Assembly (NCBI RefSeq): GCF_006345805.1
Contig: NC_043012.1
Coordinates: 1,054,001 to 1,118,000, forward strand
From: Octopus sinensis
Taxonomy: Eukaryota
Length of the DNA: 64,000 nt
Reading direction: 5' to 3'
Shown here: positions 1-64,000 of the stretch, piece after piece
Position numbering within the stretch: position 1 is the first letter of the stretch
Layout: each line of letters opens with the position of its first letter
Notes under the pieces: generated by a model
The model's input: only the letters and a program-made list of their open reading frames with translations
Told to the model about the DNA's origin: nothing
Databases searched by the model: none
Program-made: the position numbers and the translations under genes

Positions 1-44
1 TAGGTTCTAAGAACCTGTTTTAATATGTATAAGTTTATCAAGGT

Positions 45-255
45 TGAGAGCTAGCAGAGTCATTAGCACACAGGACAAAATATTTGGCAGTATTTCTTCT
101 GGTGCTCTACATTCTAAGTTCAAATTCCACAGAGGTCATCCTTTGCCTTTCATCGTTTTGTGGTTGATAAAACAAGTACTAATTGAACACTGGGCTCAAT
201 GCAGTCAATTAGCTCCCTCCCACCTAATTTCCAGCTTTGAACCTTTAGCAGAAAG
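45..255 (+). mobile_element. SINE-B, diverged
   Basis: GTTCAAATTCC B-box + CTTTGCCTTTCATC. Confidence 0.65.
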
Positions 256-272
256 TAAAAATCTACTGATGT

Positions 273-672
273 AGGCACAGGAGGGGCTGTGTGGTAGGTA
301 GCTAGCTTACCAACGACATGGTTTTGGGTTCAGTCCCACTGCATGGCACCTTGGGCAAGTGCCTTTTACTATAACCTCAGCCTGACCAAAGCCTTGTGAG
401 TGGATTCGGTAGATGGAAACTGAAAGAAGCCCGTCGTATTTATATATATATGTAGATGTTTGTGTGTCTGTGTTTGTCCTCCCACCATCACTTGACAACT
501 GATGCTGGTGTGTTTACGTCCCTGATAAAATTAGAAGTTTGGCAAAAAGAGACCAATAGAATAAGTACTAGGCTAAAAGAGAATAAGTCCTGGAGTTGAT
601 TTATTTGACTAAAGGCAGTGCTTCCGCATGGCCACAGTCAAATGACTGAAACAAATAAAAGAAAAAAGAGAG
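273..672 (+). mobile_element. SINE-A (tRNA-derived head, CORE-like CCTTGGGCAAG segment, internal microsatellite, GTAAAAGA tail)
   Basis: A-box TGGC..GTGG and B-box-like GGTTCAGTCC; many copies in window. Confidence 0.85.
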
Positions 673-789
673 AGTAGCTTTGCTAAAGAGGTTGAGTAAG
701 TTGTTACATAATGGGTGACATCTATGATTAAAGTAATTATAATTGATATTTTCAGACTGAGATTTTAGACTGACATATATGTATGTATG

Positions 790-1040
790 TGCATGTCTAT
801 GTTTGTGTGTCTGTGTTTGTCCCTGGCAACATCGCTTGACAACCGATACTGGTGTGTTTACGTAACCCATAACTTAGCGGTTCGGCAGAAGAGACCGATA
901 GAATAAGTGCTAGGCTTACAAATAGAATAAGTCCTGGAGTGGTGAAGGAGGGGGGGAACTTGCTCGACTAAAAGTGGTGCTCCAGCATGGCCACAGTCAC
1001 ATGACTGAAACAAGTAAAAGAGTAAAAGAGTAAAAGAGTA
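790..1040 (+). mobile_element. SINE-A 3' half
   Basis: Matches SINE-A consensus. Confidence 0.8.
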
Positions 1041-1596
1041 ATCCTGCCAGATCACCAAAATTGAAATGATTTTAAAATATTTAGAATCTTCATTAAAGAA
1101 ATGGAATTTTGTAAAATTTACAATCATTGTATTTAGATCATAGAATTGTGAAGCCTTTTAATTATGAAGTTCTTCATATAAATTATTACATATGATTTAT
1201 TGATATCATCTCACTTTTATTGTGAATTCTTTTCTCATCATTATTTGTCTTCTTTTTGTTCTCTTCTTTCTTTCCCCATCTATTTCTGTTTTCCTTTTCT
1301 TTGTTTTTTTTTTCTTCTTCTCTTTTTCTCTTTTAAATCTCTGTAGTATACTCTTTTGCAGTTCTGCAGCCATTCATGGGAAATAAATTATTCTGCATTT
1401 TTGACACTATTACTCTGTCGGAGATGCTTTTCTGACGAATATCACAATTTAGAAGGCATTCAAAAATACATATGTATTTTTAAGATATGTAATATAAATC
1501 ACTAATTGTGTGTGTGTGTGTATGTATGTGTTGGGCAATATGCATGATAAAAACAACACAGGAGAGTCAAGGTTTAGCAAATATTATATTAGCTTA

Positions 1597-1636
<40 letters not shown>

Positions 1637-1640
1637 GCAT

Positions 1641-1843
1641 GCACAGGAGTGGCTGTGTGGTAAATAGCTTGCTAACCAACCACATGGTTCTGGGTTCAGT
1701 CCCACTACATGGCACCTTTGGCAAGTATCTTCTCTCTAGCCTCATCCCAACCAAGAACCCTGTGAGTGGATTTGGTAGACAGAAACTGAAAGAAGCCTGT
1801 CATATATATATATATATATATATACACGTATATATATATGCAT

Positions 1844-1876
<33 letters not shown>

Positions 1877-2088
1877 CATTCATACATACATACATATATA
1901 CATACTTACATACATACATACATACATACATGTATATATATACTGATGTTGCTGTGTTTACGTCCCTGTAACTTAGTGGCTTGGCAAAAGAGACCGATAG
2001 AATAAGTACCAGGCTTACAAAGAATAAGTTCTGGGGTCGATTTGTTTGACTGAAGACGGTGCACCAGTATGACCACAGTCGAAACAAA
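1641..2088 (+). mobile_element. SINE-A
   Basis: Matches SINE-A consensus. Confidence 0.85.
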
Positions 2089-2406
2089 TATATGTATACG
2101 TACACACACACACACACAGGCACATAGACACACACATGCATATAACCATCGAACCCATGCTATTATGTGGATGTTAAACGATGATGATGATGATGATGAT
2201 ATATATGTGTGTGTGTGTATACATACACACGTCGTGTGGGAATCCGTAAGTGCTAGTGATAAAGAGAGACAAAAATAAGCATATCTGTCCACATTAATGA
2301 GAATGGTTGTCCCCGGTAACAGCGTGTGTTTGTTTACATATGCATATATACATCCACTATATATACATATACACATATATATATGTATATATATATACAT
2401 ACATAT

Positions 2407-2800
2407 AGGCGCAGGAGTGGCTGTGTTGTAAGTAGCTTGCTAACCAACCACATGATTCCGGGTTCAGTCCCACTGCGTGGCATCTTAGGCAAGTGTCTTC
2501 TGCTATAGCCCCGGGCCGACCAATGCCTTGTGAGTGGATTTGGTAGACGGAAACTGAAAGAAGCATGTCGTATATATGTATATATATATGTATGTGTGTG
2601 TGTGTTTGTGTGTCTGTGTTTCTCCCCCTAGCATTGCTTGACAACCGATGCTAGTGTGTTTACGTCCCCATTACTTAGCGGTTCGGCAAAAGAGACCGAT
2701 AGTACTGGGTCTTACAAAGAATAAGTCCCGGGGTCGATTTGCTCGACTAAAGGCGGTGCTCCAGCATGGCCGCAGTCAAATGACTGAAACAAGTAAAAGA
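2407..2800 (+). mobile_element. SINE-A, young
   Basis: Close to consensus. Confidence 0.9.
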
Positions 2801-3370
2801 ATATATATATATGTGTGTGTGTGTGTGTATACTTTTAATAAACGAAGGACAAAAGAGCAGGGTTTACATAATGACATTCACTGGCTTACAGCTGTTTTGG
2901 CTGGAAGTATATTGAATTACTGGTTATTGGTCCTGTTATAGCAAAACAGAACAGCAAAACATATATAAACACTTGTACATACTTACTCGTGCGTGTGTGT
3001 GTATGCGTGCACTTGTATGTACGTACGTGTGTGTGTTTGGATAAATTTGTGGTTGTGTGCATGTGCTGTGCACTCAGACATGACAAACAAGACTTTGCTG
3101 CTAGATCTAATTGTGGACGGCGTGAGCGGATAATCTTGTTGAGAAAATGGCATAAAAGTTTAATGAATCCAAACAGAAAGATGTAGAACAAGGCTGCGTA
3201 CACAGCTGCTTTGGCATCATTAATATTCACCAGACTGGTTTATTTGCATGTTCACATTCTACCATTTCTAAAGATATTTAATGGAGACAGAAAAGAGAGC
3301 ACAAAGAAAAAGAAAAGAGAAATAGGAATGACAATAGAATTTAAATAAAAATGTATTTTGATGAAAAGCT

Positions 3371-3457
3371 GTCTATCTATCTATCTATCTATCTATGAAT
3401 CTGCCTATCCGTCCATCTGTCCGTCCATCCGTCTGTCTGTTTATCTATCTATCTATG

Positions 3458-3538
<81 letters not shown>

Positions 3539-3570
3539 GTCTGTCTGTCTGTCTTTCTGTCTGTCTGTCT

Positions 3571-3602
<32 letters not shown>

Positions 3603-3674
3603 TCTGTCTGTCTGTCTGTCTGTATGTCTGTCTATCTATCTATCTGTCTATCTATCTGTCTGTCTGTCTGTCTT

Positions 3675-3714
<40 letters not shown>

Positions 3715-3735
3715 TCTGTCTGTCTGTCTGTCTGT

Positions 3736-3793
<58 letters not shown>

Positions 3794-3935
3794 GTCTGTC
3801 TGTCTGTCTGTCTGTATGTCTGTCTATCTATCTATCTGTCTATCTATCTGTCTGTGTGTCTGTCTGTCTGTCTGTCTATCTATCTGTCTATCTATCTGTC
3901 TGTGTGTCTGTCTGTCTGTCTATCTATCTATCTAC
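3371..3935. repeat. Compound (TCTA)n/(TCTG)n microsatellite
   Basis: Direct. Confidence 0.98.
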
Positions 3936-4019
3936 ATAACCATACACATACACATAAATGTGCATGTGCACACATACACACCTGCACATGCACACACACA
4001 CACACACACACACATATTT

Positions 4020-4426
4020 AGTCTTTTATTCGTTTATTTGTTTCAGTCTTCTGACTGTGGCCATGCTGGAACACCATCTCAAAGGGTTTAGTTGAAAAAA
4101 TTGAACCAAGGACTTACCTTTCAAAGCCTAGTACTTATTCTATCAAGCTCTTTTGCTGAACCACTAAGTTATGGGGATGTAAATGCACCAACACTGGTAG
4201 TCAAACAGTGAATGGGGGACAAATACACAAAAAGAGTCATGTATGTACACACACATACACACATTTATATACAACAGGCTTCTTTCAGTTTCCATCAACC
4301 AAATCCACTCACAAGACTTTGGTCAGCTCAAGGCTCTAGTAGAAGACACTTGCCCAAGGTGACGCCCAGTGGAACTGAACTGGGATCCATGTGGTTGAAA
4401 GGGAAACGTCTTACCATACAGCTGTA

Positions 4427-4428
<2 letters not shown>
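4020..4428 (-). mobile_element. SINE-A, diverged
   Basis: Reverse-complement match. Confidence 0.8.
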
Positions 4429-4479
<51 letters not shown>

Positions 4480-4537
4480 ATATATGTGTGTGTGTATATA
4501 TGTGTGTGTGTATATATGTGTGTGTGTGTGTGTGTAT

Positions 4538-4754
4538 TACTCTTTTACTTGTTTCAATCATTTGACTGTGGCCATGCTGGATCCTCACATTTAGTCGTGC
4601 TAATTGATCCCTAGTACTTATTCTATCGGACTCTTTTGCCGAACTGCTAAGTTACGGAGATGTAAACACACCAGCATCGGTTGCTAAGCGATGTTGAGGG
4701 GACAAACACAGACACACAAACACACACACACACCACACACACACACACACACAC

Positions 4755-4818
<64 letters not shown>

Positions 4819-5170
4819 ATATATATATATATATATATTTATATATAGTGTATGTGTGTGCGTATGTCAGGAGTGGCTGTGTGGTAAGTAGCTTGCTTAC
4901 CAACCATATGGTTCCGGGTTCAGTCCCACTGCGTGGCACCTTGGGCAAATGTTTTCTGCTATGGCCTCATGCTGACCAAAGCCTTGTGAATGGATTTAGT
5001 AGAAGGGAACTGAAAGAAGCCCGTCGTATATATATATATAGATATATATATATACGACAGGCTTCTTTCAGTTTCTATAGTAGAAGACACTTGCCCAAGG
5101 TGCCATGCAGTGGGACTGAACCCAGAACCATGTTGTTGGCAAGCAAGTTACTTACCACACAGCCACTCCT
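4538..5170 (-). mobile_element. SINE-A split (3' half 4538-4720, 5' half 5055-5170) by a + strand SINE-A 5' half (4868-5028)
   Basis: The halves join into the consensus. Confidence 0.75.
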
Positions 5171-5329
5171 CACACACACACACACATGTTGGTCCTCTCG
5201 GAGGCAAAGTGGCTGAGTTTCCTTCAGGCGTTGGGCCTCATGGAGATAAAATTGCTGAGTTTCTTTTGAGTGTGGGGCCTTGTGGAGACAATGACCAAGA
5301 CCTTTAGCATCATGTCGTGCATGAGAAGA

Positions 5330-5605
5330 GGACCCATCAAACCAAGCAAAATCACAGTCATGGCAGATACCTGTGTCATGCAAATTGGCACCCATGCTGG
5401 TGGCACATGAACACACCTTGGTGTCACACAAATGGCACATAAAAGCACCCATTGCACTCTCAGTGTGGTTGGCATTAGGAAGGGCATCCAGCCATAGAAA
5501 ACCATACCAAATCAGACTGGAGTCTGGCGCAGCCTTCCAGTGTGCCAGCCCAGTCAATCCGTCCAACCCATGACAGCATGGACAATGGATGTTAAATTAT
5601 GATGA
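5330..5605 (+). mobile_element. RTE 3'-end fragment (family E)
   Basis: GGCATTAGGAAGGGCATCCAGC...CCAACCCATG..AGCATGG + GAT tail. Confidence 0.8.
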
Positions 5606-5623
5606 TATATATATCTCACTATC

Positions 5624-5656
<33 letters not shown>

Positions 5657-5689
5657 TCGCATACATACATACATAATTATTAGATACAT

Positions 5690-6500
5690 GAATACAAAAG
5701 ATCACTACATCATATCACACTTTGAGGCTATGTGTTTGCAAGCCAGGAACAGATTGCTACAAAATACCTGGTGAACAAGAGAGACAGTGAGGCTCTTGTA
5801 ATCCCAAGGTGCAACCGCATTTGTAAGGTTAAGATTATGTTTCCATGGAAGACATCATGCATGTGATTAGCAGCTGTCCTAAAATAACGTCACAGTACTA
5901 CCTCCCTATACAGCATGATTTTGTCACTAAAACTATTTACAATGCCATCCACAAAAAAGATTGTCTTGAAATAAACTTAGAAAATCCCTCTGTTATGGAA
6001 TACATTAATAAACACCAACTCAAGGAATACTGGTGGAATATACCCATCAAAACTTCTGTCAAATGTAAGCATAACATGCCAGATATTGTTGTTTGGGACA
6101 GAGGGGCAAAGGTATGTATCATCATAGAGGTCAGCTGCCCTGCAGATATAAATACCTTTTTAAAAATCAAAGAAAAAGAGGCTATCTATGGACAACTGTT
6201 TCGAAACCTCCAGCTTCTATATCCAGACTATGAATTCATATTCATACCAATAACAATTGGAGTGCTAGGTTTTGTTAGTAAATGCTTAAAGGAGAATCTG
6301 GATGAACTGGGATTTTCAGAAAGAGAAATCAACCAGCTACCTCATACATTGTAAGTGGGTGGAACAGTAAAAATATGCAAGACTTTTCTCAAGTTCCAAG
6401 TGTGAATTTGTTTGTTTTTTACATCCCAAAGATGGAGCCTTGTATCTTTGTTGGAAACTGGCTCCCTCCTCAGTGGAAGATTTATGATAATTAAAAAATA
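5690..6500 (+). mobile_element. RLE-type non-LTR retrotransposon C-terminal fragment (R4/Dong-like)
   Basis: CCHC-type EDIMHVISSC...HD, PDIVV...IIEVSCP (PD-(D/E)xK nuclease), IPITIGVLG. Confidence 0.85.
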
Positions 6501-7680
6501 GAAGACACATACACACACAGACACAGACACACACAGACACACACACACACACATACATATGAAAAGAGAGATATAGAGAAATACATATACATACATATAG
6601 TTACACCTTCTCTATTTACACACATAGTGCAGTACATATGCTTTGGCCATAAACCCAGTTTTACTCTGTATAGTAGTGATAACCATTTCATTGTTATCAG
6701 CAGACTACAGGCAAATATACAAAAGGCAAGACATCTATCAGGAACGAAATCCATAGATTACGAATAAAATGCCCTCTAACTCAACAAGAAATATAATTGA
6801 TTATGTTATCTATATGTGTCTCCAACACAATTAATAGTGTGTCAAGTTGTTGTGGCTTCTTTTTTATTTTAATCTTCTTGCTAGTGATAGAAATTTCCCC
6901 ACCCCACCCCCCCCCGTTTCTGTTTATATGATGGAGATAAGTCTGTAAAGGTCAGGCTGTTATCAAATTTCTTGTCAAATAATTCTGTTCTTCTAATGAT
7001 ACCAACCAATATACTAGCTATCGTACATTGCTTTAGTAATAATTTCTTTCTTCATTTTTTTTTTTTTTTGGCAAGTCCAGTGAAAGATGTACTTTGTGCT
7101 TTGCAGAAGAGGTCAGAATATGACCGAAACAAAAAAAATACACAAAGAGTTCTCTCCCTTTGATATCATGCTATCAGGCTGAGGAAACATCTTGAAGGAT
7201 TTAATCAAAGAAATGAAATCTAGTGCTTATGTTTTTCAAAAGTCAGTTACCTATTCTATTGTGTGTTTTTTCTTTTTTCCTTTTTGCTGAGCTGATAACT
7301 TATGAAGACATAAATCAGATCAATATCAATTATCAAGCAGTGAGAGACAAACATAAACACAAAGGCATACATGCATAATATAAACACAGTCACATATGCA
7401 TACATATACACACATATACAAACATACACACCTATATATATATATATCTATTATATATATATAATATATATATAGTCCAACCCATGCTAGCATGGAAAGC
7501 GGACGCTAAACGATGATGATGATGATGATGATATATATATATATATCATCATCATCATCGATAATATATATATATATATACATGTGTATATTTACATACA
7601 TATGTGAGTTATATACATATATGCATACATACATACATATAAATATATATACAGACATATATATGTATGTATGTATAGCT

Positions 7681-7713
<33 letters not shown>

Positions 7714-7991
7714 GAAACATATATTCATAAATACATACACATGTGCACAGATGCAAGCAAACAAATATAAGCTAAGGGGAATAAATCAACAGATCACTAC
7801 AATCTGACATTTGTCCGTTTGGAGGATAGAAAATAGCTTTAAAGATATTAATGATATTACAATATCATATTAGTGATAACATCTCCAGTAACCTATTTGA
7901 TTATTGTCAGCTCACTGCAGATTATTTATTTATTTACTTATTTATTTATTTATTTGTATGTAGTATATTTTTATAGTTGTGAAGTTGCTCT

Positions 7992-8122
7992 GGCCTATTG
8001 GTTGTAGTGTTGGACTCATGATCGTAACATCATGGTTTCAATTCTCGAAGTAGGCACTGTATCATGTTCTTCAGCAAGATACTTCATTTCATATTCCTCC
8101 TAAGTTCAAATCAGCTGAAAAT
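7992..8122 (+). mobile_element. SINE-D (old CORE-like SINE)
   Basis: tRNA-like head + TTCAGCAAGATACTTCATTTC; relatives at 25468, 35692, 41855(-), 57193. Confidence 0.55.
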
Positions 8123-8301
8123 CATCGTCATCATCGTCGTAATTGTCATTGCTATCATTGTCATTGTTTTCATCATTATCATCATCATCATCATTGTCAC
8201 TATCATTACATCGTTTAGCTTCCCTGGATCAAACAGAATTTTGTTGAGGCAAATTTTAGACACCAAATTCTCTGCCAAATTGTCTATATACGTGTGTGTG
8301 T

Positions 8302-8970
8302 GGGGGCTGTGTGGTAAGTAGCTTGCTTACCAACCACATGGTTCTGGGTTCAGTCCCACTGTGTGGCAACTAGGGCAAATGTCTTCTACTATAGCCTTGG
8401 GCCGACCAAAGCCTTGTGAGTGGATTTGGTATACAGAAACTGAAAGAAGCCCATCGTATATATATAAATATATATATATATGTGTATATATGTTTATATG
8501 TATGTGTGTGTATATGTTTATGTGTCTGTGTTTGTCCCCCCAACATCACTTAACGACTGATGTTGATGTGCTTACGTCCCCGTAACTTAGTGGTTTGGCA
8601 AAAGAGATCACTAGAATAAGTACTAGGCTGATGACATAGAATAAGTACTAGGCTGGTGGCACGTAAAAAACCACATTCGAGCGTGATCACTACGAGTGCC
8701 ACCAGATAGGTACCCATGCCAGTGGCATGTAAAATGCACCATTCAAGCTTAGTTGATGCCAGTACTGCCTGACTGTCCCTCATGCTGGTGACACATAAAA
8801 AGGCCTACTACACTCTCAGAGTGGTTGGCATTAGGAAGGGCATCTAGCTGTAGAAACTTTACCAGATCAGATTGGAGCCTGGAGCAGCCTTCTGGCTCGG
8901 TAGCCTCAGTTAAACTACCCAACCCATGCCAGCATGGAAAGTGGACGTTAAATGATGATGACGACGATAA
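8302..8970 (+). mobile_element. SINE-A fused to an RTE 3'-end (family E) fragment
   Basis: AGAATAAGTACTAGGCTG is duplicated at the junction. Confidence 0.75.
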
Positions 8971-9003
8971 CAATGATGATGATAATGGTATATATATAAT
9001 ATA

Positions 9004-9041
<38 letters not shown>

Positions 9042-9100
9042 TAGATAGATAGATAGATATACATCATACATACATACATATACATACATACATACATACA

Positions 9101-9162
<62 letters not shown>

Positions 9163-9167
9163 CATAT

Positions 9168-9390
9168 TTCTTTACTACCCAGAAGGGGCTACACACAGAG
9201 GGGACAAATAAGGACAGACAAACAGATTACGTCGACCCCAGTGCGTAACTGGTACTTTAGTTATCGACCCCGAAAGGATGAAAGGCAAAGTCGACCTTGG
9301 CGGAATTTGAACTCAGAACGTAACGGCAGACGAAATACAGCTACGCATTTCGCCCAGCGTGCTAACGTTTCTGCCAGCTCACCGCCTTAA
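9168..9390 (-). mobile_element. SINE-B (tail type 1)
   Basis: Reverse complement of GGCGGTGAGCTGGCAGAAACGTTAGC...GAGTTCAAATTCCGCC. Confidence 0.85.
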
Positions 9391-9652
9391 TATACATATA
9401 TACATACATACATATGTGTGTATGGGGGGGATTCTGTTTGTTAGTTTTTATGTAAATCAATTTGCAAGCAAGTCTGTCTAGAGGACTGAAATCTCAAAAT
9501 AATCTTCATTTTTCTTTTTGCAAAGAATTTCGAATGACTTCTGACCTCCATCTCAAAAATTTCATCTAAATACAAAAAACTATAATATTTTCCTATTTTC
9601 CATTTATATCCAATCTGTTCAAGAGTGAATTCATGATTGTTTGATAGTGAGT

Positions 9653-9694
<42 letters not shown>

Positions 9695-10004
9695 TGTGCG
9701 TGTTGCTTTGCTTGTATTTTCAATTTTTTTCCAGACATTTTATAGACATCAAGCATCAGATTTTAAATGAGATTTGTCTCTTTACTATCTGATGACTTTC
9801 ATTGTGTTTGTATTTATACATACATACATACATACATACATACATTCATACATATATATATATATATATGCACATACATAAATATACATAAATATACATA
9901 CATACACACATACATATATATATACATATATACACACACACATATATATATATATACATTTATATATAGGCTGCGTGGTATGAATATTTATATAAATATT
10001 TATA

Positions 10005-10350
10005 TATAGGATGTGTGGTAAGTAGGTTGCAACATGGTTCCAGGTTCAGTCCCCCAGTATGGAACCTTTGGCAAGTGTCTTCTACTATAGCCTTGGGCTG
10101 ACCAAACCTTGTGAGTGGATGTAGTAGATGGAAACTGAAAGAAGCGTGTTGTATATATATATGTGTGTGTGTGTGTATCTATTTGTGTGTCTGTCTTTTT
10201 TTCCCCACCACCATCACTTCACAACCGATGTTGGTGTGTTTACTTCCCCGTAGAGTGAACAATAGAATAAGTGCTAGGCTTACAGAGAATAAGTCCTGGG
10301 GCTGATTTACTCAACCAAAGGCGGTGCTCCAGCATGGCTGCAGTCAGAAA
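10005..10350 (+). mobile_element. SINE-A, diverged
   Basis: Matches consensus. Confidence 0.8.
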
Positions 10351-10448
10351 CATCTGTTAGCTAATGATGTGTACAGCATAATTTCCTGTTCCCTTATTTA
10401 ATTTCATGTATGTGTGCATGTGTGTGAGAGAGCATGGAAAACAGATGT

Positions 10449-10481
<33 letters not shown>

Positions 10482-10490
10482 GGATGATGT

Positions 10491-10523
<33 letters not shown>

Positions 10524-10657
10524 GATGACAAGCATGATGGTATATGTATTGGAACTTTGGCCAAGTATTGTCTACTCTAGACCCAAGCCACCCAAAGGCT
10601 TGTAGTAGATGGAAAGTAAAAAAGCCTGCCATATGTGTGTATATGCATGTTTGTGTG

Positions 10658-10688
<31 letters not shown>

Positions 10689-11377
10689 TTGTGTGTGTCT
10701 AAGTGTATATGTCTGTTTGTCTTTCCTTGCCATGATATTGCATAATATTTGTTGATAGTCGTAAATGAATTTCACTGTCATACAAGCAGTGTAATTCCTT
10801 TTCAATCTACCATGAAAATATTTTTAGCCATTAGGTAATATAATTTTACTCAGAAACTGGTGAGGCTTAGCTATAGTAAAGGTATTTAGGTGTAGAAAAT
10901 CTACCTCAAAAATATTCCTCTGATCCATGCAAGCATAGAAATTCTATTATATTCAAATGCAAAGTGATTATAAGAGTAGTCTTACATAATCCTTCCTACT
11001 ATAAGCATAAGGCCTGAAATGTTGGGGGAGATTATACTCAATTACATCAACCCCAGTATCTCACTGGTATTTATTTTATCAACCCTGAAAAGATGAAAAG
11101 CAAAGTCGACCTTGGCAGTTACATAATGCTATATGAATGTGAATCTGGCAACTTAAAGCTGATGTAGAGTGCAGATGCACATGTTATAATCCACTATAAA
11201 GCCTGTCTACTTCTACCCTTATGTTCTGTTATTACTGAAGGGCATCCAGTCACAGAAACCATGCCTCAACAGAGAGCTGGAGTCTAGACAGCTCACTGCT
11301 AGTCAGCTCCATGTCAAGCCGTCCAGTCAATGTTAGCATAGAACGCAGATGTTAAACAATGAGGATGATGATGATAG

Positions 11378-11403
<26 letters not shown>

Positions 11404-11408
<5 letters not shown>

Positions 11409-11484
11409 GAATAAATGAAAGAATGGAGTCGAACGAAGATGTTAACATCTTCGTTCGGACTCCATTCTTTCATTTATTCATATA
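11404..11484. repeat. Near-perfect loopless palindrome (~80 bp)
   Basis: Centre GTT|AAC; arms differ by one inserted G. Confidence 0.9.
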
Positions 11485-12075
11485 CAACACACAAATTTCT
11501 ACACAAGAACCCGGAGTTTCTACCCTTGACAGGTCACTTCAACCGTGTTTCCTGACGTGAATTTGCTACCCAGGTTTCAGTTAAACGAATTTTCCATGCT
11601 GACGATAAACATAGGATAATTCATTCACCTACTTACATATATATATGTATATAAAATACAGTGTACATTTAAACACATTAAGAGGCATCCATCATAGGAC
11701 TCCCTTAGGCTAGAAGGAACAGCTAAAGTTCAAACTACTGATTAGGGATAAATTCTCGAAGGGAATGAAAAATAAAAACATTTACCACCTATTTCTTGGA
11801 CCATGGTTTCAGACTTTTTTTAGCAAATATAATAAATTGCTAGGCAAAGTCTTCGTCAACAGGTATGCCTAGATTAAACATATAAGTATGAGGCGAATCC
11901 AGTATGTGCTTCTTGCTTATACATTCTAATTTCTTAAATGTATATATATATACACTCTCATGTAAACTGTTTTTAACATTTTCTTATCATTATCAAAGAC
12001 TGTATAACTGTATGTTAATACTTTTGTGATAATCATTCTTTAACACAACAAAGCTTATACAAAGCTTTACATTTT

Positions 12076-12117
12076 ACTTTTGATAATCTTTTTCTAAAAA
12101 AGTGAAACCGGTCAAGT
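12076..12117 (+). ncRNA. Degenerate minimal hammerhead-like motif
   Basis: ACTT-TTGATAA-T-CTTTTT-CTA-AAAAAG-T-GAAA-CCGG-TC-AAGT followed by AATAAA. Confidence 0.4.
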
Positions 12118-13069
12118 CAATAAACGTCTCTAAAAGATCTTCGCATTTTCAAACCTTTCACACACACACACACACATGTAAGTATGTGTGTGGTAGACTT
12201 GAACTTCAGAACTTCATGTTTCACCTGATATCTTACTAGACCAATCAGCTGGTTGTGCAAGGCATTTGACAAAACTAGAATTCCCAATCAAATTTTCAGT
12301 ACACAAATCTGCACTGCCTGCATATATCTTCCTTCACATTAACAAGTGTTCTCATGAACTTCTCTGTGGAAAGCATATGGGAACTGTTTCTGTTCTTTTG
12401 CAAAACATGTATATACGTTACTTTATTCTTTACTTCTTTTCTTCTTCAAGGGGATTTCTCAGGCAAAGAAGCATTCTCCTTTGTGACATACCACTGCCAC
12501 ACATACATTATCTTTCTCCCGGAAATGAGAAATGTATAATATGTCCTTTTGGCCCAAAATGAGCAAAAGAGGAGTTGCTGCTGTTGTTGTTGTTGTTGTT
12601 GCTGTTGTTGTTGGTGGTGGTGGTGATGGTGGTAGCAATGTTTACATTAATGACGTTTTAAGTTTTGAGATTGTGTTACTTTTTCCTTTCTTTCTTTCAA
12701 ACTATAAAATACTTAGTTTTTATTACTGTATTTTTTTTATTCGTCATTTTCCTTTTTTGCTTCTTTTAAAAATTCTATTTATGCATTTGCATAACTTAAA
12801 TGGGCGGGCGTAAAACAGATGTGGCCATATTGAACGATGAATAAACAATAGAAAATTGACAGTTGCAGACCTATATGCACCCAATAAAAATGTCTAAGGA
12901 CAAACTTTCTTCTCTGCCTCTGTGAGCAAAAAGAATCAAAAATAATTTATTTAACCATAAAATAATCTTGGTAAAAGTCACTTTCTCAGCTGAGCTCCCT
13001 AAATACATGTGTCCATAGGTGGCAATAATAATAATAAGAAGTAAAAGAAGAACAAGAAGAACAACAACA

Positions 13070-13287
13070 ATAATAATCCTTTCTACTATAGGCACAAGAC
13101 TAAAAATTTTAGGGGTAGGAGCAAGTCGATTACATCAACCTCAGGGAATAACTGGTACTTATTTCATTGACCCTGAATGGATAAAAGCCAAATTCGGCCT
13201 CAGTGGAATTTGAACTCAGAACATAGAAATGGGCAAAATACCACTAAGCATTTTCCCAGGCATGTTAACAACTCTGCCAGCCTGTCA

Positions 13288-13321
<34 letters not shown>

Positions 13322-13590
13322 GTTTAACGTCCGTTTTCCGCACTTGTACGGGTTGGATGGTTCGACCGGGGTCTGGGAAGCCAGGGGCTGCACCAGGCTC
13401 CAGTCTGATCTGGCTAACAATAATAATAATAATCCTTTCTACTATAGGCACAAGACTTGAAATTTTGGAGGAAGGGGCAAATCGATTACCTAGACCTCAG
13501 TACTCAACTGGTACTTATTTTATCGACCCCCCCACCCCACCCCCAAAAAGATGAAAGGCAAAGTCAACCTTGGCAGAATTTGAACTGGAG
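13070..13590 (-). mobile_element. Two SINE-B copies (tail type 2) flanking a family E fragment (13290-13415)
   Basis: Reverse-complement matches. Confidence 0.75.
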
Positions 13591-13681
13591 ATGGCACTGC
13601 TAAACTCCCCTGTTCGAAAATATAATGACACAGATTGTGTGTCGTATAGCCAGCTGGAGACGGTGTTTCCTGGGGCTAAAT

Positions 13682-13718
<37 letters not shown>

Positions 13719-14036
13719 TAAACCAACCAGGGTTAAAAGATTATATTTATAGCAACGGTATTTCTCAATTAATTTTGTTATTTATTAGAGACAAGAGAAG
13801 AATATTTTGTTTTTGTAGTTTTATTGTAATGATCTTTAGCTTTTATCATTCAACATATAATTTGTCATTTGGAATCATTGTTCCAAAGTTAGTGTTTCCA
13901 ATAAATGTAAGTTAATTAAATACAACTTTCTGAAGTTTATAACAACAAAGAAAAGAAAAACAATCAGTTTAGAGTAGATTGTTCTGGAAGCCTGGTTGGG
14001 ATAATTATTTTAAAGAAAAATTAATTAAAACGCTTA

Positions 14037-15555
14037 GGGCGCAGGAGTGGCTGTGTGGTAAGTAGCTTGCTAACCACCACATGACTCTGGTTCGTCCACG
14101 TGGTGGCTCTTGGGGCAAGTGTCTTCTGCTATAGCCCTGGGTCGACCAATGCCTTGTGAGTGGATTTGGTAGACGGAAACTGAAAGAAGCCTGTCGTATA
14201 TATTTTGTATCTTTGTGGTAACCATGCCTGTGGCACCAGAATTCCATCCGAACATGGCCGTAGTCAGTACCGCATCGACTGGCCATCGTGCTGTGGGCAA
14301 TCACAAACACCATCCGATCGTGGCCGTTCTCCAGCCTCATCTAGCCCTGTGTCGGTGCACATAAAAACCACCATCCGAATACCCGCAAGACTAGTCAGGC
14401 CATATCCCATGGCCCCTACCTGGGACGTATCAGTCACACCTGTGCATACCTTCCTCTTGTGATACTTGTGAAGGCCTGTTGAGGCAAGTGAATCAAATGA
14501 ACATCAAAACAAATCAAATCAAATCAATCAAAACAAATCAAATAATGAACATTAATAATTGTATCTTTGTGTACCATGCCGGTGGCACACCAGAAAACCA
14601 TCCGAACGTGGCCGTAGCCCGTACCACCGACTGGCCTCTGTGCTGTGGGCACGTAACAAACACCATCCGATCGTGGGCGTCGCCAGCCTCATCTGCACCT
14701 GTGTCTGGTGGACATAAAACCATCCGAAACCCTGCAGACTAGTCAGGCCATAACCTGTGGCCCCTACCTGGGACGTATCAGTCCACCTGTGCATACCTTC
14801 CTTCTTGTCACTTGTGAAGACCTGTTTGAGGCAATGAAAACAAAACAAATCAAAATATGACCTCATGAATTTTGTATCTTGTGGTACAGTTCCGTGGCAC
14901 GTGGCACACAAGAAAACATCCGAACGTGGCCGTAGCCAGTACCGCATCGACTGGCCTCCGGCTGTGGGCACTAACAAACACCATCCGATCGTGGCCGTTT
15001 GCCAGCCTCATCTGGCACTGTGTCGGTGGCACATAAAAACACCATCCGAGCGTGCCGTCTGCCAGCCTCGTCTGGCACCTGTGTCGGTGGCACATAAAAA
15101 CACCATCCGAGCGTGCCGTTTGCCAGCCTCGTCTGGCACCTGTGTCGGTGGTACATAAATCACACCCATTACACCTCGGAGTGTGGCGTTAGGAAGGGCA
15201 TCCAGCTGTAAAACACTCCAATCTGACTGGACTGTGCAGCTTTCGGGCTCCCCAGACCCCGTTGAACCGTCCAACCCATGCTAGCATGGAAAGCGGACGT
15301 TAATATAATGATATGATGATGATAAATATGTGTGTGTGTGTGGCGTGTTTGTAGTCTGTGTTTTGTCCCCCTAGCATTGCTGACCACCGATGCTGGTGTG
15401 TTTTACGTCCCCGTCACTTAGTGGTCGCAAAAGAGACCAAATAGAATAAGACTGGGCTTACAAGAATAAGTCCCGGGGTCGATGCTCGACTAAAGGCGGT
15501 GCTCCATCATGGCCGCAAGTCAAATGGCTGAAGCAAGTAAAAGAAAACGAAAAGA
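14037..15555 (+). mobile_element. SINE-A split (14037-14200, 15325-15555) by an RTE 3' UTR fragment
   Basis: The halves join into the consensus. Confidence 0.8.
14203..15320 (+). mobile_element. RTE 3' UTR fragment with ~310-355-bp tandem units and ~60-bp modules
   Basis: TTGTATCTT(T)GTG recurs at ~14203, ~14558, ~14870; shares CTTGTGAAGAC.TGTT.GAGGCAA with the LINE at 49.3 kb. Confidence 0.8.
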
Positions 15556-15595
15556 AGTTACCATTTAATCTTGCAGCATATATATACATACATTA

Positions 15596-15982
15596 AGGGC
15601 GAGCTGGCAGAAACGTTAGCATGCCAGGCAATGCTTAGCGGTATTCCATCTGCACTATGTTCTGAGTTCAAATTCCGCCGAGTGACTTTGCCTTTCACCT
15701 TTCGGCCGATTATAGTACAAGTTACGCACTGGGGGCGATATAATCGACTTAATCCATTTGTCTGTCCTTGTTCATCCCCTCTGTGTTTAGCCCCTTCTGG
15801 GTAGTAAAGGAATAGGTATTTCGTCTGTCTCTATGTTCTGAGCTCAAATTCCGCTGAGGTGAATTTTGCCTTTCATTCTTTTGGGGTCGATAAATTAAGT
15901 ACCAGTTGCATACTGGGGTCGATCTTATTGACTGGCTCCCCCACCAAAAATTTCGGGCCTTGTGCCTTGAGTAGAAAAGATT
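15596..15982 (+). mobile_element. Tandem SINE-B type 1 + type 2
   Basis: Second GAGCTCAAATTCC B-box unit follows the first tail. Confidence 0.8.
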
Positions 15983-15986
15983 ACAT

Positions 15987-16036
<50 letters not shown>

Positions 16037-16070
16037 CATACATACATACATACATACATACATACATACA

Positions 16071-16106
<36 letters not shown>

Positions 16107-16485
16107 TATATATACATCAGCATCATTATTATCAGCTTTTCCATGCTTGCATGGGACGGAGAGAATTTGCCGAGGCTGATACACTGAAGCTGAATGCTCT
16201 TCCAGTCAACAACCCTCATCAGATTCCAAGCAAGGTATTATCTAACCCTCCCCCATGGCCTTGATTCACTCTTGAACTTGAAATGAACCAAATGGGCCAC
16301 TCTTCTCCTGATCAGAGGGAGGCAAATATGTGACAAATGCACGGTGCCAAGTGGACAATTTTTGGTAACCAGCCTTCATGGAAGACTGAAAAGGAACACC
16401 ATCACTTGTAAAACACTGGTCTTCATCTACAACCATCACATGATAACAAAACAAGGGTATACACATATATTCTATGCATGTGCGT

Positions 16486-16530
<45 letters not shown>

Positions 16531-16601
16531 TGATAAAAATGGTAAGACAACAAAAGAATGAAAGAGACCTCAATATTACGTAAATAGAGGAATTTATCTA
16601 C

Positions 16602-16750
16602 AAATGTAATATGTGACAATTATTTGGTAGCCATGATAAAACTCCGAGTTTCAGATGCCGGGTGAAGAGATGGCGGTGTGGATTTCCACCCTGACATCCA
16701 AAACTCGGAGTTTTATCATGGCTACCGAATAATTTTTACATATTACATTT
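16602..16750. repeat. Inverted repeat, ~56-bp arms, ~37-nt loop
   Basis: AAATGTAATATG...TCAGATG versus CATCC...CATATTACATTT. Confidence 0.85.
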
Positions 16751-17405
16751 ATATATATATATATATATATATATGGTGTACTATTTCATAATGGTAAGAT
16801 CAACAAAGAAGTACTCCATCTGGTGACAGATAATAATATTTAGTGTGTGTGTGTGTGTGTGTGTGTGCAAAATGTTTACAATACTAACAATTAATAAACG
16901 ATTGGAGATGGCAGCAAAGTTCTTGTTTGTTTACCAATATTTGTATATTTTTTTAATTATTAATTAATCTAAATGCCACCTAGGTAAAACAAAAAGCATT
17001 AAACAATGTAAGTTAGATGGTAATAATGAAATTAAATTACTTTCATAGAATGGTAGAGTGAAGAATGATAATTGGGATGTTAGGACAGGTGTGATGGTGA
17101 TGGAAGTGATGGCTCAGAGACTTGGACAAAGCAAAGGAAGTAAGTTCAGCAATTCAATGACAGACTAATTAGGTGGAACCAAACTAGTCAACCGTTAATC
17201 ACAAATTAATTTCTGGTGGCAGTTTTAAATAAAAGTTGAAAATACACAGAGGCAAAAATGAGATAAAAAGAGCATTAAACGTAACACAACACACACACAC
17301 ACACACACACACAGATATATTCATACAAATGTGTGTGTGTGTGTGTGTGGTGTGTGCGTGTGTATGTGTGTGTGTGTGTGTAAACATACACACACACAAA
17401 AAATA

Positions 17406-18474
17406 TACGTGGAGTACCCAAAAGTAACCGGAAATGTTCTCTGTAGGAGAAGCCTGTTGTAGTTTTGGCTTCTGCTGCTAGAAGCCACTTGATGTGACCC
17501 TCAGGCATCAGTCTGCCGACTGGCATTTTCCATTGACATCATACTGCCATGTAATGCGTCTTTGCTTTGCAGTACTTCTCCACTGTTTGCCAATTTTTGC
17601 GCTGGCTAGAATGAAGGAACAGTGTGTTTCCATGAAATTTTGTTTTCTACTGGAGAAAACGGTGGCTGAAACAGCTGTCATGCTTCTAATAGCTTACAAG
17701 GCTGCTGCCATGAGAAAAACACCAATTTTCGAGTGGTTTTCATGCTTTAGGAATGGTCACTTATCACTTGAAGGCCAACTTCGTTCAGGGCATCCGCGAC
17801 CCCGCCAAATAAATGAAAACATCTTGAAATTTCCTAAACTGTTCTCGGAGGATTTTCACCGAAAAATTGACAAACTGGTTGATATGACTGCTGGCAGAAA
17901 CGTTAGCACACCAGGAAATGGCTTAGCTATTGGTCTGTCGTTGTGTCTGAGTTCAAATTCCGCCAGGTCGACTTTGCGCTTTCATCCTTTCGGGGTCGAT
18001 AATTAAACCAGTTCGCACTGAGTCGATATAATCATCTTAACCGTTGTCTGTCCTTGTTTGTCCCCTCTATGTTGGGCCCCTTGTGGGCATAAAGAACAGA
18101 TAATGACTGCTGTATCCTGGAGCTCCTGCCAACGAATTTTCAGCAAGGAATTGCAAATGAAATAAGTTGCAACACAATTTGTGTCTTGTTAACTCACAGA
18201 TGGTCAAAAACAGTCATGATTGAATGCGTGTTGTGAGCTGAAAGAACAATTTTAAGTTGATTTGCACCATTTTTTTCAAAGGTCATCACTGGTGATGAAA
18301 GCCGGTGCTATGGAATTTAAATGAATGGAAGCTTTAAAAGACAATAATTCCAACTGTGGAAAATGCATCTGGACTGATGTATTTGCTTCAAATGGAGAAT
18401 TCTTTGAAGGCAATAAAATTAAGTGAATAAAATAATATTGCATAATTTCGGTTTCTTTTGGGTAACTCCTTGTA
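17406..18474 (+). mobile_element. Internally deleted mariner transposon with ~30-bp TIRs and TA TSD, interrupted by SINE-B
   Basis: TACGTGGAGTACCCAAAAGTAACCGGAAAT ... ATTTCGGTTTCTTTTGGGTAACTCCTTGTA; KFCF, FEWF, RSG, ITGDES motifs. Confidence 0.85.
17891..18102 (+). mobile_element. SINE-B inserted in mariner, 10-bp TSD
   Basis: ATGACTGCTG at 17884-17893 and 18103-18112. Confidence 0.85.
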
Positions 18475-18889
18475 TATATATATTTTATTTGTGTCAATCA
18501 TTTGACTGCAGCCATGCTAGAGTGCCTTTTAAATATGGGATACATATAGCATCACATATATCATTGAGCTCGTTCAAACACATGCTGAAAACTAGATTGA
18601 ATTATATGCTTTAGCTTATGTGTATTTAAAACTTGCAAATTATTTTTTGACATAAAAGTCTTCTCCTTTCTGTATAAGTTTTAAGTTCCTTTGCCACTGG
18701 TGACACACTTGGACAATTGTCATACCGTTGACAATGATGGAGCTAGAAATACATGTCCACAATTGTCCTCGTTTTATCAAACAGTATACCTGTTCTTTTA
18801 AATTAACGGCATGTGAATTCTTGAATTCTTGACTCTTGAGATTTTCTATTCCCCTGGTCTTAAATGTTATTTGGTAACTGTGATACATC

Positions 18890-19185
18890 AGCTAGAGGTG
18901 GAGATAATCCGAATAAATCAACGATTTATGTTGTATGGTAGTTGATGCCTATATTTGTTTAGACACATGTGTGTAAATGACCGTGTGTGTACCGTTGGCG
19001 ATTTTTTTCCTCTGTCTTCCCTCCTCTGGATCTTTCCTTTTCCTATGTTTCCGACGAAGAGCTCCGCTCGAAACGTTAAACCCTCCTTCTTTCCTTCTTT
19101 CCTGAGCGTCCAATAATACTATATTTGTTCCACGTCCTCGCGTTGTTATGTTTTTTTTGTGCTTTCATGTTTGGATTAACTATAT
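18890..19185 (+). mobile_element. Penelope-like LTR-type fragment with minimal hammerhead motif
   Basis: Hammerhead topology at 19047-19081; related to 22140-22320 and 23340-23480. Confidence 0.55.
19047..19081 (+). ncRNA. Minimal type I hammerhead ribozyme-like motif
   Basis: GTTT-CCGACGA-A-GAGC-TCC-GCTC-GAAA-CG-TT-AAAC. Confidence 0.55.
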
Positions 19186-19373
19186 ATGTATGTATGTATA
19201 TACATATATATATATATATATATAATACCCACATACATACATATATCATCGTCATCATCATCATCATTATCATTTAATATCTGTTTTCTATGCTTGCAAA
19301 GGTTGTGCTTTTTAAGTGATATATATGTACATACATATGTATGTGTATGTGTCTATCTGTGTGTGTGTGTGTG

Positions 19374-19374
<1 letters not shown>

Positions 19375-19415
<41 letters not shown>

Positions 19416-19422
19416 TATATAT

Positions 19423-19489
<67 letters not shown>

Positions 19490-19545
19490 TACATAGATAG
19501 ATAGATATATATATATATAGATAGATAGGTAGATAGATAGATAGA
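19375..19545. repeat. (GATA)n microsatellite
   Basis: Direct. Confidence 0.95.
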
Positions 19546-20247
19546 CCATTTTATTACCAATGGCACCAGGCCTCACATTTCATGTTGGAAGTCAGGTGGT
19601 TATAGTCAATGAGGATTGTCCTCTCTTCCTTTATTTTTATTTTCCTCAGAAATACAAATTTAAAAACCACAAAGCTGACATCAGTACAATTTATGTACCA
19701 AAGCACAAAGTTTTCTAACTAAAAAACTGTACTGAATCTCATTCGTTGTTTTGCTAAATCTTCTAATTCCCCATTCTCAAAATTAATAAGAATTCTATCC
19801 AAAATTAACTCTACCATTCCTGCACTGTACTTCATTTCATTCTACTACAGACTCCATAGTAAAGTACCATTAATATAACACAAAAAAAAAACGAGGGAAT
19901 GTAATTTCTAATTGACTTCAGTTTTCTTTCTCAAAGAAATTAGATCTGGCGCTTATCAACTGTAATCGATATCTCCTGTATTAAATTACCATTTTTTCCT
20001 TTCTCTTCTTATGCTTGCTATTGTTCTTGTCGTTGTTGTCTTTAATTTTAAAACATTATCCAAATGCCGAAAGATGAGGTTAAGAATCTTACAAAAATTT
20101 TTACAGTGTTTTTGTTAATTGTTTTTTTTTTTTTTTTTAACTTTGAAATATCTTTTGCAAGAGTGGCTAATTCAATCAAATTCTTTGCATCACTCTTCCC
20201 ACCTGTTTTCTCTCTCTCTCTCTCTCTCTCTCGTTTATATATATATG

Positions 20248-20290
<43 letters not shown>

Positions 20291-20623
20291 ATTATTTATA
20301 ATATTATATTTTATAAACATGCATACATATATATGTATATATATATATTATATATCTATAATATATATATATACATACATATATATCATTGTCCCTAATA
20401 TAGTTTCCTCGAGCTCCTATCTATTTCTAGCCATCTCTCTCTTCATCTCTTTCTCTCAATCTCTCTCTCTCTCCATCTCTCCCCCTTTCCCTATCTGTCC
20501 CCTTTGTATTTTCATGTTTATTATTTTTTTTTCTCTTTACTTGAATTCGTTCTTATCTCCATTTCTCTTCTTTTTTTTTCTTTCTCTCTTTTCCTGCCGA
20601 ATTCTTCTTCACATGATTCACAG

Positions 20624-20635
20624 AACAAATCCCAG
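20624..20635 (+). CDS. Candidate 12-nt microexon of NCKX loop (NKSQ in phase 0)
   Basis: 191-nt AG-free pyrimidine tract, then CAG|AACAAATCCCAG|GTGAAT; no homology or transcript support. Confidence 0.4.
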
Positions 20636-20943
20636 GTGAATAACACAATTATATTTCTTCTTTAATTGAAATTTTCTTTAAAAAAAAAAAAAAAAGTAAA
20701 AAAAAAATAAATATTAAAACTATTTGTAATGTAGACTGTGATGTATGATGTTGTATGTGCTTTACTTCTTGTATCAGTAGTAGTAGTAGTGGTGGGGGTG
20801 TGGGTGGGGTGGTAGTAGTAGGGGCTCTTGCTGTTGTTGTGCTTGTTATTTTCTTTCCTTGCTTGCTTCCAGGTTAGTGTGTGTGCATGTGTATGTGGTG
20901 TTGTTATTTATAACCCCTGTTGAAACACACAACCTGCTAAATG

Positions 20944-20980
<37 letters not shown>

Positions 20981-21147
20981 CCCAAAACACTTTATCATTC
21001 CTGACTTCTAATAAACCCTTTTATTATGAAATTTCTTAGAAATAAACAGCAGCTTCTTTTTTTTTTTTGGTTTTTTTTTTGTTAATTAATTTTGGAAATA
21101 GTGAAGAATTTAGTAAAATTCTTCAGACTTTATTAATCTTGTGTAAG

Positions 21148-21260
21148 GGTAAAGATCCCCTTTGGTCATGAATGACCATGGGATTGCACCTAGAAAGTTC
21201 CCCTGTGAGGCACAAGTCCAGGCAAGGTTGTTTATGGAAGACGAGCAGTTGCCCATGCAT
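21148..21260. mobile_element. Unclassified repeat (second copy at 41678-41800)
   Basis: GAATGACCATGGGA.T.CACCTAGAAAGTT...GGCACAAGTC..GGCAAGGTT shared. Confidence 0.6.
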
Positions 21261-21261
21261 A

Positions 21262-21371
21262 TCAGCTTAAAGCTTATTCTATCGGTCTCTTTTGCCAAAC
21301 TCTAAGTTACAGGGAAGCAAATACACCAGCATCGGCTGTCAAGCGATGTTGGGGGGACAAACACAGACACA

Positions 21372-21415
<44 letters not shown>

Positions 21416-21590
21416 CATATATACGATGGGCTTCTTTCAGTTTCCATCTGCCAAATCCACTCACAAGGCTTTGGTCAGCCTGAGGCTGTAGTGGAAGACA
21501 CTTACCCAAGGTGCTACACAGTGATACTGAACTTGGAACCATGTGGTTGGTAAGCAAGCTACTTACCACACAGCCACTCCTGCACCTACT
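21262..21590 (-). mobile_element. SINE-A
   Basis: Reverse-complement match. Confidence 0.85.
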
Positions 21591-21689
21591 ACGTATGAGA
21601 ATTAGGAAGAAAATGTAGGGATAAATCTTGCAGGAAGATCAAATAGTAATATTGATAAAACCCGTAAAGCTGAGCAAAATCGCAGTCAT

Positions 21690-21925
21690 GGCAGATATTG
21701 GGGTCACATAAATGGCACCCGTGCCGGTAGCCTGAAAAGCACTCATTATACATACATGCATATATACATACATGGTTGGCATTAGGAAGGGCATCCAGCC
21801 ATACAAAACCATGCCAAATCAGACTGGAGTTTGGTGCAGCTTTCCAGTGTGCCAGCCTGGTCAAACTGTCCAACCCATGCCAGCATGGACAAAGGACATT
21901 AAATGATGAAGATGATGATGATATA
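21690..21925 (+). mobile_element. RTE 3'-end fragment (family E)
   Basis: Same motifs. Confidence 0.8.
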
Positions 21926-21954
21926 TATATATATACATATATAAAGTATTGCAG

Positions 21955-22322
21955 GTGCAGGAATGGCTGTGTGGTAAGAAGCTTGCTTCCCAACCATATG
22001 GTTCCAGGTTCAGTCCCACTGAATGGCACCTTGGGCACGTGTGTTGCACTATAGCCTCTGGCTGACCAAAACATTGCGAGTGATTTTGGTAGACAGAAAC
22101 TTGAAGAAGCCCATCATATAATATATATATATACATATTTTTTTTTCTCTCCTTGTTTCTCTCCATGTTCCTTTTCTGTGTATCTTTCTGTTGAAGAGCG
22201 TAGGCTTAAAACGTAAAAGACTTGTTTTATTTATATTCCTGAGCACCATACTAATACAATTGTTTGTTTGTATTCCACCGGTTTATTTTGTTTAATTTCA
22301 CAAAGCTTCCCGTTATATATAG

Positions 22323-22353
<31 letters not shown>

Positions 22354-22575
22354 CACAACATATATATATGTATGTATTTGTGTGCTTGTGATTGTGCCCC
22401 CACCATCACTTGGCAACCGATGTTGATGTGTTTACATCCCCGTAACTTAGTGGCTCAGCAAAAGAGACCAATAGAATAAGTACTGGGCTTACAAAGAATA
22501 AGTCCTGGGGTCGATTTGCTCGACTAAAGGCAGTGCTCCAGCATGGCCACAGTCAAATGACTGAAACAAGAAAAA
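21955..22575 (+). mobile_element. SINE-A split by a Penelope-like fragment
   Basis: 5' half 21955-22118, 3' half 22372-22575. Confidence 0.8.
22140..22320 (+). mobile_element. Penelope-like fragment with decayed hammerhead motif, inserted in a SINE-A microsatellite
   Basis: TCTTT-CTGTTGA-A-GAGC-GTAG-GCTT-AAAA-CGTA-AAAGA. Confidence 0.5.
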
Positions 22576-22802
22576 AAAAAAACAGATATATATGTTGTGG
22601 CTAATGTCATGTTTTATAAGCTTAAAGCTTGTATGAGATCATTGTGCATTGACTAAGATTAACAGTCTAAACCCTACTTTTTCCATTGAGGGCTTATATG
22701 CCATAATATTGGACTATTTACCTTAGTCAATGTATGTTGATCACATAATAGCTTGAAGCTTGTAAAATCTCATTATATATATTATATATATTATATAATA
22801 GA

Positions 22803-22948
22803 CACGGGAGTGGCTGTGTGGTAATTAGCTTGCTTACCAACCACATGGTTCTGGGTTCATTCCTACTGTGTGGCACCTTGGGCAACTGTCTATTACTATA
22901 GCCTCATGCCAACTAAATCCTTGTGAGTAGATTTGGTAGACGGAAACG

Positions 22949-22985
<37 letters not shown>

Positions 22986-23215
22986 GTATGTGTGTATATA
23001 TGTTTGTGTGTCTGTGTTTGTACTCTCAACATCACTTGACAACTGATGCTGGTGTGTCTACATTTCCATGGCTTAGGGGTTTGGCAAAAGGGACTGATGA
23101 AATAAGTACTAGGCTTACAAAGAATAAGTCCTAGGGTTGATTTGCTCAACTAAAAGCGGTGCTCCAGCATGGCCACAGTCAAATGACTGAAACAAATAAA
23201 AGATTAAAACGAAAT
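22803..23215 (+). mobile_element. SINE-A
   Basis: Matches consensus. Confidence 0.85.
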
Positions 23216-23339
23216 AAGCATATATATATATGCATGCATGTATGTATGTATGGATGTATGTATGTATGCATGCATGCATGCATGCATGCATGTATATATG
23301 TATGTATGTATGTTTGTATGTATGTATGTATGTATGTAT

Positions 23340-23480
23340 GTATAGTTCGAATTTACAGTAAACAAACGACAAAGGCAGGTGAGAGAACAACAAGCAGGGG
23401 TAATAGGGAAGAATAGAAAAGTCTTTGATGTTTCGAGCCTATGATCTTCTATAGAAAAAGTTTAAAGGAAAAAAATGGAG
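23340..23480 (-). mobile_element. Penelope-like fragment with degenerate hammerhead motif
   Basis: Minus-strand ...AGATCATAGGCTCGAAACATCAAAGAC, similar to the 22183 copy. Confidence 0.4.
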
Positions 23481-23799
23481 AGAGAGAAAAAAGGTGTTAT
23501 GATTAAAGAATGAAGTTGACTTCGGTGTTATGTTTTCCCATACCCTTTTTTTCTCTCTGTCTCTCTTTAGTATATACACAAACATAGTCAAATGCTTTTA
23601 TACACAGACTATTTGCCACAGTAGAATTGATACTGGTGCTGGTGTCACATTAAAAACAATGGTGCCATGTTAAAAGCACTGGTGCTGGTGCCACAGAAAA
23701 AGCACCCAGTACATTCTGTGGAGTAGTTGGCATTAGGAAGGGCATCTAGCTGTAAAAACCGAGCCAGAACAGGCACTGTGAAGCCTGATATGCCCCATG

Positions 23800-24342
23800 G
23801 CTTCTTTCAGTTTCTGTCTGTCAAATCCACTCACAAGGCTTTAATTGGCCTGAGGCTAAAGTAGATGTCTCCGGCCCAAGGTGCCACACATTGAGACTGA
23901 ACTCGAAACCTTGTGGTTGGAAAGCAAACTTCTTACCACATTGTCATACTCTTTTACTCTTTTACTTGTTTCAGTCATTTGACTGCGGCCATGCTGGAGC
24001 ACTGTCTTTAGTCGAGCAACTCGACCCCGGGACTTATTCTTTTTGTAAGCCCAGTACTTATTCTATCGGTCTCTTTTTGCCGAACCGCTAAGTCACAGGG
24101 ATGTAAACACACCAGCATCAGTTGTCAAGCAAACACAGATACACAAACACACACACATACATATATATACATATATACGACAGGCTTCTTTCAGTTTCTG
24201 TCTACCAAATCCACTCACAAGGCATTGGTCGGCCCGGGGCTATAGCAGAAGACACTTGCCCAAGATGCCACGCAGTGGGACTGAACCCGGAACCATGTGG
24301 TTGGTTAGCAAGCTACTTACCATACAGCCACTCCTGCGCCTA
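23800..24342 (-). mobile_element. Two adjacent SINE-A copies (partial 23800-23945; full young 23948-24342)
   Basis: Reverse-complement match. Confidence 0.85.
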
Positions 24343-24789
24343 GGGTTTTTTTCCATGATCTTAACATATTGCATATATAATCTGTATTTTGAAATATTCA
24401 GAAGACATTTTAGATGTGCTATTTTAATATTTGTTTTTCTAGTGTACGATAAATTTTCTATCAAAATTTGAATTATGTCTGTTCCATGTTGATGAAACAT
24501 AAAAGATAATACACTTAAATCAAATCTAAAATCTAATTTAATTTTTAAAGGAAACAAAAAAAAAAAAAGCATCAAAAACTAAGAAGAATTTATTGAAAAA
24601 CATTTTTCACAGAAAGAAAAATTCATTTCCTTGAAAATTTTCTGAAAAAAAAACTATTATTTATTGCAAGTGGATGTTGGATGTCAAAGTTGGTTGTTTA
24701 ATTCATTTCAATTGCTAGAAGAATATTTTATTGCAATATCAGCATCTACATATGTATTCTAGAGTTTATGTAAATGTGCATATATATAT

Positions 24790-24829
<40 letters not shown>

Positions 24830-24853
24830 CTATCTACCTGTCTATCTACCTGC

Positions 24854-24918
<65 letters not shown>

Positions 24919-24927
24919 AATCTATCT

Positions 24928-25180
24928 ATATTACTCTTTTACTTGTTTCAGTCATTTGACTGTGGCCATGCTGGAGCACTGCCTTTAGTCGAGAAAATCG
25001 ACCCTAGCACTTATTCTTTGTAAGCCTACAACTTATTCTATCGGTCTCTTTTGCTGAACTTCTAAGTAACAGGGACGTAAACCACACCAGCATCGGTTGG
25101 GAAGTGATGCTGGAGGGGGGGGGGGGGGGCAACACCAACACACAAACATACACATACATTACATACATATATATATATAT

Positions 25181-25217
<37 letters not shown>

Positions 25218-25389
25218 TACAGATATACGATGGGCTTCTTTCAATTTCCGTCTACCAAATCCACTCACAAGCTTTGGTTGGCTCGAGGATATAGTAGAAG
25301 ACACTTGCCCAAGGTGCCACGCTGTGGGACTGAACCCAAAACCATGGGGTTGGTAAGCAAGCTACTTACCACACAGCCACTGCTGCACT

Positions 25390-25390
<1 letters not shown>
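24928..25390 (-). mobile_element. SINE-A
   Basis: Reverse-complement match. Confidence 0.85.
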
Positions 25391-25433
<43 letters not shown>

Positions 25434-25467
25434 ATACACATAGGTGAAGGCAAAATGATTGTCAGAT

Positions 25468-25572
25468 TCACAATCATGAGGTTGTGAGTTTGATTCCCAG
25501 ATCAGGTTGCATGATGTGTTATTGAGCATGACACTGTATTTCACATTGCTCCAGCTCACTCAGCTGTACAGT
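25468..25572 (+). mobile_element. SINE-D
   Basis: TTGAGCATGACACTGTATTTCACATTGCTCCAG. Confidence 0.55.
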
Positions 25573-25610
25573 GTAGATGACAATTTATTCACCACACCAT
25601 GTGTGTGTAT

Positions 25611-26126
25611 TGTAGTGGTCTATATAGCTAAATAGTTGAATGATCTTCCATGCAAGAAGGATTATAGAGTAACCTCCCTTTACTAAGTTTCTGGAGGCAT
25701 CTGTGTCATGAGACATAGATTCTTAATTATTCAAGAAGCTTAGCATTTCTCTTGGAAGATTCTAGAGTGTTTAGCGTTCCATTAATAAAGACAGCTTGCT
25801 ATTCCTGCTCTTCACTTCTTAGTTGATTAGACTTAGAGCCATTCACGTCATTACTATGTCTGACTATTTCTCTACGCCACATGACTGATAGCCACCACTT
25901 AGCTGTTATTTCTATATTTTCTATCTCTGAACTTTCTTGCATAGATTATTTCATTCAACTAGATTCTACATTTTGATTATGTATCATCATCGATCAGTAA
26001 ATAAAATATAGTTTTATGTAGTAAATATATAAGTCTTGAATTTATTCTTCATCTCTACATGAACTCTTGTAATAATACACACGCAGCCACTTGAACGCCT
26101 TGTATTGACTATATATAACGACTAGA
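25611..26126 (+). mobile_element. Candidate solo LTR
   Basis: TGTAGTGGTCTATATA...TATATATAACGACTAGA imperfect terminal IR, internal AATAAA; TSD obscured by microsatellite. Confidence 0.35.
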
Positions 26127-26129
26127 GTG

Positions 26130-26151
26130 TGTATGTATGCATGTATGTATG

Positions 26152-26182
<31 letters not shown>

Positions 26183-26475
26183 GTATGTATGTATGTATGT
26201 ATGTAAGTATGTATGTATGTAAGTATGTATGTAAGTATGTATGTATGAATGTATGTATGTATGTATGTATGTATGAATGTATGTATGTATGTATGTATGT
26301 ATGTATGAATGTATGTATGTATGTATGTATGGAGGTATGTATGAATGTATGTATGTATGTGTGTATGAATGCATGTATGTATGTATGTATGTATGTATGC
26401 ATATATACAGATAAATATAAGTATACAGATATATCTGTGTCTATGTATATGTGTTTCCATCAATCTATTTATCTA

Positions 26476-26532
<57 letters not shown>

Positions 26533-26646
26533 ATATATATTATTATATATATATATATACATATATATATACATATGTATATATATATATATATATATTA
26601 TATATGTATATATATACATAATATATATTATATATATATATGTAGA

Positions 26647-26687
<41 letters not shown>

Positions 26688-26770
26688 TGTATATATATAT
26701 ATACACATATATATATATATATATATATATATCATATATATACTACACACACACACACACACATACAGAT
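26130..26770. repeat. (TATG)n then (TA)n/(GA)n microsatellites
   Basis: Direct. Confidence 0.95.
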
Positions 26771-27239
26771 ATGAATATAAATATGCTATTTGTAATGTGG
26801 TGTTTATATGCTTCTGAAATATTTTCTATTCACCATTTCACAGTTTCTGTTCCCTCTGCAAATATTGTCCAAATATTTTATTGCATGATGTGATGCAGCT
26901 TAATTAATTTCTTCAAAGAAAACAAATCTTTTATTATGGCATCATGAGGAAAAGCAATTTCACAGGCTGAATCTGAAAAAAATGGTCAAAGGTCATATAT
27001 GTGTGTGTGTGTGTGTGTGTGTGTCTGTGCATGCGTGTGGTTGTGTGACCCTATATAAACACACATACACACACATATGTATATATATATATATACATGC
27101 ATGTATGTATGTATATATATATATATATACATGCATGTATGTATGTATGTATGTTTATGCATATATATGAATATATATGTATGTACCTCTCTAATATGTG
27201 TGTATATATTGTGTATGTATGTATATGTAATGAGTGAGT

Positions 27240-27340
27240 NNNNNNNNNNNNNNNNNNNNNNNNNNNNNNNNNNNNNNNNNNNNNNNNNNNNNNNNNNNNN
27301 NNNNNNNNNNNNNNNNNNNNNNNNNNNNNNNNNNNNNNNT
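27240..27340. other. Assembly gap (~100 N)
   Basis: Run of N. Confidence 1.
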
Positions 27341-27629
27341 ATACACACAACAACACCACACACACCACACATTATTATATATACATAGTATTATCAAAAT
27401 TAATAATAATAGGTATGAAAATTTATGTCAACACAACATTGTCAAGGTAAGCCATATTGGTGAAATTTTAATTGAACATCTCAAAAGATTTGAGCTGTTA
27501 AAAAATACTAACAAAATGAAACCCCAAACCAAATTTAACTTCAGAAATTCATTCATTCAACCGAAAGCAACGTCATTAGTTTATAAAAATAAAATATAAA
27601 AAATACCACAATAATTCCATATTTTTTGC

Positions 27630-27723
27630 ATGACACCTTGGGCAAGTGTCTTCCACTATAGGTTTGGGTCGACCAAAACCTTGTGAATGGATTTGGTAGA
27701 CGGAAACTGAAAAAAGCCTGTTG

Positions 27724-27755
<32 letters not shown>

Positions 27756-28089
27756 TTACTTGGAAATGGATGCATGGCGTTCAATCATATAATAATATAA
27801 ATAATATATATATATATATACATGTAAATACTTGCATATATATGTATATATACATGCACACATTTGTGTAGGGCGTCAAAATACGTAAACAACATGTAAA
27901 ACGAGAAAATGAAATACAAAAACATGGAAGTATTTAATGTTCTCGTTTTTCATGTTGTTTACGCTTTTTGACGTTCTCTACCCATATATGCATATGTATA
28001 TACATATATATGCAAGTATGTACATATATGTACGTATAAATGCATATATATATTATCTATATTATATATATCTATATATTTATATATAT

Positions 28090-28141
<52 letters not shown>

Positions 28142-28345
28142 ATGTGTATGTTTGTGCATCTGTGTTTTTTCCCCCAACATTGCTTATCAACAGATGCTGG
28201 TGTGTTTATGCGCCTGTAACTTAGCAGTTCAGCAAAAGGGACTGATAGAATAAGTACTAGGCTTACAAAGAATGAGTCCTGGGTTCGATTTGTTAGACTT
28301 AAGGTGGTATGCAGTCTAATGACTGAAACAAATAAAAGAATTAAA
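27630..28345 (+). mobile_element. SINE-A split by a foldback element and microsatellites
   Basis: 5' part 27630-27725, 3' half 28140-28345. Confidence 0.7.
27871..27976. repeat. Inverted repeat, ~37-bp arms
   Basis: GCGTCAAAATACGTAAACAACATGTAAAACGAGAA versus TTCTCGTTTTTCATGTTGTTTACGCTTTTTGACG. Confidence 0.8.
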
Positions 28346-28455
28346 GATATTTGAAATCTAGAAAAAATATCTAATGTAGAAAACGAGTATATCTATCTGC
28401 TAAAAATGTTGTGTTGGCATAAATTTTTGTACATATTATTATTAAGTTTATAATG

Positions 28456-28493
<38 letters not shown>

Positions 28494-28792
28494 ATATATC
28501 TGTATATGTTAATGCAATTGAAACAATTGTTGGATTTTTAAGGTGTGATCTAAAAAAAAAAAAGATATGATTTTCTTCATACATCTTATTGATTGTTATT
28601 AATATTCTGAATTTCTTAAAATTCTGCATAAGGATCATTGGATTACCTGCCATGCATGAGGATTTACCTGGGATTTCTATTCTAAATACATTTACTGTGA
28701 TCTACTTGTTGGAAATTTAATCTTATTCCTTTATACTGCGTGCTTAATTGATATCCACCAGGATTTTTTAATATCATTTTTTATTATATATA

Positions 28793-29036
28793 TACATATA
28801 AGAGGGAAGACAACTACGTGGACATCCATTATACTAGAAGTAGATCTGCTATGATCTTACCACTAAGAAAGGAATGCTCTCAAGAAAAATTTAGCAAACA
28901 CCAGAACGTAAACGAGCATGACAAATGAAATGAAACAAATTTTTCTTGAGAACATTCCTTTCTTAGTGGTAAGATCACAGCGGATCTACTTCTAGCATAA
29001 TGGATGTCCACGTAGTGGTCACCCCTCTTATATGTA
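28793..29036. repeat. Inverted repeat, ~100-bp arms, ~45-nt loop
   Basis: TACATATAAGAGGG...CAAGAAAAATTT versus AAATTTTTCTTG...CCCTCTTATATGTA. Confidence 0.9.
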
Positions 29037-30042
29037 TGTAATATAATTTTTCTGAATCTTCAGATTTTAATATGATAGACCAGTGGTTTTAAATTGATAT
29101 TAATCAAATTAATATTCAATTTTCACCCTTATTTTAAATTTTACATTTAAATTTATATATATATATATATTATATTAAATTAGAGATAAAACCACTACTA
29201 GGCAAATCAAACAGTGAAAATCATAAGCCAATACATAGAAATAGAATTAATTAAAAAATATATAAAAAATAAAAAATATAAAAATCCAATTAAAATATTT
29301 AAATTAAAGCTAAAAATTTAAAAAATTATTTAAATTAATAATTTAAACTTATAAATTATAAATAAATATATATATATTTTTAATATCATTTTATTTAATT
29401 ATTTTATTTTTTTATATTTTTTATATTTTTATATTTTAATATTTATTTATTTATTTATTTATTTATTTATATTTTTATAAACTATCAAAAAGTATTAAAA
29501 GTTTAATAAGATAAAGAGTATATATATTTGGTGCTATACTCTATGTATTCGAAAAAGGATGAAATAATGCTATACATGATTTCCTCTGTTTAAAATCTGA
29601 AGAATTTCAAAATAAATATGCAAAAAAAATTTTAAATGTGAATTCTATGACACTTTTGCTTCATAAGTCCTTAATTTCCAGTTCAAACTTTCATCCAACT
29701 GAATTTTAAGAAGCATTGATCATCTCCCTTGTAATAACTGTACTGTCCACTATGGCAAGACAATGGCTTATCAAAAAATATATATAAATATAGAGAGAAC
29801 AACAGAAACTGTTTTTACACCAAAAGGTAGAATATTCGTCACTTAAAAGTGGATGTTGGGTAAGAACACATAAATACTGCAATATTTAACAAGAGAGAAA
29901 ATCCCTCATATGGATTCGCAATGCTCAAAATACATCATAGCTCTTGCTGGTGTCAGACATTCATTGCTACTGCTGCTACAGGGACTAACTGATAATGTGA
30001 TTTTAGCCTCTTTTGGTATTAATATTGCTCCTGTCACTCTCA

Positions 30043-30300
30043 TCATCATCGTTTAACGTCCACTTTCCATGCTAGCATGGGTTGGACGATTTTGACTGAG
30101 GGCTGGCAAGCCAGATGGCTGCACCAGGCTCCAATCTTGATCTGGCAGGGTTTCTACAGCTGGATGCCCTTCCTAATGCCGACCACTCCGAGAGTGTAGC
30201 GGGTGCTTTTTACGTGCCACCAGCACGGGAGGCCAGTCAGGCGATACGGGCAACGACCTCGCACGAATTTTTTTATACATGCCACCGGCACCCACTGGCT
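30043..30300 (-). mobile_element. RTE 3'-end fragment (family E)
   Basis: Reverse-complement match. Confidence 0.8.
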
Positions 30301-30404
30301 TTTAGTTACATAACTAAATACCTACAAACCTAGAGAACTATGTTGCATGGAAACAATTGTAGTGATTACAAATAAATGTTCCTCTGTACTCCCTCTTGTT
30401 GACT

Positions 30405-30820
30405 CCGTGGCCGTTGCCAGCCTCGCCTGGCCCCCGTGCCGGTGGCACGTAAAAAGCACCATCCGTTTGTGGTCGTTGCCAGCGCTGCCCAGACTGACCT
30501 CCATGCCGGTGGCACATAAAAGCACCATCTGTTCATGTCCGTTGCCAGCCTCGCCTGGCCCCCGTGCCGGTGGCACGTAAAAGCACCACCCGTTCGTGGT
30601 CGTTTGCCAGCTCCGTCTGGCACCTGTGCGGGTGGCACATAAAAAGCACCCACTACACTCGCGGAGTGGTTGGCGTTAGGAAGGGCATCCAGCCGTAGAA
30701 ACACTGCCAGATCAGACTGGGCCTGATGCAGCCTTCTGGCTTCACAGACCCCAGTTGAACCGTCCAACCCATGCTAGCATGGAAAACGGATGCTAAATGA
30801 TGATGATGATGATGATGATA
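30405..30820 (+). mobile_element. RTE 3'-end fragment (family E) with ~4 tandem ~60-bp modules
   Basis: GTGCCGGTGGCACGTAAAAAGCACC repeats. Confidence 0.85.
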
Positions 30821-31132
30821 GACATAGATATATTCATACATATATACATACACACATGCATACACACACACAAACAAACACACACACACACATATATCCT
30901 ATACTTGTAAAGTAGTTAAAGGTTGGTGGATGGATGAGCATCCAGTCATAAAAGTACTGTTTGAAATAAGTATCCAACTAACTGATGCCAGCATAGATAA
31001 ATGGAAGTAAAAAAAATGGGCAAATGAATATATGGCTTGGGAAAAGAGAAAAACACACACACACACTTCTTCTCCTCCTTCTTCTTCTTCTTCTTCCTCT
31101 TGCTTCTTCTTCTTCTCCTTCTTTTCCTATGT

Positions 31133-31171
<39 letters not shown>

Positions 31172-31409
31172 ATTCACTGTTGCTTCTTTTTCTTCTTTAA
31201 CTTCTCCCCTTCTCAAACCTTAATTTTCAAATAATAAATACATTTTCTGATGTCTCTCTCTCTCTCTTTTCCCTTTCACCCCACTCTCTCTCTTTCATTC
31301 TCTCTCTTTATTTTTATCTCTCTCTCTTACTGATTTCTCATGTTTTTCTCTCTTTTCTTCTTTTTCTTTTTTATTTCTTTTTCTCTTCCTTTTGGTTATT
31401 GCTGGCGTT

Positions 31410-31850
31410 CTTATTGTTGTTATTGTAACAACTCCTGCTGATACTCTGCTGTTACTCTTGATACTCCTGTTGTTACTCCTGCTGTTAAACTTGCTGTTAC
31501 TTCTGTCACTCCTGCTGATACACCTGATACTCCTGCCATTACTCCTGCTGATACTCCTGCCATTACTCCTGCTGATACTCCTGATACTCCTGCTGTTACA
31601 CCTGTTGTTACTCCTGACACTCCTGTTGATACTCCTGCCATTACTCCTGCTGATACTCCTGATACTCCTGCTGTTACACCTGTTGTTACTCCTGACACTC
31701 CTGCTGATACTCCTGATACTCCTGCTGTTACACTTATTGTTACTCCTGCTGTTATACTTGCTGTTACTCCTGACATTTCTACTGCTACACTTGCTGCTAT
31801 TCCTGGTACTCCTGCTGATATACTCCTGTCACTGCTGTTATTACTCTTCT
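31410..31850 (+). repeat. 9/12-nt minisatellite (ACTCCTGCTGAT/GTT variants), AG-free and YGCY-rich
   Basis: Directly visible tandem units. Confidence 0.9.
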
Positions 31851-31878
31851 ACTTCTCTTTCTCATTCTTGCTGTTCAG

Positions 31879-31893
31879 CAGCCTGAAATAAAG
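31879..31893 (+). CDS. Candidate 15-nt microexon of NCKX loop (QPEIK in phase 0; NAGNAG 12-nt variant possible)
   Basis: ~830-nt AG-free zone ending at TTCAG|CAGCCTGAAATAAAG|GTGATC; phase 0 fits exon 34389; donor is weak. Confidence 0.45.
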
Positions 31894-32329
31894 GTGATCA
31901 TATTTTCAATTTAATTAATGAAACAAAACAATTTCTTTTAATTTAATTTTAAAATTTAATAAAAAATAGAAATATCAAATTTTCTAGAATTAGTTAAAAG
32001 GGTATATATACATATATATATACATATATAAAGAATGTTGTAGTTTGCATTATTGCTTTTGTAATTGACGCAAATTTTTTTTTTTATCTAGTTTCAGCTC
32101 ACGAGCAGTGGCCATGCTGGGGCACCGCCATTGTTCACTGCCAATGTTGTTGTTATTGTTATAGTCTTCCTATGTTGTTGCTGTTATCAGTATTCTTATG
32201 GCTATAATGAAATTAGTATGTTTAGGACTGTTCTATTATATTAGATTGATTCAAACGGTTGTTCAGAGTTTTGGTTACATATATAGTATATACATGCATT
32301 ATGATCATTAGATATAAGATTACAATAAA

Positions 32330-32800
32330 TTATGTTATTATGGTTCCTCATGAAGATAACATGGACACCACTCAGGGCCAAAAGATTGACCGTTATGTAA
32401 ACCTCAGCAAGGAATATGAAGATGCAGGCTGGAAAGTGGAGCATTTTCCAACTCAAGTCAGATGCAGAGGGTTTGTTGGACACAGTGTGAGGCGACTTGT
32501 TATTGTTAGGCCTAACTCATCGTAAAGTCAATACCACCATGACCAAACTACCATGGAAACGGTTAGCCACTGGATTTGGTTAAAAAGAGACGATGAACAA
32601 TGGCTAGAAGAATATTGAGCCTTATTTGATAACCAGTTGATCTAGCAAGTGGGGCCTCATATCAGTGAGGGGAGCTAGTGCACATTGATGCCATTAAGAG
32701 GTAGGCCCCGAAACAGCACACATTCTCTCCTGATGACCCCATACACTTGCTGACTTCTGGTATGTGGAGCTCTCGACTGGTAGCACTTGCATGTGTAAGT
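32330..32800 (+). mobile_element. RLE C-terminal remnant, HERO/NeSL-like
   Basis: VPHEDN...KIDRY...GWKVEHFP.QVRCRGFV...WIWLKR. Confidence 0.65.
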
Positions 32801-32949
32801 TGTTTTCAAAAACATCTAAGATATAAATAGTACTTTATAATATGAATATCATAACTTACACTATATTATATGAGTACCATAGCTTATACTGCACCATATG
32901 TATACATATCAAGTGTTATAAGAAAATTCAAGTATCGCAACAAATTGTT

Positions 32950-33318
32950 TTGTGGCTGTGTGGTAAGAAGCTTGATTTCTAACCACATGGTTCTGGGTTC
33001 AGTCCCACTGCATGGCACCTTGGGCAAGTGTCTTCTGCTATAGCTTCTGGCCGATCAAAGCCTTGTGAGTAGATTTGGTCAATGGAAACTGAAAGAAGCT
33101 CCTCTTATATATATATATAAATATGTGTGTGTATGTATGTATCTGTGTTTGTCCCTCACCATTGCTTGACAACCGATGTTGTGTTTACATCCCCATAACT
33201 TAGCAGTTTGGCAAAAGAGACTAGGCTTACAAAGAATAAGTCCTTGGATTAATTTGTTTGACTAAAGGCAGTGCTCCAGCATGACCACAGTCAAATGACT
33301 GAAACAAATAAAAGAATA
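32950..33318 (+). mobile_element. SINE-A
   Basis: Matches consensus. Confidence 0.85.
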
Positions 33319-33464
33319 TCATATTTGATAATAAATAAATTACATGTCTGCATTAATGCAAAATGCAAAAAAAAATCTTTCAAAATAATGTAGAATTTAT
33401 GCTATGTCCTCAGGTGTATCATAATTAATATATTATACAATATGTATAGCTGAACTTACAGTAT

Positions 33465-33630
33465 AGGCACAGGAGTGGCTGTGTGGTAAGTAGCTTGTTT
33501 ACCAACCACATGGTTCCGGGTTCAGTCCCACTGTGTGGCACCTTGGGCAGGTGTCTTCTACTATAGCCTCGGGCCGACCAAAGCCTTGTGAGTGGATTTG
33601 GTAGACGGAAACTGAAAGAAGCCCGTCGTA

Positions 33631-33661
<31 letters not shown>

Positions 33662-33890
33662 GTATGCGTGTGTGTGTTTGTGTGTCTGTGTTTGTCCCCC
33701 TAGCATTGCTTGACAACCGATGCTGGTGTGTTTATGTCCCCGTTACTTAGCGGTTCAGCAAAAGAGACCGATAGAATAATACTGGGCTTACAAAAGAATA
33801 AGTCCCGGGGTCGAGTTGCTCGACTAAAGGCGGTGCTCCAGCATGGCCACAGTCAAATGACTGAAACATGTAAAAGAGTAAAAGAGTATA
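33465..33890 (+). mobile_element. SINE-A, young
   Basis: Close to consensus. Confidence 0.9.
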
Positions 33891-33894
33891 TGAG

Positions 33895-34090
33895 GTGAAG
33901 AAAACTCCTTGGTTTTGGGTGAAAGGAAATACAGGAGGACGAGTTAATTGTGATTTTATTCAACATATCACCCCACTCGGATTCACACACTTATTGCATT
34001 GGTCCTTCAGTTTTTCTGAGCCCTGTAAAAGAACTTGGGTGGTTGGGCCTCCAGCCAGGCCTTTCACAATATCCTTAAAGCTAGGGAGTT
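33895..34090 (-). mobile_element. Mariner C-terminal remnant
   Basis: Minus-strand WLEAQP.KFFY...KLKDQCNKCV with frameshift. Confidence 0.45.
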
Positions 34091-34388
34091 TTCAGTGCCC
34101 CTTTTGTATGTCTGTAATGTTACAGTATAATGTTTGTGATAGTTTATACTCTGTACTATCATCATCATCATTTAACGTCCGCTTTCCATGCTAGCATGGG
34201 TTGGACTATGTATTATATATATGGACTATATCTTGTATTATATTATGGACTATGTATTATATATATATCATATAATTACATAAATAAAATGTGTAACAAG
34301 CATATTGTAATCCATGCTATACTCTATGTATGTCGTAACTAAATGCGATCCTTTTCCTATTTTTTCTTTTTATTTACTATCTCCAAAG

Positions 34389-34494
34389 AAACCAGTCCGG
34401 AGTTGTAGTTTACCAATTCTACACTCTGGAAGTGGTAGATTTCGTCATGGATTTCTGCAACTCATGATTCATACTATTGATCCACTGGGAGAAG
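34389..34494 (+). CDS. SLC24A2-like: NCKX (SLC24) exon, start of cytosolic loop: KPVRSCSLPILHSGSGRFRHGFLQLMIHTIDPLGE
   Basis: Pyrimidine tract + AAG acceptor, G|GTGAGT donor; RFRHGFLQLMIHTIDPL matches the NCKX loop motif (Nckx30C KFRHGLLQLMIHTIDPL; NCKX2 FQLMIHTLDPL); phase 0 in, phase 1 out, which joins the next exon in frame. Confidence 0.9.
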
Positions 34495-34525
34495 GTGAGT
34501 AACATTTTGTTTTTTTTGCTGGTCG

Positions 34526-34571
<46 letters not shown>

Positions 34572-34573
<2 letters not shown>

Positions 34574-34757
34574 GTCCCACTGTGTGGCACCTTGGGCAAG
34601 TGTCTTCTACTATAGCCTTGAGCTGACCAAAGCCTTGTGAGTGGATTTTGTAGACAGAAACTGAAAGAAGCCAGTTATATATATGTATATGTATATATAT
34701 ATGTGTGTGTGTGTGTATGTGTCTGTGTTTGTCCCCCCCAACATCGCTTGACAACTG
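34572..34757 (+). mobile_element. SINE-A partial
   Basis: Matches consensus. Confidence 0.8.
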
Positions 34758-34974
34758 TTTGCCACATAAAGCATTTAACTTGAGGTATTTCTAAGATCTA
34801 TACGGAAGATCTAATATCTGGAGAGACAAATTGAGTTTGTCCAATTGTTAGGTGAAGAGACAAAATCTTAAATGGTAATTAAAAACTGTTTGGTTGTATC
34901 GAGCATTCAACTCTTAGTGTTTCTCAAATCTGTCTTGAGGATGCATGGAACCTGGAAAAACAAACAGATGATAC

Positions 34975-35300
34975 TGTGTGGTAAGTAGCTTGCTTCCCAA
35001 CCACATGGCTCTGGGTTCAGTCCCACTGCGTGGCATCTTGGGCAAGTGTCTTCTGCTATAGCCCCAGGCCGACCAATGCCTTGTGAGTGGATTTGGTAGA
35101 CGGAAACTGAAAGAAGCCTGTCTTATATATGTATATATATATATGTATGTATGTGTGTGTTTGTGTGTCTGTGTTTGTCCCCCCTAGCATTGCTTGACAA
35201 TCGATGCTGGTGTGTTTACGTCCCCGTCACTTAGCAGTTTGGCAAAAGAGAACGATAGAATAAGTATTGGGCTTACAAAGAATAAGTCCCGGGGTTGATA
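34975..35300 (+). mobile_element. SINE-A, 3'-truncated
   Basis: Matches consensus. Confidence 0.85.
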
Positions 35301-35538
35301 TAAACACACCAGCATCGGTTGTCAAGCAATGCTAGGGGGACAAACACACATGCACATTTATATATACATATATACGACGGGCTTCTTTCAGTTTCCGTCT
35401 ACCAAATCCACTCACTAGGCTTTGGTCGGCCCGATGCTATAGTAGAAGACACTTGCCAAAGGTGCCATGCAGTGGGACTGAACCCGGAACCATGTGGTTG
35501 GTAAACAAGCTACTTACCACACATCCACTCCTGCGCCT
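35301..35538 (-). mobile_element. SINE-A, inverted and directly abutting the previous copy
   Basis: Reverse-complement match. Confidence 0.85.
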
Positions 35539-35691
35539 ATGAACAGCCTTTTTTCAGAAGAGGGCTGCATGAGCCTTGGTTCATCATCAGGAAAACCACA
35601 CCTATAAAACAATCAAGGTAATTTTTTGTTAAGCACGCCATTCAGAAAATTCTGCTGCCTACAATTTGCTATGACAAGTACCCTAACCTAA

Positions 35692-35900
35692 AGGTTAGGG
35701 TACTTGGTTTGTAACTGTTAAGTCTTGGTTCCAATCCGTGGAGTAGATGGCATGTCATATCATTGAGCAAAGTGCTTCATTCCACATCGCTTCAGTGCAT
35801 TCAGCTCAAAATTAGTAGTAACGGAACCTGGGGGTTAAACCATGGATGGACAGGCATCCTCTCAGGAATGGGGGCCATGTACTCCCAGACTAAATTCTTT
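35692..35900 (+). mobile_element. SINE-D
   Basis: TTGAGCAAAGTGCTTCATTCCACATCGCTTCAG. Confidence 0.5.
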
Positions 35901-36074
35901 GAAAATCTGAATAAGTTGTGAACGGTAAGAGCCTGGAAGACAGGTTATTGTAAAGGAGAGAAGGATTTGAATACCTTTTCCAACAGGTAGAACAGTAATA
36001 TAGAAACTCCTTCTTTGACTCACAAAAGAGTTAGTTGTAGTTATTGTTAGGTTTAATATTTTAGTTCCACTCCT

Positions 36075-36485
36075 CTAGGAGTGGCTGTGTGGTAAGTAGC
36101 TTGCTTACCAACCACATGGTTCCGGGTTCAGTCCCACTGCGTGGCATCTTGGGCAAGTGTCTTCTACTATAGCCTCGGGCCGACCAATGCCTTGTGAGTG
36201 GATTTGGTAGATGGAAACTGAAAGAAGCCCGTCGTATATATGTATATATATATGTATGTGTGTGTATATGTTTGTGTGTCTGTGTTTGTCCCCCCTAGCA
36301 TTGCTTGACAACCGATGCTGGTGTGTTTACGTCCCCGTCACTTAGCGGTTCGGCAAAAAGAGACCGATAGAATAAGTACTGGGCTTACAAAGAATAAGTC
36401 CCGGGGTCGATTTGCTCGACTAAAGGTGGTGCTCCAGCATGGCCGCAGTCAAATGACTGAAACAAGTAAAAGAGAGTAAAGAGAG
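36075..36485 (+). mobile_element. SINE-A, young
   Basis: Close to consensus. Confidence 0.9.
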
Positions 36486-37046
36486 TCAGAGTTCAAATTC
36501 CACCAAATTCAACTTCAGTTTTCATTTCTTTGCACTTGGGCAAATAAAACGTTTAACTGACATATACTGGAATCTAATGCAAATTGCTACATATTTGCTA
36601 TGAATTTATAGCCTTGTGTTACTGTATTATATTTAGATGTTGAAGTGGAAATGTTTCAGGAGTTTGTATTACAAATTTAAAATTATCAAAAGCTCTTTAA
36701 ACAAAAGAAGCCAAATTTTAAACAGGATTTTTTTTTGTTTTATCGCAAGCTTCTGTAGACAACATTGGGAATGACTGTTTTCTCCAAATGAGAAATCTAA
36801 CCCATTAACTTCATTCAGAAATTTTACTTTTAAGGTTTTGTTCTTTTTTACTTATTTTAATTAGATTTTTCTAATTTTGTTTTTATTTCACATCATTTTC
36901 TTTTACTCGTGTTTATTTTTTTAAAAAATCAAATTTAAGTTTTGAAAAATATTTTCTCTCTTCTTTTCTGTCTTTTTAAATATTTCTTTCTCTTTTCTTG
37001 AAAAATGTTTCTATGCAACAAGACAGAAAGTAATATATATTTGTAT

Positions 37047-37085
<39 letters not shown>

Positions 37086-37180
37086 CACATATATATATGT
37101 AGATATATGTATATATATATATATGTGTGTGTGTGTATGTATGTATATGTATATATGTATAAGCATATATGTGTGTGTGC

Positions 37181-37235
<55 letters not shown>

Positions 37236-38342
37236 TATATCATATGTATGTGTATACATATGATAGAACAAATAAATAAATAAAATCGAAAAGATATGAA
37301 CAGATATTATATAGAAAATTATTTTTAAAAAACTAGAATAAAAAAGTGAAGAATTTGTTTTGCAAATACCAAATTAATTAGCATACTTCTATTTTTATTT
37401 TATTCTTTATTATTTTAAAATTTTAAATTATGAACTTTTCTAGTTTATATATTTATTTATTTATTTAGTTATTTATTTATTTTTGTTTAATCTGACGAGT
37501 TTATGTTACATCAGAAATATAACAAAAATTTTTCGTGGCTGTTTTTCAAAGTTTTATTTATATTTCTTTTTTCTTTCTGAAAGTTGTAAAGCTTCTTTCA
37601 TAAAACATAAAATAGTTTCCTCTTTAAAGAATTCCTACAGTCTCATTATATTTAAATACTTCATTACAGATTTATTCATTCAATTACAATAATAATTCCT
37701 TTTTTTTTTAGAGTGTTATTTTTCTTACATTTTTCTTTTTAGGTTTTCCTTTTTCATAATCACCTAGTTTTGATAAAACTTGTTGAAGCAGGTTCACCAC
37801 AGTGTGGTATCTTCTTTCATAAATCCAGTCCTCAGGACTATTTGCACTCAGAACCGTTTTCAAATAGAAAGGCATTCATTAACCTAACATTTCTTCTGTT
37901 CTTTCTGTTTATTCGTTTCTGAATAAACTGTTGTAGAATTTGTGTTGAGGAACAGAACTGAAAATGGGAGAATATTTTCAGCATTATAATGGATTTTTCA
38001 GAACAAAAAGCTTATTGGACAAATGCCTTTAAGCCTCTTTGCATTTTGTGTTCAAATGACACTTGGGTTGACTTTTATAGTCATCCTTCTGGTATCAATA
38101 AAATGCATTACTAATATCACAGTGGATTCATTTAAACCAACCATAAGCATGTATGCACACACACACACACACACATACACACACACAAACATACAGAGGA
38201 TGCGGCAAAAACCTTCCTAGATTTACCAGCTGCAAACGCATGGTATAATCAGATTCACACCACAGTGATAACAAAAACATAACTGGTGAAACAATACCTA
38301 TATGAAAATATTATGATTATTTGCTTAACTTTATTAATGTTA

Positions 38343-38622
38343 TAGAAATATTAATATTTCTAAGTCTCTCTAAAGGAGACTACGGCAGCGGTACAGGATA
38401 TTAATAATTATCGCCAAGCTGATATGGCAGTCCAGAAATATTGGACAAATGCTGCCGTTGATTAGCTCCAAGAGGCCATCACCTCTAGCAAGCTATGTGA
38501 CACATGAACCTGTGTCCATTATAACCTTCGAACATCTGCAGACTAGTTTCAGGGTATTTGCCCCTTATCAGTACTGCTGCCATAGTCTCCTTTAGAGAGA
38601 CTTAGAAATATTAATATTTCTA
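38343..38622. mobile_element. Foldback element: 52-bp inverted arms with internal hammerhead-like motif
   Basis: 38343-38394 is the reverse complement of 38571-38622 with 2 mismatches. Confidence 0.7.
38538..38574 (-). ncRNA. Minimal type I hammerhead ribozyme-like motif
   Basis: GTA-CTGATAA-GGGG-CAAATA-CCCT-GAAA-CTAG-TC-TGC; palindromic stem III ACTAGT, GUC triplet. Confidence 0.55.
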
Positions 38623-38631
38623 TGTTTGAAA

Positions 38632-39070
38632 ACCAGTGGATGCAACTGGGGTCTGGGAAGCCAGAAGGCTGCACCAGGCCCAGTCTGATCTGGCAATGTT
38701 TCTATGGCTGGATGCCCTTCCTAACACCAACCACTCCATGAGTGTAGTGGGTGCTTTTTACGTGCCAGACGAGGCTGGCAAACGGCCACGGTCGGATGGT
38801 GCTTTTTACGTGCCACCGGCACGGAGGCCAGGCGAGGCTGGCAAATGGCCACGATCGGATGGTGCTTTTTACGTGCCACCGGCACGGAGTCCAGGCGAGG
38901 CTGGCAAACGGCCATGGTCGGATGTTGCTTTTTACGTGCCACCGGCACAGAGGTCAGGCGAGGCTGGTAAACAGCCACGATCAGATGGTGCTTTTTACGT
39001 GCCACCGGCACGGAGGCCAGGCGAGGCTGGCAACGGCCACGATCAGATGGTGCTTTTTACGTGCCACCGG
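38632..39070 (-). mobile_element. RTE 3'-end fragment (family E) with ~5 tandem ~60-bp modules
   Basis: GGTGCTTTTTACGTGCCACCGGCAC repeats; ends ~90 nt before an NCKX exon. Confidence 0.88.
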
Positions 39071-39162
39071 CAATACCCCTATCGAATTCTTTGTTACTTC
39101 ACTGAACCAATCTATGCCGTTCCATTCCTGTAACCTTTCCTTTTTTTTTTCTCTCTATTCAG

Positions 39163-39524
39163 CCAAAGTTCAAGACAAAGCAGTGAAAATGCATGCAGTT
39201 GCTACTCTGAACGTTGTACTAGATGGCGATTCGACTGCGGAAGGAAACACCGAGAAAGACGCTATACAAAAAGATGGTAAAGACCCGTCCATTCATGCTA
39301 TCTCTAATGGGAAAATAGCCAGCGAAGATCAGGCTTCGGCAAAGGAGCAACCATCTCTGGGCACTGAAGTGGGTAGTCAGGAGACTCAGCTTACGAACAT
39401 GGGTTCGGCAGAAATCGGGTCAAACACTGACTTACCACTTCAGACCACCACCTCTCCTTGCACTCCACCTGAAGTTGAAGAAATAAAATTACCATCTCCA
39501 CAATCTGCTGTGCCACAAAAACAA
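39163..39524 (+). CDS. SLC24A2-like: NCKX loop exon: (A)KVQDKAVKMHAVATLNVVLDG...SAVPQKQ
   Basis: T-tract + TTCAG acceptor, CAA|GTAAGG donor; phase 1 in / 0 out; N-terminal part resembles Nckx30C KVDEKATQLHAIASLKVLLD. Confidence 0.88.
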
Positions 39525-39592
39525 GTAAGGGGTTGTTTTTTGGATTCATTTTAATTAAGATCTAATTAATGTATCTTTTTTTTTTTGTGTGT

Positions 39593-39890
39593 GGAGGCGC
39601 AATGGCCCAGTGCTTAGGGCAGCGGACTTGCAGTCAGAGGATCGCAGTTTTGATTCCCAGTTCAGGCATTGTGTGTATTTATTGAGCAAAAACACCTAAA
39701 AGCTCCACGAGGCTCCGGCAGGGGGGTGGGGTGGAGACCCCTGTTGTACTCCAACTTTCTCTCACTCTTTTTCTTCCCGTTTCTTGAGTAATGCTGCGAT
39801 GGACTGGCATCCGTCCAGCTGGGGGGAACACATACACCACAGAAACTGGGAAACCGGGCCCATGAGACTGGCTAGGCTTGAAAAGGGCAC
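39593..39890 (+). mobile_element. SINE-C head with an alternative 3' tail
   Basis: First ~150 nt match 42109-42260, then diverges. Confidence 0.8.
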
Positions 39891-40722
39891 ATATTTATTG
39901 TATTTTCTGGCAAACAAGTTGACATAGTTTATGGTGTAATTATGTAATGTAAGCATTCAAGTGTCTTCAGTTTTTCCAAACCTTGCTGCATTTCACAAGG
40001 AGTTTTTGGTCCTTCAAAGTTGTTTTGATGTATAAGTCAACCAATCTTTTTTGGCTGTAAATTTTTTTTTTGTATAATTCAACTTGTATGGCAGAAAAAG
40101 TGGTATTTATTTACTCCGTATTTGTCTTCTATGAACAAAAGCAGTATTTTTAGTTGCAGTAGAATAAAGAACTCCCGTTTTAGAAAAATTGGAAAGTATT
40201 GGTGAAAGGAAGGACCCAGTTGTAAAATCCTTCTTCTAATAATTTTCTGTCTATACCCATGCTGTCATAGAAAATTGGACTTTAAATGGACGTCTAGTAA
40301 ATCCATTTATGATGCTTTGCTCAGCCTGAGTTAGTAGAAGATACTTGCCCAGGGTTATATGCAGTAGGACTCTACTGAATCCAAAACTAAGTGGGTGGGA
40401 ACTAAAGTTTCCACCACACAGCCATGCCTGTCCCAGAATGTTATTTTAATCAAAGGGTTTGAAAAATAAATACGTGCAAACAAACATTTGTTTTAAAAAG
40501 TATGATTTTTATTAGACCTTTAAGAAACCAATAAAAGATGGCACGAACATAAACGAAAATAATAATAACCTTAAGAAGATAACTGGGTAATGCCATTAGT
40601 ATCTACGGCAAGGAGGAAGAAGAGAGAAAATAAGAATGAAATAAAATAAAACAAGCTGCAATAAAGAAGAGTGGGGGAAAAAAATAAAGAAAATAATATA
40701 AAATAATATAAAATAATATAAA

Positions 40723-41112
40723 AAACAAGAGCACTCAGAGAGTGCAAACCTCCACCAAGGCAACACCAATGTCGTCTCAAATGATTAGTCAGAGAGGATT
40801 TTTAAAATGAGAATATTTGAAATAAACTCAACTGCTCTCACAAATAATACTAAAAATGAGCCCAAATGCTCTCAAAAATTAAGTTAAAAAACAGGAAAAA
40901 ATAATCCATAATCCTTGTCTGGTACCGGATCGAACCCAAAATCTAATAAGTTTGTGCCAGTCACAAGGCCAAGCATCTCTGAAAATTTCCTCTGAATCCA
41001 TCCAGCGGTTCTTGAGGTATCTCGTCCATGGACAAACAAACAAAAAAAGCAAGCAAACTTGACTGGAAGCAATACCTCTGCCTTTGCTAAGGCAGAGGTA
41101 AAGGCAGAGGTA
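40723..41112 (+). mobile_element. Helentron/HINE (DINE-1-like) non-autonomous element
   Basis: 5' AACAAGAGCACTCAGAGAGTGCAAACCTCCACCAAGG; 3' hairpin TACCTCTGCC-TTTGCTAA-GGCAGAGGTA. Confidence 0.6.
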
Positions 41113-41854
41113 CTAAAGATACACCAGTACAATAACCTTAATGTGCATGAGGAAAATATAAAACTTATACATGGGACTATAGCTGAAGATATTTGTCCAT
41201 GGTACCATCTAGTACAATGGTTCTCAACAAGAGTTCCTATGACCCTTGAAGGGTCCATGTGAGATTTTGCTGTTAAAATTTATATCCAATAATTTGGTTA
41301 CACTTCTACAATACGCAAAATAGTTTAGTAATTTTTTTTTTTTATATAATTCCTTGTTTTGTTTTTTTATCAAGGCTGATTGCCTGGGCCAACCTGACTA
41401 CCTCTCTCCATCCCTCCCGATCTTCCTTTAGTGTTTTTTGGTCTTCATGAATTATAAAAATATAGTAATGGGATTTTGTAAACATTGAATAGCTGTGATG
41501 GTCCACCCATGTAAAATAGGAATCAAAGGGCTCCAAAGATAAATTAAAAAATTAAAAAAATGGTAGAATGCCTCTGATCTAGTGGGACCGAACCTAACAA
41601 CTGAGGAATGTGCTTAACAAGAGAGTCATACAAGCAACCTAACCTTTAGTATTCAGAGTACTCTTTCAAATGTAAGAATAAAGATTCCCTTCGGTTATGA
41701 ATGACCATGGGAATTACACCTAGAAAGTTACTCTCCAAGGCACAAGTCTGGGCAAGGTTATTTTATGGAAGATCAGCAGTCACCTGTGCATACCCCCACT
41801 GATGTTAAGCAAAGGAAAAATAAAGGGGTCGATAACCCTTAGCACCAGTGACAT

Positions 41855-41995
41855 CACACCTCATTTCTACAGTTAAGTGAACTGGAGCAACGTGAAATAA
41901 AGTGTCTTGCTCAAGAACACAGCATAGAGCCCTGTCCAGGAATCGAACTCACTACCTCATGATTGTGAGCCTGATGCTCTAATCACTTAACCATT
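41855..41995 (-). mobile_element. SINE-D
   Basis: Reverse complement of TTCTTGAGCAAGACACTTTATTTCACGTTGCTCCAG. Confidence 0.65.
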
Positions 41996-42108
41996 CAATT
42001 TCTTTCAAATGTAACACTTGTTTATTCACATTGTTTACATTTAATCATTTATTAGCTAACAGGTTTGAGAGTTGATTGTTATTATAATGATATTGTAAGG
42101 TAGGTGTG

Positions 42109-42498
42109 GAGGCGCAATGGACCAGTGGTTAGGGCAGCGGACTCGCGGTCATAGGATCACAGTTTCGATTCCCAGACCGGGCGTTGTGAGTGTTTATTGA
42201 GTGAAAACACCTAAAGCTCCACGAGGCTCCGGCAGGGGATGGTGGTGATCCCTGCTGTACTCTTTCACCACAACTTCCTCTCACTCTTACTTCCTGTTTC
42301 TGTTGTACGTGTATTTCAAAGGGCCGGCCTTGTCACTCTCTGTGTCACGCTGAATATCCCCGAGAACTATGTTAAGGGTACACGTGTCTGTGGAGTGCTC
42401 AGCCACTTACACGTTAATTTCATGAGCAGGCTGTTCCATTGATTCGGATCAACCGGAACCCTCATCGTCATAATCGACGGAGTGCTTCCTACTCCTAC
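42109..42498 (+). mobile_element. SINE-C (tRNA-derived head), full length, 15-bp TSD
   Basis: TGTAAGGTAGGTGTG at 42094-42108 and 42499-42513; A-box TGGACCAGTGG, B-box GTTTCGATTCC. Confidence 0.88.
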
Positions 42499-42624
42499 TG
42501 TAAGGTAGGTGTGTGAGGCAGCCTCTGAGCCAGTTTGTACATAAACCAGATGAACAATTTGGGCCTCATATGGCATTTTTAAATTTCAAAGGATTAAAGA
42601 GGAAAACATTTCCGCCATGAAAAT

Positions 42625-43995
42625 CATCATCATCATCATCATCATCGTATAGCGTCCGCTTTCCATGCTAGCATGGGTTGGACGGTTCAACTGGGGTAAG
42701 GCTGCACCAGGCCCAGTCTGATCTGGCAATGTTTCTATCATCATCATTGTTCAACTGTGGTCGAGACAATGGAATTTACCATGCTACGCCAGACTTCATG
42801 GTCCATCATGGCATTACGGAGGTCCTGTTGCTGGATGCCTGTATCCCTGGAGATTACATCAGGGTAGGAGAGTGTGCGCCCTCTGGTATTGTGAGTAGAT
42901 GGCTTCCAGAGGAGAAGAGCGGAAATTACCTCTTTTTCAGCTCTACAACAATGTCCAGCACACTGGACTCTCCTACCTTTCACAAGAGATGACACAGGTG
43001 GTAGTTTCCCATATATTTGCATTTTGGTTGGATGGCGCTTCCACGAGAGATTTTGAGCTCTCATAAGGAGGCGAGTGTAGGTTCCATCCAACCGCCTCTC
43101 AAGCTTCTTTGATAACGTCCAGGTTTCTGAGCTATATAGTAGAATTGGTTCGACTGTGGCTATGAAGATTTCAAGTTTGAAGTCTCTACTTAGATTTGAT
43201 GACCAGATCTTATGCATGTCATTACAGGCTGACCAGGCCATACCCTTTCTAGTTAGAAAGTCTTTTCCAGATGATGATATGTATGACCCAAGATATTTGT
43301 AATCAGAAACCATATTTAAGGGCGCATTGTTGAGATAATGGATGATGCAATCACTGTTGGGCAGGCACTTGTTTATGTATTCAGTCTTGGCCTCATTGAG
43401 GTAAAGACCTACACAATTTGAGGCTTGTTCAAGAGATTGTAAAAGAGACTGGGCATTGGAGAGAGAATCACTGCTAAGAGCGATGTCATCAGCAAAGTCA
43501 GTGTCTGTCAAGTACTCAGCTGAGTGTCTGGAACTTCTTCTTGGTTTTATTTCAAAGCCCTTGCCAGAGATGGTATCAACTGACATACGTAGCACATAAT
43601 CAACAACAATGATGAAAAGAAATGGGGCGAGTGTGTCTCCCTGCAGTATTCCGGCTTTGATTGAGAAAGATGATGTTTCTCCGTCAGGTGTTAAGATGGT
43701 TGAAGACGTATCTGTGTAGAGGACCTTGATGGCAGAAATGATTTTGTCTGGTATCCCATAGAGCTTAAGGATTTCAAACATCTTGTACCTATCTACAGAA
43801 TCGAACGCTTTAGAAAAGTTTACAAATACCATTGCAAGATCACGATTAAATGCTTTTGATTCTTCAATAAGTCTGCATAGGCATAGTATCTGGCTCAGTG
43901 TTTCTATGGCTGGATGCCCTTCCTAATGCCAACAACTCCGTGAGTGTAGTGGGTGCTTTTATGTGCCACCAGCACAGGTGCCAGACGAGGCTGGT
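42625..43995 (-). mobile_element. RTE 3'-end fragment (family E) interrupted by the nested RTE
   Basis: Left part 42625-42738 and right part 43899-43995 join into the family E consensus. Confidence 0.85.
42739..43898 (-). mobile_element. 5'-truncated RTE-clade LINE of a second family, with an uninterrupted RT ORF and 9-bp TSD
   Basis: NFSKAFDS, GILQGDTLAPFLF, DFADDIAL, YKYLGS; TGTTTCTAT duplicated at 42730-42738 and 43899-43907; (GAT)n tail right after the stop. Confidence 0.93.
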
Positions 43996-44088
43996 AAATC
44001 AAGTTGATTAATTAGAAAAGTTATAATTTATTAAATGTTAAATTATCTCAGGCATTTAAATGATGTTTCTTTGAATGTTTTTTTGCAG

Positions 44089-44268
44089 AAAGAACTTCCC
44101 ATGCCTGAAACTGGTACAGATATGGCAGCGCCACCTGCTGGATTAGTGGAGGAGGAGGAGCCATTAGATATTAGCTGGCCAAAAGAAAACAAGAAACGGA
44201 TATCATATATATTCATGGCACCAATTATGTTTACATTATGGATTACATTGCCGGATGTGCGAAGAGCT
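44089..44268 (+). CDS. SLC24A2-like: NCKX exon: KELPM...EEEEPLDISWPKENKKRISYIFMAPIMFTLWITLPDVRRA
   Basis: TTTTGCAG acceptor, GCT|GTAAGT donor, 180 nt; EEEEPL.SWP and LWITLPDVR are conserved NCKX motifs. Confidence 0.95.
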
Positions 44269-44399
44269 GTAAGTAAAAGGATTTTCTATGTTGTTGTTAT
44301 TATTATTATTTTTCCTCTTTCAGTTTTGTTTCCATTTCTTACCAAGCATCTTCCCAACACTTAGGACAAAGAAACTCACTGTATACATTGGTAGGCCAT

Positions 44400-44765
44400 T
44401 ATTATTATTAATCCTTCGTAATACAGTGTAGGTAAAAATGCACTGGAGTCTTTAGTCAAGTTACAAGGACCTCACACAAATTATATTTTCCATAAGATGT
44501 GGGCTGTGCCCAATAAGGCTGCTTTTTGCAAGACATCAATTTGGCGGGGGATTTCCAGTTGCCTTAAGAAGTCTTGAAGTTTCAAAGGGACTGAGCCCAA
44601 TGCTCCAATCACCACTGGTATCACTTTTACATTACCCTCTCGCACACCCTAGTCTTGCCATTTCCACTTTCAATTCGGAGTACTTGGTGATTTCTTCAAT
44701 CTCTTTACTCACAACATTCACGTCATTTAGTATGGCAACATCAATGATCTGACAGTATTTGTCTT
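44400..44765 (-). mobile_element. R4/Dong-like RLE C-terminal remnant flanked by (TAA)n
   Basis: Minus-strand translation CQIIDVAI...VIPVVIGALGSVP...LQKAALLGTAHIL. Confidence 0.75.
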
Positions 44766-44794
44766 TATTATAATAATAATAATTATTATTATTA

Positions 44795-44828
<34 letters not shown>

Positions 44829-45250
44829 TTCAATGCATGCCATCAAAGTGACACTAGGGTAAAATAGGCAAAGCCCAGTATACCCATCATCACTACCCAT
44901 CTGATAAGGGTACACCAGGCACATGCATTACAACCATTTGTGCACGACAAGGTGATCTCATATCAAGATAAACAGCACATGACTTTGAAGGTGGGGCCCA
45001 GTTAGAATTTTCTTCAGGTCAAGTAACCCATCCTGCTCAAAAGGTCCCTGAATAAGGATTGTTTAAGGATGTTGGATGAAACATTCATGTCTTCAAAGGT
45101 GAATTATCCAAACCCCAAAGAATTCCTCTCAACTCATGGCTATGATACTCACCCACTACTTCTACTGGTGATCAGAGATACACATATCATCAGCCACTAA
45201 GGGACATGCTCAACTGGTTAAGGTCAAACAACTGATAAGCAAATCTGTGA

Positions 45251-45482
45251 AGGCGGCGAGCTGGCAGAAACGTTAGCATGCCAGGCGAAATTCTTAGCGA
45301 TATTTCGTCTGCGTTACGTTGTGAGTTCAAATTTCGCCGAGGTCGACTTTGCCTTTCATCCTTTCGGGGTCGATAAATTAAGTACCAGTTACGTACTGGG
45401 GTCGATGTAATCGACTTGATATCTATGTCTGTCCTTGTTTGTTCCCTCTGTGTTTAGCCCCTTGTGGGTAATAAAGAAATAG
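45251..45482 (+). mobile_element. SINE-B, young, inside an unclassified repeat (44830-45605)
   Basis: Full head GGCGGCGAGCTGGCAGAAACG. Confidence 0.88.
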
Positions 45483-45605
45483 GTATTGAGCAGAATATTT
45501 GTTGTAGCCCATCTTTTATACTAAGACAAAACAATGTGCATGATAACACTTCCAATCAGTTAAGATAAGAAGCCATGAGAACCACTGCCTGATATTGCAT
45601 CAGGG

Positions 45606-45606
<1 letters not shown>

Positions 45607-45687
<81 letters not shown>

Positions 45688-45705
45688 TTATTATTATTAT
45701 TATTA

Positions 45706-45801
<96 letters not shown>

Positions 45802-45825
45802 CATTATTATCATTATTATTATTAT
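45607..45825. repeat. (ATT)n microsatellite
   Basis: Direct. Confidence 0.97.
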
Positions 45826-45839
45826 GACGACGACGATGA

Positions 45840-46550
45840 CGATGCAGCAAGGACCTCAGGCAGACAGTACTTTATGCAATATGTGTGCAGTTCCAAGTAA
45901 TGCCAATTTTTGCAATACACCAAGACTGGAGGGTATTTCTAAAGTTTCCAGATGTTTCTTCATGTTAGGTGGTAGTGAACCCAATTCTCTGTGGACAACA
46001 GGAACAACCTTTATGTTCGGCCCTCCTAGTGGTCACATCTTGACAATCTCAATTCTCAGGTCTCCCTATTTATCAATCTTTTCTCTTTCTTTCATGATAA
46101 TATATTGATCCCCTAACCCAGCCACATCGATTATTAGGCACTCTTGTTTGTCCCTCCTGAAAGTTATTATATCCAGCCTTCAGTGCTCTCAGACCTTGTC
46201 CGACTGGAAGTCAATCTCCCAGAGGATCTTTGCCTTCACATTTTCATCCATTACCTTTTCCAGTGTATTTCGGAACCAAACGCATTACCTCGTATCCATA
46301 CTTCCAGTATAGAGCCAATGAAGGTTTGGGGCTACCTTGTCATGTCTGTGCTTGTTGCGCTCTTTCTGCACAAGACTTTCACAAGTACTGACAATGTGTC
46401 ACACTTTCAACTGTCCCCGTATTGTGCTAAAGGCCTCCGATGAATTTCAGCATGTGACACATCTTTCGACCAGAGAAATTGGATCGCTGCTTTTTGTTCT
46501 TCTTTGGTGCACATTGCTAGTGGAGCGGCCAAGCTTACACTGTAAAGCCA
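45840..46550 (-). mobile_element. R4/Dong-like RLE fragment abutting a long (TAA)n array
   Basis: Minus-strand HIVSTC...RHDKVA...CLIIDVA...KIDKYGDLRIEI...LQKLALLGTAHILHKVLS. Confidence 0.8.
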
Positions 46551-46599
46551 GAAAGAAAAATGATGGGATCAGGCACAAACTTCGATCACATGACCATAA

Positions 46600-46700
46600 T
46601 AGTACCAACTATAAGCCCCCACATGCGCAGAAGACAGTGTGACAATAATAAAGATATGTTATGGTGAAAGGGCGGATAATTTTTGACTTCCCCTCGTGTA
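46600..46700. mobile_element. Possible mariner-type terminal fragment
   Basis: GCGGATAATTTTTGACTTCCCCTCG(T/G)TA resembles a mariner TIR; no partner found. Confidence 0.3.
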
Positions 46701-46708
46701 TATATATA

Positions 46709-46764
<56 letters not shown>

Positions 46765-46768
46765 GTGT

Positions 46769-46821
<53 letters not shown>

Positions 46822-46829
46822 GTATATAA

Positions 46830-49800
46830 CCAACAAGCCACCTGGTCACCTACCGATCGGGCCGGCATACTAGCCAAATCGACTACATCCTTGCCAGAAA
46901 AAGGGAAAGATGGCTGCTTAAAAATGCCAAAACCTTCCCAGGCGAAGAATGCACCCCACAACATAGACTGGTAGTTAGTGACTTTAGGACCAGGAATAAG
47001 AGGGCGACTAGAAGACGACCAACATGGAGAAGAAGGGTCTGGAAGCTTAAAGCCCCTGCGAATGGACAGAGATTTAGAGATATGTTACTTGAAGCCTTTG
47101 ACGAAGTGGAAGGGGGTATAGCTACACATGGGGTAGAAGACAACTGGACGTTTCTGAGGGACAACCTGCTGAAAGCCGCTGACCAGATCTGTGGCTGGTG
47201 CAAAGTCCCCTTAAGACCCAAAATAACGTGGTGGTGGACAATATTGTTGACAGGGCTATAGACAAAGAAACAGGCTGGAAGGCCTGGAAGAACGGTGGTA
47301 GCAGGGAAGGGTATCAGACGCCAGAAGGAAGCTAGGAGACAGGTCTATCTAGCCAGAGGGGAAGCAGATAAGAGAAAATTTGCCAATGTCCTGCGCCGTG
47401 AGGATGAAAGACTTGAGGTATTTCGTGTTGCAAGACAGTGGTGAGAGAGAATCGTGATGTGGTAGGAGAGAAATGTGTTCGCATGGAGGATGGTTCACTT
47501 GCGCTAAATGAGGATGCAAAGAGAGAAGCTTGGAGACGCCACTATGAAAGGTTACTGAATGAGGAAAATGAATGGGATAAGAGAGTCTGCCGAATGTTGA
47601 CCCTACAGAGGGACCAGCTATCCGAGTTGATAGTTCCGTGGTAGCTAAGGCAATTAGAAGCATGAAGACAGGAAAGCCCCAGGCCCATCAGGAATTACTG
47701 CAGAGATGCTCAAAATATTGGCAGTGTCGGCTATAACCTAGTCACCCGTATAGTCAACCAGGTGATACACGAAGGAGTCATACCCAATGACTGGTGCAGC
47801 AGCATACTAGTCAACTGCTACAAAGGAAGGTGATGCCCTAGATACAAATAATTACAGAGGTATCAAGCTGTTGGATCAAGTAATGAAGGTTACGGAGAGG
47901 GTCATAGCCCAACTAATTAGAGAGAGAGTTAGTTTAGATGAGATGCAGTTTGGGTTCGTGCCAGGGAAAAGTACCACTGATGCTATATTCCTGGTAAGGC
48001 AGCTGCAGGAGAAATACCTAGCCAAAGATAAGCCCCTGTACCTGGCTTTCGTTGACATGGAGAAAGCTTTGATAGGGTCCCCCGATCCCTTATCTGGTGG
48101 TCAATGAGGAAACTAGGGATAGATGAATGGCTGGTGAGGACTGTGCAAGCCATGTACAGAGATGCCGTAAGTAAGGTTAGGGTTGGCAACATGTACACAG
48201 AAGAATTCAAAGTAGAGGTTGGGGTCCACCAGGGTTCAGTACTCAGCCCCTCCTATTTATCATAGTACTCCAGGCAATTACGGAGGAATTCAAGACAGGC
48301 TGTCCCTGGGAGCTCCTCTACGCTGACGACCTTGCTCTTATTGCTGAGTCACTATCAGAACTGGAGGAGAAGTTCCAGGTGTGGAAGGAGGGTTTAGAAT
48401 CAAGGGGCCTTAGAGTCAACCTAGTAAAACCAAAGTACTAATAAGTAGAAAGGTAGACAATCCACAAATATCTTCAGGAAGATGGCCCTGCTCATCTGTA
48501 GAAAAGGTGTAGGTAGAAACTCTATAAGATGTACCCAGTGTAAGCTATGGACACATAAGAGGTGCAGCAATGTCAAAGGTAGGCTAACTGGGAAGATAGT
48601 TTTTGTATGTGGCAGATGCTCGGGAGCATTAACCTCCGAAAATCTGCAGAAAACAACTTCCGTCACTTTCCAGGGGGAAAAACTAGAAGTAGTTGATAGC
48701 TTCATTATCTAGGTGACCAAGTCAGTAGTGGGGGTGGGTGCGCTGAAAGTGTAACTGCTAGAATAAGAATAGCCTGGGCAAAGTTTAGGGAGCTCTTACC
48801 TCTGCTGGTGACTAAAGGCCTCTCGCTCAGAGTAAAAGGCAGACTGTATGATGCGTGTGTACGAACAGCCATGCTACATGGCAGCGAAACATGGGCGTGA
48901 CTGCTGAGGACATGCGTAAGCTCGTGAGGAATGAAGCCAGTATGCTCCGATGGATGTGTAATGTCAGTGTACATACTCGACAGAGCGTTAGCACCTTGAG
49001 AGAAATGTTGTACCTAAGAAGCATCAGTTGTGGTGTGCAAGAGAGACGATTGCGCTGGTATGGTCATGTGGCGAGAATGGATGAAGATAGGTGTGTGAGA
49101 AAGTGCCAATCCCTAGCAGTTGAGGGAACCCGTGGAAGAGGTAGACCCAGGAAAACCTGGGACGAGGTGGTGAAGCACGACCTTCGAACTTTAGGCCTCA
49201 CTGAGGAAATGACCAGGACCGAGACCTTGGAAATATTCTGTACGTGAGAAGACCAGGCAGGACAAGTGAGCCCAGCCCACTTATGAATGCCTTTCCTCCC
49301 TTGGACACAAAGACCGGTTGAGGCAAGCGAAGTCGTATAGAACCTCATCCGACGACAGACACCCATGCCAACCCCCCATGCTGCGAAGACATGTTGGGGC
49401 AAGCGAAATCGAATCGAAATCGAAACCGAATGAACCAGCCAGGATCCCTGGCCTGGTGGTACGTAAAAAGCACTATCCGACTCGTGGCCGTGGCACGTAA
49501 AATACTCCAATGCGACCGTACGACAGGCACCCATGCCAACCCCTTTGCTTGTGAAGACATGTTGGGGCAAGCGAAATCGAAATCGAATTGAACCAGCCAG
49601 GATCCCTGGTCTGGTGGTACGTAAAAAGCACTATCCGACTCGTGGCCGTGGCACGTAAAATACTCCAATGCGACCGTACGACAGGCACCCTTGCCAAACC
49701 CCTTTGCTTGTGAAGACATGTTGGGGCCAAGCGAAATCGAAATCGAATTGAACCAGCCAGGATCCTGGTCTGGTGTACGTAAAAAGCACTATCCGACTCG

Positions 49801-50240
49801 TGGCCGTGGCACGTAAAATACTCCAATGCGACCGTACGACAGGCACCCTTGCAACCCCCTTTGCTTGTGAAGACATGTTGGGGCAAGCGAAATCGAAATC
49901 GAATTGAACCAGCCAGGATCCCTGGTCTGGTGGTACGTAAAAAGCACTATCCGAACGTGGCCGATGCCAGCACCGCCTCACTGGCTTCCGTGCCGGTGGC
50001 ACATAAAATACACCAATCTGACCGTGGCCGTTGCCAGCCCCGCTGGCACCTGTGCAGGTGGCACGTAAAAAGCACCCACTACACTCACGGAGTGGTTGGC
50101 GTTAGGAAGGGCATCCAGCTGTAGAAACATTGCCAAATTAGACTGGAGCCTGGTGCAGCCTTCTGGCTTCCAGAACCCCGGTCGAACCGTCAACCCATGC
50201 TAGCATGGAGAACGGACGTTAAACGACGATGATGATGATG
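46830..50240 (+). mobile_element. 5'-truncated RTE-clade LINE (APE C-terminus, RT, Cys-rich motif, 3' UTR with tandem modules, (GAT)n tail), frameshifted
   Basis: IDYIL..., QFGFVPGKSTTDAIF, FVDMEKAFD, GVHQGSVLSP, LLYADDL, RWYGHVARM, RGRGRPRKTW; tail CCAACCCATGCTAGCATGG...GATGATGAT. Confidence 0.93.
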
Positions 50241-50243
50241 ATG

Positions 50244-50274
<31 letters not shown>

Positions 50275-50323
50275 CATATATATACATATATATATTATAT
50301 ATATGCATATATATATGTATATA

Positions 50324-50354
<31 letters not shown>

Positions 50355-50804
50355 GTGTATATATATATATGATTATATGTATATTAATATAATATATATA
50401 TAATATATATATATATATATGTATGTATATATATATATATATATATTGGGTGCTAACAATGAGGGCAATGGTGACGACAATGATGACGGTGGTAGTGGTG
50501 GTGGTGGTGGGGATGTCGATGGTTGTGGGTGTTGATGGTGGGGATGATGACAATGATGACAACCAGCCATGACCTCACCATGGCAGTATTGTTTTTGAGC
50601 ATAACTTAAAATATCTTTTCACCCGGAAGCAAAATTATTTATCCTTCACAGTAGAAGCAAAATGCTTCCTAAGGCTCTAAAACTTCATGAAATTATTACA
50701 AAAAGAATAAGGAAAACCCACCAGTTTAAGATTTAACCTCTTAATATACACATTTATTTTCAATTTCCATGTATTTTTTATTTTATTTTTTTCAAATTTC
50801 CATG

Positions 50805-51215
50805 TAGGCGCAGGAGTGGCTGTGTGGTAAGTAGCTTGCTTACCAACCACATGGTTCCGGGTTCAGTCCCATTGCGTGGCACCTTGGGCAAGTGTCTTCT
50901 GCTATAGCCTCGGGCCGACCAATGCCTAGTGAGTGGATTTGGTAGACGGAAACTGAAAGAAGCCCATCGTATCTATGTTTATATATGAATGTGTGCGTGT
51001 ATGTTTGTGTGTCTGTGTTTGTCCCCCTAGCATTGCTTGACAACCGATGCTGGTGTGTTTATATCCCCGTCACTTAGCGGTTCGGCAAAAGAGACTGATA
51101 GAATAACTACTGGGCTTACAAAGAATAAGTCCCGGGGTCGAGTTGCTCGACTAAAGGCGGTGCTCCAGCATGGCCGCAGTCAAATGACTGAAACAAGTAA
51201 AAGAGTAAAGAGAGT
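50805..51215 (+). mobile_element. SINE-A, young
   Basis: Close to consensus. Confidence 0.9.
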
Positions 51216-51717
51216 ATATGTTTTTTATTATTTATTTTGTTTCTGTATATAACGAAGAATAAGTGCATAGATTATTTTGGATCAGTTATGACTTATTATG
51301 AAATGATAATTAATGATAGTTAATGATAGAAAATGAGAATAACATTATGAATGAATTAGTTCAAGTTAGACATAAGTGACAGATACCTCAGAGTACAGTG
51401 AATGAATATTTTTGTTCAAATATATATTTACTAGACATATCTGAACAAAAATATGTTAAGAGGTTAACACTCAAACAGTGACTTAATTTAGGATGCTCTA
51501 ATTGCATAGTAAAGATAATGTTTTATAATTCATTACTTAATTAACACCTTATAATCTCTTAATTAGTGCTGTTAAGCAAAATTGCATAAATACATATCAA
51601 TTTGTAATATTACAGACGTTTAATTTTTTCTCAGCATAGATGCAGCCAGTGGGAACCCTAATTAAAATATTAATTAACATCTTCCGATATAATACATTAT
51701 TTGTAATATTACAAATA

Positions 51718-52132
51718 CTCTTTTACTCTTTTACTTGTTTCAGTCATTTGACTGCGGTCATGCTGGAGCACCGCCTTTAATCAAGCAACTCGACCCCGGG
51801 ACTTATTCTTTTGTAAGCCCAGTACTTATTCTATCGGTCTCTTTTGCCGAACCGCTAAGTAACGGGGACGTAAACACACCAGCATCGGTTGTCAAGCAAT
51901 GCTAGGAGGACAAACACAGACACACAAACACACACACGCATACATATATATATATATACATATATATACGACGGGCTTCTTTCAGTTTCCGTCTACCAAA
52001 TCCACTCACAAGGCATTGGTCGGCCCGGGGTTATAGCAGAAGACACTTGCCCAAGATGCCACGAAAGGGGACTGAACCCGGAACCATGTGGTTGGTTAGC
52101 AAGCTACTTACCACACAGCCACTCCTGCGCCT
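51718..52132 (-). mobile_element. SINE-A, young
   Basis: Reverse-complement match. Confidence 0.9.
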
Positions 52133-52283
52133 ATATGTGTAACTTTTTTTTCAGCATAGATACAGGCATTGTAAAACTAATACCTGTTTTACAGAGTTGT
52201 ATTCAGTTCTATTTCTTTCATTATGTTTGATTCACCAAATAACATCCTCTGATATAATACATTATACTTTGCCAAAATTTCAG

Positions 52284-52403
52284 ACAAAGAAAAAATATTT
52301 CCCTGTCACATTTATTGGCAGCATCGTGTGGATTGCTGCATTCTCTTATTTAATGGTGTGGTGGGCCGATAGTTCCGGCAGTGCCACATATATTGAAGAC
52401 ACG
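52284..52403 (+). CDS. SLC24A2-like: NCKX exon: TKKKYFPVTFIGSIVWIAAFSYLMVWWADSSGSATYIEDT
   Basis: TTTCAG acceptor, ACG|GTAAGT donor, 120 nt; FPVTFIGSIVWIAAFSYLMVWWA is a near-invariant NCKX segment. Confidence 0.96.
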
Positions 52404-52482
52404 GTAAGTTTATCATTTATACACCATACTTCATTTAAACTTCTCTATTTCTCTTGTATTTATATGTGCTGCGTACCATATA

Positions 52483-52986
52483 TCTTTATATATAAAAGTG
52501 AAGTTGTGTGAGTGTCTGTCTCCTACGATTTAGATTCCTAACTACTCCCACATTTTGTGGTGCAGTTTAACCAAAACCGGGTATCTTATAGTCGTGATTC
52601 ATATCAAGCCCTTCTGGGTATTAGCGCGCGTCTACGATGAGTCTACGATTTTAAAAAATATTTACCATCATTTTTTTCCATTTTAATGCAATTTTTTCGC
52701 TATTATATAAGGGAAGTAACTCTCTAAAAATGTCTACGATGATTCAACGATTTAAAAAAAAATTTACCATAATTTTTTCCATTTTAATGCATTTTTTTCC
52801 TATTATATAAGGGAAGTAACTCTCTAAAAATGTCTACGATGAGTCAACGATTTAAAAAAAAATTTACCAGCAGTTTTTTTTCCATTTTTAATGCATTTTT
52901 TTGCTATTTTTGGGCTATAACTCTCTAAAAATGCTTATATAGTTATTTCCCTTACAAACCCGAGCAACGCCGGGCGATACTGCTAG
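52483..52986 (+). mobile_element. Non-autonomous Helitron with internal ~90-bp tandem repeat (x3)
   Basis: A|TC 5' end, CCCG-AGCAACGC-CGGG hairpin then CTAG|T 3' end, no TSD. Confidence 0.8.
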
Positions 52987-53222
52987 TTTAGCATAAAATC
53001 AGAAAAGCATAAATTTCCTGCATAGTTCATACTTAAATTGTATTCCACCACTAGTTCATTAACACAAACACTATCAAATGAATAATTACATAAGTAGGAT
53101 ACATAATTACAATAAATCAATTTAAGGTAAAATGATTCCAAAATAGTGTTTTCCGAAATCACTAGTAACATTATGTTATGATAATCAGAAAACTGTTATC
53201 TATATATATATATCTATATCTA

Positions 53223-53290
<68 letters not shown>

Positions 53291-53300
53291 CATCTATTTA

Positions 53301-53371
<71 letters not shown>

Positions 53372-53474
53372 ATATAATATAAAAGTGTATAAAAATTTAT
53401 ACACGGAGAGAAGACCATGAGGTGGACTTCTTACCAGCTAAAGAGGGCAGTCAAAACCCAAACTACAAAAAGCA

Positions 53475-53536
53475 TTCTTATTTATGGCGCATTGATTGTA
53501 GGTGAGCAGGACACATAAATGTGCCATAAATAAGAA
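53475..53536. repeat. Short inverted repeat, 19-bp arms
   Basis: TTCTTATTTATGGCGCATT versus AATGTGCCATAAATAAGAA. Confidence 0.7.
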
Positions 53537-53542
53537 CGTATT

Positions 53543-53600
<58 letters not shown>

Positions 53601-54108
53601 CATGTGTGTATGTGTGTATCTTTGTAAGCGTTGCTGTGTGTCTGTTTCTCTTCAAATGATACCTATATTTCTCAACAAATCTTAAGTAAATTTCACAGTT
53701 AGATTCTAGTGCAAATAACAACAATATCATCATCATCATCATCATCCTTATAATCATCATATGTAAAATAAATTCCAGTTTGAGGATTTCCTTTGCAGTA
53801 AATCATGGATTGATCAAGAAAAGAAATACAAAAACAACTGAAGTTTGTAACAGAGTGGTAGTTGAGTAGAAGTGTTAGTGTGAGGCACAGAAATGTTGTC
53901 AGTCAGCTCAAAATCTGATGTTCTTTCTCCTTTGGTCTTTCATTAAGCTTTCTTTCTCTCTCTCTCTCTCTCTCTTGTTCTCTCTCGCTCATTCTCCTCT
54001 CTCTCCTTCTCCCACTCTCTCACTCTCTCATTCACATTTGCAAATTTCCTCACTCACTTTTCATTTGAAATATGTGAATGTTCTTTAAGTATTTGTAATT
54101 AAATGTGC

Positions 54109-54158
<50 letters not shown>

Positions 54159-54184
54159 TTATACATCTTTATAAATATGTATAT

Positions 54185-54590
54185 GACTGGCACCCGGCAG
54201 ATGCCAGGACCCCTGAACTGGTGGTACGTAAAAAGCACTATTCGAATCATGGCCGATGCCAGCGCCGCCTCAACTGGCTTCCGTGCCAGTGGCACGTAAA
54301 AGGCACCATCCGAATTGTGGCCGAAGCCAGTGCCGCCTCGACTGGCTTCCGTGCCGGTGGCACGTAAAATGCAACAATCCGACCGTGGCCGTTGCCAGCC
54401 TCGCCTGGCACGTAAAAAGCACCCACTACACTCACGGAGTGGTTGGCGTTAGGAAGGGCATCCAGCTGTAGAAACATTGCCAGATAAGACTGGAGCCTGG
54501 TGCAGCCTTCTGGCTTCCCAGATCCCCGGTCGAACCGTCCAACCCATGCTAGCATGGAGAATGGACGTTAAATGATGATGATGATGATGA
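54185..54590 (+). mobile_element. RTE 3'-end fragment (family E)
   Basis: Matches 49930-50240, including CTGGTGGTACGTAAAAAGCACTAT. Confidence 0.88.
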
Positions 54591-54977
54591 TGTATATGAA
54601 GACAACAATTAAAATGGTAATGATACAGACACAGCAAAAAAGCCATACGGCTGTAAGACAAGACAAAAATGGGTAACACAAAGGAGAGATGAAAAAGTGT
54701 CCTAAAAGACTAAAGTAGAGCGAAGAGCTCAGGAAATTGTGACCAGTTTGGTCGAAAGCAATGCGAAAACGAATGACACCACCTTAGGCTGTCAGGGATT
54801 ACGTGATAGTGGGAGGGGGGACACAGAGAAAGACAAACAGCAAGAGAAAGGAAATCAAGAGAAGTGAGGAGCTCAGATAAATATATGTGTGTGTGTGTGT
54901 GTGTGTTGTGTGTATTCAGTGTGCGATGGGTAAATTGTCACCATTTTATGATTCTAATTGTGCACATGCGTATTTTG

Positions 54978-55212
54978 TCGACTACACCTATTTCTTTACT
55001 ACCCACAAGGGGCTAAACACAGAGGGGACAAACAAGGACAGATAAATGGATTAAGTCGATTATATCGACCCCAGTGCGTAACTGGTACTTATTTTATCAA
55101 CCCCAAAAGGATGAAAGGTAAAGTCTTCCTCGACGGAATTTGAACTCAGAACGTAGCGGCAGACGAAATACCACAAAGCATTTCGGCCGGCGTGCTAACG
55201 ATTCTGCCATCT
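54978..55212 (-). mobile_element. SINE-B
   Basis: Reverse-complement match. Confidence 0.85.
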
Positions 55213-55229
55213 CGTCGTCATTTTGTCGA

Positions 55230-56000
55230 CTACACCGCATAGTAGGGACAGTTGGGAACCAACTGTGAGAAAACAGCACCATGGTGCAATTCACTCAGCT
55301 AGAAATTTGGAAACGACATGCTGTACTGCTTAGCATTCACGAAGGTGAAATTTACAAACATATCAGTGTTCGGGGTGTGAGTCTGAGGACATGTACCGAG
55401 AGTGATAAAAATGAAGCATTCAGTCAACATCATAGTGTTTAGAATGATCACTAGTGATTGCAAGATTATGCCTCAATTCATCTTCCCACACAGCCTCAGA
55501 TTCAACACAAAGGTCTATATAAAATACTTGGAGGAGGTAGTGCTGCCCTGATCAAGAGGGTGGCTGCCAGAGGACCCTATGTCTGGCAACAGAACTCTGC
55601 ACGATGCAACACGAGCAGCAGAACCCAGTTATGGCTGTCAGACAATATCTAGGACCGCATCACCCCTAACATCTGACCACCTAACTCCCCAGACTGTAAT
55701 CCCATTCATTATTATGTGCGGGGTGCAGTTGACCAACAAAACTCCTTATGACAACAAAGATGAACTGAAGTCAAGGATTATGGCAGCATTCACTAACATA
55801 GACAAGGAGACCATCCAGAAGAGTTGCAGGAGATTCTGAAGTCATCTGGAGGCCATGGTTCATGCCAAGAGCGAAATTTGCTCTTTAGTATTTCAAGATA
55901 GTTTTATGTAATTTTGGTAAATATATCTGTTAAAATGAGATGTCAGTGTTATTTTCATTTTTGCGTAAATTAGATGACAGTTTATTCACCACACTCTGTA
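55230..56000 (+). mobile_element. Tc1/mariner DD37D (maT-like) transposase remnant
   Basis: YVWQQ(D)SA...WLSDN...PPNSPDCNP..YYV.GAV; end TAGATGACAGTTTATTCACCACACTCTGTA also seen near 25574. Confidence 0.75.
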
Positions 56001-56030
56001 CACTCACGCGCACACACGCACGCACACACA

Positions 56031-56061
<31 letters not shown>

Positions 56062-56064
<3 letters not shown>

Positions 56065-56620
56065 GTATCAACATTATCATTTAACATCTGTTGTCCATGC
56101 TAGCATGGATAGGACAGTTTGATCAGGGCTGGCAAACTGATAGGCTGCACCAGACTCCAGTCTGATTTGGCATAGTTTCTATGGCTGGATGCCCTTCCTA
56201 ACACTAACTACTCTGAGTGTCTGCTAAGACTACGATTTCACTTGGCTTGATGGGTCTTCTATTCATGCATGGCATATTGTTGAAGGTCTTGGTAATTTAC
56301 CATTGCCTCCATGATGCCCAACCCTCAAAAGATGCTAGTTATGTGACACCAGCATCGGCCACATTGCCTTATATATATATATGTATATATATATATACTC
56401 ATATATATATATATCATCATCATTTTCCATGCTTTCATGGGTTGGATGGTTTAACTGAGAACTGGTAAACTGGGGAGCTGCAACAGGTTTCAATCTGATT
56501 TGACATGGTTTCTACATCTGGGTGCCCTTCCTAACACCAACCACTCCGATGTGTAGTGGGCACTTTTTACATGCCACCAGCACAGGTGCCAGTTGCGAAA
56601 TACTGGCATTGGCCATAACT
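56062..56620 (-). mobile_element. Two RTE 3'-end fragments (56062-56215, 56415-56620)
   Basis: Reverse-complement matches. Confidence 0.75.
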
Positions 56621-56880
56621 ACACTTGGTTTGACAGATCTTCATACATACATATATACATATATATATATATACATACACACATGTGCACACACACACAC
56701 ACACACATATATACATATATACATAAATACATATATACATACATACATACATACATATACACACAAATACCTACAATCATATAGAATCTGAATGAAGCCT
56801 GTTTTCTAAATAAAATTGTGTCGTACACGTATAACAAAACACATTTATACAGATTTATTTAATGTTCCCCTTTTTTTCAG

Positions 56881-57017
56881 GTTATGGGTTTAACAATTCT
56901 AGCAGCTGGAACCAGTATTCCAGATCTCATCACAAGTGTAATTGTAGCCAAAAAGGGATTTGGAGACATGGCAGTTTCCAGTTCTGTTGGAAGCAATATT
57001 TTTGACATTACTGTAGG
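56881..57017 (+). CDS. SLC24A2-like: NCKX alpha-2 repeat exon: [46 protein letters not shown]
   Basis: TTTTTTTCAG acceptor, GG|GTAAGT donor (phase 2); canonical alpha-2 repeat. Not in the ORF track; translated by hand. Confidence 0.98.
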
Positions 57018-57192
57018 GTAAGTGTTACAGAAATTCTCCTTTCTCATGTTTCAGTTTTATTTATCTGATATCTCTTATCATTTAGTAGTTCGAGGCACTG
57101 GACTGTGTCCATTCTAGGGAACTGTCTTGAAGAGTTTAGTCAACCACATCAATCTTAGTACTTATGTTTTTAAGCCTGGTGATTATCCTATA

Positions 57193-57342
57193 TGGTGGCG
57201 CATGGCTTAGTGGTTAGGGTGTTTAACTCACAATTGTAAGATTGTGGTTTTGATTCCTGGACCAAGAAACATGTTGTGTTATTGAGCACAAACAGTTCAC
57301 TTTATGTTGCTCCTGTCAATTCAGCTGTAGAAATGAGTACCA
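57193..57342 (+). mobile_element. SINE-D
   Basis: TGGCTTAGTGG A-box, GAAATGAGTAC end. Confidence 0.6.
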
Positions 57343-57679
57343 CTTGCGAAGATGCATCATTTAGTGGTTGGGGTGATGGACTGTTGTGGTAAGAGTCATT
57401 GACACCCCTGTAGGATTGGAAGAATGGACTAACCGAACTCTTATGGAATGTAGTGTATTGGTTGAGACTGAGAGGTCATAGGAATCATTGGGAGTTCGTG
57501 GAAGTCATTGAAATCATTGAGAGTTTGTATTTATTGGGGTATCGTGTTTAGTGGAGTAAAATGAAGTATGAAGTACTACAGAGCCAGTGGTAGCATCAGC
57601 CAGGCTGGTATCAAAAGGGTTAAAATCTTTCCCATAAGTTTGACATTGAAAACAGTTTTGACCAACGTTTTCATATTTA

Positions 57680-58080
57680 AAAAATGTAAAAATGATAATA
57701 ATGAAATTATTGTATATAGTACTCAGGTGCACTACAACTTGTCAAAAGTGTGTATAAAACATATGCAGTAATGTACAAATGTTTGGAAAGTGAACAGTGT
57801 ATGAGTCAGATACATGCTTGCATGTGTATGGAGGGGAGAAAATCAGGTGTAGTGTTGGCGAATCTCAGGAAGCATGGAAGTTTTGAAGGATGCAGTGCTC
57901 CGACAACTAACAACTGATGCCGGCAGTTTGCTCCATACTTCAGCAACTCTTAGCGTGAAAAAATGTGTCTGAAAGTCATGGAAGCTGTGCTGTTTTCTCA
58001 CTTTGTAAACATGTCCACGGGTGTTAGACAGCTGGATTTTGAAAAGGTGCTCAGAGTTATTGTTAGTAAGATGGTTAAGA
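57680..58080 (-). mobile_element. CR1/L2-type LINE 3' end remnant
   Basis: Minus-strand NTRGHVYKVRK...FFTLRVAEVWSKLPASVV...SFK. Confidence 0.7.
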
Positions 58081-58148
58081 ATTTTATGGGTATCTGTTAT
58101 GGTATTTGTTAAAAAGACTCACCATAATTCTCTCTTTTTATTTTGCAG

Positions 58149-58395
58149 TTTACCTTTTCCATGGCTCATGAAAAGTATTATCAGTCTTGAGCCAGTCACA
58201 GTCAGCAGCGCAGGCATGTTCTGTTCGATAGTTATGCTTTTTACCATGCTGATGTTGGTCATCATTTCCATCGTTGCGAGCAGATGGCGTTTGAATAAGT
58301 ATCTTGGAGTCGCAATGATTATGATGTATGGACTTTTTGTAACACTCAGTGTGCTGCTTGCCAAAGATTACATTAAATGTAAATTTATTGCATAA
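58149..58395 (+). CDS. SLC24A2-like: NCKX terminal coding exon: LPFPWLMKSIISLEPVTVSSAGMFCSIVMLF...AKDYIKCKFIA*
   Basis: TTTTGCAG acceptor, phase 2 completes Gly; GLP.PWL and WR.NK.LG motifs; TAA at 58393-58395. Confidence 0.96.
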
Positions 58396-59009
58396 AAAAA
58401 TGTTTATACATGTTGTGGTTATGTGCATTCATACATACATATGTGTCACACAGATATTGCAAGTGAGAGCATGTGTGCATTCATATGCATATATACATAT
58501 TTGTGGATGTATGTGTACATATACATTCATATATATATATTATATATATATACACTCATACATATGCATACATATATATAAATATTTATATACACATACA
58601 TATATATACACACATATATATATATTCACACACACATGCATATATACATATATATATATATTTATATATATGTATATATGTGTGTATAAATATATATATA
58701 CAAGCACATATATTTACACATATATATACACACACATGCATAAACATAAATACATAAAAGAATTTCTACAAACATATGTAATATACACACCATATATATA
58801 TATATAAACATATACACATATACAATCAGACACATATGCATACAAACTTATATATGTGCTCATAATTACAATATATAGACAAAAACACACATATATGTGT
58901 GTATGTGTATGTGTATGTGTGTATGTATTAATTCTGTGTATATACAATATATAGGGAGATAAATCTACATATATATATATATATATATAAACACATATGT
59001 AGATTTATC

Positions 59010-59052
<43 letters not shown>

Positions 59053-59383
59053 AAACATATATACAGATACATATATATATGTGAATATGTGTATATAAAT
59101 ACATATACAGTGTGCATATACATACATACAAACATATATATATATGTTTGTATGTATAAGCAGTAATTAATGTATGCCTAAGCACATATATATGTAAAAT
59201 TTTACATGCATATGTATGACAGTTTCATAAAATAGATTTAAAAGGTATGCTGCTAATCTGCATGCGCACAAAGCTACACATTTAAATACACTTTCGCATT
59301 TCACAATCATATGCCTGTATAAAATATAACACACACACACATACAAACAAAGGCACATACACATAATCACAAAACACAAGTAT

Positions 59384-59449
<66 letters not shown>

Positions 59450-59597
59450 GTATATATATATGTATATATATGTATAATATATATATAATATATATATACA
59501 TATATATATATATGTATATATATATCTAATATGTATGTATATATATGTATATATGTATATATATATATGTATATATATATACACATATATATATGTA

Positions 59598-59643
<46 letters not shown>

Positions 59644-59736
59644 CATATACATATATATATATACATATATCTATATATATATATATATTAAATACATGTA
59701 TGTTTGTAAATTTATATGACTTAGTCTACATAAAGA

Positions 59737-59783
<47 letters not shown>

Positions 59784-60720
59784 ACACATATGTACATGCA
59801 TACATATACACATGCAACTGTATAAAAATTTTACCTTTATAATTTCAACCCACTAGTCCAACCCATGCTAGCATGGAAAATGGACGCTAAACGATGATGA
59901 TGATGATGATGATAATGATGATGAATTTGTTGTCATCAGCTGTAAAAAAAGGTCACATGACTTACTTCCTAAATGCACATGGCACTCAAATGTTTCTATA
60001 AGTATTTACACTTTCGTATATAAATGACCTACTCCACATGTATGCGTTACTTGACCAATGACTTAAATACAACTCTCCAAGCGCAGACTGATAACCCTCC
60101 ACACACAAACACATAGACAAACACATACATACATGCACACCATCATATACATATATACATGCATATACAAATATACATATACATACATAGATATATATAC
60201 AAACATACACACACATACATGTATAAGTATAAGGATTTATGTAAATCAGGTGAACATATATAATACATATAGTTGATGTAGAAATTTCATATTTCTTGTG
60301 GGTAATAATTTCATGGTTATAATTTGTGACTTCAAGTATGATTATACAGAAAATTTTTCTAGCAATCACCACGAGTTGATGATTTACAAAATATCCATAT
60401 TTGTACACATACATAAGTATACATATATATATGTGTGTGTGTTTTGTATATATATATGTATATATGTATGTATGTATATATGTATGTATAAGAAAGTCTC
60501 AATACTGCATCTATATATCTAAATGAGAATGCCTTCTTAATATATATACGAGAGCATTGTGGCTTCCTTATAGGACATCCACATGAAATAAGATACACTG
60601 ATCACTGTATATGTATATATATATCCATAGAAAAAGTGTTACATATATATATGAATGTATATTTGTATAAGTAATATATATATATATGCATGTATGTGTA
60701 CATATGTATATTTGTGTGTT

Positions 60721-60752
<32 letters not shown>

Positions 60753-61302
60753 CATATATACATATATGCATACATTTATATGCACATCTATTATCTATAT
60801 ATGTATGTGTATATATATATAAATTCCTTACTGTGAGGTTGCATTCGGACACAACTAATATCAGTTGTAACTGCAGGAAATAAAAAAATTCAATTGAACA
60901 CGAAGAAAAATATATGAAGAAAAAAAGGAATGTCAATAAATTTGTATAAACATATATTAACATAAACAAAAATAAATTATTATAATTAAAACAATTTAAC
61001 ATAAATTATAAAGAATAAAAATACAAGAACCTTTATATAAATGCACACGACATTTTTTTCTCACTTGACAAAACAAAAATTTTTATTTATATTTATATCT
61101 GAAAAATTTCATTCTTTGTTATTTCTATATAATCTTTTTCTATCATTCTCTCAGCCTTAACTTCCTGTTTTTGTTAATTACTATACTTACTGTTGGATTT
61201 TTTCTGTCTGTTATATACAAATATATTCACAAATTTTTTTTGTGTACAATTACCTTTCTGTCATCTTAAATGTATATACGTAATGATGAATAGAATGGTG
61301 TT

Positions 61303-61336
<34 letters not shown>

Positions 61337-61364
61337 AGATATATATATATATATATATATATAT

Positions 61365-61401
<37 letters not shown>

Positions 61402-61417
61402 TATGTATAATACACAG

Positions 61418-61451
<34 letters not shown>

Positions 61452-61781
61452 CATGTATGTATATATATTGTTTATATACCTATATATAGAATGTATATGC
61501 ATGCATTGGGGTATGCATATATACACACACATTTGAATTATACATATATTTATTCATATATATATAAACACAATCATACATACATGCATGCACACACATA
61601 AGATGTTTGAGTGCTATATATATTGTTATATATATTGTCACACTAAATCTGATTCTATTTTTTATTGATAACTCTTGCTAATCGTTTTTGCACGAAATGA
61701 TTATTTTTGTTATAAATGCGAAATACCTATTGAGATAATTTACAAATATATATACATAATACACATATATATATATGTATG

Positions 61782-61813
<32 letters not shown>

Positions 61814-61843
61814 TATATATGTATGTATGTATGTACACATGTG

Positions 61844-61879
<36 letters not shown>

Positions 61880-61893
61880 AATATATATCTATA

Positions 61894-61942
<49 letters not shown>

Positions 61943-62644
61943 ACATAGATATATATAATTTAAACATACATAAAAATATATATATATCACACACACACAC
62001 ATATATATATATACACACATACATATATAGGTATATGTGTGTGTGTACACCTTATAGTGAAAAGCAAACTGAGTCTTTAAGGTTTTCTCATATCTTCATT
62101 GATGACATTTGCAGTTTGAGAAACGAATGTTCTAAAAGTACAAATTCTAAAAGTATAAATGATATTTCCAAAGTATCTCAGCCTCATCATCAGAATATAT
62201 GTCTGCATAATCAAAGGTCTCTCAATATACAATGATGCAGAACAGAGCCAACATAACTTATGCAGATGATGAGTCCAAGATAGTCTGGCTATACTGACAT
62301 AAAGAGATATAGGAACTTTATTGTACCAAGCAAGCAGCAAATGTCTTATATAAAGATTCACAAAATTAAAGAGGCTAATTCAGAACATTGTTATATATTT
62401 ATTTTCAATAGTGTAAGAAAAAGGTGATTCATGTATATATGTATGTATGCATGTATATAGATATATATACATGTATGTATATATTTATGTGTATGTGTGT
62501 GTATATATATATATACATGAATACACACTCAAATACACATGAACACATGTATATATATATATATATGTGTGTTGTGTGTGTTTTCATATACATACATGTA
62601 GGTATATGTGTATGTGTGTTTGTCTTTACAAAAATATATACAGA

Positions 62645-62680
<36 letters not shown>

Positions 62681-62860
62681 TGCATCCATGCATAATATAC
62701 ATATAGATATATATATATATGTATATGTATGGGTGTATATGTATGTGTGTGAATGTGTGTATGTGTCTGTGTGTGTGTGGCAAAAAAACTAAAACAAAAA
62801 TAAATGTAATTGTTAAAAATATTATATATATTTTAAGCAATAAAATTAAACTAATTGAAT
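58396..62860 (+). other. Putative long, microsatellite-rich 3' UTR of NCKX
   Basis: Follows the stop codon; lacks SINE-A/B; AATAAA at 60879, 60935, 62799, 62839. Confidence 0.4.
62839..62850 (+). terminator. Candidate polyadenylation signal (AATAAA + ATTAAA) with downstream T-rich tract
   Basis: GCAATAAAATTAAA followed by T-rich 62860-62905; SINEs resume shortly after. Confidence 0.3.
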
Positions 62861-63047
62861 TTTTTTAATTTAATAATTTTTTAAAGAAAATTTGTTTTTT
62901 ACTTTGCACAACATTTGTTAGAATCATTAATAATTATGTTTCTGGTTTATTTAAAATTAGTATTATTATTTGATGTTATTAATATGTAATATATTACTAT
63001 TATTATTATTATTATTATTTTATTATTATTATTATTATTACTATTAC

Positions 63048-63092
<45 letters not shown>

Positions 63093-63094
63093 CA

Positions 63095-63575
63095 TAAGGT
63101 GGTAAGGTGGCAGAATCGTTAGCACACCAAGCAGAATGTTCACCACCATTGCCTCCATCTTCACATTCTGAGTTCCAATTCTGCTAATGCTGACCTTGCC
63201 TTTCATCCTTTAGTGTGGTGGTGGTGGTGGTGGTAGTGGGGAGTTCAATAAAATATGTACCAGTTGAACACTGGGGTCAATTCAATCTACTAACTCACTC
63301 TCCACATCCCCCCATACCCCGATATCGCAGGGCCTTGCGCCAAACTTTGAAATTATTATTATGATTATCATTGTTATCATTGTTATTATTATTATTATTA
63401 TTATTATATTATTATTATTATTTGGACAAATAGATTCTGAGTTCAAATTCTGCCCAGGTCAACTTTGCCTTTCATCCTTTTAGGTCCATTAAAATAAGTA
63501 CCAGTCATGTACTGGGTTGGATGTAATCAACTGGGCCCCTCTCCCAAAATTTCAGGCATTGTGCCTATATTAGAA
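63095..63575 (+). mobile_element. Two diverged SINE-B copies (63095-63350, 63435-63575)
   Basis: GAGTTC(C/A)AATTC B-box, CTTTGCCTTTCATCC. Confidence 0.7.
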
Positions 63576-63578
63576 AGG

Positions 63579-63611
<33 letters not shown>

Positions 63612-63689
63612 GTTATTATTATTATTCTTATTATTATTATTATTATTTTTATCATTATTATTATTATTATTATTATCATTATTATTTGC

Positions 63690-63958
63690 ACAGTATACAA
63701 TATCATGAAGTTGTTGATAGTGTGTCTACCAGGGGTTTGTACTGTCAAGTCACAACAAGGACCTCAGACAGACAGTACTTTATGCAATATGTGTGCAGTT
63801 CCAAGTAATGCCAATTTTTGCAATACACCTAGTCTGTAGGGTATTTCTAAAGTTACTAGATGTGTCTTCAGATTGGCTGGTATTGAACCCAATGCTCCGA
63901 TAACAATAGGGATAACTTTTATGCCTGACTCTTGTAGCTGCTACATCTTAGCGATCTC
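63690..63958 (-). mobile_element. R4/Dong-like 3' fragment of the same family as 45840-46550, (TAA)n on both sides
   Basis: Shares CAAGGACCTCAG.CAGACAGTACTTTATGCAATATGTGTGCAGTTCCAAGTAATGCC with 45848-45920. Confidence 0.8.
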
Positions 63959-64000
63959 AGTTTATTATTATTATTGTTATTAATATTATCATTATTATTA

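What the first reader, a model, noticed from the sequence alone, without database searches (positions are those of the whole stretch)
31049..31900. ~830-nt AG-free zone with a YGCY/UGC minisatellite ending exactly at a candidate 15-nt NCKX microexon
Seen: by eye I find no AG dinucleotide from 31049 to 31876. The tract runs from (CTT)n/(CTA)n through a long pyrimidine tract into a 9/12-nt minisatellite with about two dozen TGCT/TGCC motifs (hand count ~24). The first AG opens CAG|CAGCCTGAAATAAAG|GTGATC, read as QPEIK in phase 0, the phase the next NCKX exon (34389) requires. Known: AG-exclusion zones, UGC motifs near the 3' splice site (SRRM3/4 eMIC) and YGCY clusters (Muscleblind/MBNL) mark regulated neural microexons, and vertebrate NCKX loops are alternatively spliced. 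Inference: the minisatellite could be a tandem, length-variable splicing-regulator array that tunes an ion exchanger. Caveats: the donor is weak, and CT-rich repeats are AG-poor by composition.
Basis: partly seen in the sequence, partly recalled or inferred. Interest (0 to 1): 0.8.

Follow-up and report, generated by a model that had tools for sequence, protein, structure and literature searches.

The report
Real octopus NCKX microexon behind AG-free repeats
The 15-base candidate is a genuine, evolutionarily conserved mini-exon of an octopus sodium/potassium/calcium exchanger gene, and it sits at the end of an 828-base AG-free stretch made of pyrimidine-rich repeats; whether that repeat array actually regulates its splicing is unproven, and cuttlefish splice the same mini-exon without it.

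Summary
There is no AG from 31049 to 31876 (828 nt), the longest such tract in the window. The tract has 24 TGCT/TGCC motifs in a 9/12-nt minisatellite. The first AG opens CAGCCTGAAATAAAG|GTGATC.

The microexon call is right. Octopus vulgaris gene models, built with Iso-Seq and RNA-seq, read ...TLAVK-QPEIK-KPVRSCSL. Sepia pharaonis has the orthologous AG|AGTGAAATAAAG|GTGATT. Sepia esculenta larval transcripts include it in some contigs and skip it in others.

The 3' splice-site layout resembles the published Srrm234/eMIC microexon code: long AG-free zone, (UC)n tract, UGC near the AG and a weak donor. Neural specificity could not be tested, and UGC is not discriminating in this gene.

The minisatellite-as-regulator idea is not shown. 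The array is present and AG-free in O. bimaculoides. It is absent in Sepia, which still splices the exon alternatively. The lack of new AGs between the two octopuses is only weakly unexpected (P 0.03-0.18). A second 653-nt AG-free repeat in the same intron has no exon.

Most likely, pyrimidine-rich repeats expanded inside or upstream of the polypyrimidine region and are tolerated because they carry no AG. This is a new member of a known kind, of moderate interest.

The parts
31049..31876 (+). AG-free zone (828 nt) upstream of the microexon acceptor
   Evidence: AG positions; AG count 0 against 12.3 expected; the AG-free zones of the other six exons are 26-114 nt.
31066..31171 (+). (CTT)n and (TAC)13 microsatellites at the 5' end of the AG-free zone
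   Evidence: TRF. The same two microsatellites are present in O. bimaculoides L001 at about 7800-7875.
31247..31327 (+). Branch-point-like CUGAU (A at 31250) followed directly by a (UC)n tract. Sepia has a similar order of elements (UCUAAC, about 40 nt of spacer, then (UC)10).
   Evidence: positions; Sepia tctaac followed by (tc)10; O. bimaculoides has ctaat at the orthologous spot; TC repeat.
31330..31405 (+). Second branch-point-like CUGAU (A at 31333, 545 nt from the acceptor) followed by a roughly 70-nt U-rich polypyrimidine tract. This is the best-conserved block of the zone between the two Octopus species.
   Evidence: Alignment (about 96% identity here against 92.5% for the whole zone) and positions.
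31431..31830 (+). 9/12-nt minisatellite (units ACTCCTGAT, ACTCCTGCTGAT/GTT and ACTCCTGCCATT; higher-order periods 33 and 78). It carries 24 YGCY/UGC motifs and 14 CUGAY branch-point-like motifs.
   Evidence: It is unique in the window, present but about 85 nt shorter in O. bimaculoides, and absent in Sepia.
31815..31878 (+). Proximal 3' splice-site region: CUGAU (A at 31818, 60 nt from the AG), a 77% pyrimidine tract, UGCUGU at -10, and a tandem acceptor CAG|CAG
   Evidence: TTGCTGT upstream of the acceptor is also present in Sepia.
31879..31893 (+). 15-nt cassette microexon CAGCCTGAAATAAAG (QPEIK), phase 0 to phase 0
   Evidence: O. vulgaris models P0001 and P0122 read AVK-QPEIK-KPVR. The Sepia ortholog AGTGAAATAAAG is seen in the genome and in transcripts. 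It is the only AG|x[DE][LIV]K|GT candidate found upstream of exon A.
31894..31899 (+). 5' splice site GTGATC, which lacks G at +5 and is the weakest donor in this part of the gene. GTGAT is conserved in Sepia.
34389..34494 (+). Next constitutive NCKX exon (KPVRSCSLPILHSGSGRFRHGFLQLMIHTIDPLGE), which starts in phase 0
39163..58395 (+). Remaining NCKX exons in the window: 39163-39524, 44089-44268, 52284-52403, 56881-57017 and 58149-58395 (including the stop)
   Evidence: tblastn of P0001; boundaries read.

Best explanation
Positions 31879-31893 are a genuine 15-nt cassette microexon of the cephalopod NCKX (SLC24A2/Nckx30C-type) K+-dependent Na+/Ca2+ exchanger. It inserts QPEIK into the large cytoplasmic loop just before the conserved KPVRSCSLPILHSGSGRFRHGFLQLMIHTIDP segment.

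It is one of a chain of tiny alternative exons at this loop position. In Sepia these are 78, 12 and 12 nt.

Its acceptor has the layout typical of regulated, probably neuronal, Srrm234/eMIC- and PTB-type microexons. The elements are a branch-point-like CURAY, a (UC)n/U-rich tract, a UGC close to the AG, no competing AG, and a weak GTGAT donor.

In the Octopus lineage the pyrimidine-rich region upstream of the acceptor was inflated to 828 nt. This happened by slippage and expansion of CT-rich microsatellites and of a 9/12-nt minisatellite. These repeats persist because their units contain no AG, so they cannot create a competing 3' splice site. The extreme AG-free zone is therefore mainly a tolerated by-product of repeat expansion at a polypyrimidine region, not a proven regulatory device.

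Shown: the exon is real, conserved, and alternative in Sepia; the repeat architecture is shared by two Octopus species and absent in Sepia.

Inferred: the regulator identities, neural specificity, use of the proximal branch point (A at 31818, -60), and near-neutrality of the array.
For: - O. vulgaris proteins with QPEIK-KPVR. That annotation was built from Iso-Seq and RNA-seq with PASA (PMC10700109).
- The window is 100% identical to O. sinensis CM016874.1.
- The Sepia pharaonis genome has AG|AGTGAAATAAAG|GTGATT 8.6 kb upstream of exon A. TGAAATAAAGGTGAT is identical to octopus.
- S. esculenta transcripts show three forms: skip, +SEIK and +GDVK+SEIK. The runs are larval RNA-seq.
- Only this site fits a microexon pattern upstream of exon A.
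- The published eMIC cis-code is long AG exclusion zones, UGC near the 3'ss, UCUC-rich tracts, CUAAY and a weak 5'ss (PMC8797185).
- Neural microexons have extended, unpaired branch-point-to-3'ss regions (PMC12871342). Here the 661-nt region is predicted to be less structured than its shuffles (z = +2.06).
- For the by-product reading: Sepia has no array and an AG-free zone of only 119 nt. A 653-nt AG-free repeat at 3367-4020 has no exon. AG avoidance between O. sinensis and O. bimaculoides gives P = 0.03-0.18. A standard CUGAU plus pyrimidine tract lies 60 nt from the AG.
Against: - There are no Octopus junction reads or tissue data, so inclusion in O. sinensis itself and neural specificity are inferred.
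- The first AG after the longest AG-free tract being a real acceptor (about 7 real acceptors among 3298 AGs) argues that the tract and the exon are linked. The link could be functional rather than only mutational.
- AG is the only dinucleotide absent in both Octopus species.
- Two of the four simulations give P of about 0.03.
- The best-conserved block of the zone is a CUGAU plus 70-nt U-tract 545 nt upstream, which would fit a distant branch point.
- The microexon itself lies in an assembly gap in O. bimaculoides (L001 8446-8694), so its conservation within Octopus rests on O. vulgaris only.
Confidence: 0.6

Rival explanations
1. The minisatellite is a selected, length-variable tandem array of binding sites (YGCY for Muscleblind, UGC for Srrm234/eMIC, UCUU/CUCUCU further upstream for PTB). 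It would tune inclusion of the microexon in Octopus.
For: - The array has 24 YGCY/UGC motifs in 477 nt, the densest cluster in the window.
- It is retained, with 18 motifs, in O. bimaculoides, and its length differs by whole units.
- The RNA is predicted to be unstructured and therefore accessible.
- It abuts a proven alternative microexon.
- Regulatory elements often lie between distant branch points and their exon (PMC1431707).
Against: - The motif count follows trivially from one repeated unit (CUGCUG per unit).
- Sepia has 1 YGCY in the last 200 nt and still splices the ortholog alternatively.
- Conservation of the array (92.5% in aligned columns, with many indels) is no higher than that of the neighbouring intron.
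- There are no binding or expression data.
- Within-species length variation was not examined.
Confidence: 0.2
2. This is the distant-branch-point model. The functional branch point and polypyrimidine tract are the CUGAU plus U/UC-rich blocks at 31247-31405, that is 545-628 nt upstream. The array sits between the branch point and the acceptor, so any AG in it would be used instead. The whole zone would then be under selection to stay AG-free.
For: - Sepia has a similar order of elements (UCUAAC, about 40 nt of spacer, then (UC)10) at the 5' edge of its own AG-free zone.
- O. bimaculoides has CUAAU at the position of 31247.
- The block 31330-31405 is the best-conserved part of the zone.
- AG is absent in both species.
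- Exons with distant branch points are known and are typically alternative (PMC1431707).
Against: - Documented distant branch points reach only about 400 nt (PMC1431707).
- A conventional CUGAU plus 77% pyrimidine tract lies 60 nt from the AG.
- The AG-free zone extends 200 nt further upstream than these candidate branch points, through (CTT)n and (TAC)n, which this model does not need.
- The selection test is marginal.
Confidence: 0.15
3. The 15-mer is not an exon. It would be a chance AG...GT in an open frame at the end of a compositionally AG-free repeat.
For: After any AG-free tract there is a first AG. A GT within 15-30 nt and five sense codons are individually likely by chance. The O. 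sinensis RefSeq model (P0121) does not include it.
Against: - The exact peptide QPEIK is joined to KPVRSCSL in O. vulgaris transcript-based models.
- There is an orthologous exon with an identical 3' part and donor in Sepia, seen in mRNA.
Confidence: 0.03
4. The minisatellite is coding. It would be either a Thr/Pro-rich exon on the + strand (TPADTPAV... frame) or a Gly/Val/Ser-rich ORF on the - strand (31420-31776).
For: There are open frames of about 140 aa (+) and 118 aa (-) across the array.
Against: - Open frames are expected in a stop-free tandem repeat.
- The + frame is not the QPEIK frame and ends in a stop inside the microexon. The QPEIK frame has many stops upstream.
- No acceptor AG exists anywhere in the zone.
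- There are no Pfam hits, no matching product on record and no Rfam family.
Confidence: 0.01

Closest known systems
Srrm234/SRRM3-4 (eMIC-domain)-dependent neuronal microexons, as described in mammals and Drosophila (PMC8797185; PMC12871342)
   Same: The exon is 27 nt or shorter and frame-preserving, and it lies in an ion-transport protein. [quoted passage not shown] It is deeply conserved within the clade (Octopus and Sepia).
   Different: Dependence on Srrm234 and neural specificity are untested. UGC is not discriminating in this gene. A CUAAY branch site is seen in Sepia and O. bimaculoides, but only CUGAY in this window. The AG-free zone is one to two orders of magnitude longer than usual and is made of tandem repeats.
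Distant-branch-point exons marked by AG exclusion zones (Gooding et al. 2006, PMC1431707)
   Same: The AG-free zone is 100 nt or longer, it lies upstream of an alternative cassette exon, and it contains pyrimidine-rich, PTB-like motifs.
   Different: Known cases reach about 400 nt, whereas this zone is 828 nt. The branch point is unmapped and a conventional proximal one is available. The zone consists mostly of microsatellite and minisatellite sequence.
MBNL-regulated exons with intronic YGCY clusters, and CUG-repeat RNA
   Same: There are dense UGCU/UGCC motifs (CUGCUG in most units) in the upstream intron of an alternative exon.
   Different: The motifs come from a single repeated unit. They are not conserved in Sepia, and there is no evidence of Muscleblind binding or dependence.
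Alternative splicing of the NCKX/Nckx30C cytoplasmic loop in other animals
   Same: Small cassette exons sit at the same place, between the STDxL segment and the (K/R)FRHG(L/V)LQLMIHTIDP segment. Examples are isoforms in Lepidoptera (±13 aa and ±8 aa) and fish NCKX2 (±13 aa).
   Different: The cephalopod microexon sequences (TLAVK/GxVK, QPEIK/SEIK) have no recognisable counterpart outside cephalopods.

Membership tests
Cassette microexon | 27 nt or shorter, a multiple of 3, and flanked by AG and GT | tested here: met
   The exon is 15 nt, in the context ttcAG|CAGCCTGAAATAAAG|GTgatc.
Cassette microexon | Present in mature mRNA, joined to the flanking exons | tested here: met
   O. vulgaris models read AVK-QPEIK-KPVRSCSL, and that annotation is transcript-based. 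Sepia transcripts carry cag|AGTGAAATAAAG|AAACCAGT. This was not tested with O. sinensis reads.
Cassette microexon | Skipped in some transcripts (alternative) | tested here: met
   Met for the Sepia ortholog: L005 shows gcccag|AAACCAGT, against L004 and L006-L010 which include the exon. For Octopus itself it could not be tested; only inclusion models exist.
eMIC/Srrm234-dependent neural microexon | UGC motif close to the 3' splice site | tested here: inconclusive
   UGC lies at -10 in octopus and -23 in Sepia. However, 3 of the 6 other exons also have a TGC within 40 nt.
eMIC/Srrm234-dependent neural microexon | Long AG exclusion zone and a long UC-rich polypyrimidine tract | tested here: met
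   The AG-free zone is 828 nt, against 26-114 nt for the other exons. In Sepia it is 119 nt, with (UC)10.
eMIC/Srrm234-dependent neural microexon | Strong CUAAY branch site | tested here: inconclusive
   Sepia has UCUAAC and O. bimaculoides has CUAAU. The window has 16 CUGAY but no CUAAY.
eMIC/Srrm234-dependent neural microexon | Neuron-specific inclusion that depends on the eMIC domain | not testable with these tools
   No tissue-resolved Octopus RNA-seq is available here. The Sepia contigs come from whole larvae.
MBNL-regulated exon | Cluster of YGCY motifs in the flanking intron | tested here: met
   There are 24 in 477 nt and 10 in the last 200 nt, the window maximum.
MBNL-regulated exon | Motif cluster conserved with the exon | tested here: not met
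   O. bimaculoides keeps 18 motifs, but Sepia has only 1 in the last 200 nt although the exon is conserved and alternative.
MBNL-regulated exon | Inclusion changes with Muscleblind | not testable with these tools
   This needs an experiment.
Distant-branch-point exon | AG exclusion zone of 100 nt or more | tested here: met
   828 nt.
Distant-branch-point exon | Branch point plus polypyrimidine tract at the far end of the zone, actually used | not testable with these tools
   Candidates lie at 31250 and 31333 and are conserved in O. bimaculoides. A proximal candidate also lies at 31818. Lariat mapping is needed.
Distant-branch-point exon | Purifying selection against new AGs in the zone | tested here: inconclusive
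   No AG arose among 47 substitutions between O. sinensis and O. bimaculoides. The expected number is 1.6-3.3, giving P(0) = 0.03-0.18.

The most novel reading that the evidence does not exclude
The Octopus-specific array would be functional. It would be either the longest branch-point-to-acceptor interval known (over 500 nt, kept AG-free by selection), or a unit-number-variable platform of UGC/YGCY/CUGAY motifs that sets the inclusion level of an ion-exchanger microexon. In the second case a minisatellite would act as an evolvable 'rheostat' for neuronal Ca2+ extrusion.
Probability: 0.15. Interest if true: 0.7.

Novelty: new member of a known kind. Interest (0 to 1): 0.45.

Why it matters
- It adds a validated, deeply conserved (octopus and cuttlefish) microexon to a neuronal and photoreceptor-type Ca2+ exchanger.
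- It shows that the NCKX loop in cephalopods is built from a chain of 12-78-nt alternative exons separated by very large introns. This explains why RefSeq splits the gene in O. sinensis and O. bimaculoides and misses this exon.
- The locus is a natural test case for how far a branch point can lie from its acceptor, and for whether tandem repeats within the region upstream of the acceptor are neutral passengers or splicing modulators.
- It also shows that reading AG-free tracts can find unannotated microexons in repeat-rich genomes.

Tried and rejected
1. I looked for the upstream microexon TLAVK, for QNTQNVNS and for the O. bimaculoides variant RDLK in the window. None was found. The LAVK/TLAV hits at 23746 and 11109 lie in SINE-like repeats without splice sites. 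The O. vulgaris gene spans 139.8 kb, so these exons lie upstream of the window.
2. I searched for Octopus transcript fragments across the junction in the protein collection. Only unspliced genomic read-throughs from other molluscs turned up. A search with the N-terminal half gave split gene models only.
3. L002 turned out to be the same assembly as the window, so it is not independent.
4. O. vulgaris DNA could not be fetched. The gene range was too long and one product was not on record.
5. The O. bimaculoides microexon falls in an assembly gap.
6. I tested the idea that the minisatellite unit derives from the ancestral segment next to the acceptor, by aligning the Sepia 60-mer to the array. 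The result was not significant (score 16 against shuffles 12.5±2.3, P about 0.10).
7. Coding or ncRNA roles for the array are rejected. There are no Pfam or Rfam hits, the frames are incompatible, and exact ORF look-ups came back empty.
8. Dinucleotide-preserving shuffles are uninformative for a count of 0. I used mononucleotide expectation and substitution simulations instead.

Full report
**Observation**

The window has no AG between 31048 and 31877. This is the longest AG-free gap in the 64 kb. The runner-up is 653 nt at 3367-4020.

The tract is a mosaic of tandem repeats:
- (CTT)n at 31066-31123
- (TAC)13 at 31133-31171
- (TC)n at 31253-31327
- a T-rich tract to about 31405
- a minisatellite at 31431-31775 and beyond, with 9- and 12-nt units and higher-order periods of 33 and 78

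The minisatellite carries exactly 24 TGCT/TGCC motifs, the densest YGCY cluster in the window, where the median is 4 per 477 nt. It occurs nowhere else in the window. AG is the only dinucleotide with zero occurrences; composition predicts 12.3. The first AG opens ttcAG|CAGCCTGAAATAAAG|GTGATC.

**Gene context**

The + strand carries the 3' half of an NCKX (SLC24A2/Nckx30C-type) gene. Its exons are:
- 34389-34494 (KPVRSCSL...IDPLGE)
- 39163-39524
- 44089-44268
- 52284-52403
- 56881-57017
- 58149-58395

The window is 100% identical, N-run included, to Octopus sinensis CM016874.1 (L002). That locus is therefore not independent evidence. The O. sinensis RefSeq protein (P0121) starts at a Met inside exon 34389, so it does not cover the candidate.

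**Is the 15-mer an exon? Yes.**

Two O. vulgaris proteins read ...NSTLAVK-QPEIK-KPVRSCSLPIL... These are CAI9733922.1 (P0001) and CAI9733921.1 (P0122). That annotation combined Iso-Seq and RNA-seq transcript assemblies (PASA/EVM) with protein alignments and ab initio models (PMC10700109). The protein sets used for alignment do not contain QPEIK: O. bimaculoides P0124 has RDLK, and S. pharaonis P0125 starts downstream. A 15-nt exon in such large introns is therefore most plausibly transcript-derived. That last step is my inference.

Independent support comes from cuttlefish. The Sepia pharaonis genome has ...ccattaAG|AGTGAAATAAAG|GTgatt 8.6 kb upstream of its KPVRSCSL exon (L003 1344-1355). The string TGAAATAAAGGTGAT is identical to octopus.

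Logan transcript contigs that published papers identify as Sepia esculenta larval RNA-seq runs show four forms:
- gcccag|AAACCAGT, both microexons skipped (L005)
- gcccag|AGTGAAATAAAG|AAACCAGT (L004)
- gcccag|GGCGATGTCAAG|AGTGAAATAAAG|AAACCAGT (L006-L010)
- a form with a further 26-aa exon (P0134)

The orthologous exon is thus a true alternative cassette. The loop is encoded by a chain of tiny exons.

In the window, 31879 is the only AG|x[DE][LIV]K|GT site upstream of exon A. Only about 7 of the 3298 AGs in the window are real acceptors. I take this as evidence that the tract and the exon are linked.

**How the acceptor is built**

Sepia shows the compact version. The last AG is at 1221, followed by UCUAAC at 1229, (UC)10, a U/C-rich tract, UUGCUGU, and the acceptor at 1342. 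Its AG-free zone is 119 nt.

Octopus has the same elements, but spread out:
- CUGAU at 31247 (CUAAU in O. bimaculoides), directly followed by (UC)n
- a second CUGAU at 31330 with a roughly 70-nt U-tract
- the minisatellite
- a last CUGAU at 31815 (branch A 60 nt from the AG), followed by 77% pyrimidines and cuUGCuguucAG

The donor GTGAT lacks G+5, is the weakest in this part of the gene, and is conserved in Sepia.

[quoted passage not shown] It also fits the extended, unpaired branch-point-to-3'ss region of vertebrate neural microexons (PMC12871342). The 661-nt region 31240-31900 folds worse than all 20 shuffles (z = +2.06).

There are caveats. UGC within 40 nt is also found at three other exons of this gene. 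The Sepia AG-free zone (119 nt) is no longer than that of exon 39163 (114 nt). The resemblance is suggestive, not diagnostic. Neural specificity could not be tested.

**Is the AG-free minisatellite a regulator?**

O. bimaculoides (L001) has the same mosaic and is AG-free for at least 648 nt up to an assembly gap. The gap unfortunately swallows the microexon itself. In O. bimaculoides the array part is about 85 nt shorter; across the whole zone the two species differ by 228 gap columns, largely whole repeat units in both the microsatellites and the array, and by 47 substitutions in 624 aligned positions. Length variability between species is therefore real.

Three results argue against a required function:
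- Sepia lacks the array. It has 1 YGCY in the last 200 nt, yet splices the ortholog alternatively.
- A substitution simulation expects only 1.6-3.3 new AGs, so seeing none has P = 0.03-0.18 depending on the model. Nearly all AG-creating changes in this sequence are transversions.
- A comparable 653-nt AG-free repeat elsewhere in the same intron has no exon attached.

A conventional branch point and tract lies 60 nt from the acceptor, so nothing forces a distant branch point.

Some points favour the functional readings. AG is the only dinucleotide missing in both species. The best-conserved block of the zone is the CUGAU plus U-tract at 31330-31405. The literature on distant branch points links long AG-free zones with regulated exons, although only up to about 400 nt (PMC1431707).

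**Rejected alternatives**

The array is not coding. Its open frames are a by-product of a stop-free repeat. They are out of frame with QPEIK, have no acceptor AG and no Pfam match, and no product is on record. No Rfam family reaches threshold. A derivation of the repeat unit from the ancestral sequence next to the acceptor is not statistically supported.

**Verdict**

The candidate microexon is real and conserved across coleoids. Its acceptor resembles eMIC/PTB-type regulated microexons. The record-length AG-free zone is best read as expansion of pyrimidine-rich repeats at the polypyrimidine region, tolerated because the repeats carry no AG. I give a minority probability (about 0.15-0.2 each) to a genuine distant branch point or to a tunable binding-site array.

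The finding is a new member of a known kind. It is already implicit in the O. vulgaris annotation, though missing from O. sinensis and O. bimaculoides RefSeq. Interest is moderate (0.45).

Noticed in passing
window 3367-4020: A second long AG-free tract (653 nt) made of a CT-rich simple repeat that is open in all three + frames (LSIYLSVC...). No exon is attached. It serves as a control showing that composition alone can give AG-free tracts over 600 nt here.
   Followed up: partly
window 31876-31881: Tandem NAGNAG acceptor ttCAG|CAG. Use of the second AG would give PEIK (12 nt), the same length as the Sepia SEIK exon. The O. vulgaris models use the first AG.
   Followed up: no
P0124 (O. bimaculoides XP_014776596.1), no window coordinates: The older O. 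bimaculoides model reads TLAVK-RDLK-KPVR where O. vulgaris has TLAVK-QPEIK-KPVR. RDLK is found neither in the window nor in L001. It could be a model artefact or another microexon.
   Followed up: partly
L001 8420-8445 (O. bimaculoides), next to the gap at 8446-8694: Just before the assembly gap the sequence (...cattcttattctatgtaatacc) departs from the window's ...cattcttgctgttcag at the acceptor. The orthologous microexon lies inside the gap.
   Followed up: no
window 34464; P0121, P0142: RefSeq splits this NCKX gene. The O. sinensis and O. bimaculoides C-terminal models start at a Met inside exon 34389-34494. The N-terminal half is a separate model ending STDNLIE plus intron read-through. 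The O. vulgaris gene range is 139.8 kb.
   Followed up: partly
proteins P0019-P0120: The same loop position is a hot spot for small cassette exons in other animals: Lepidoptera ±VTRVRSTDQLMPT and ±HQ[ST]AAQ[AT]L, and fish NCKX2 ±TSPVSLEDDGKLS.
   Followed up: partly
Sepia esculenta transcripts P0002/P0134 versus P0128/L006-L010: The neighbouring 12-nt microexon reads GTVK in some contigs and GDVK (GGCGATGTCAAG) in others, a two-base difference. It could be a polymorphism or two mutually exclusive microexons.
   Followed up: no
window 34526-34573: A perfect (TCA)16 microsatellite lies 32 nt downstream of the donor of exon 34389-34494.
   Followed up: no
window 30406-30650; 23640-23860; 10960-11240; 32090-32130: A 62-nt x 3.9 tandem repeat and several SINE-like dispersed repeats fill the intron. 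There is also an assembly N-run at 27240-27339.
   Followed up: no
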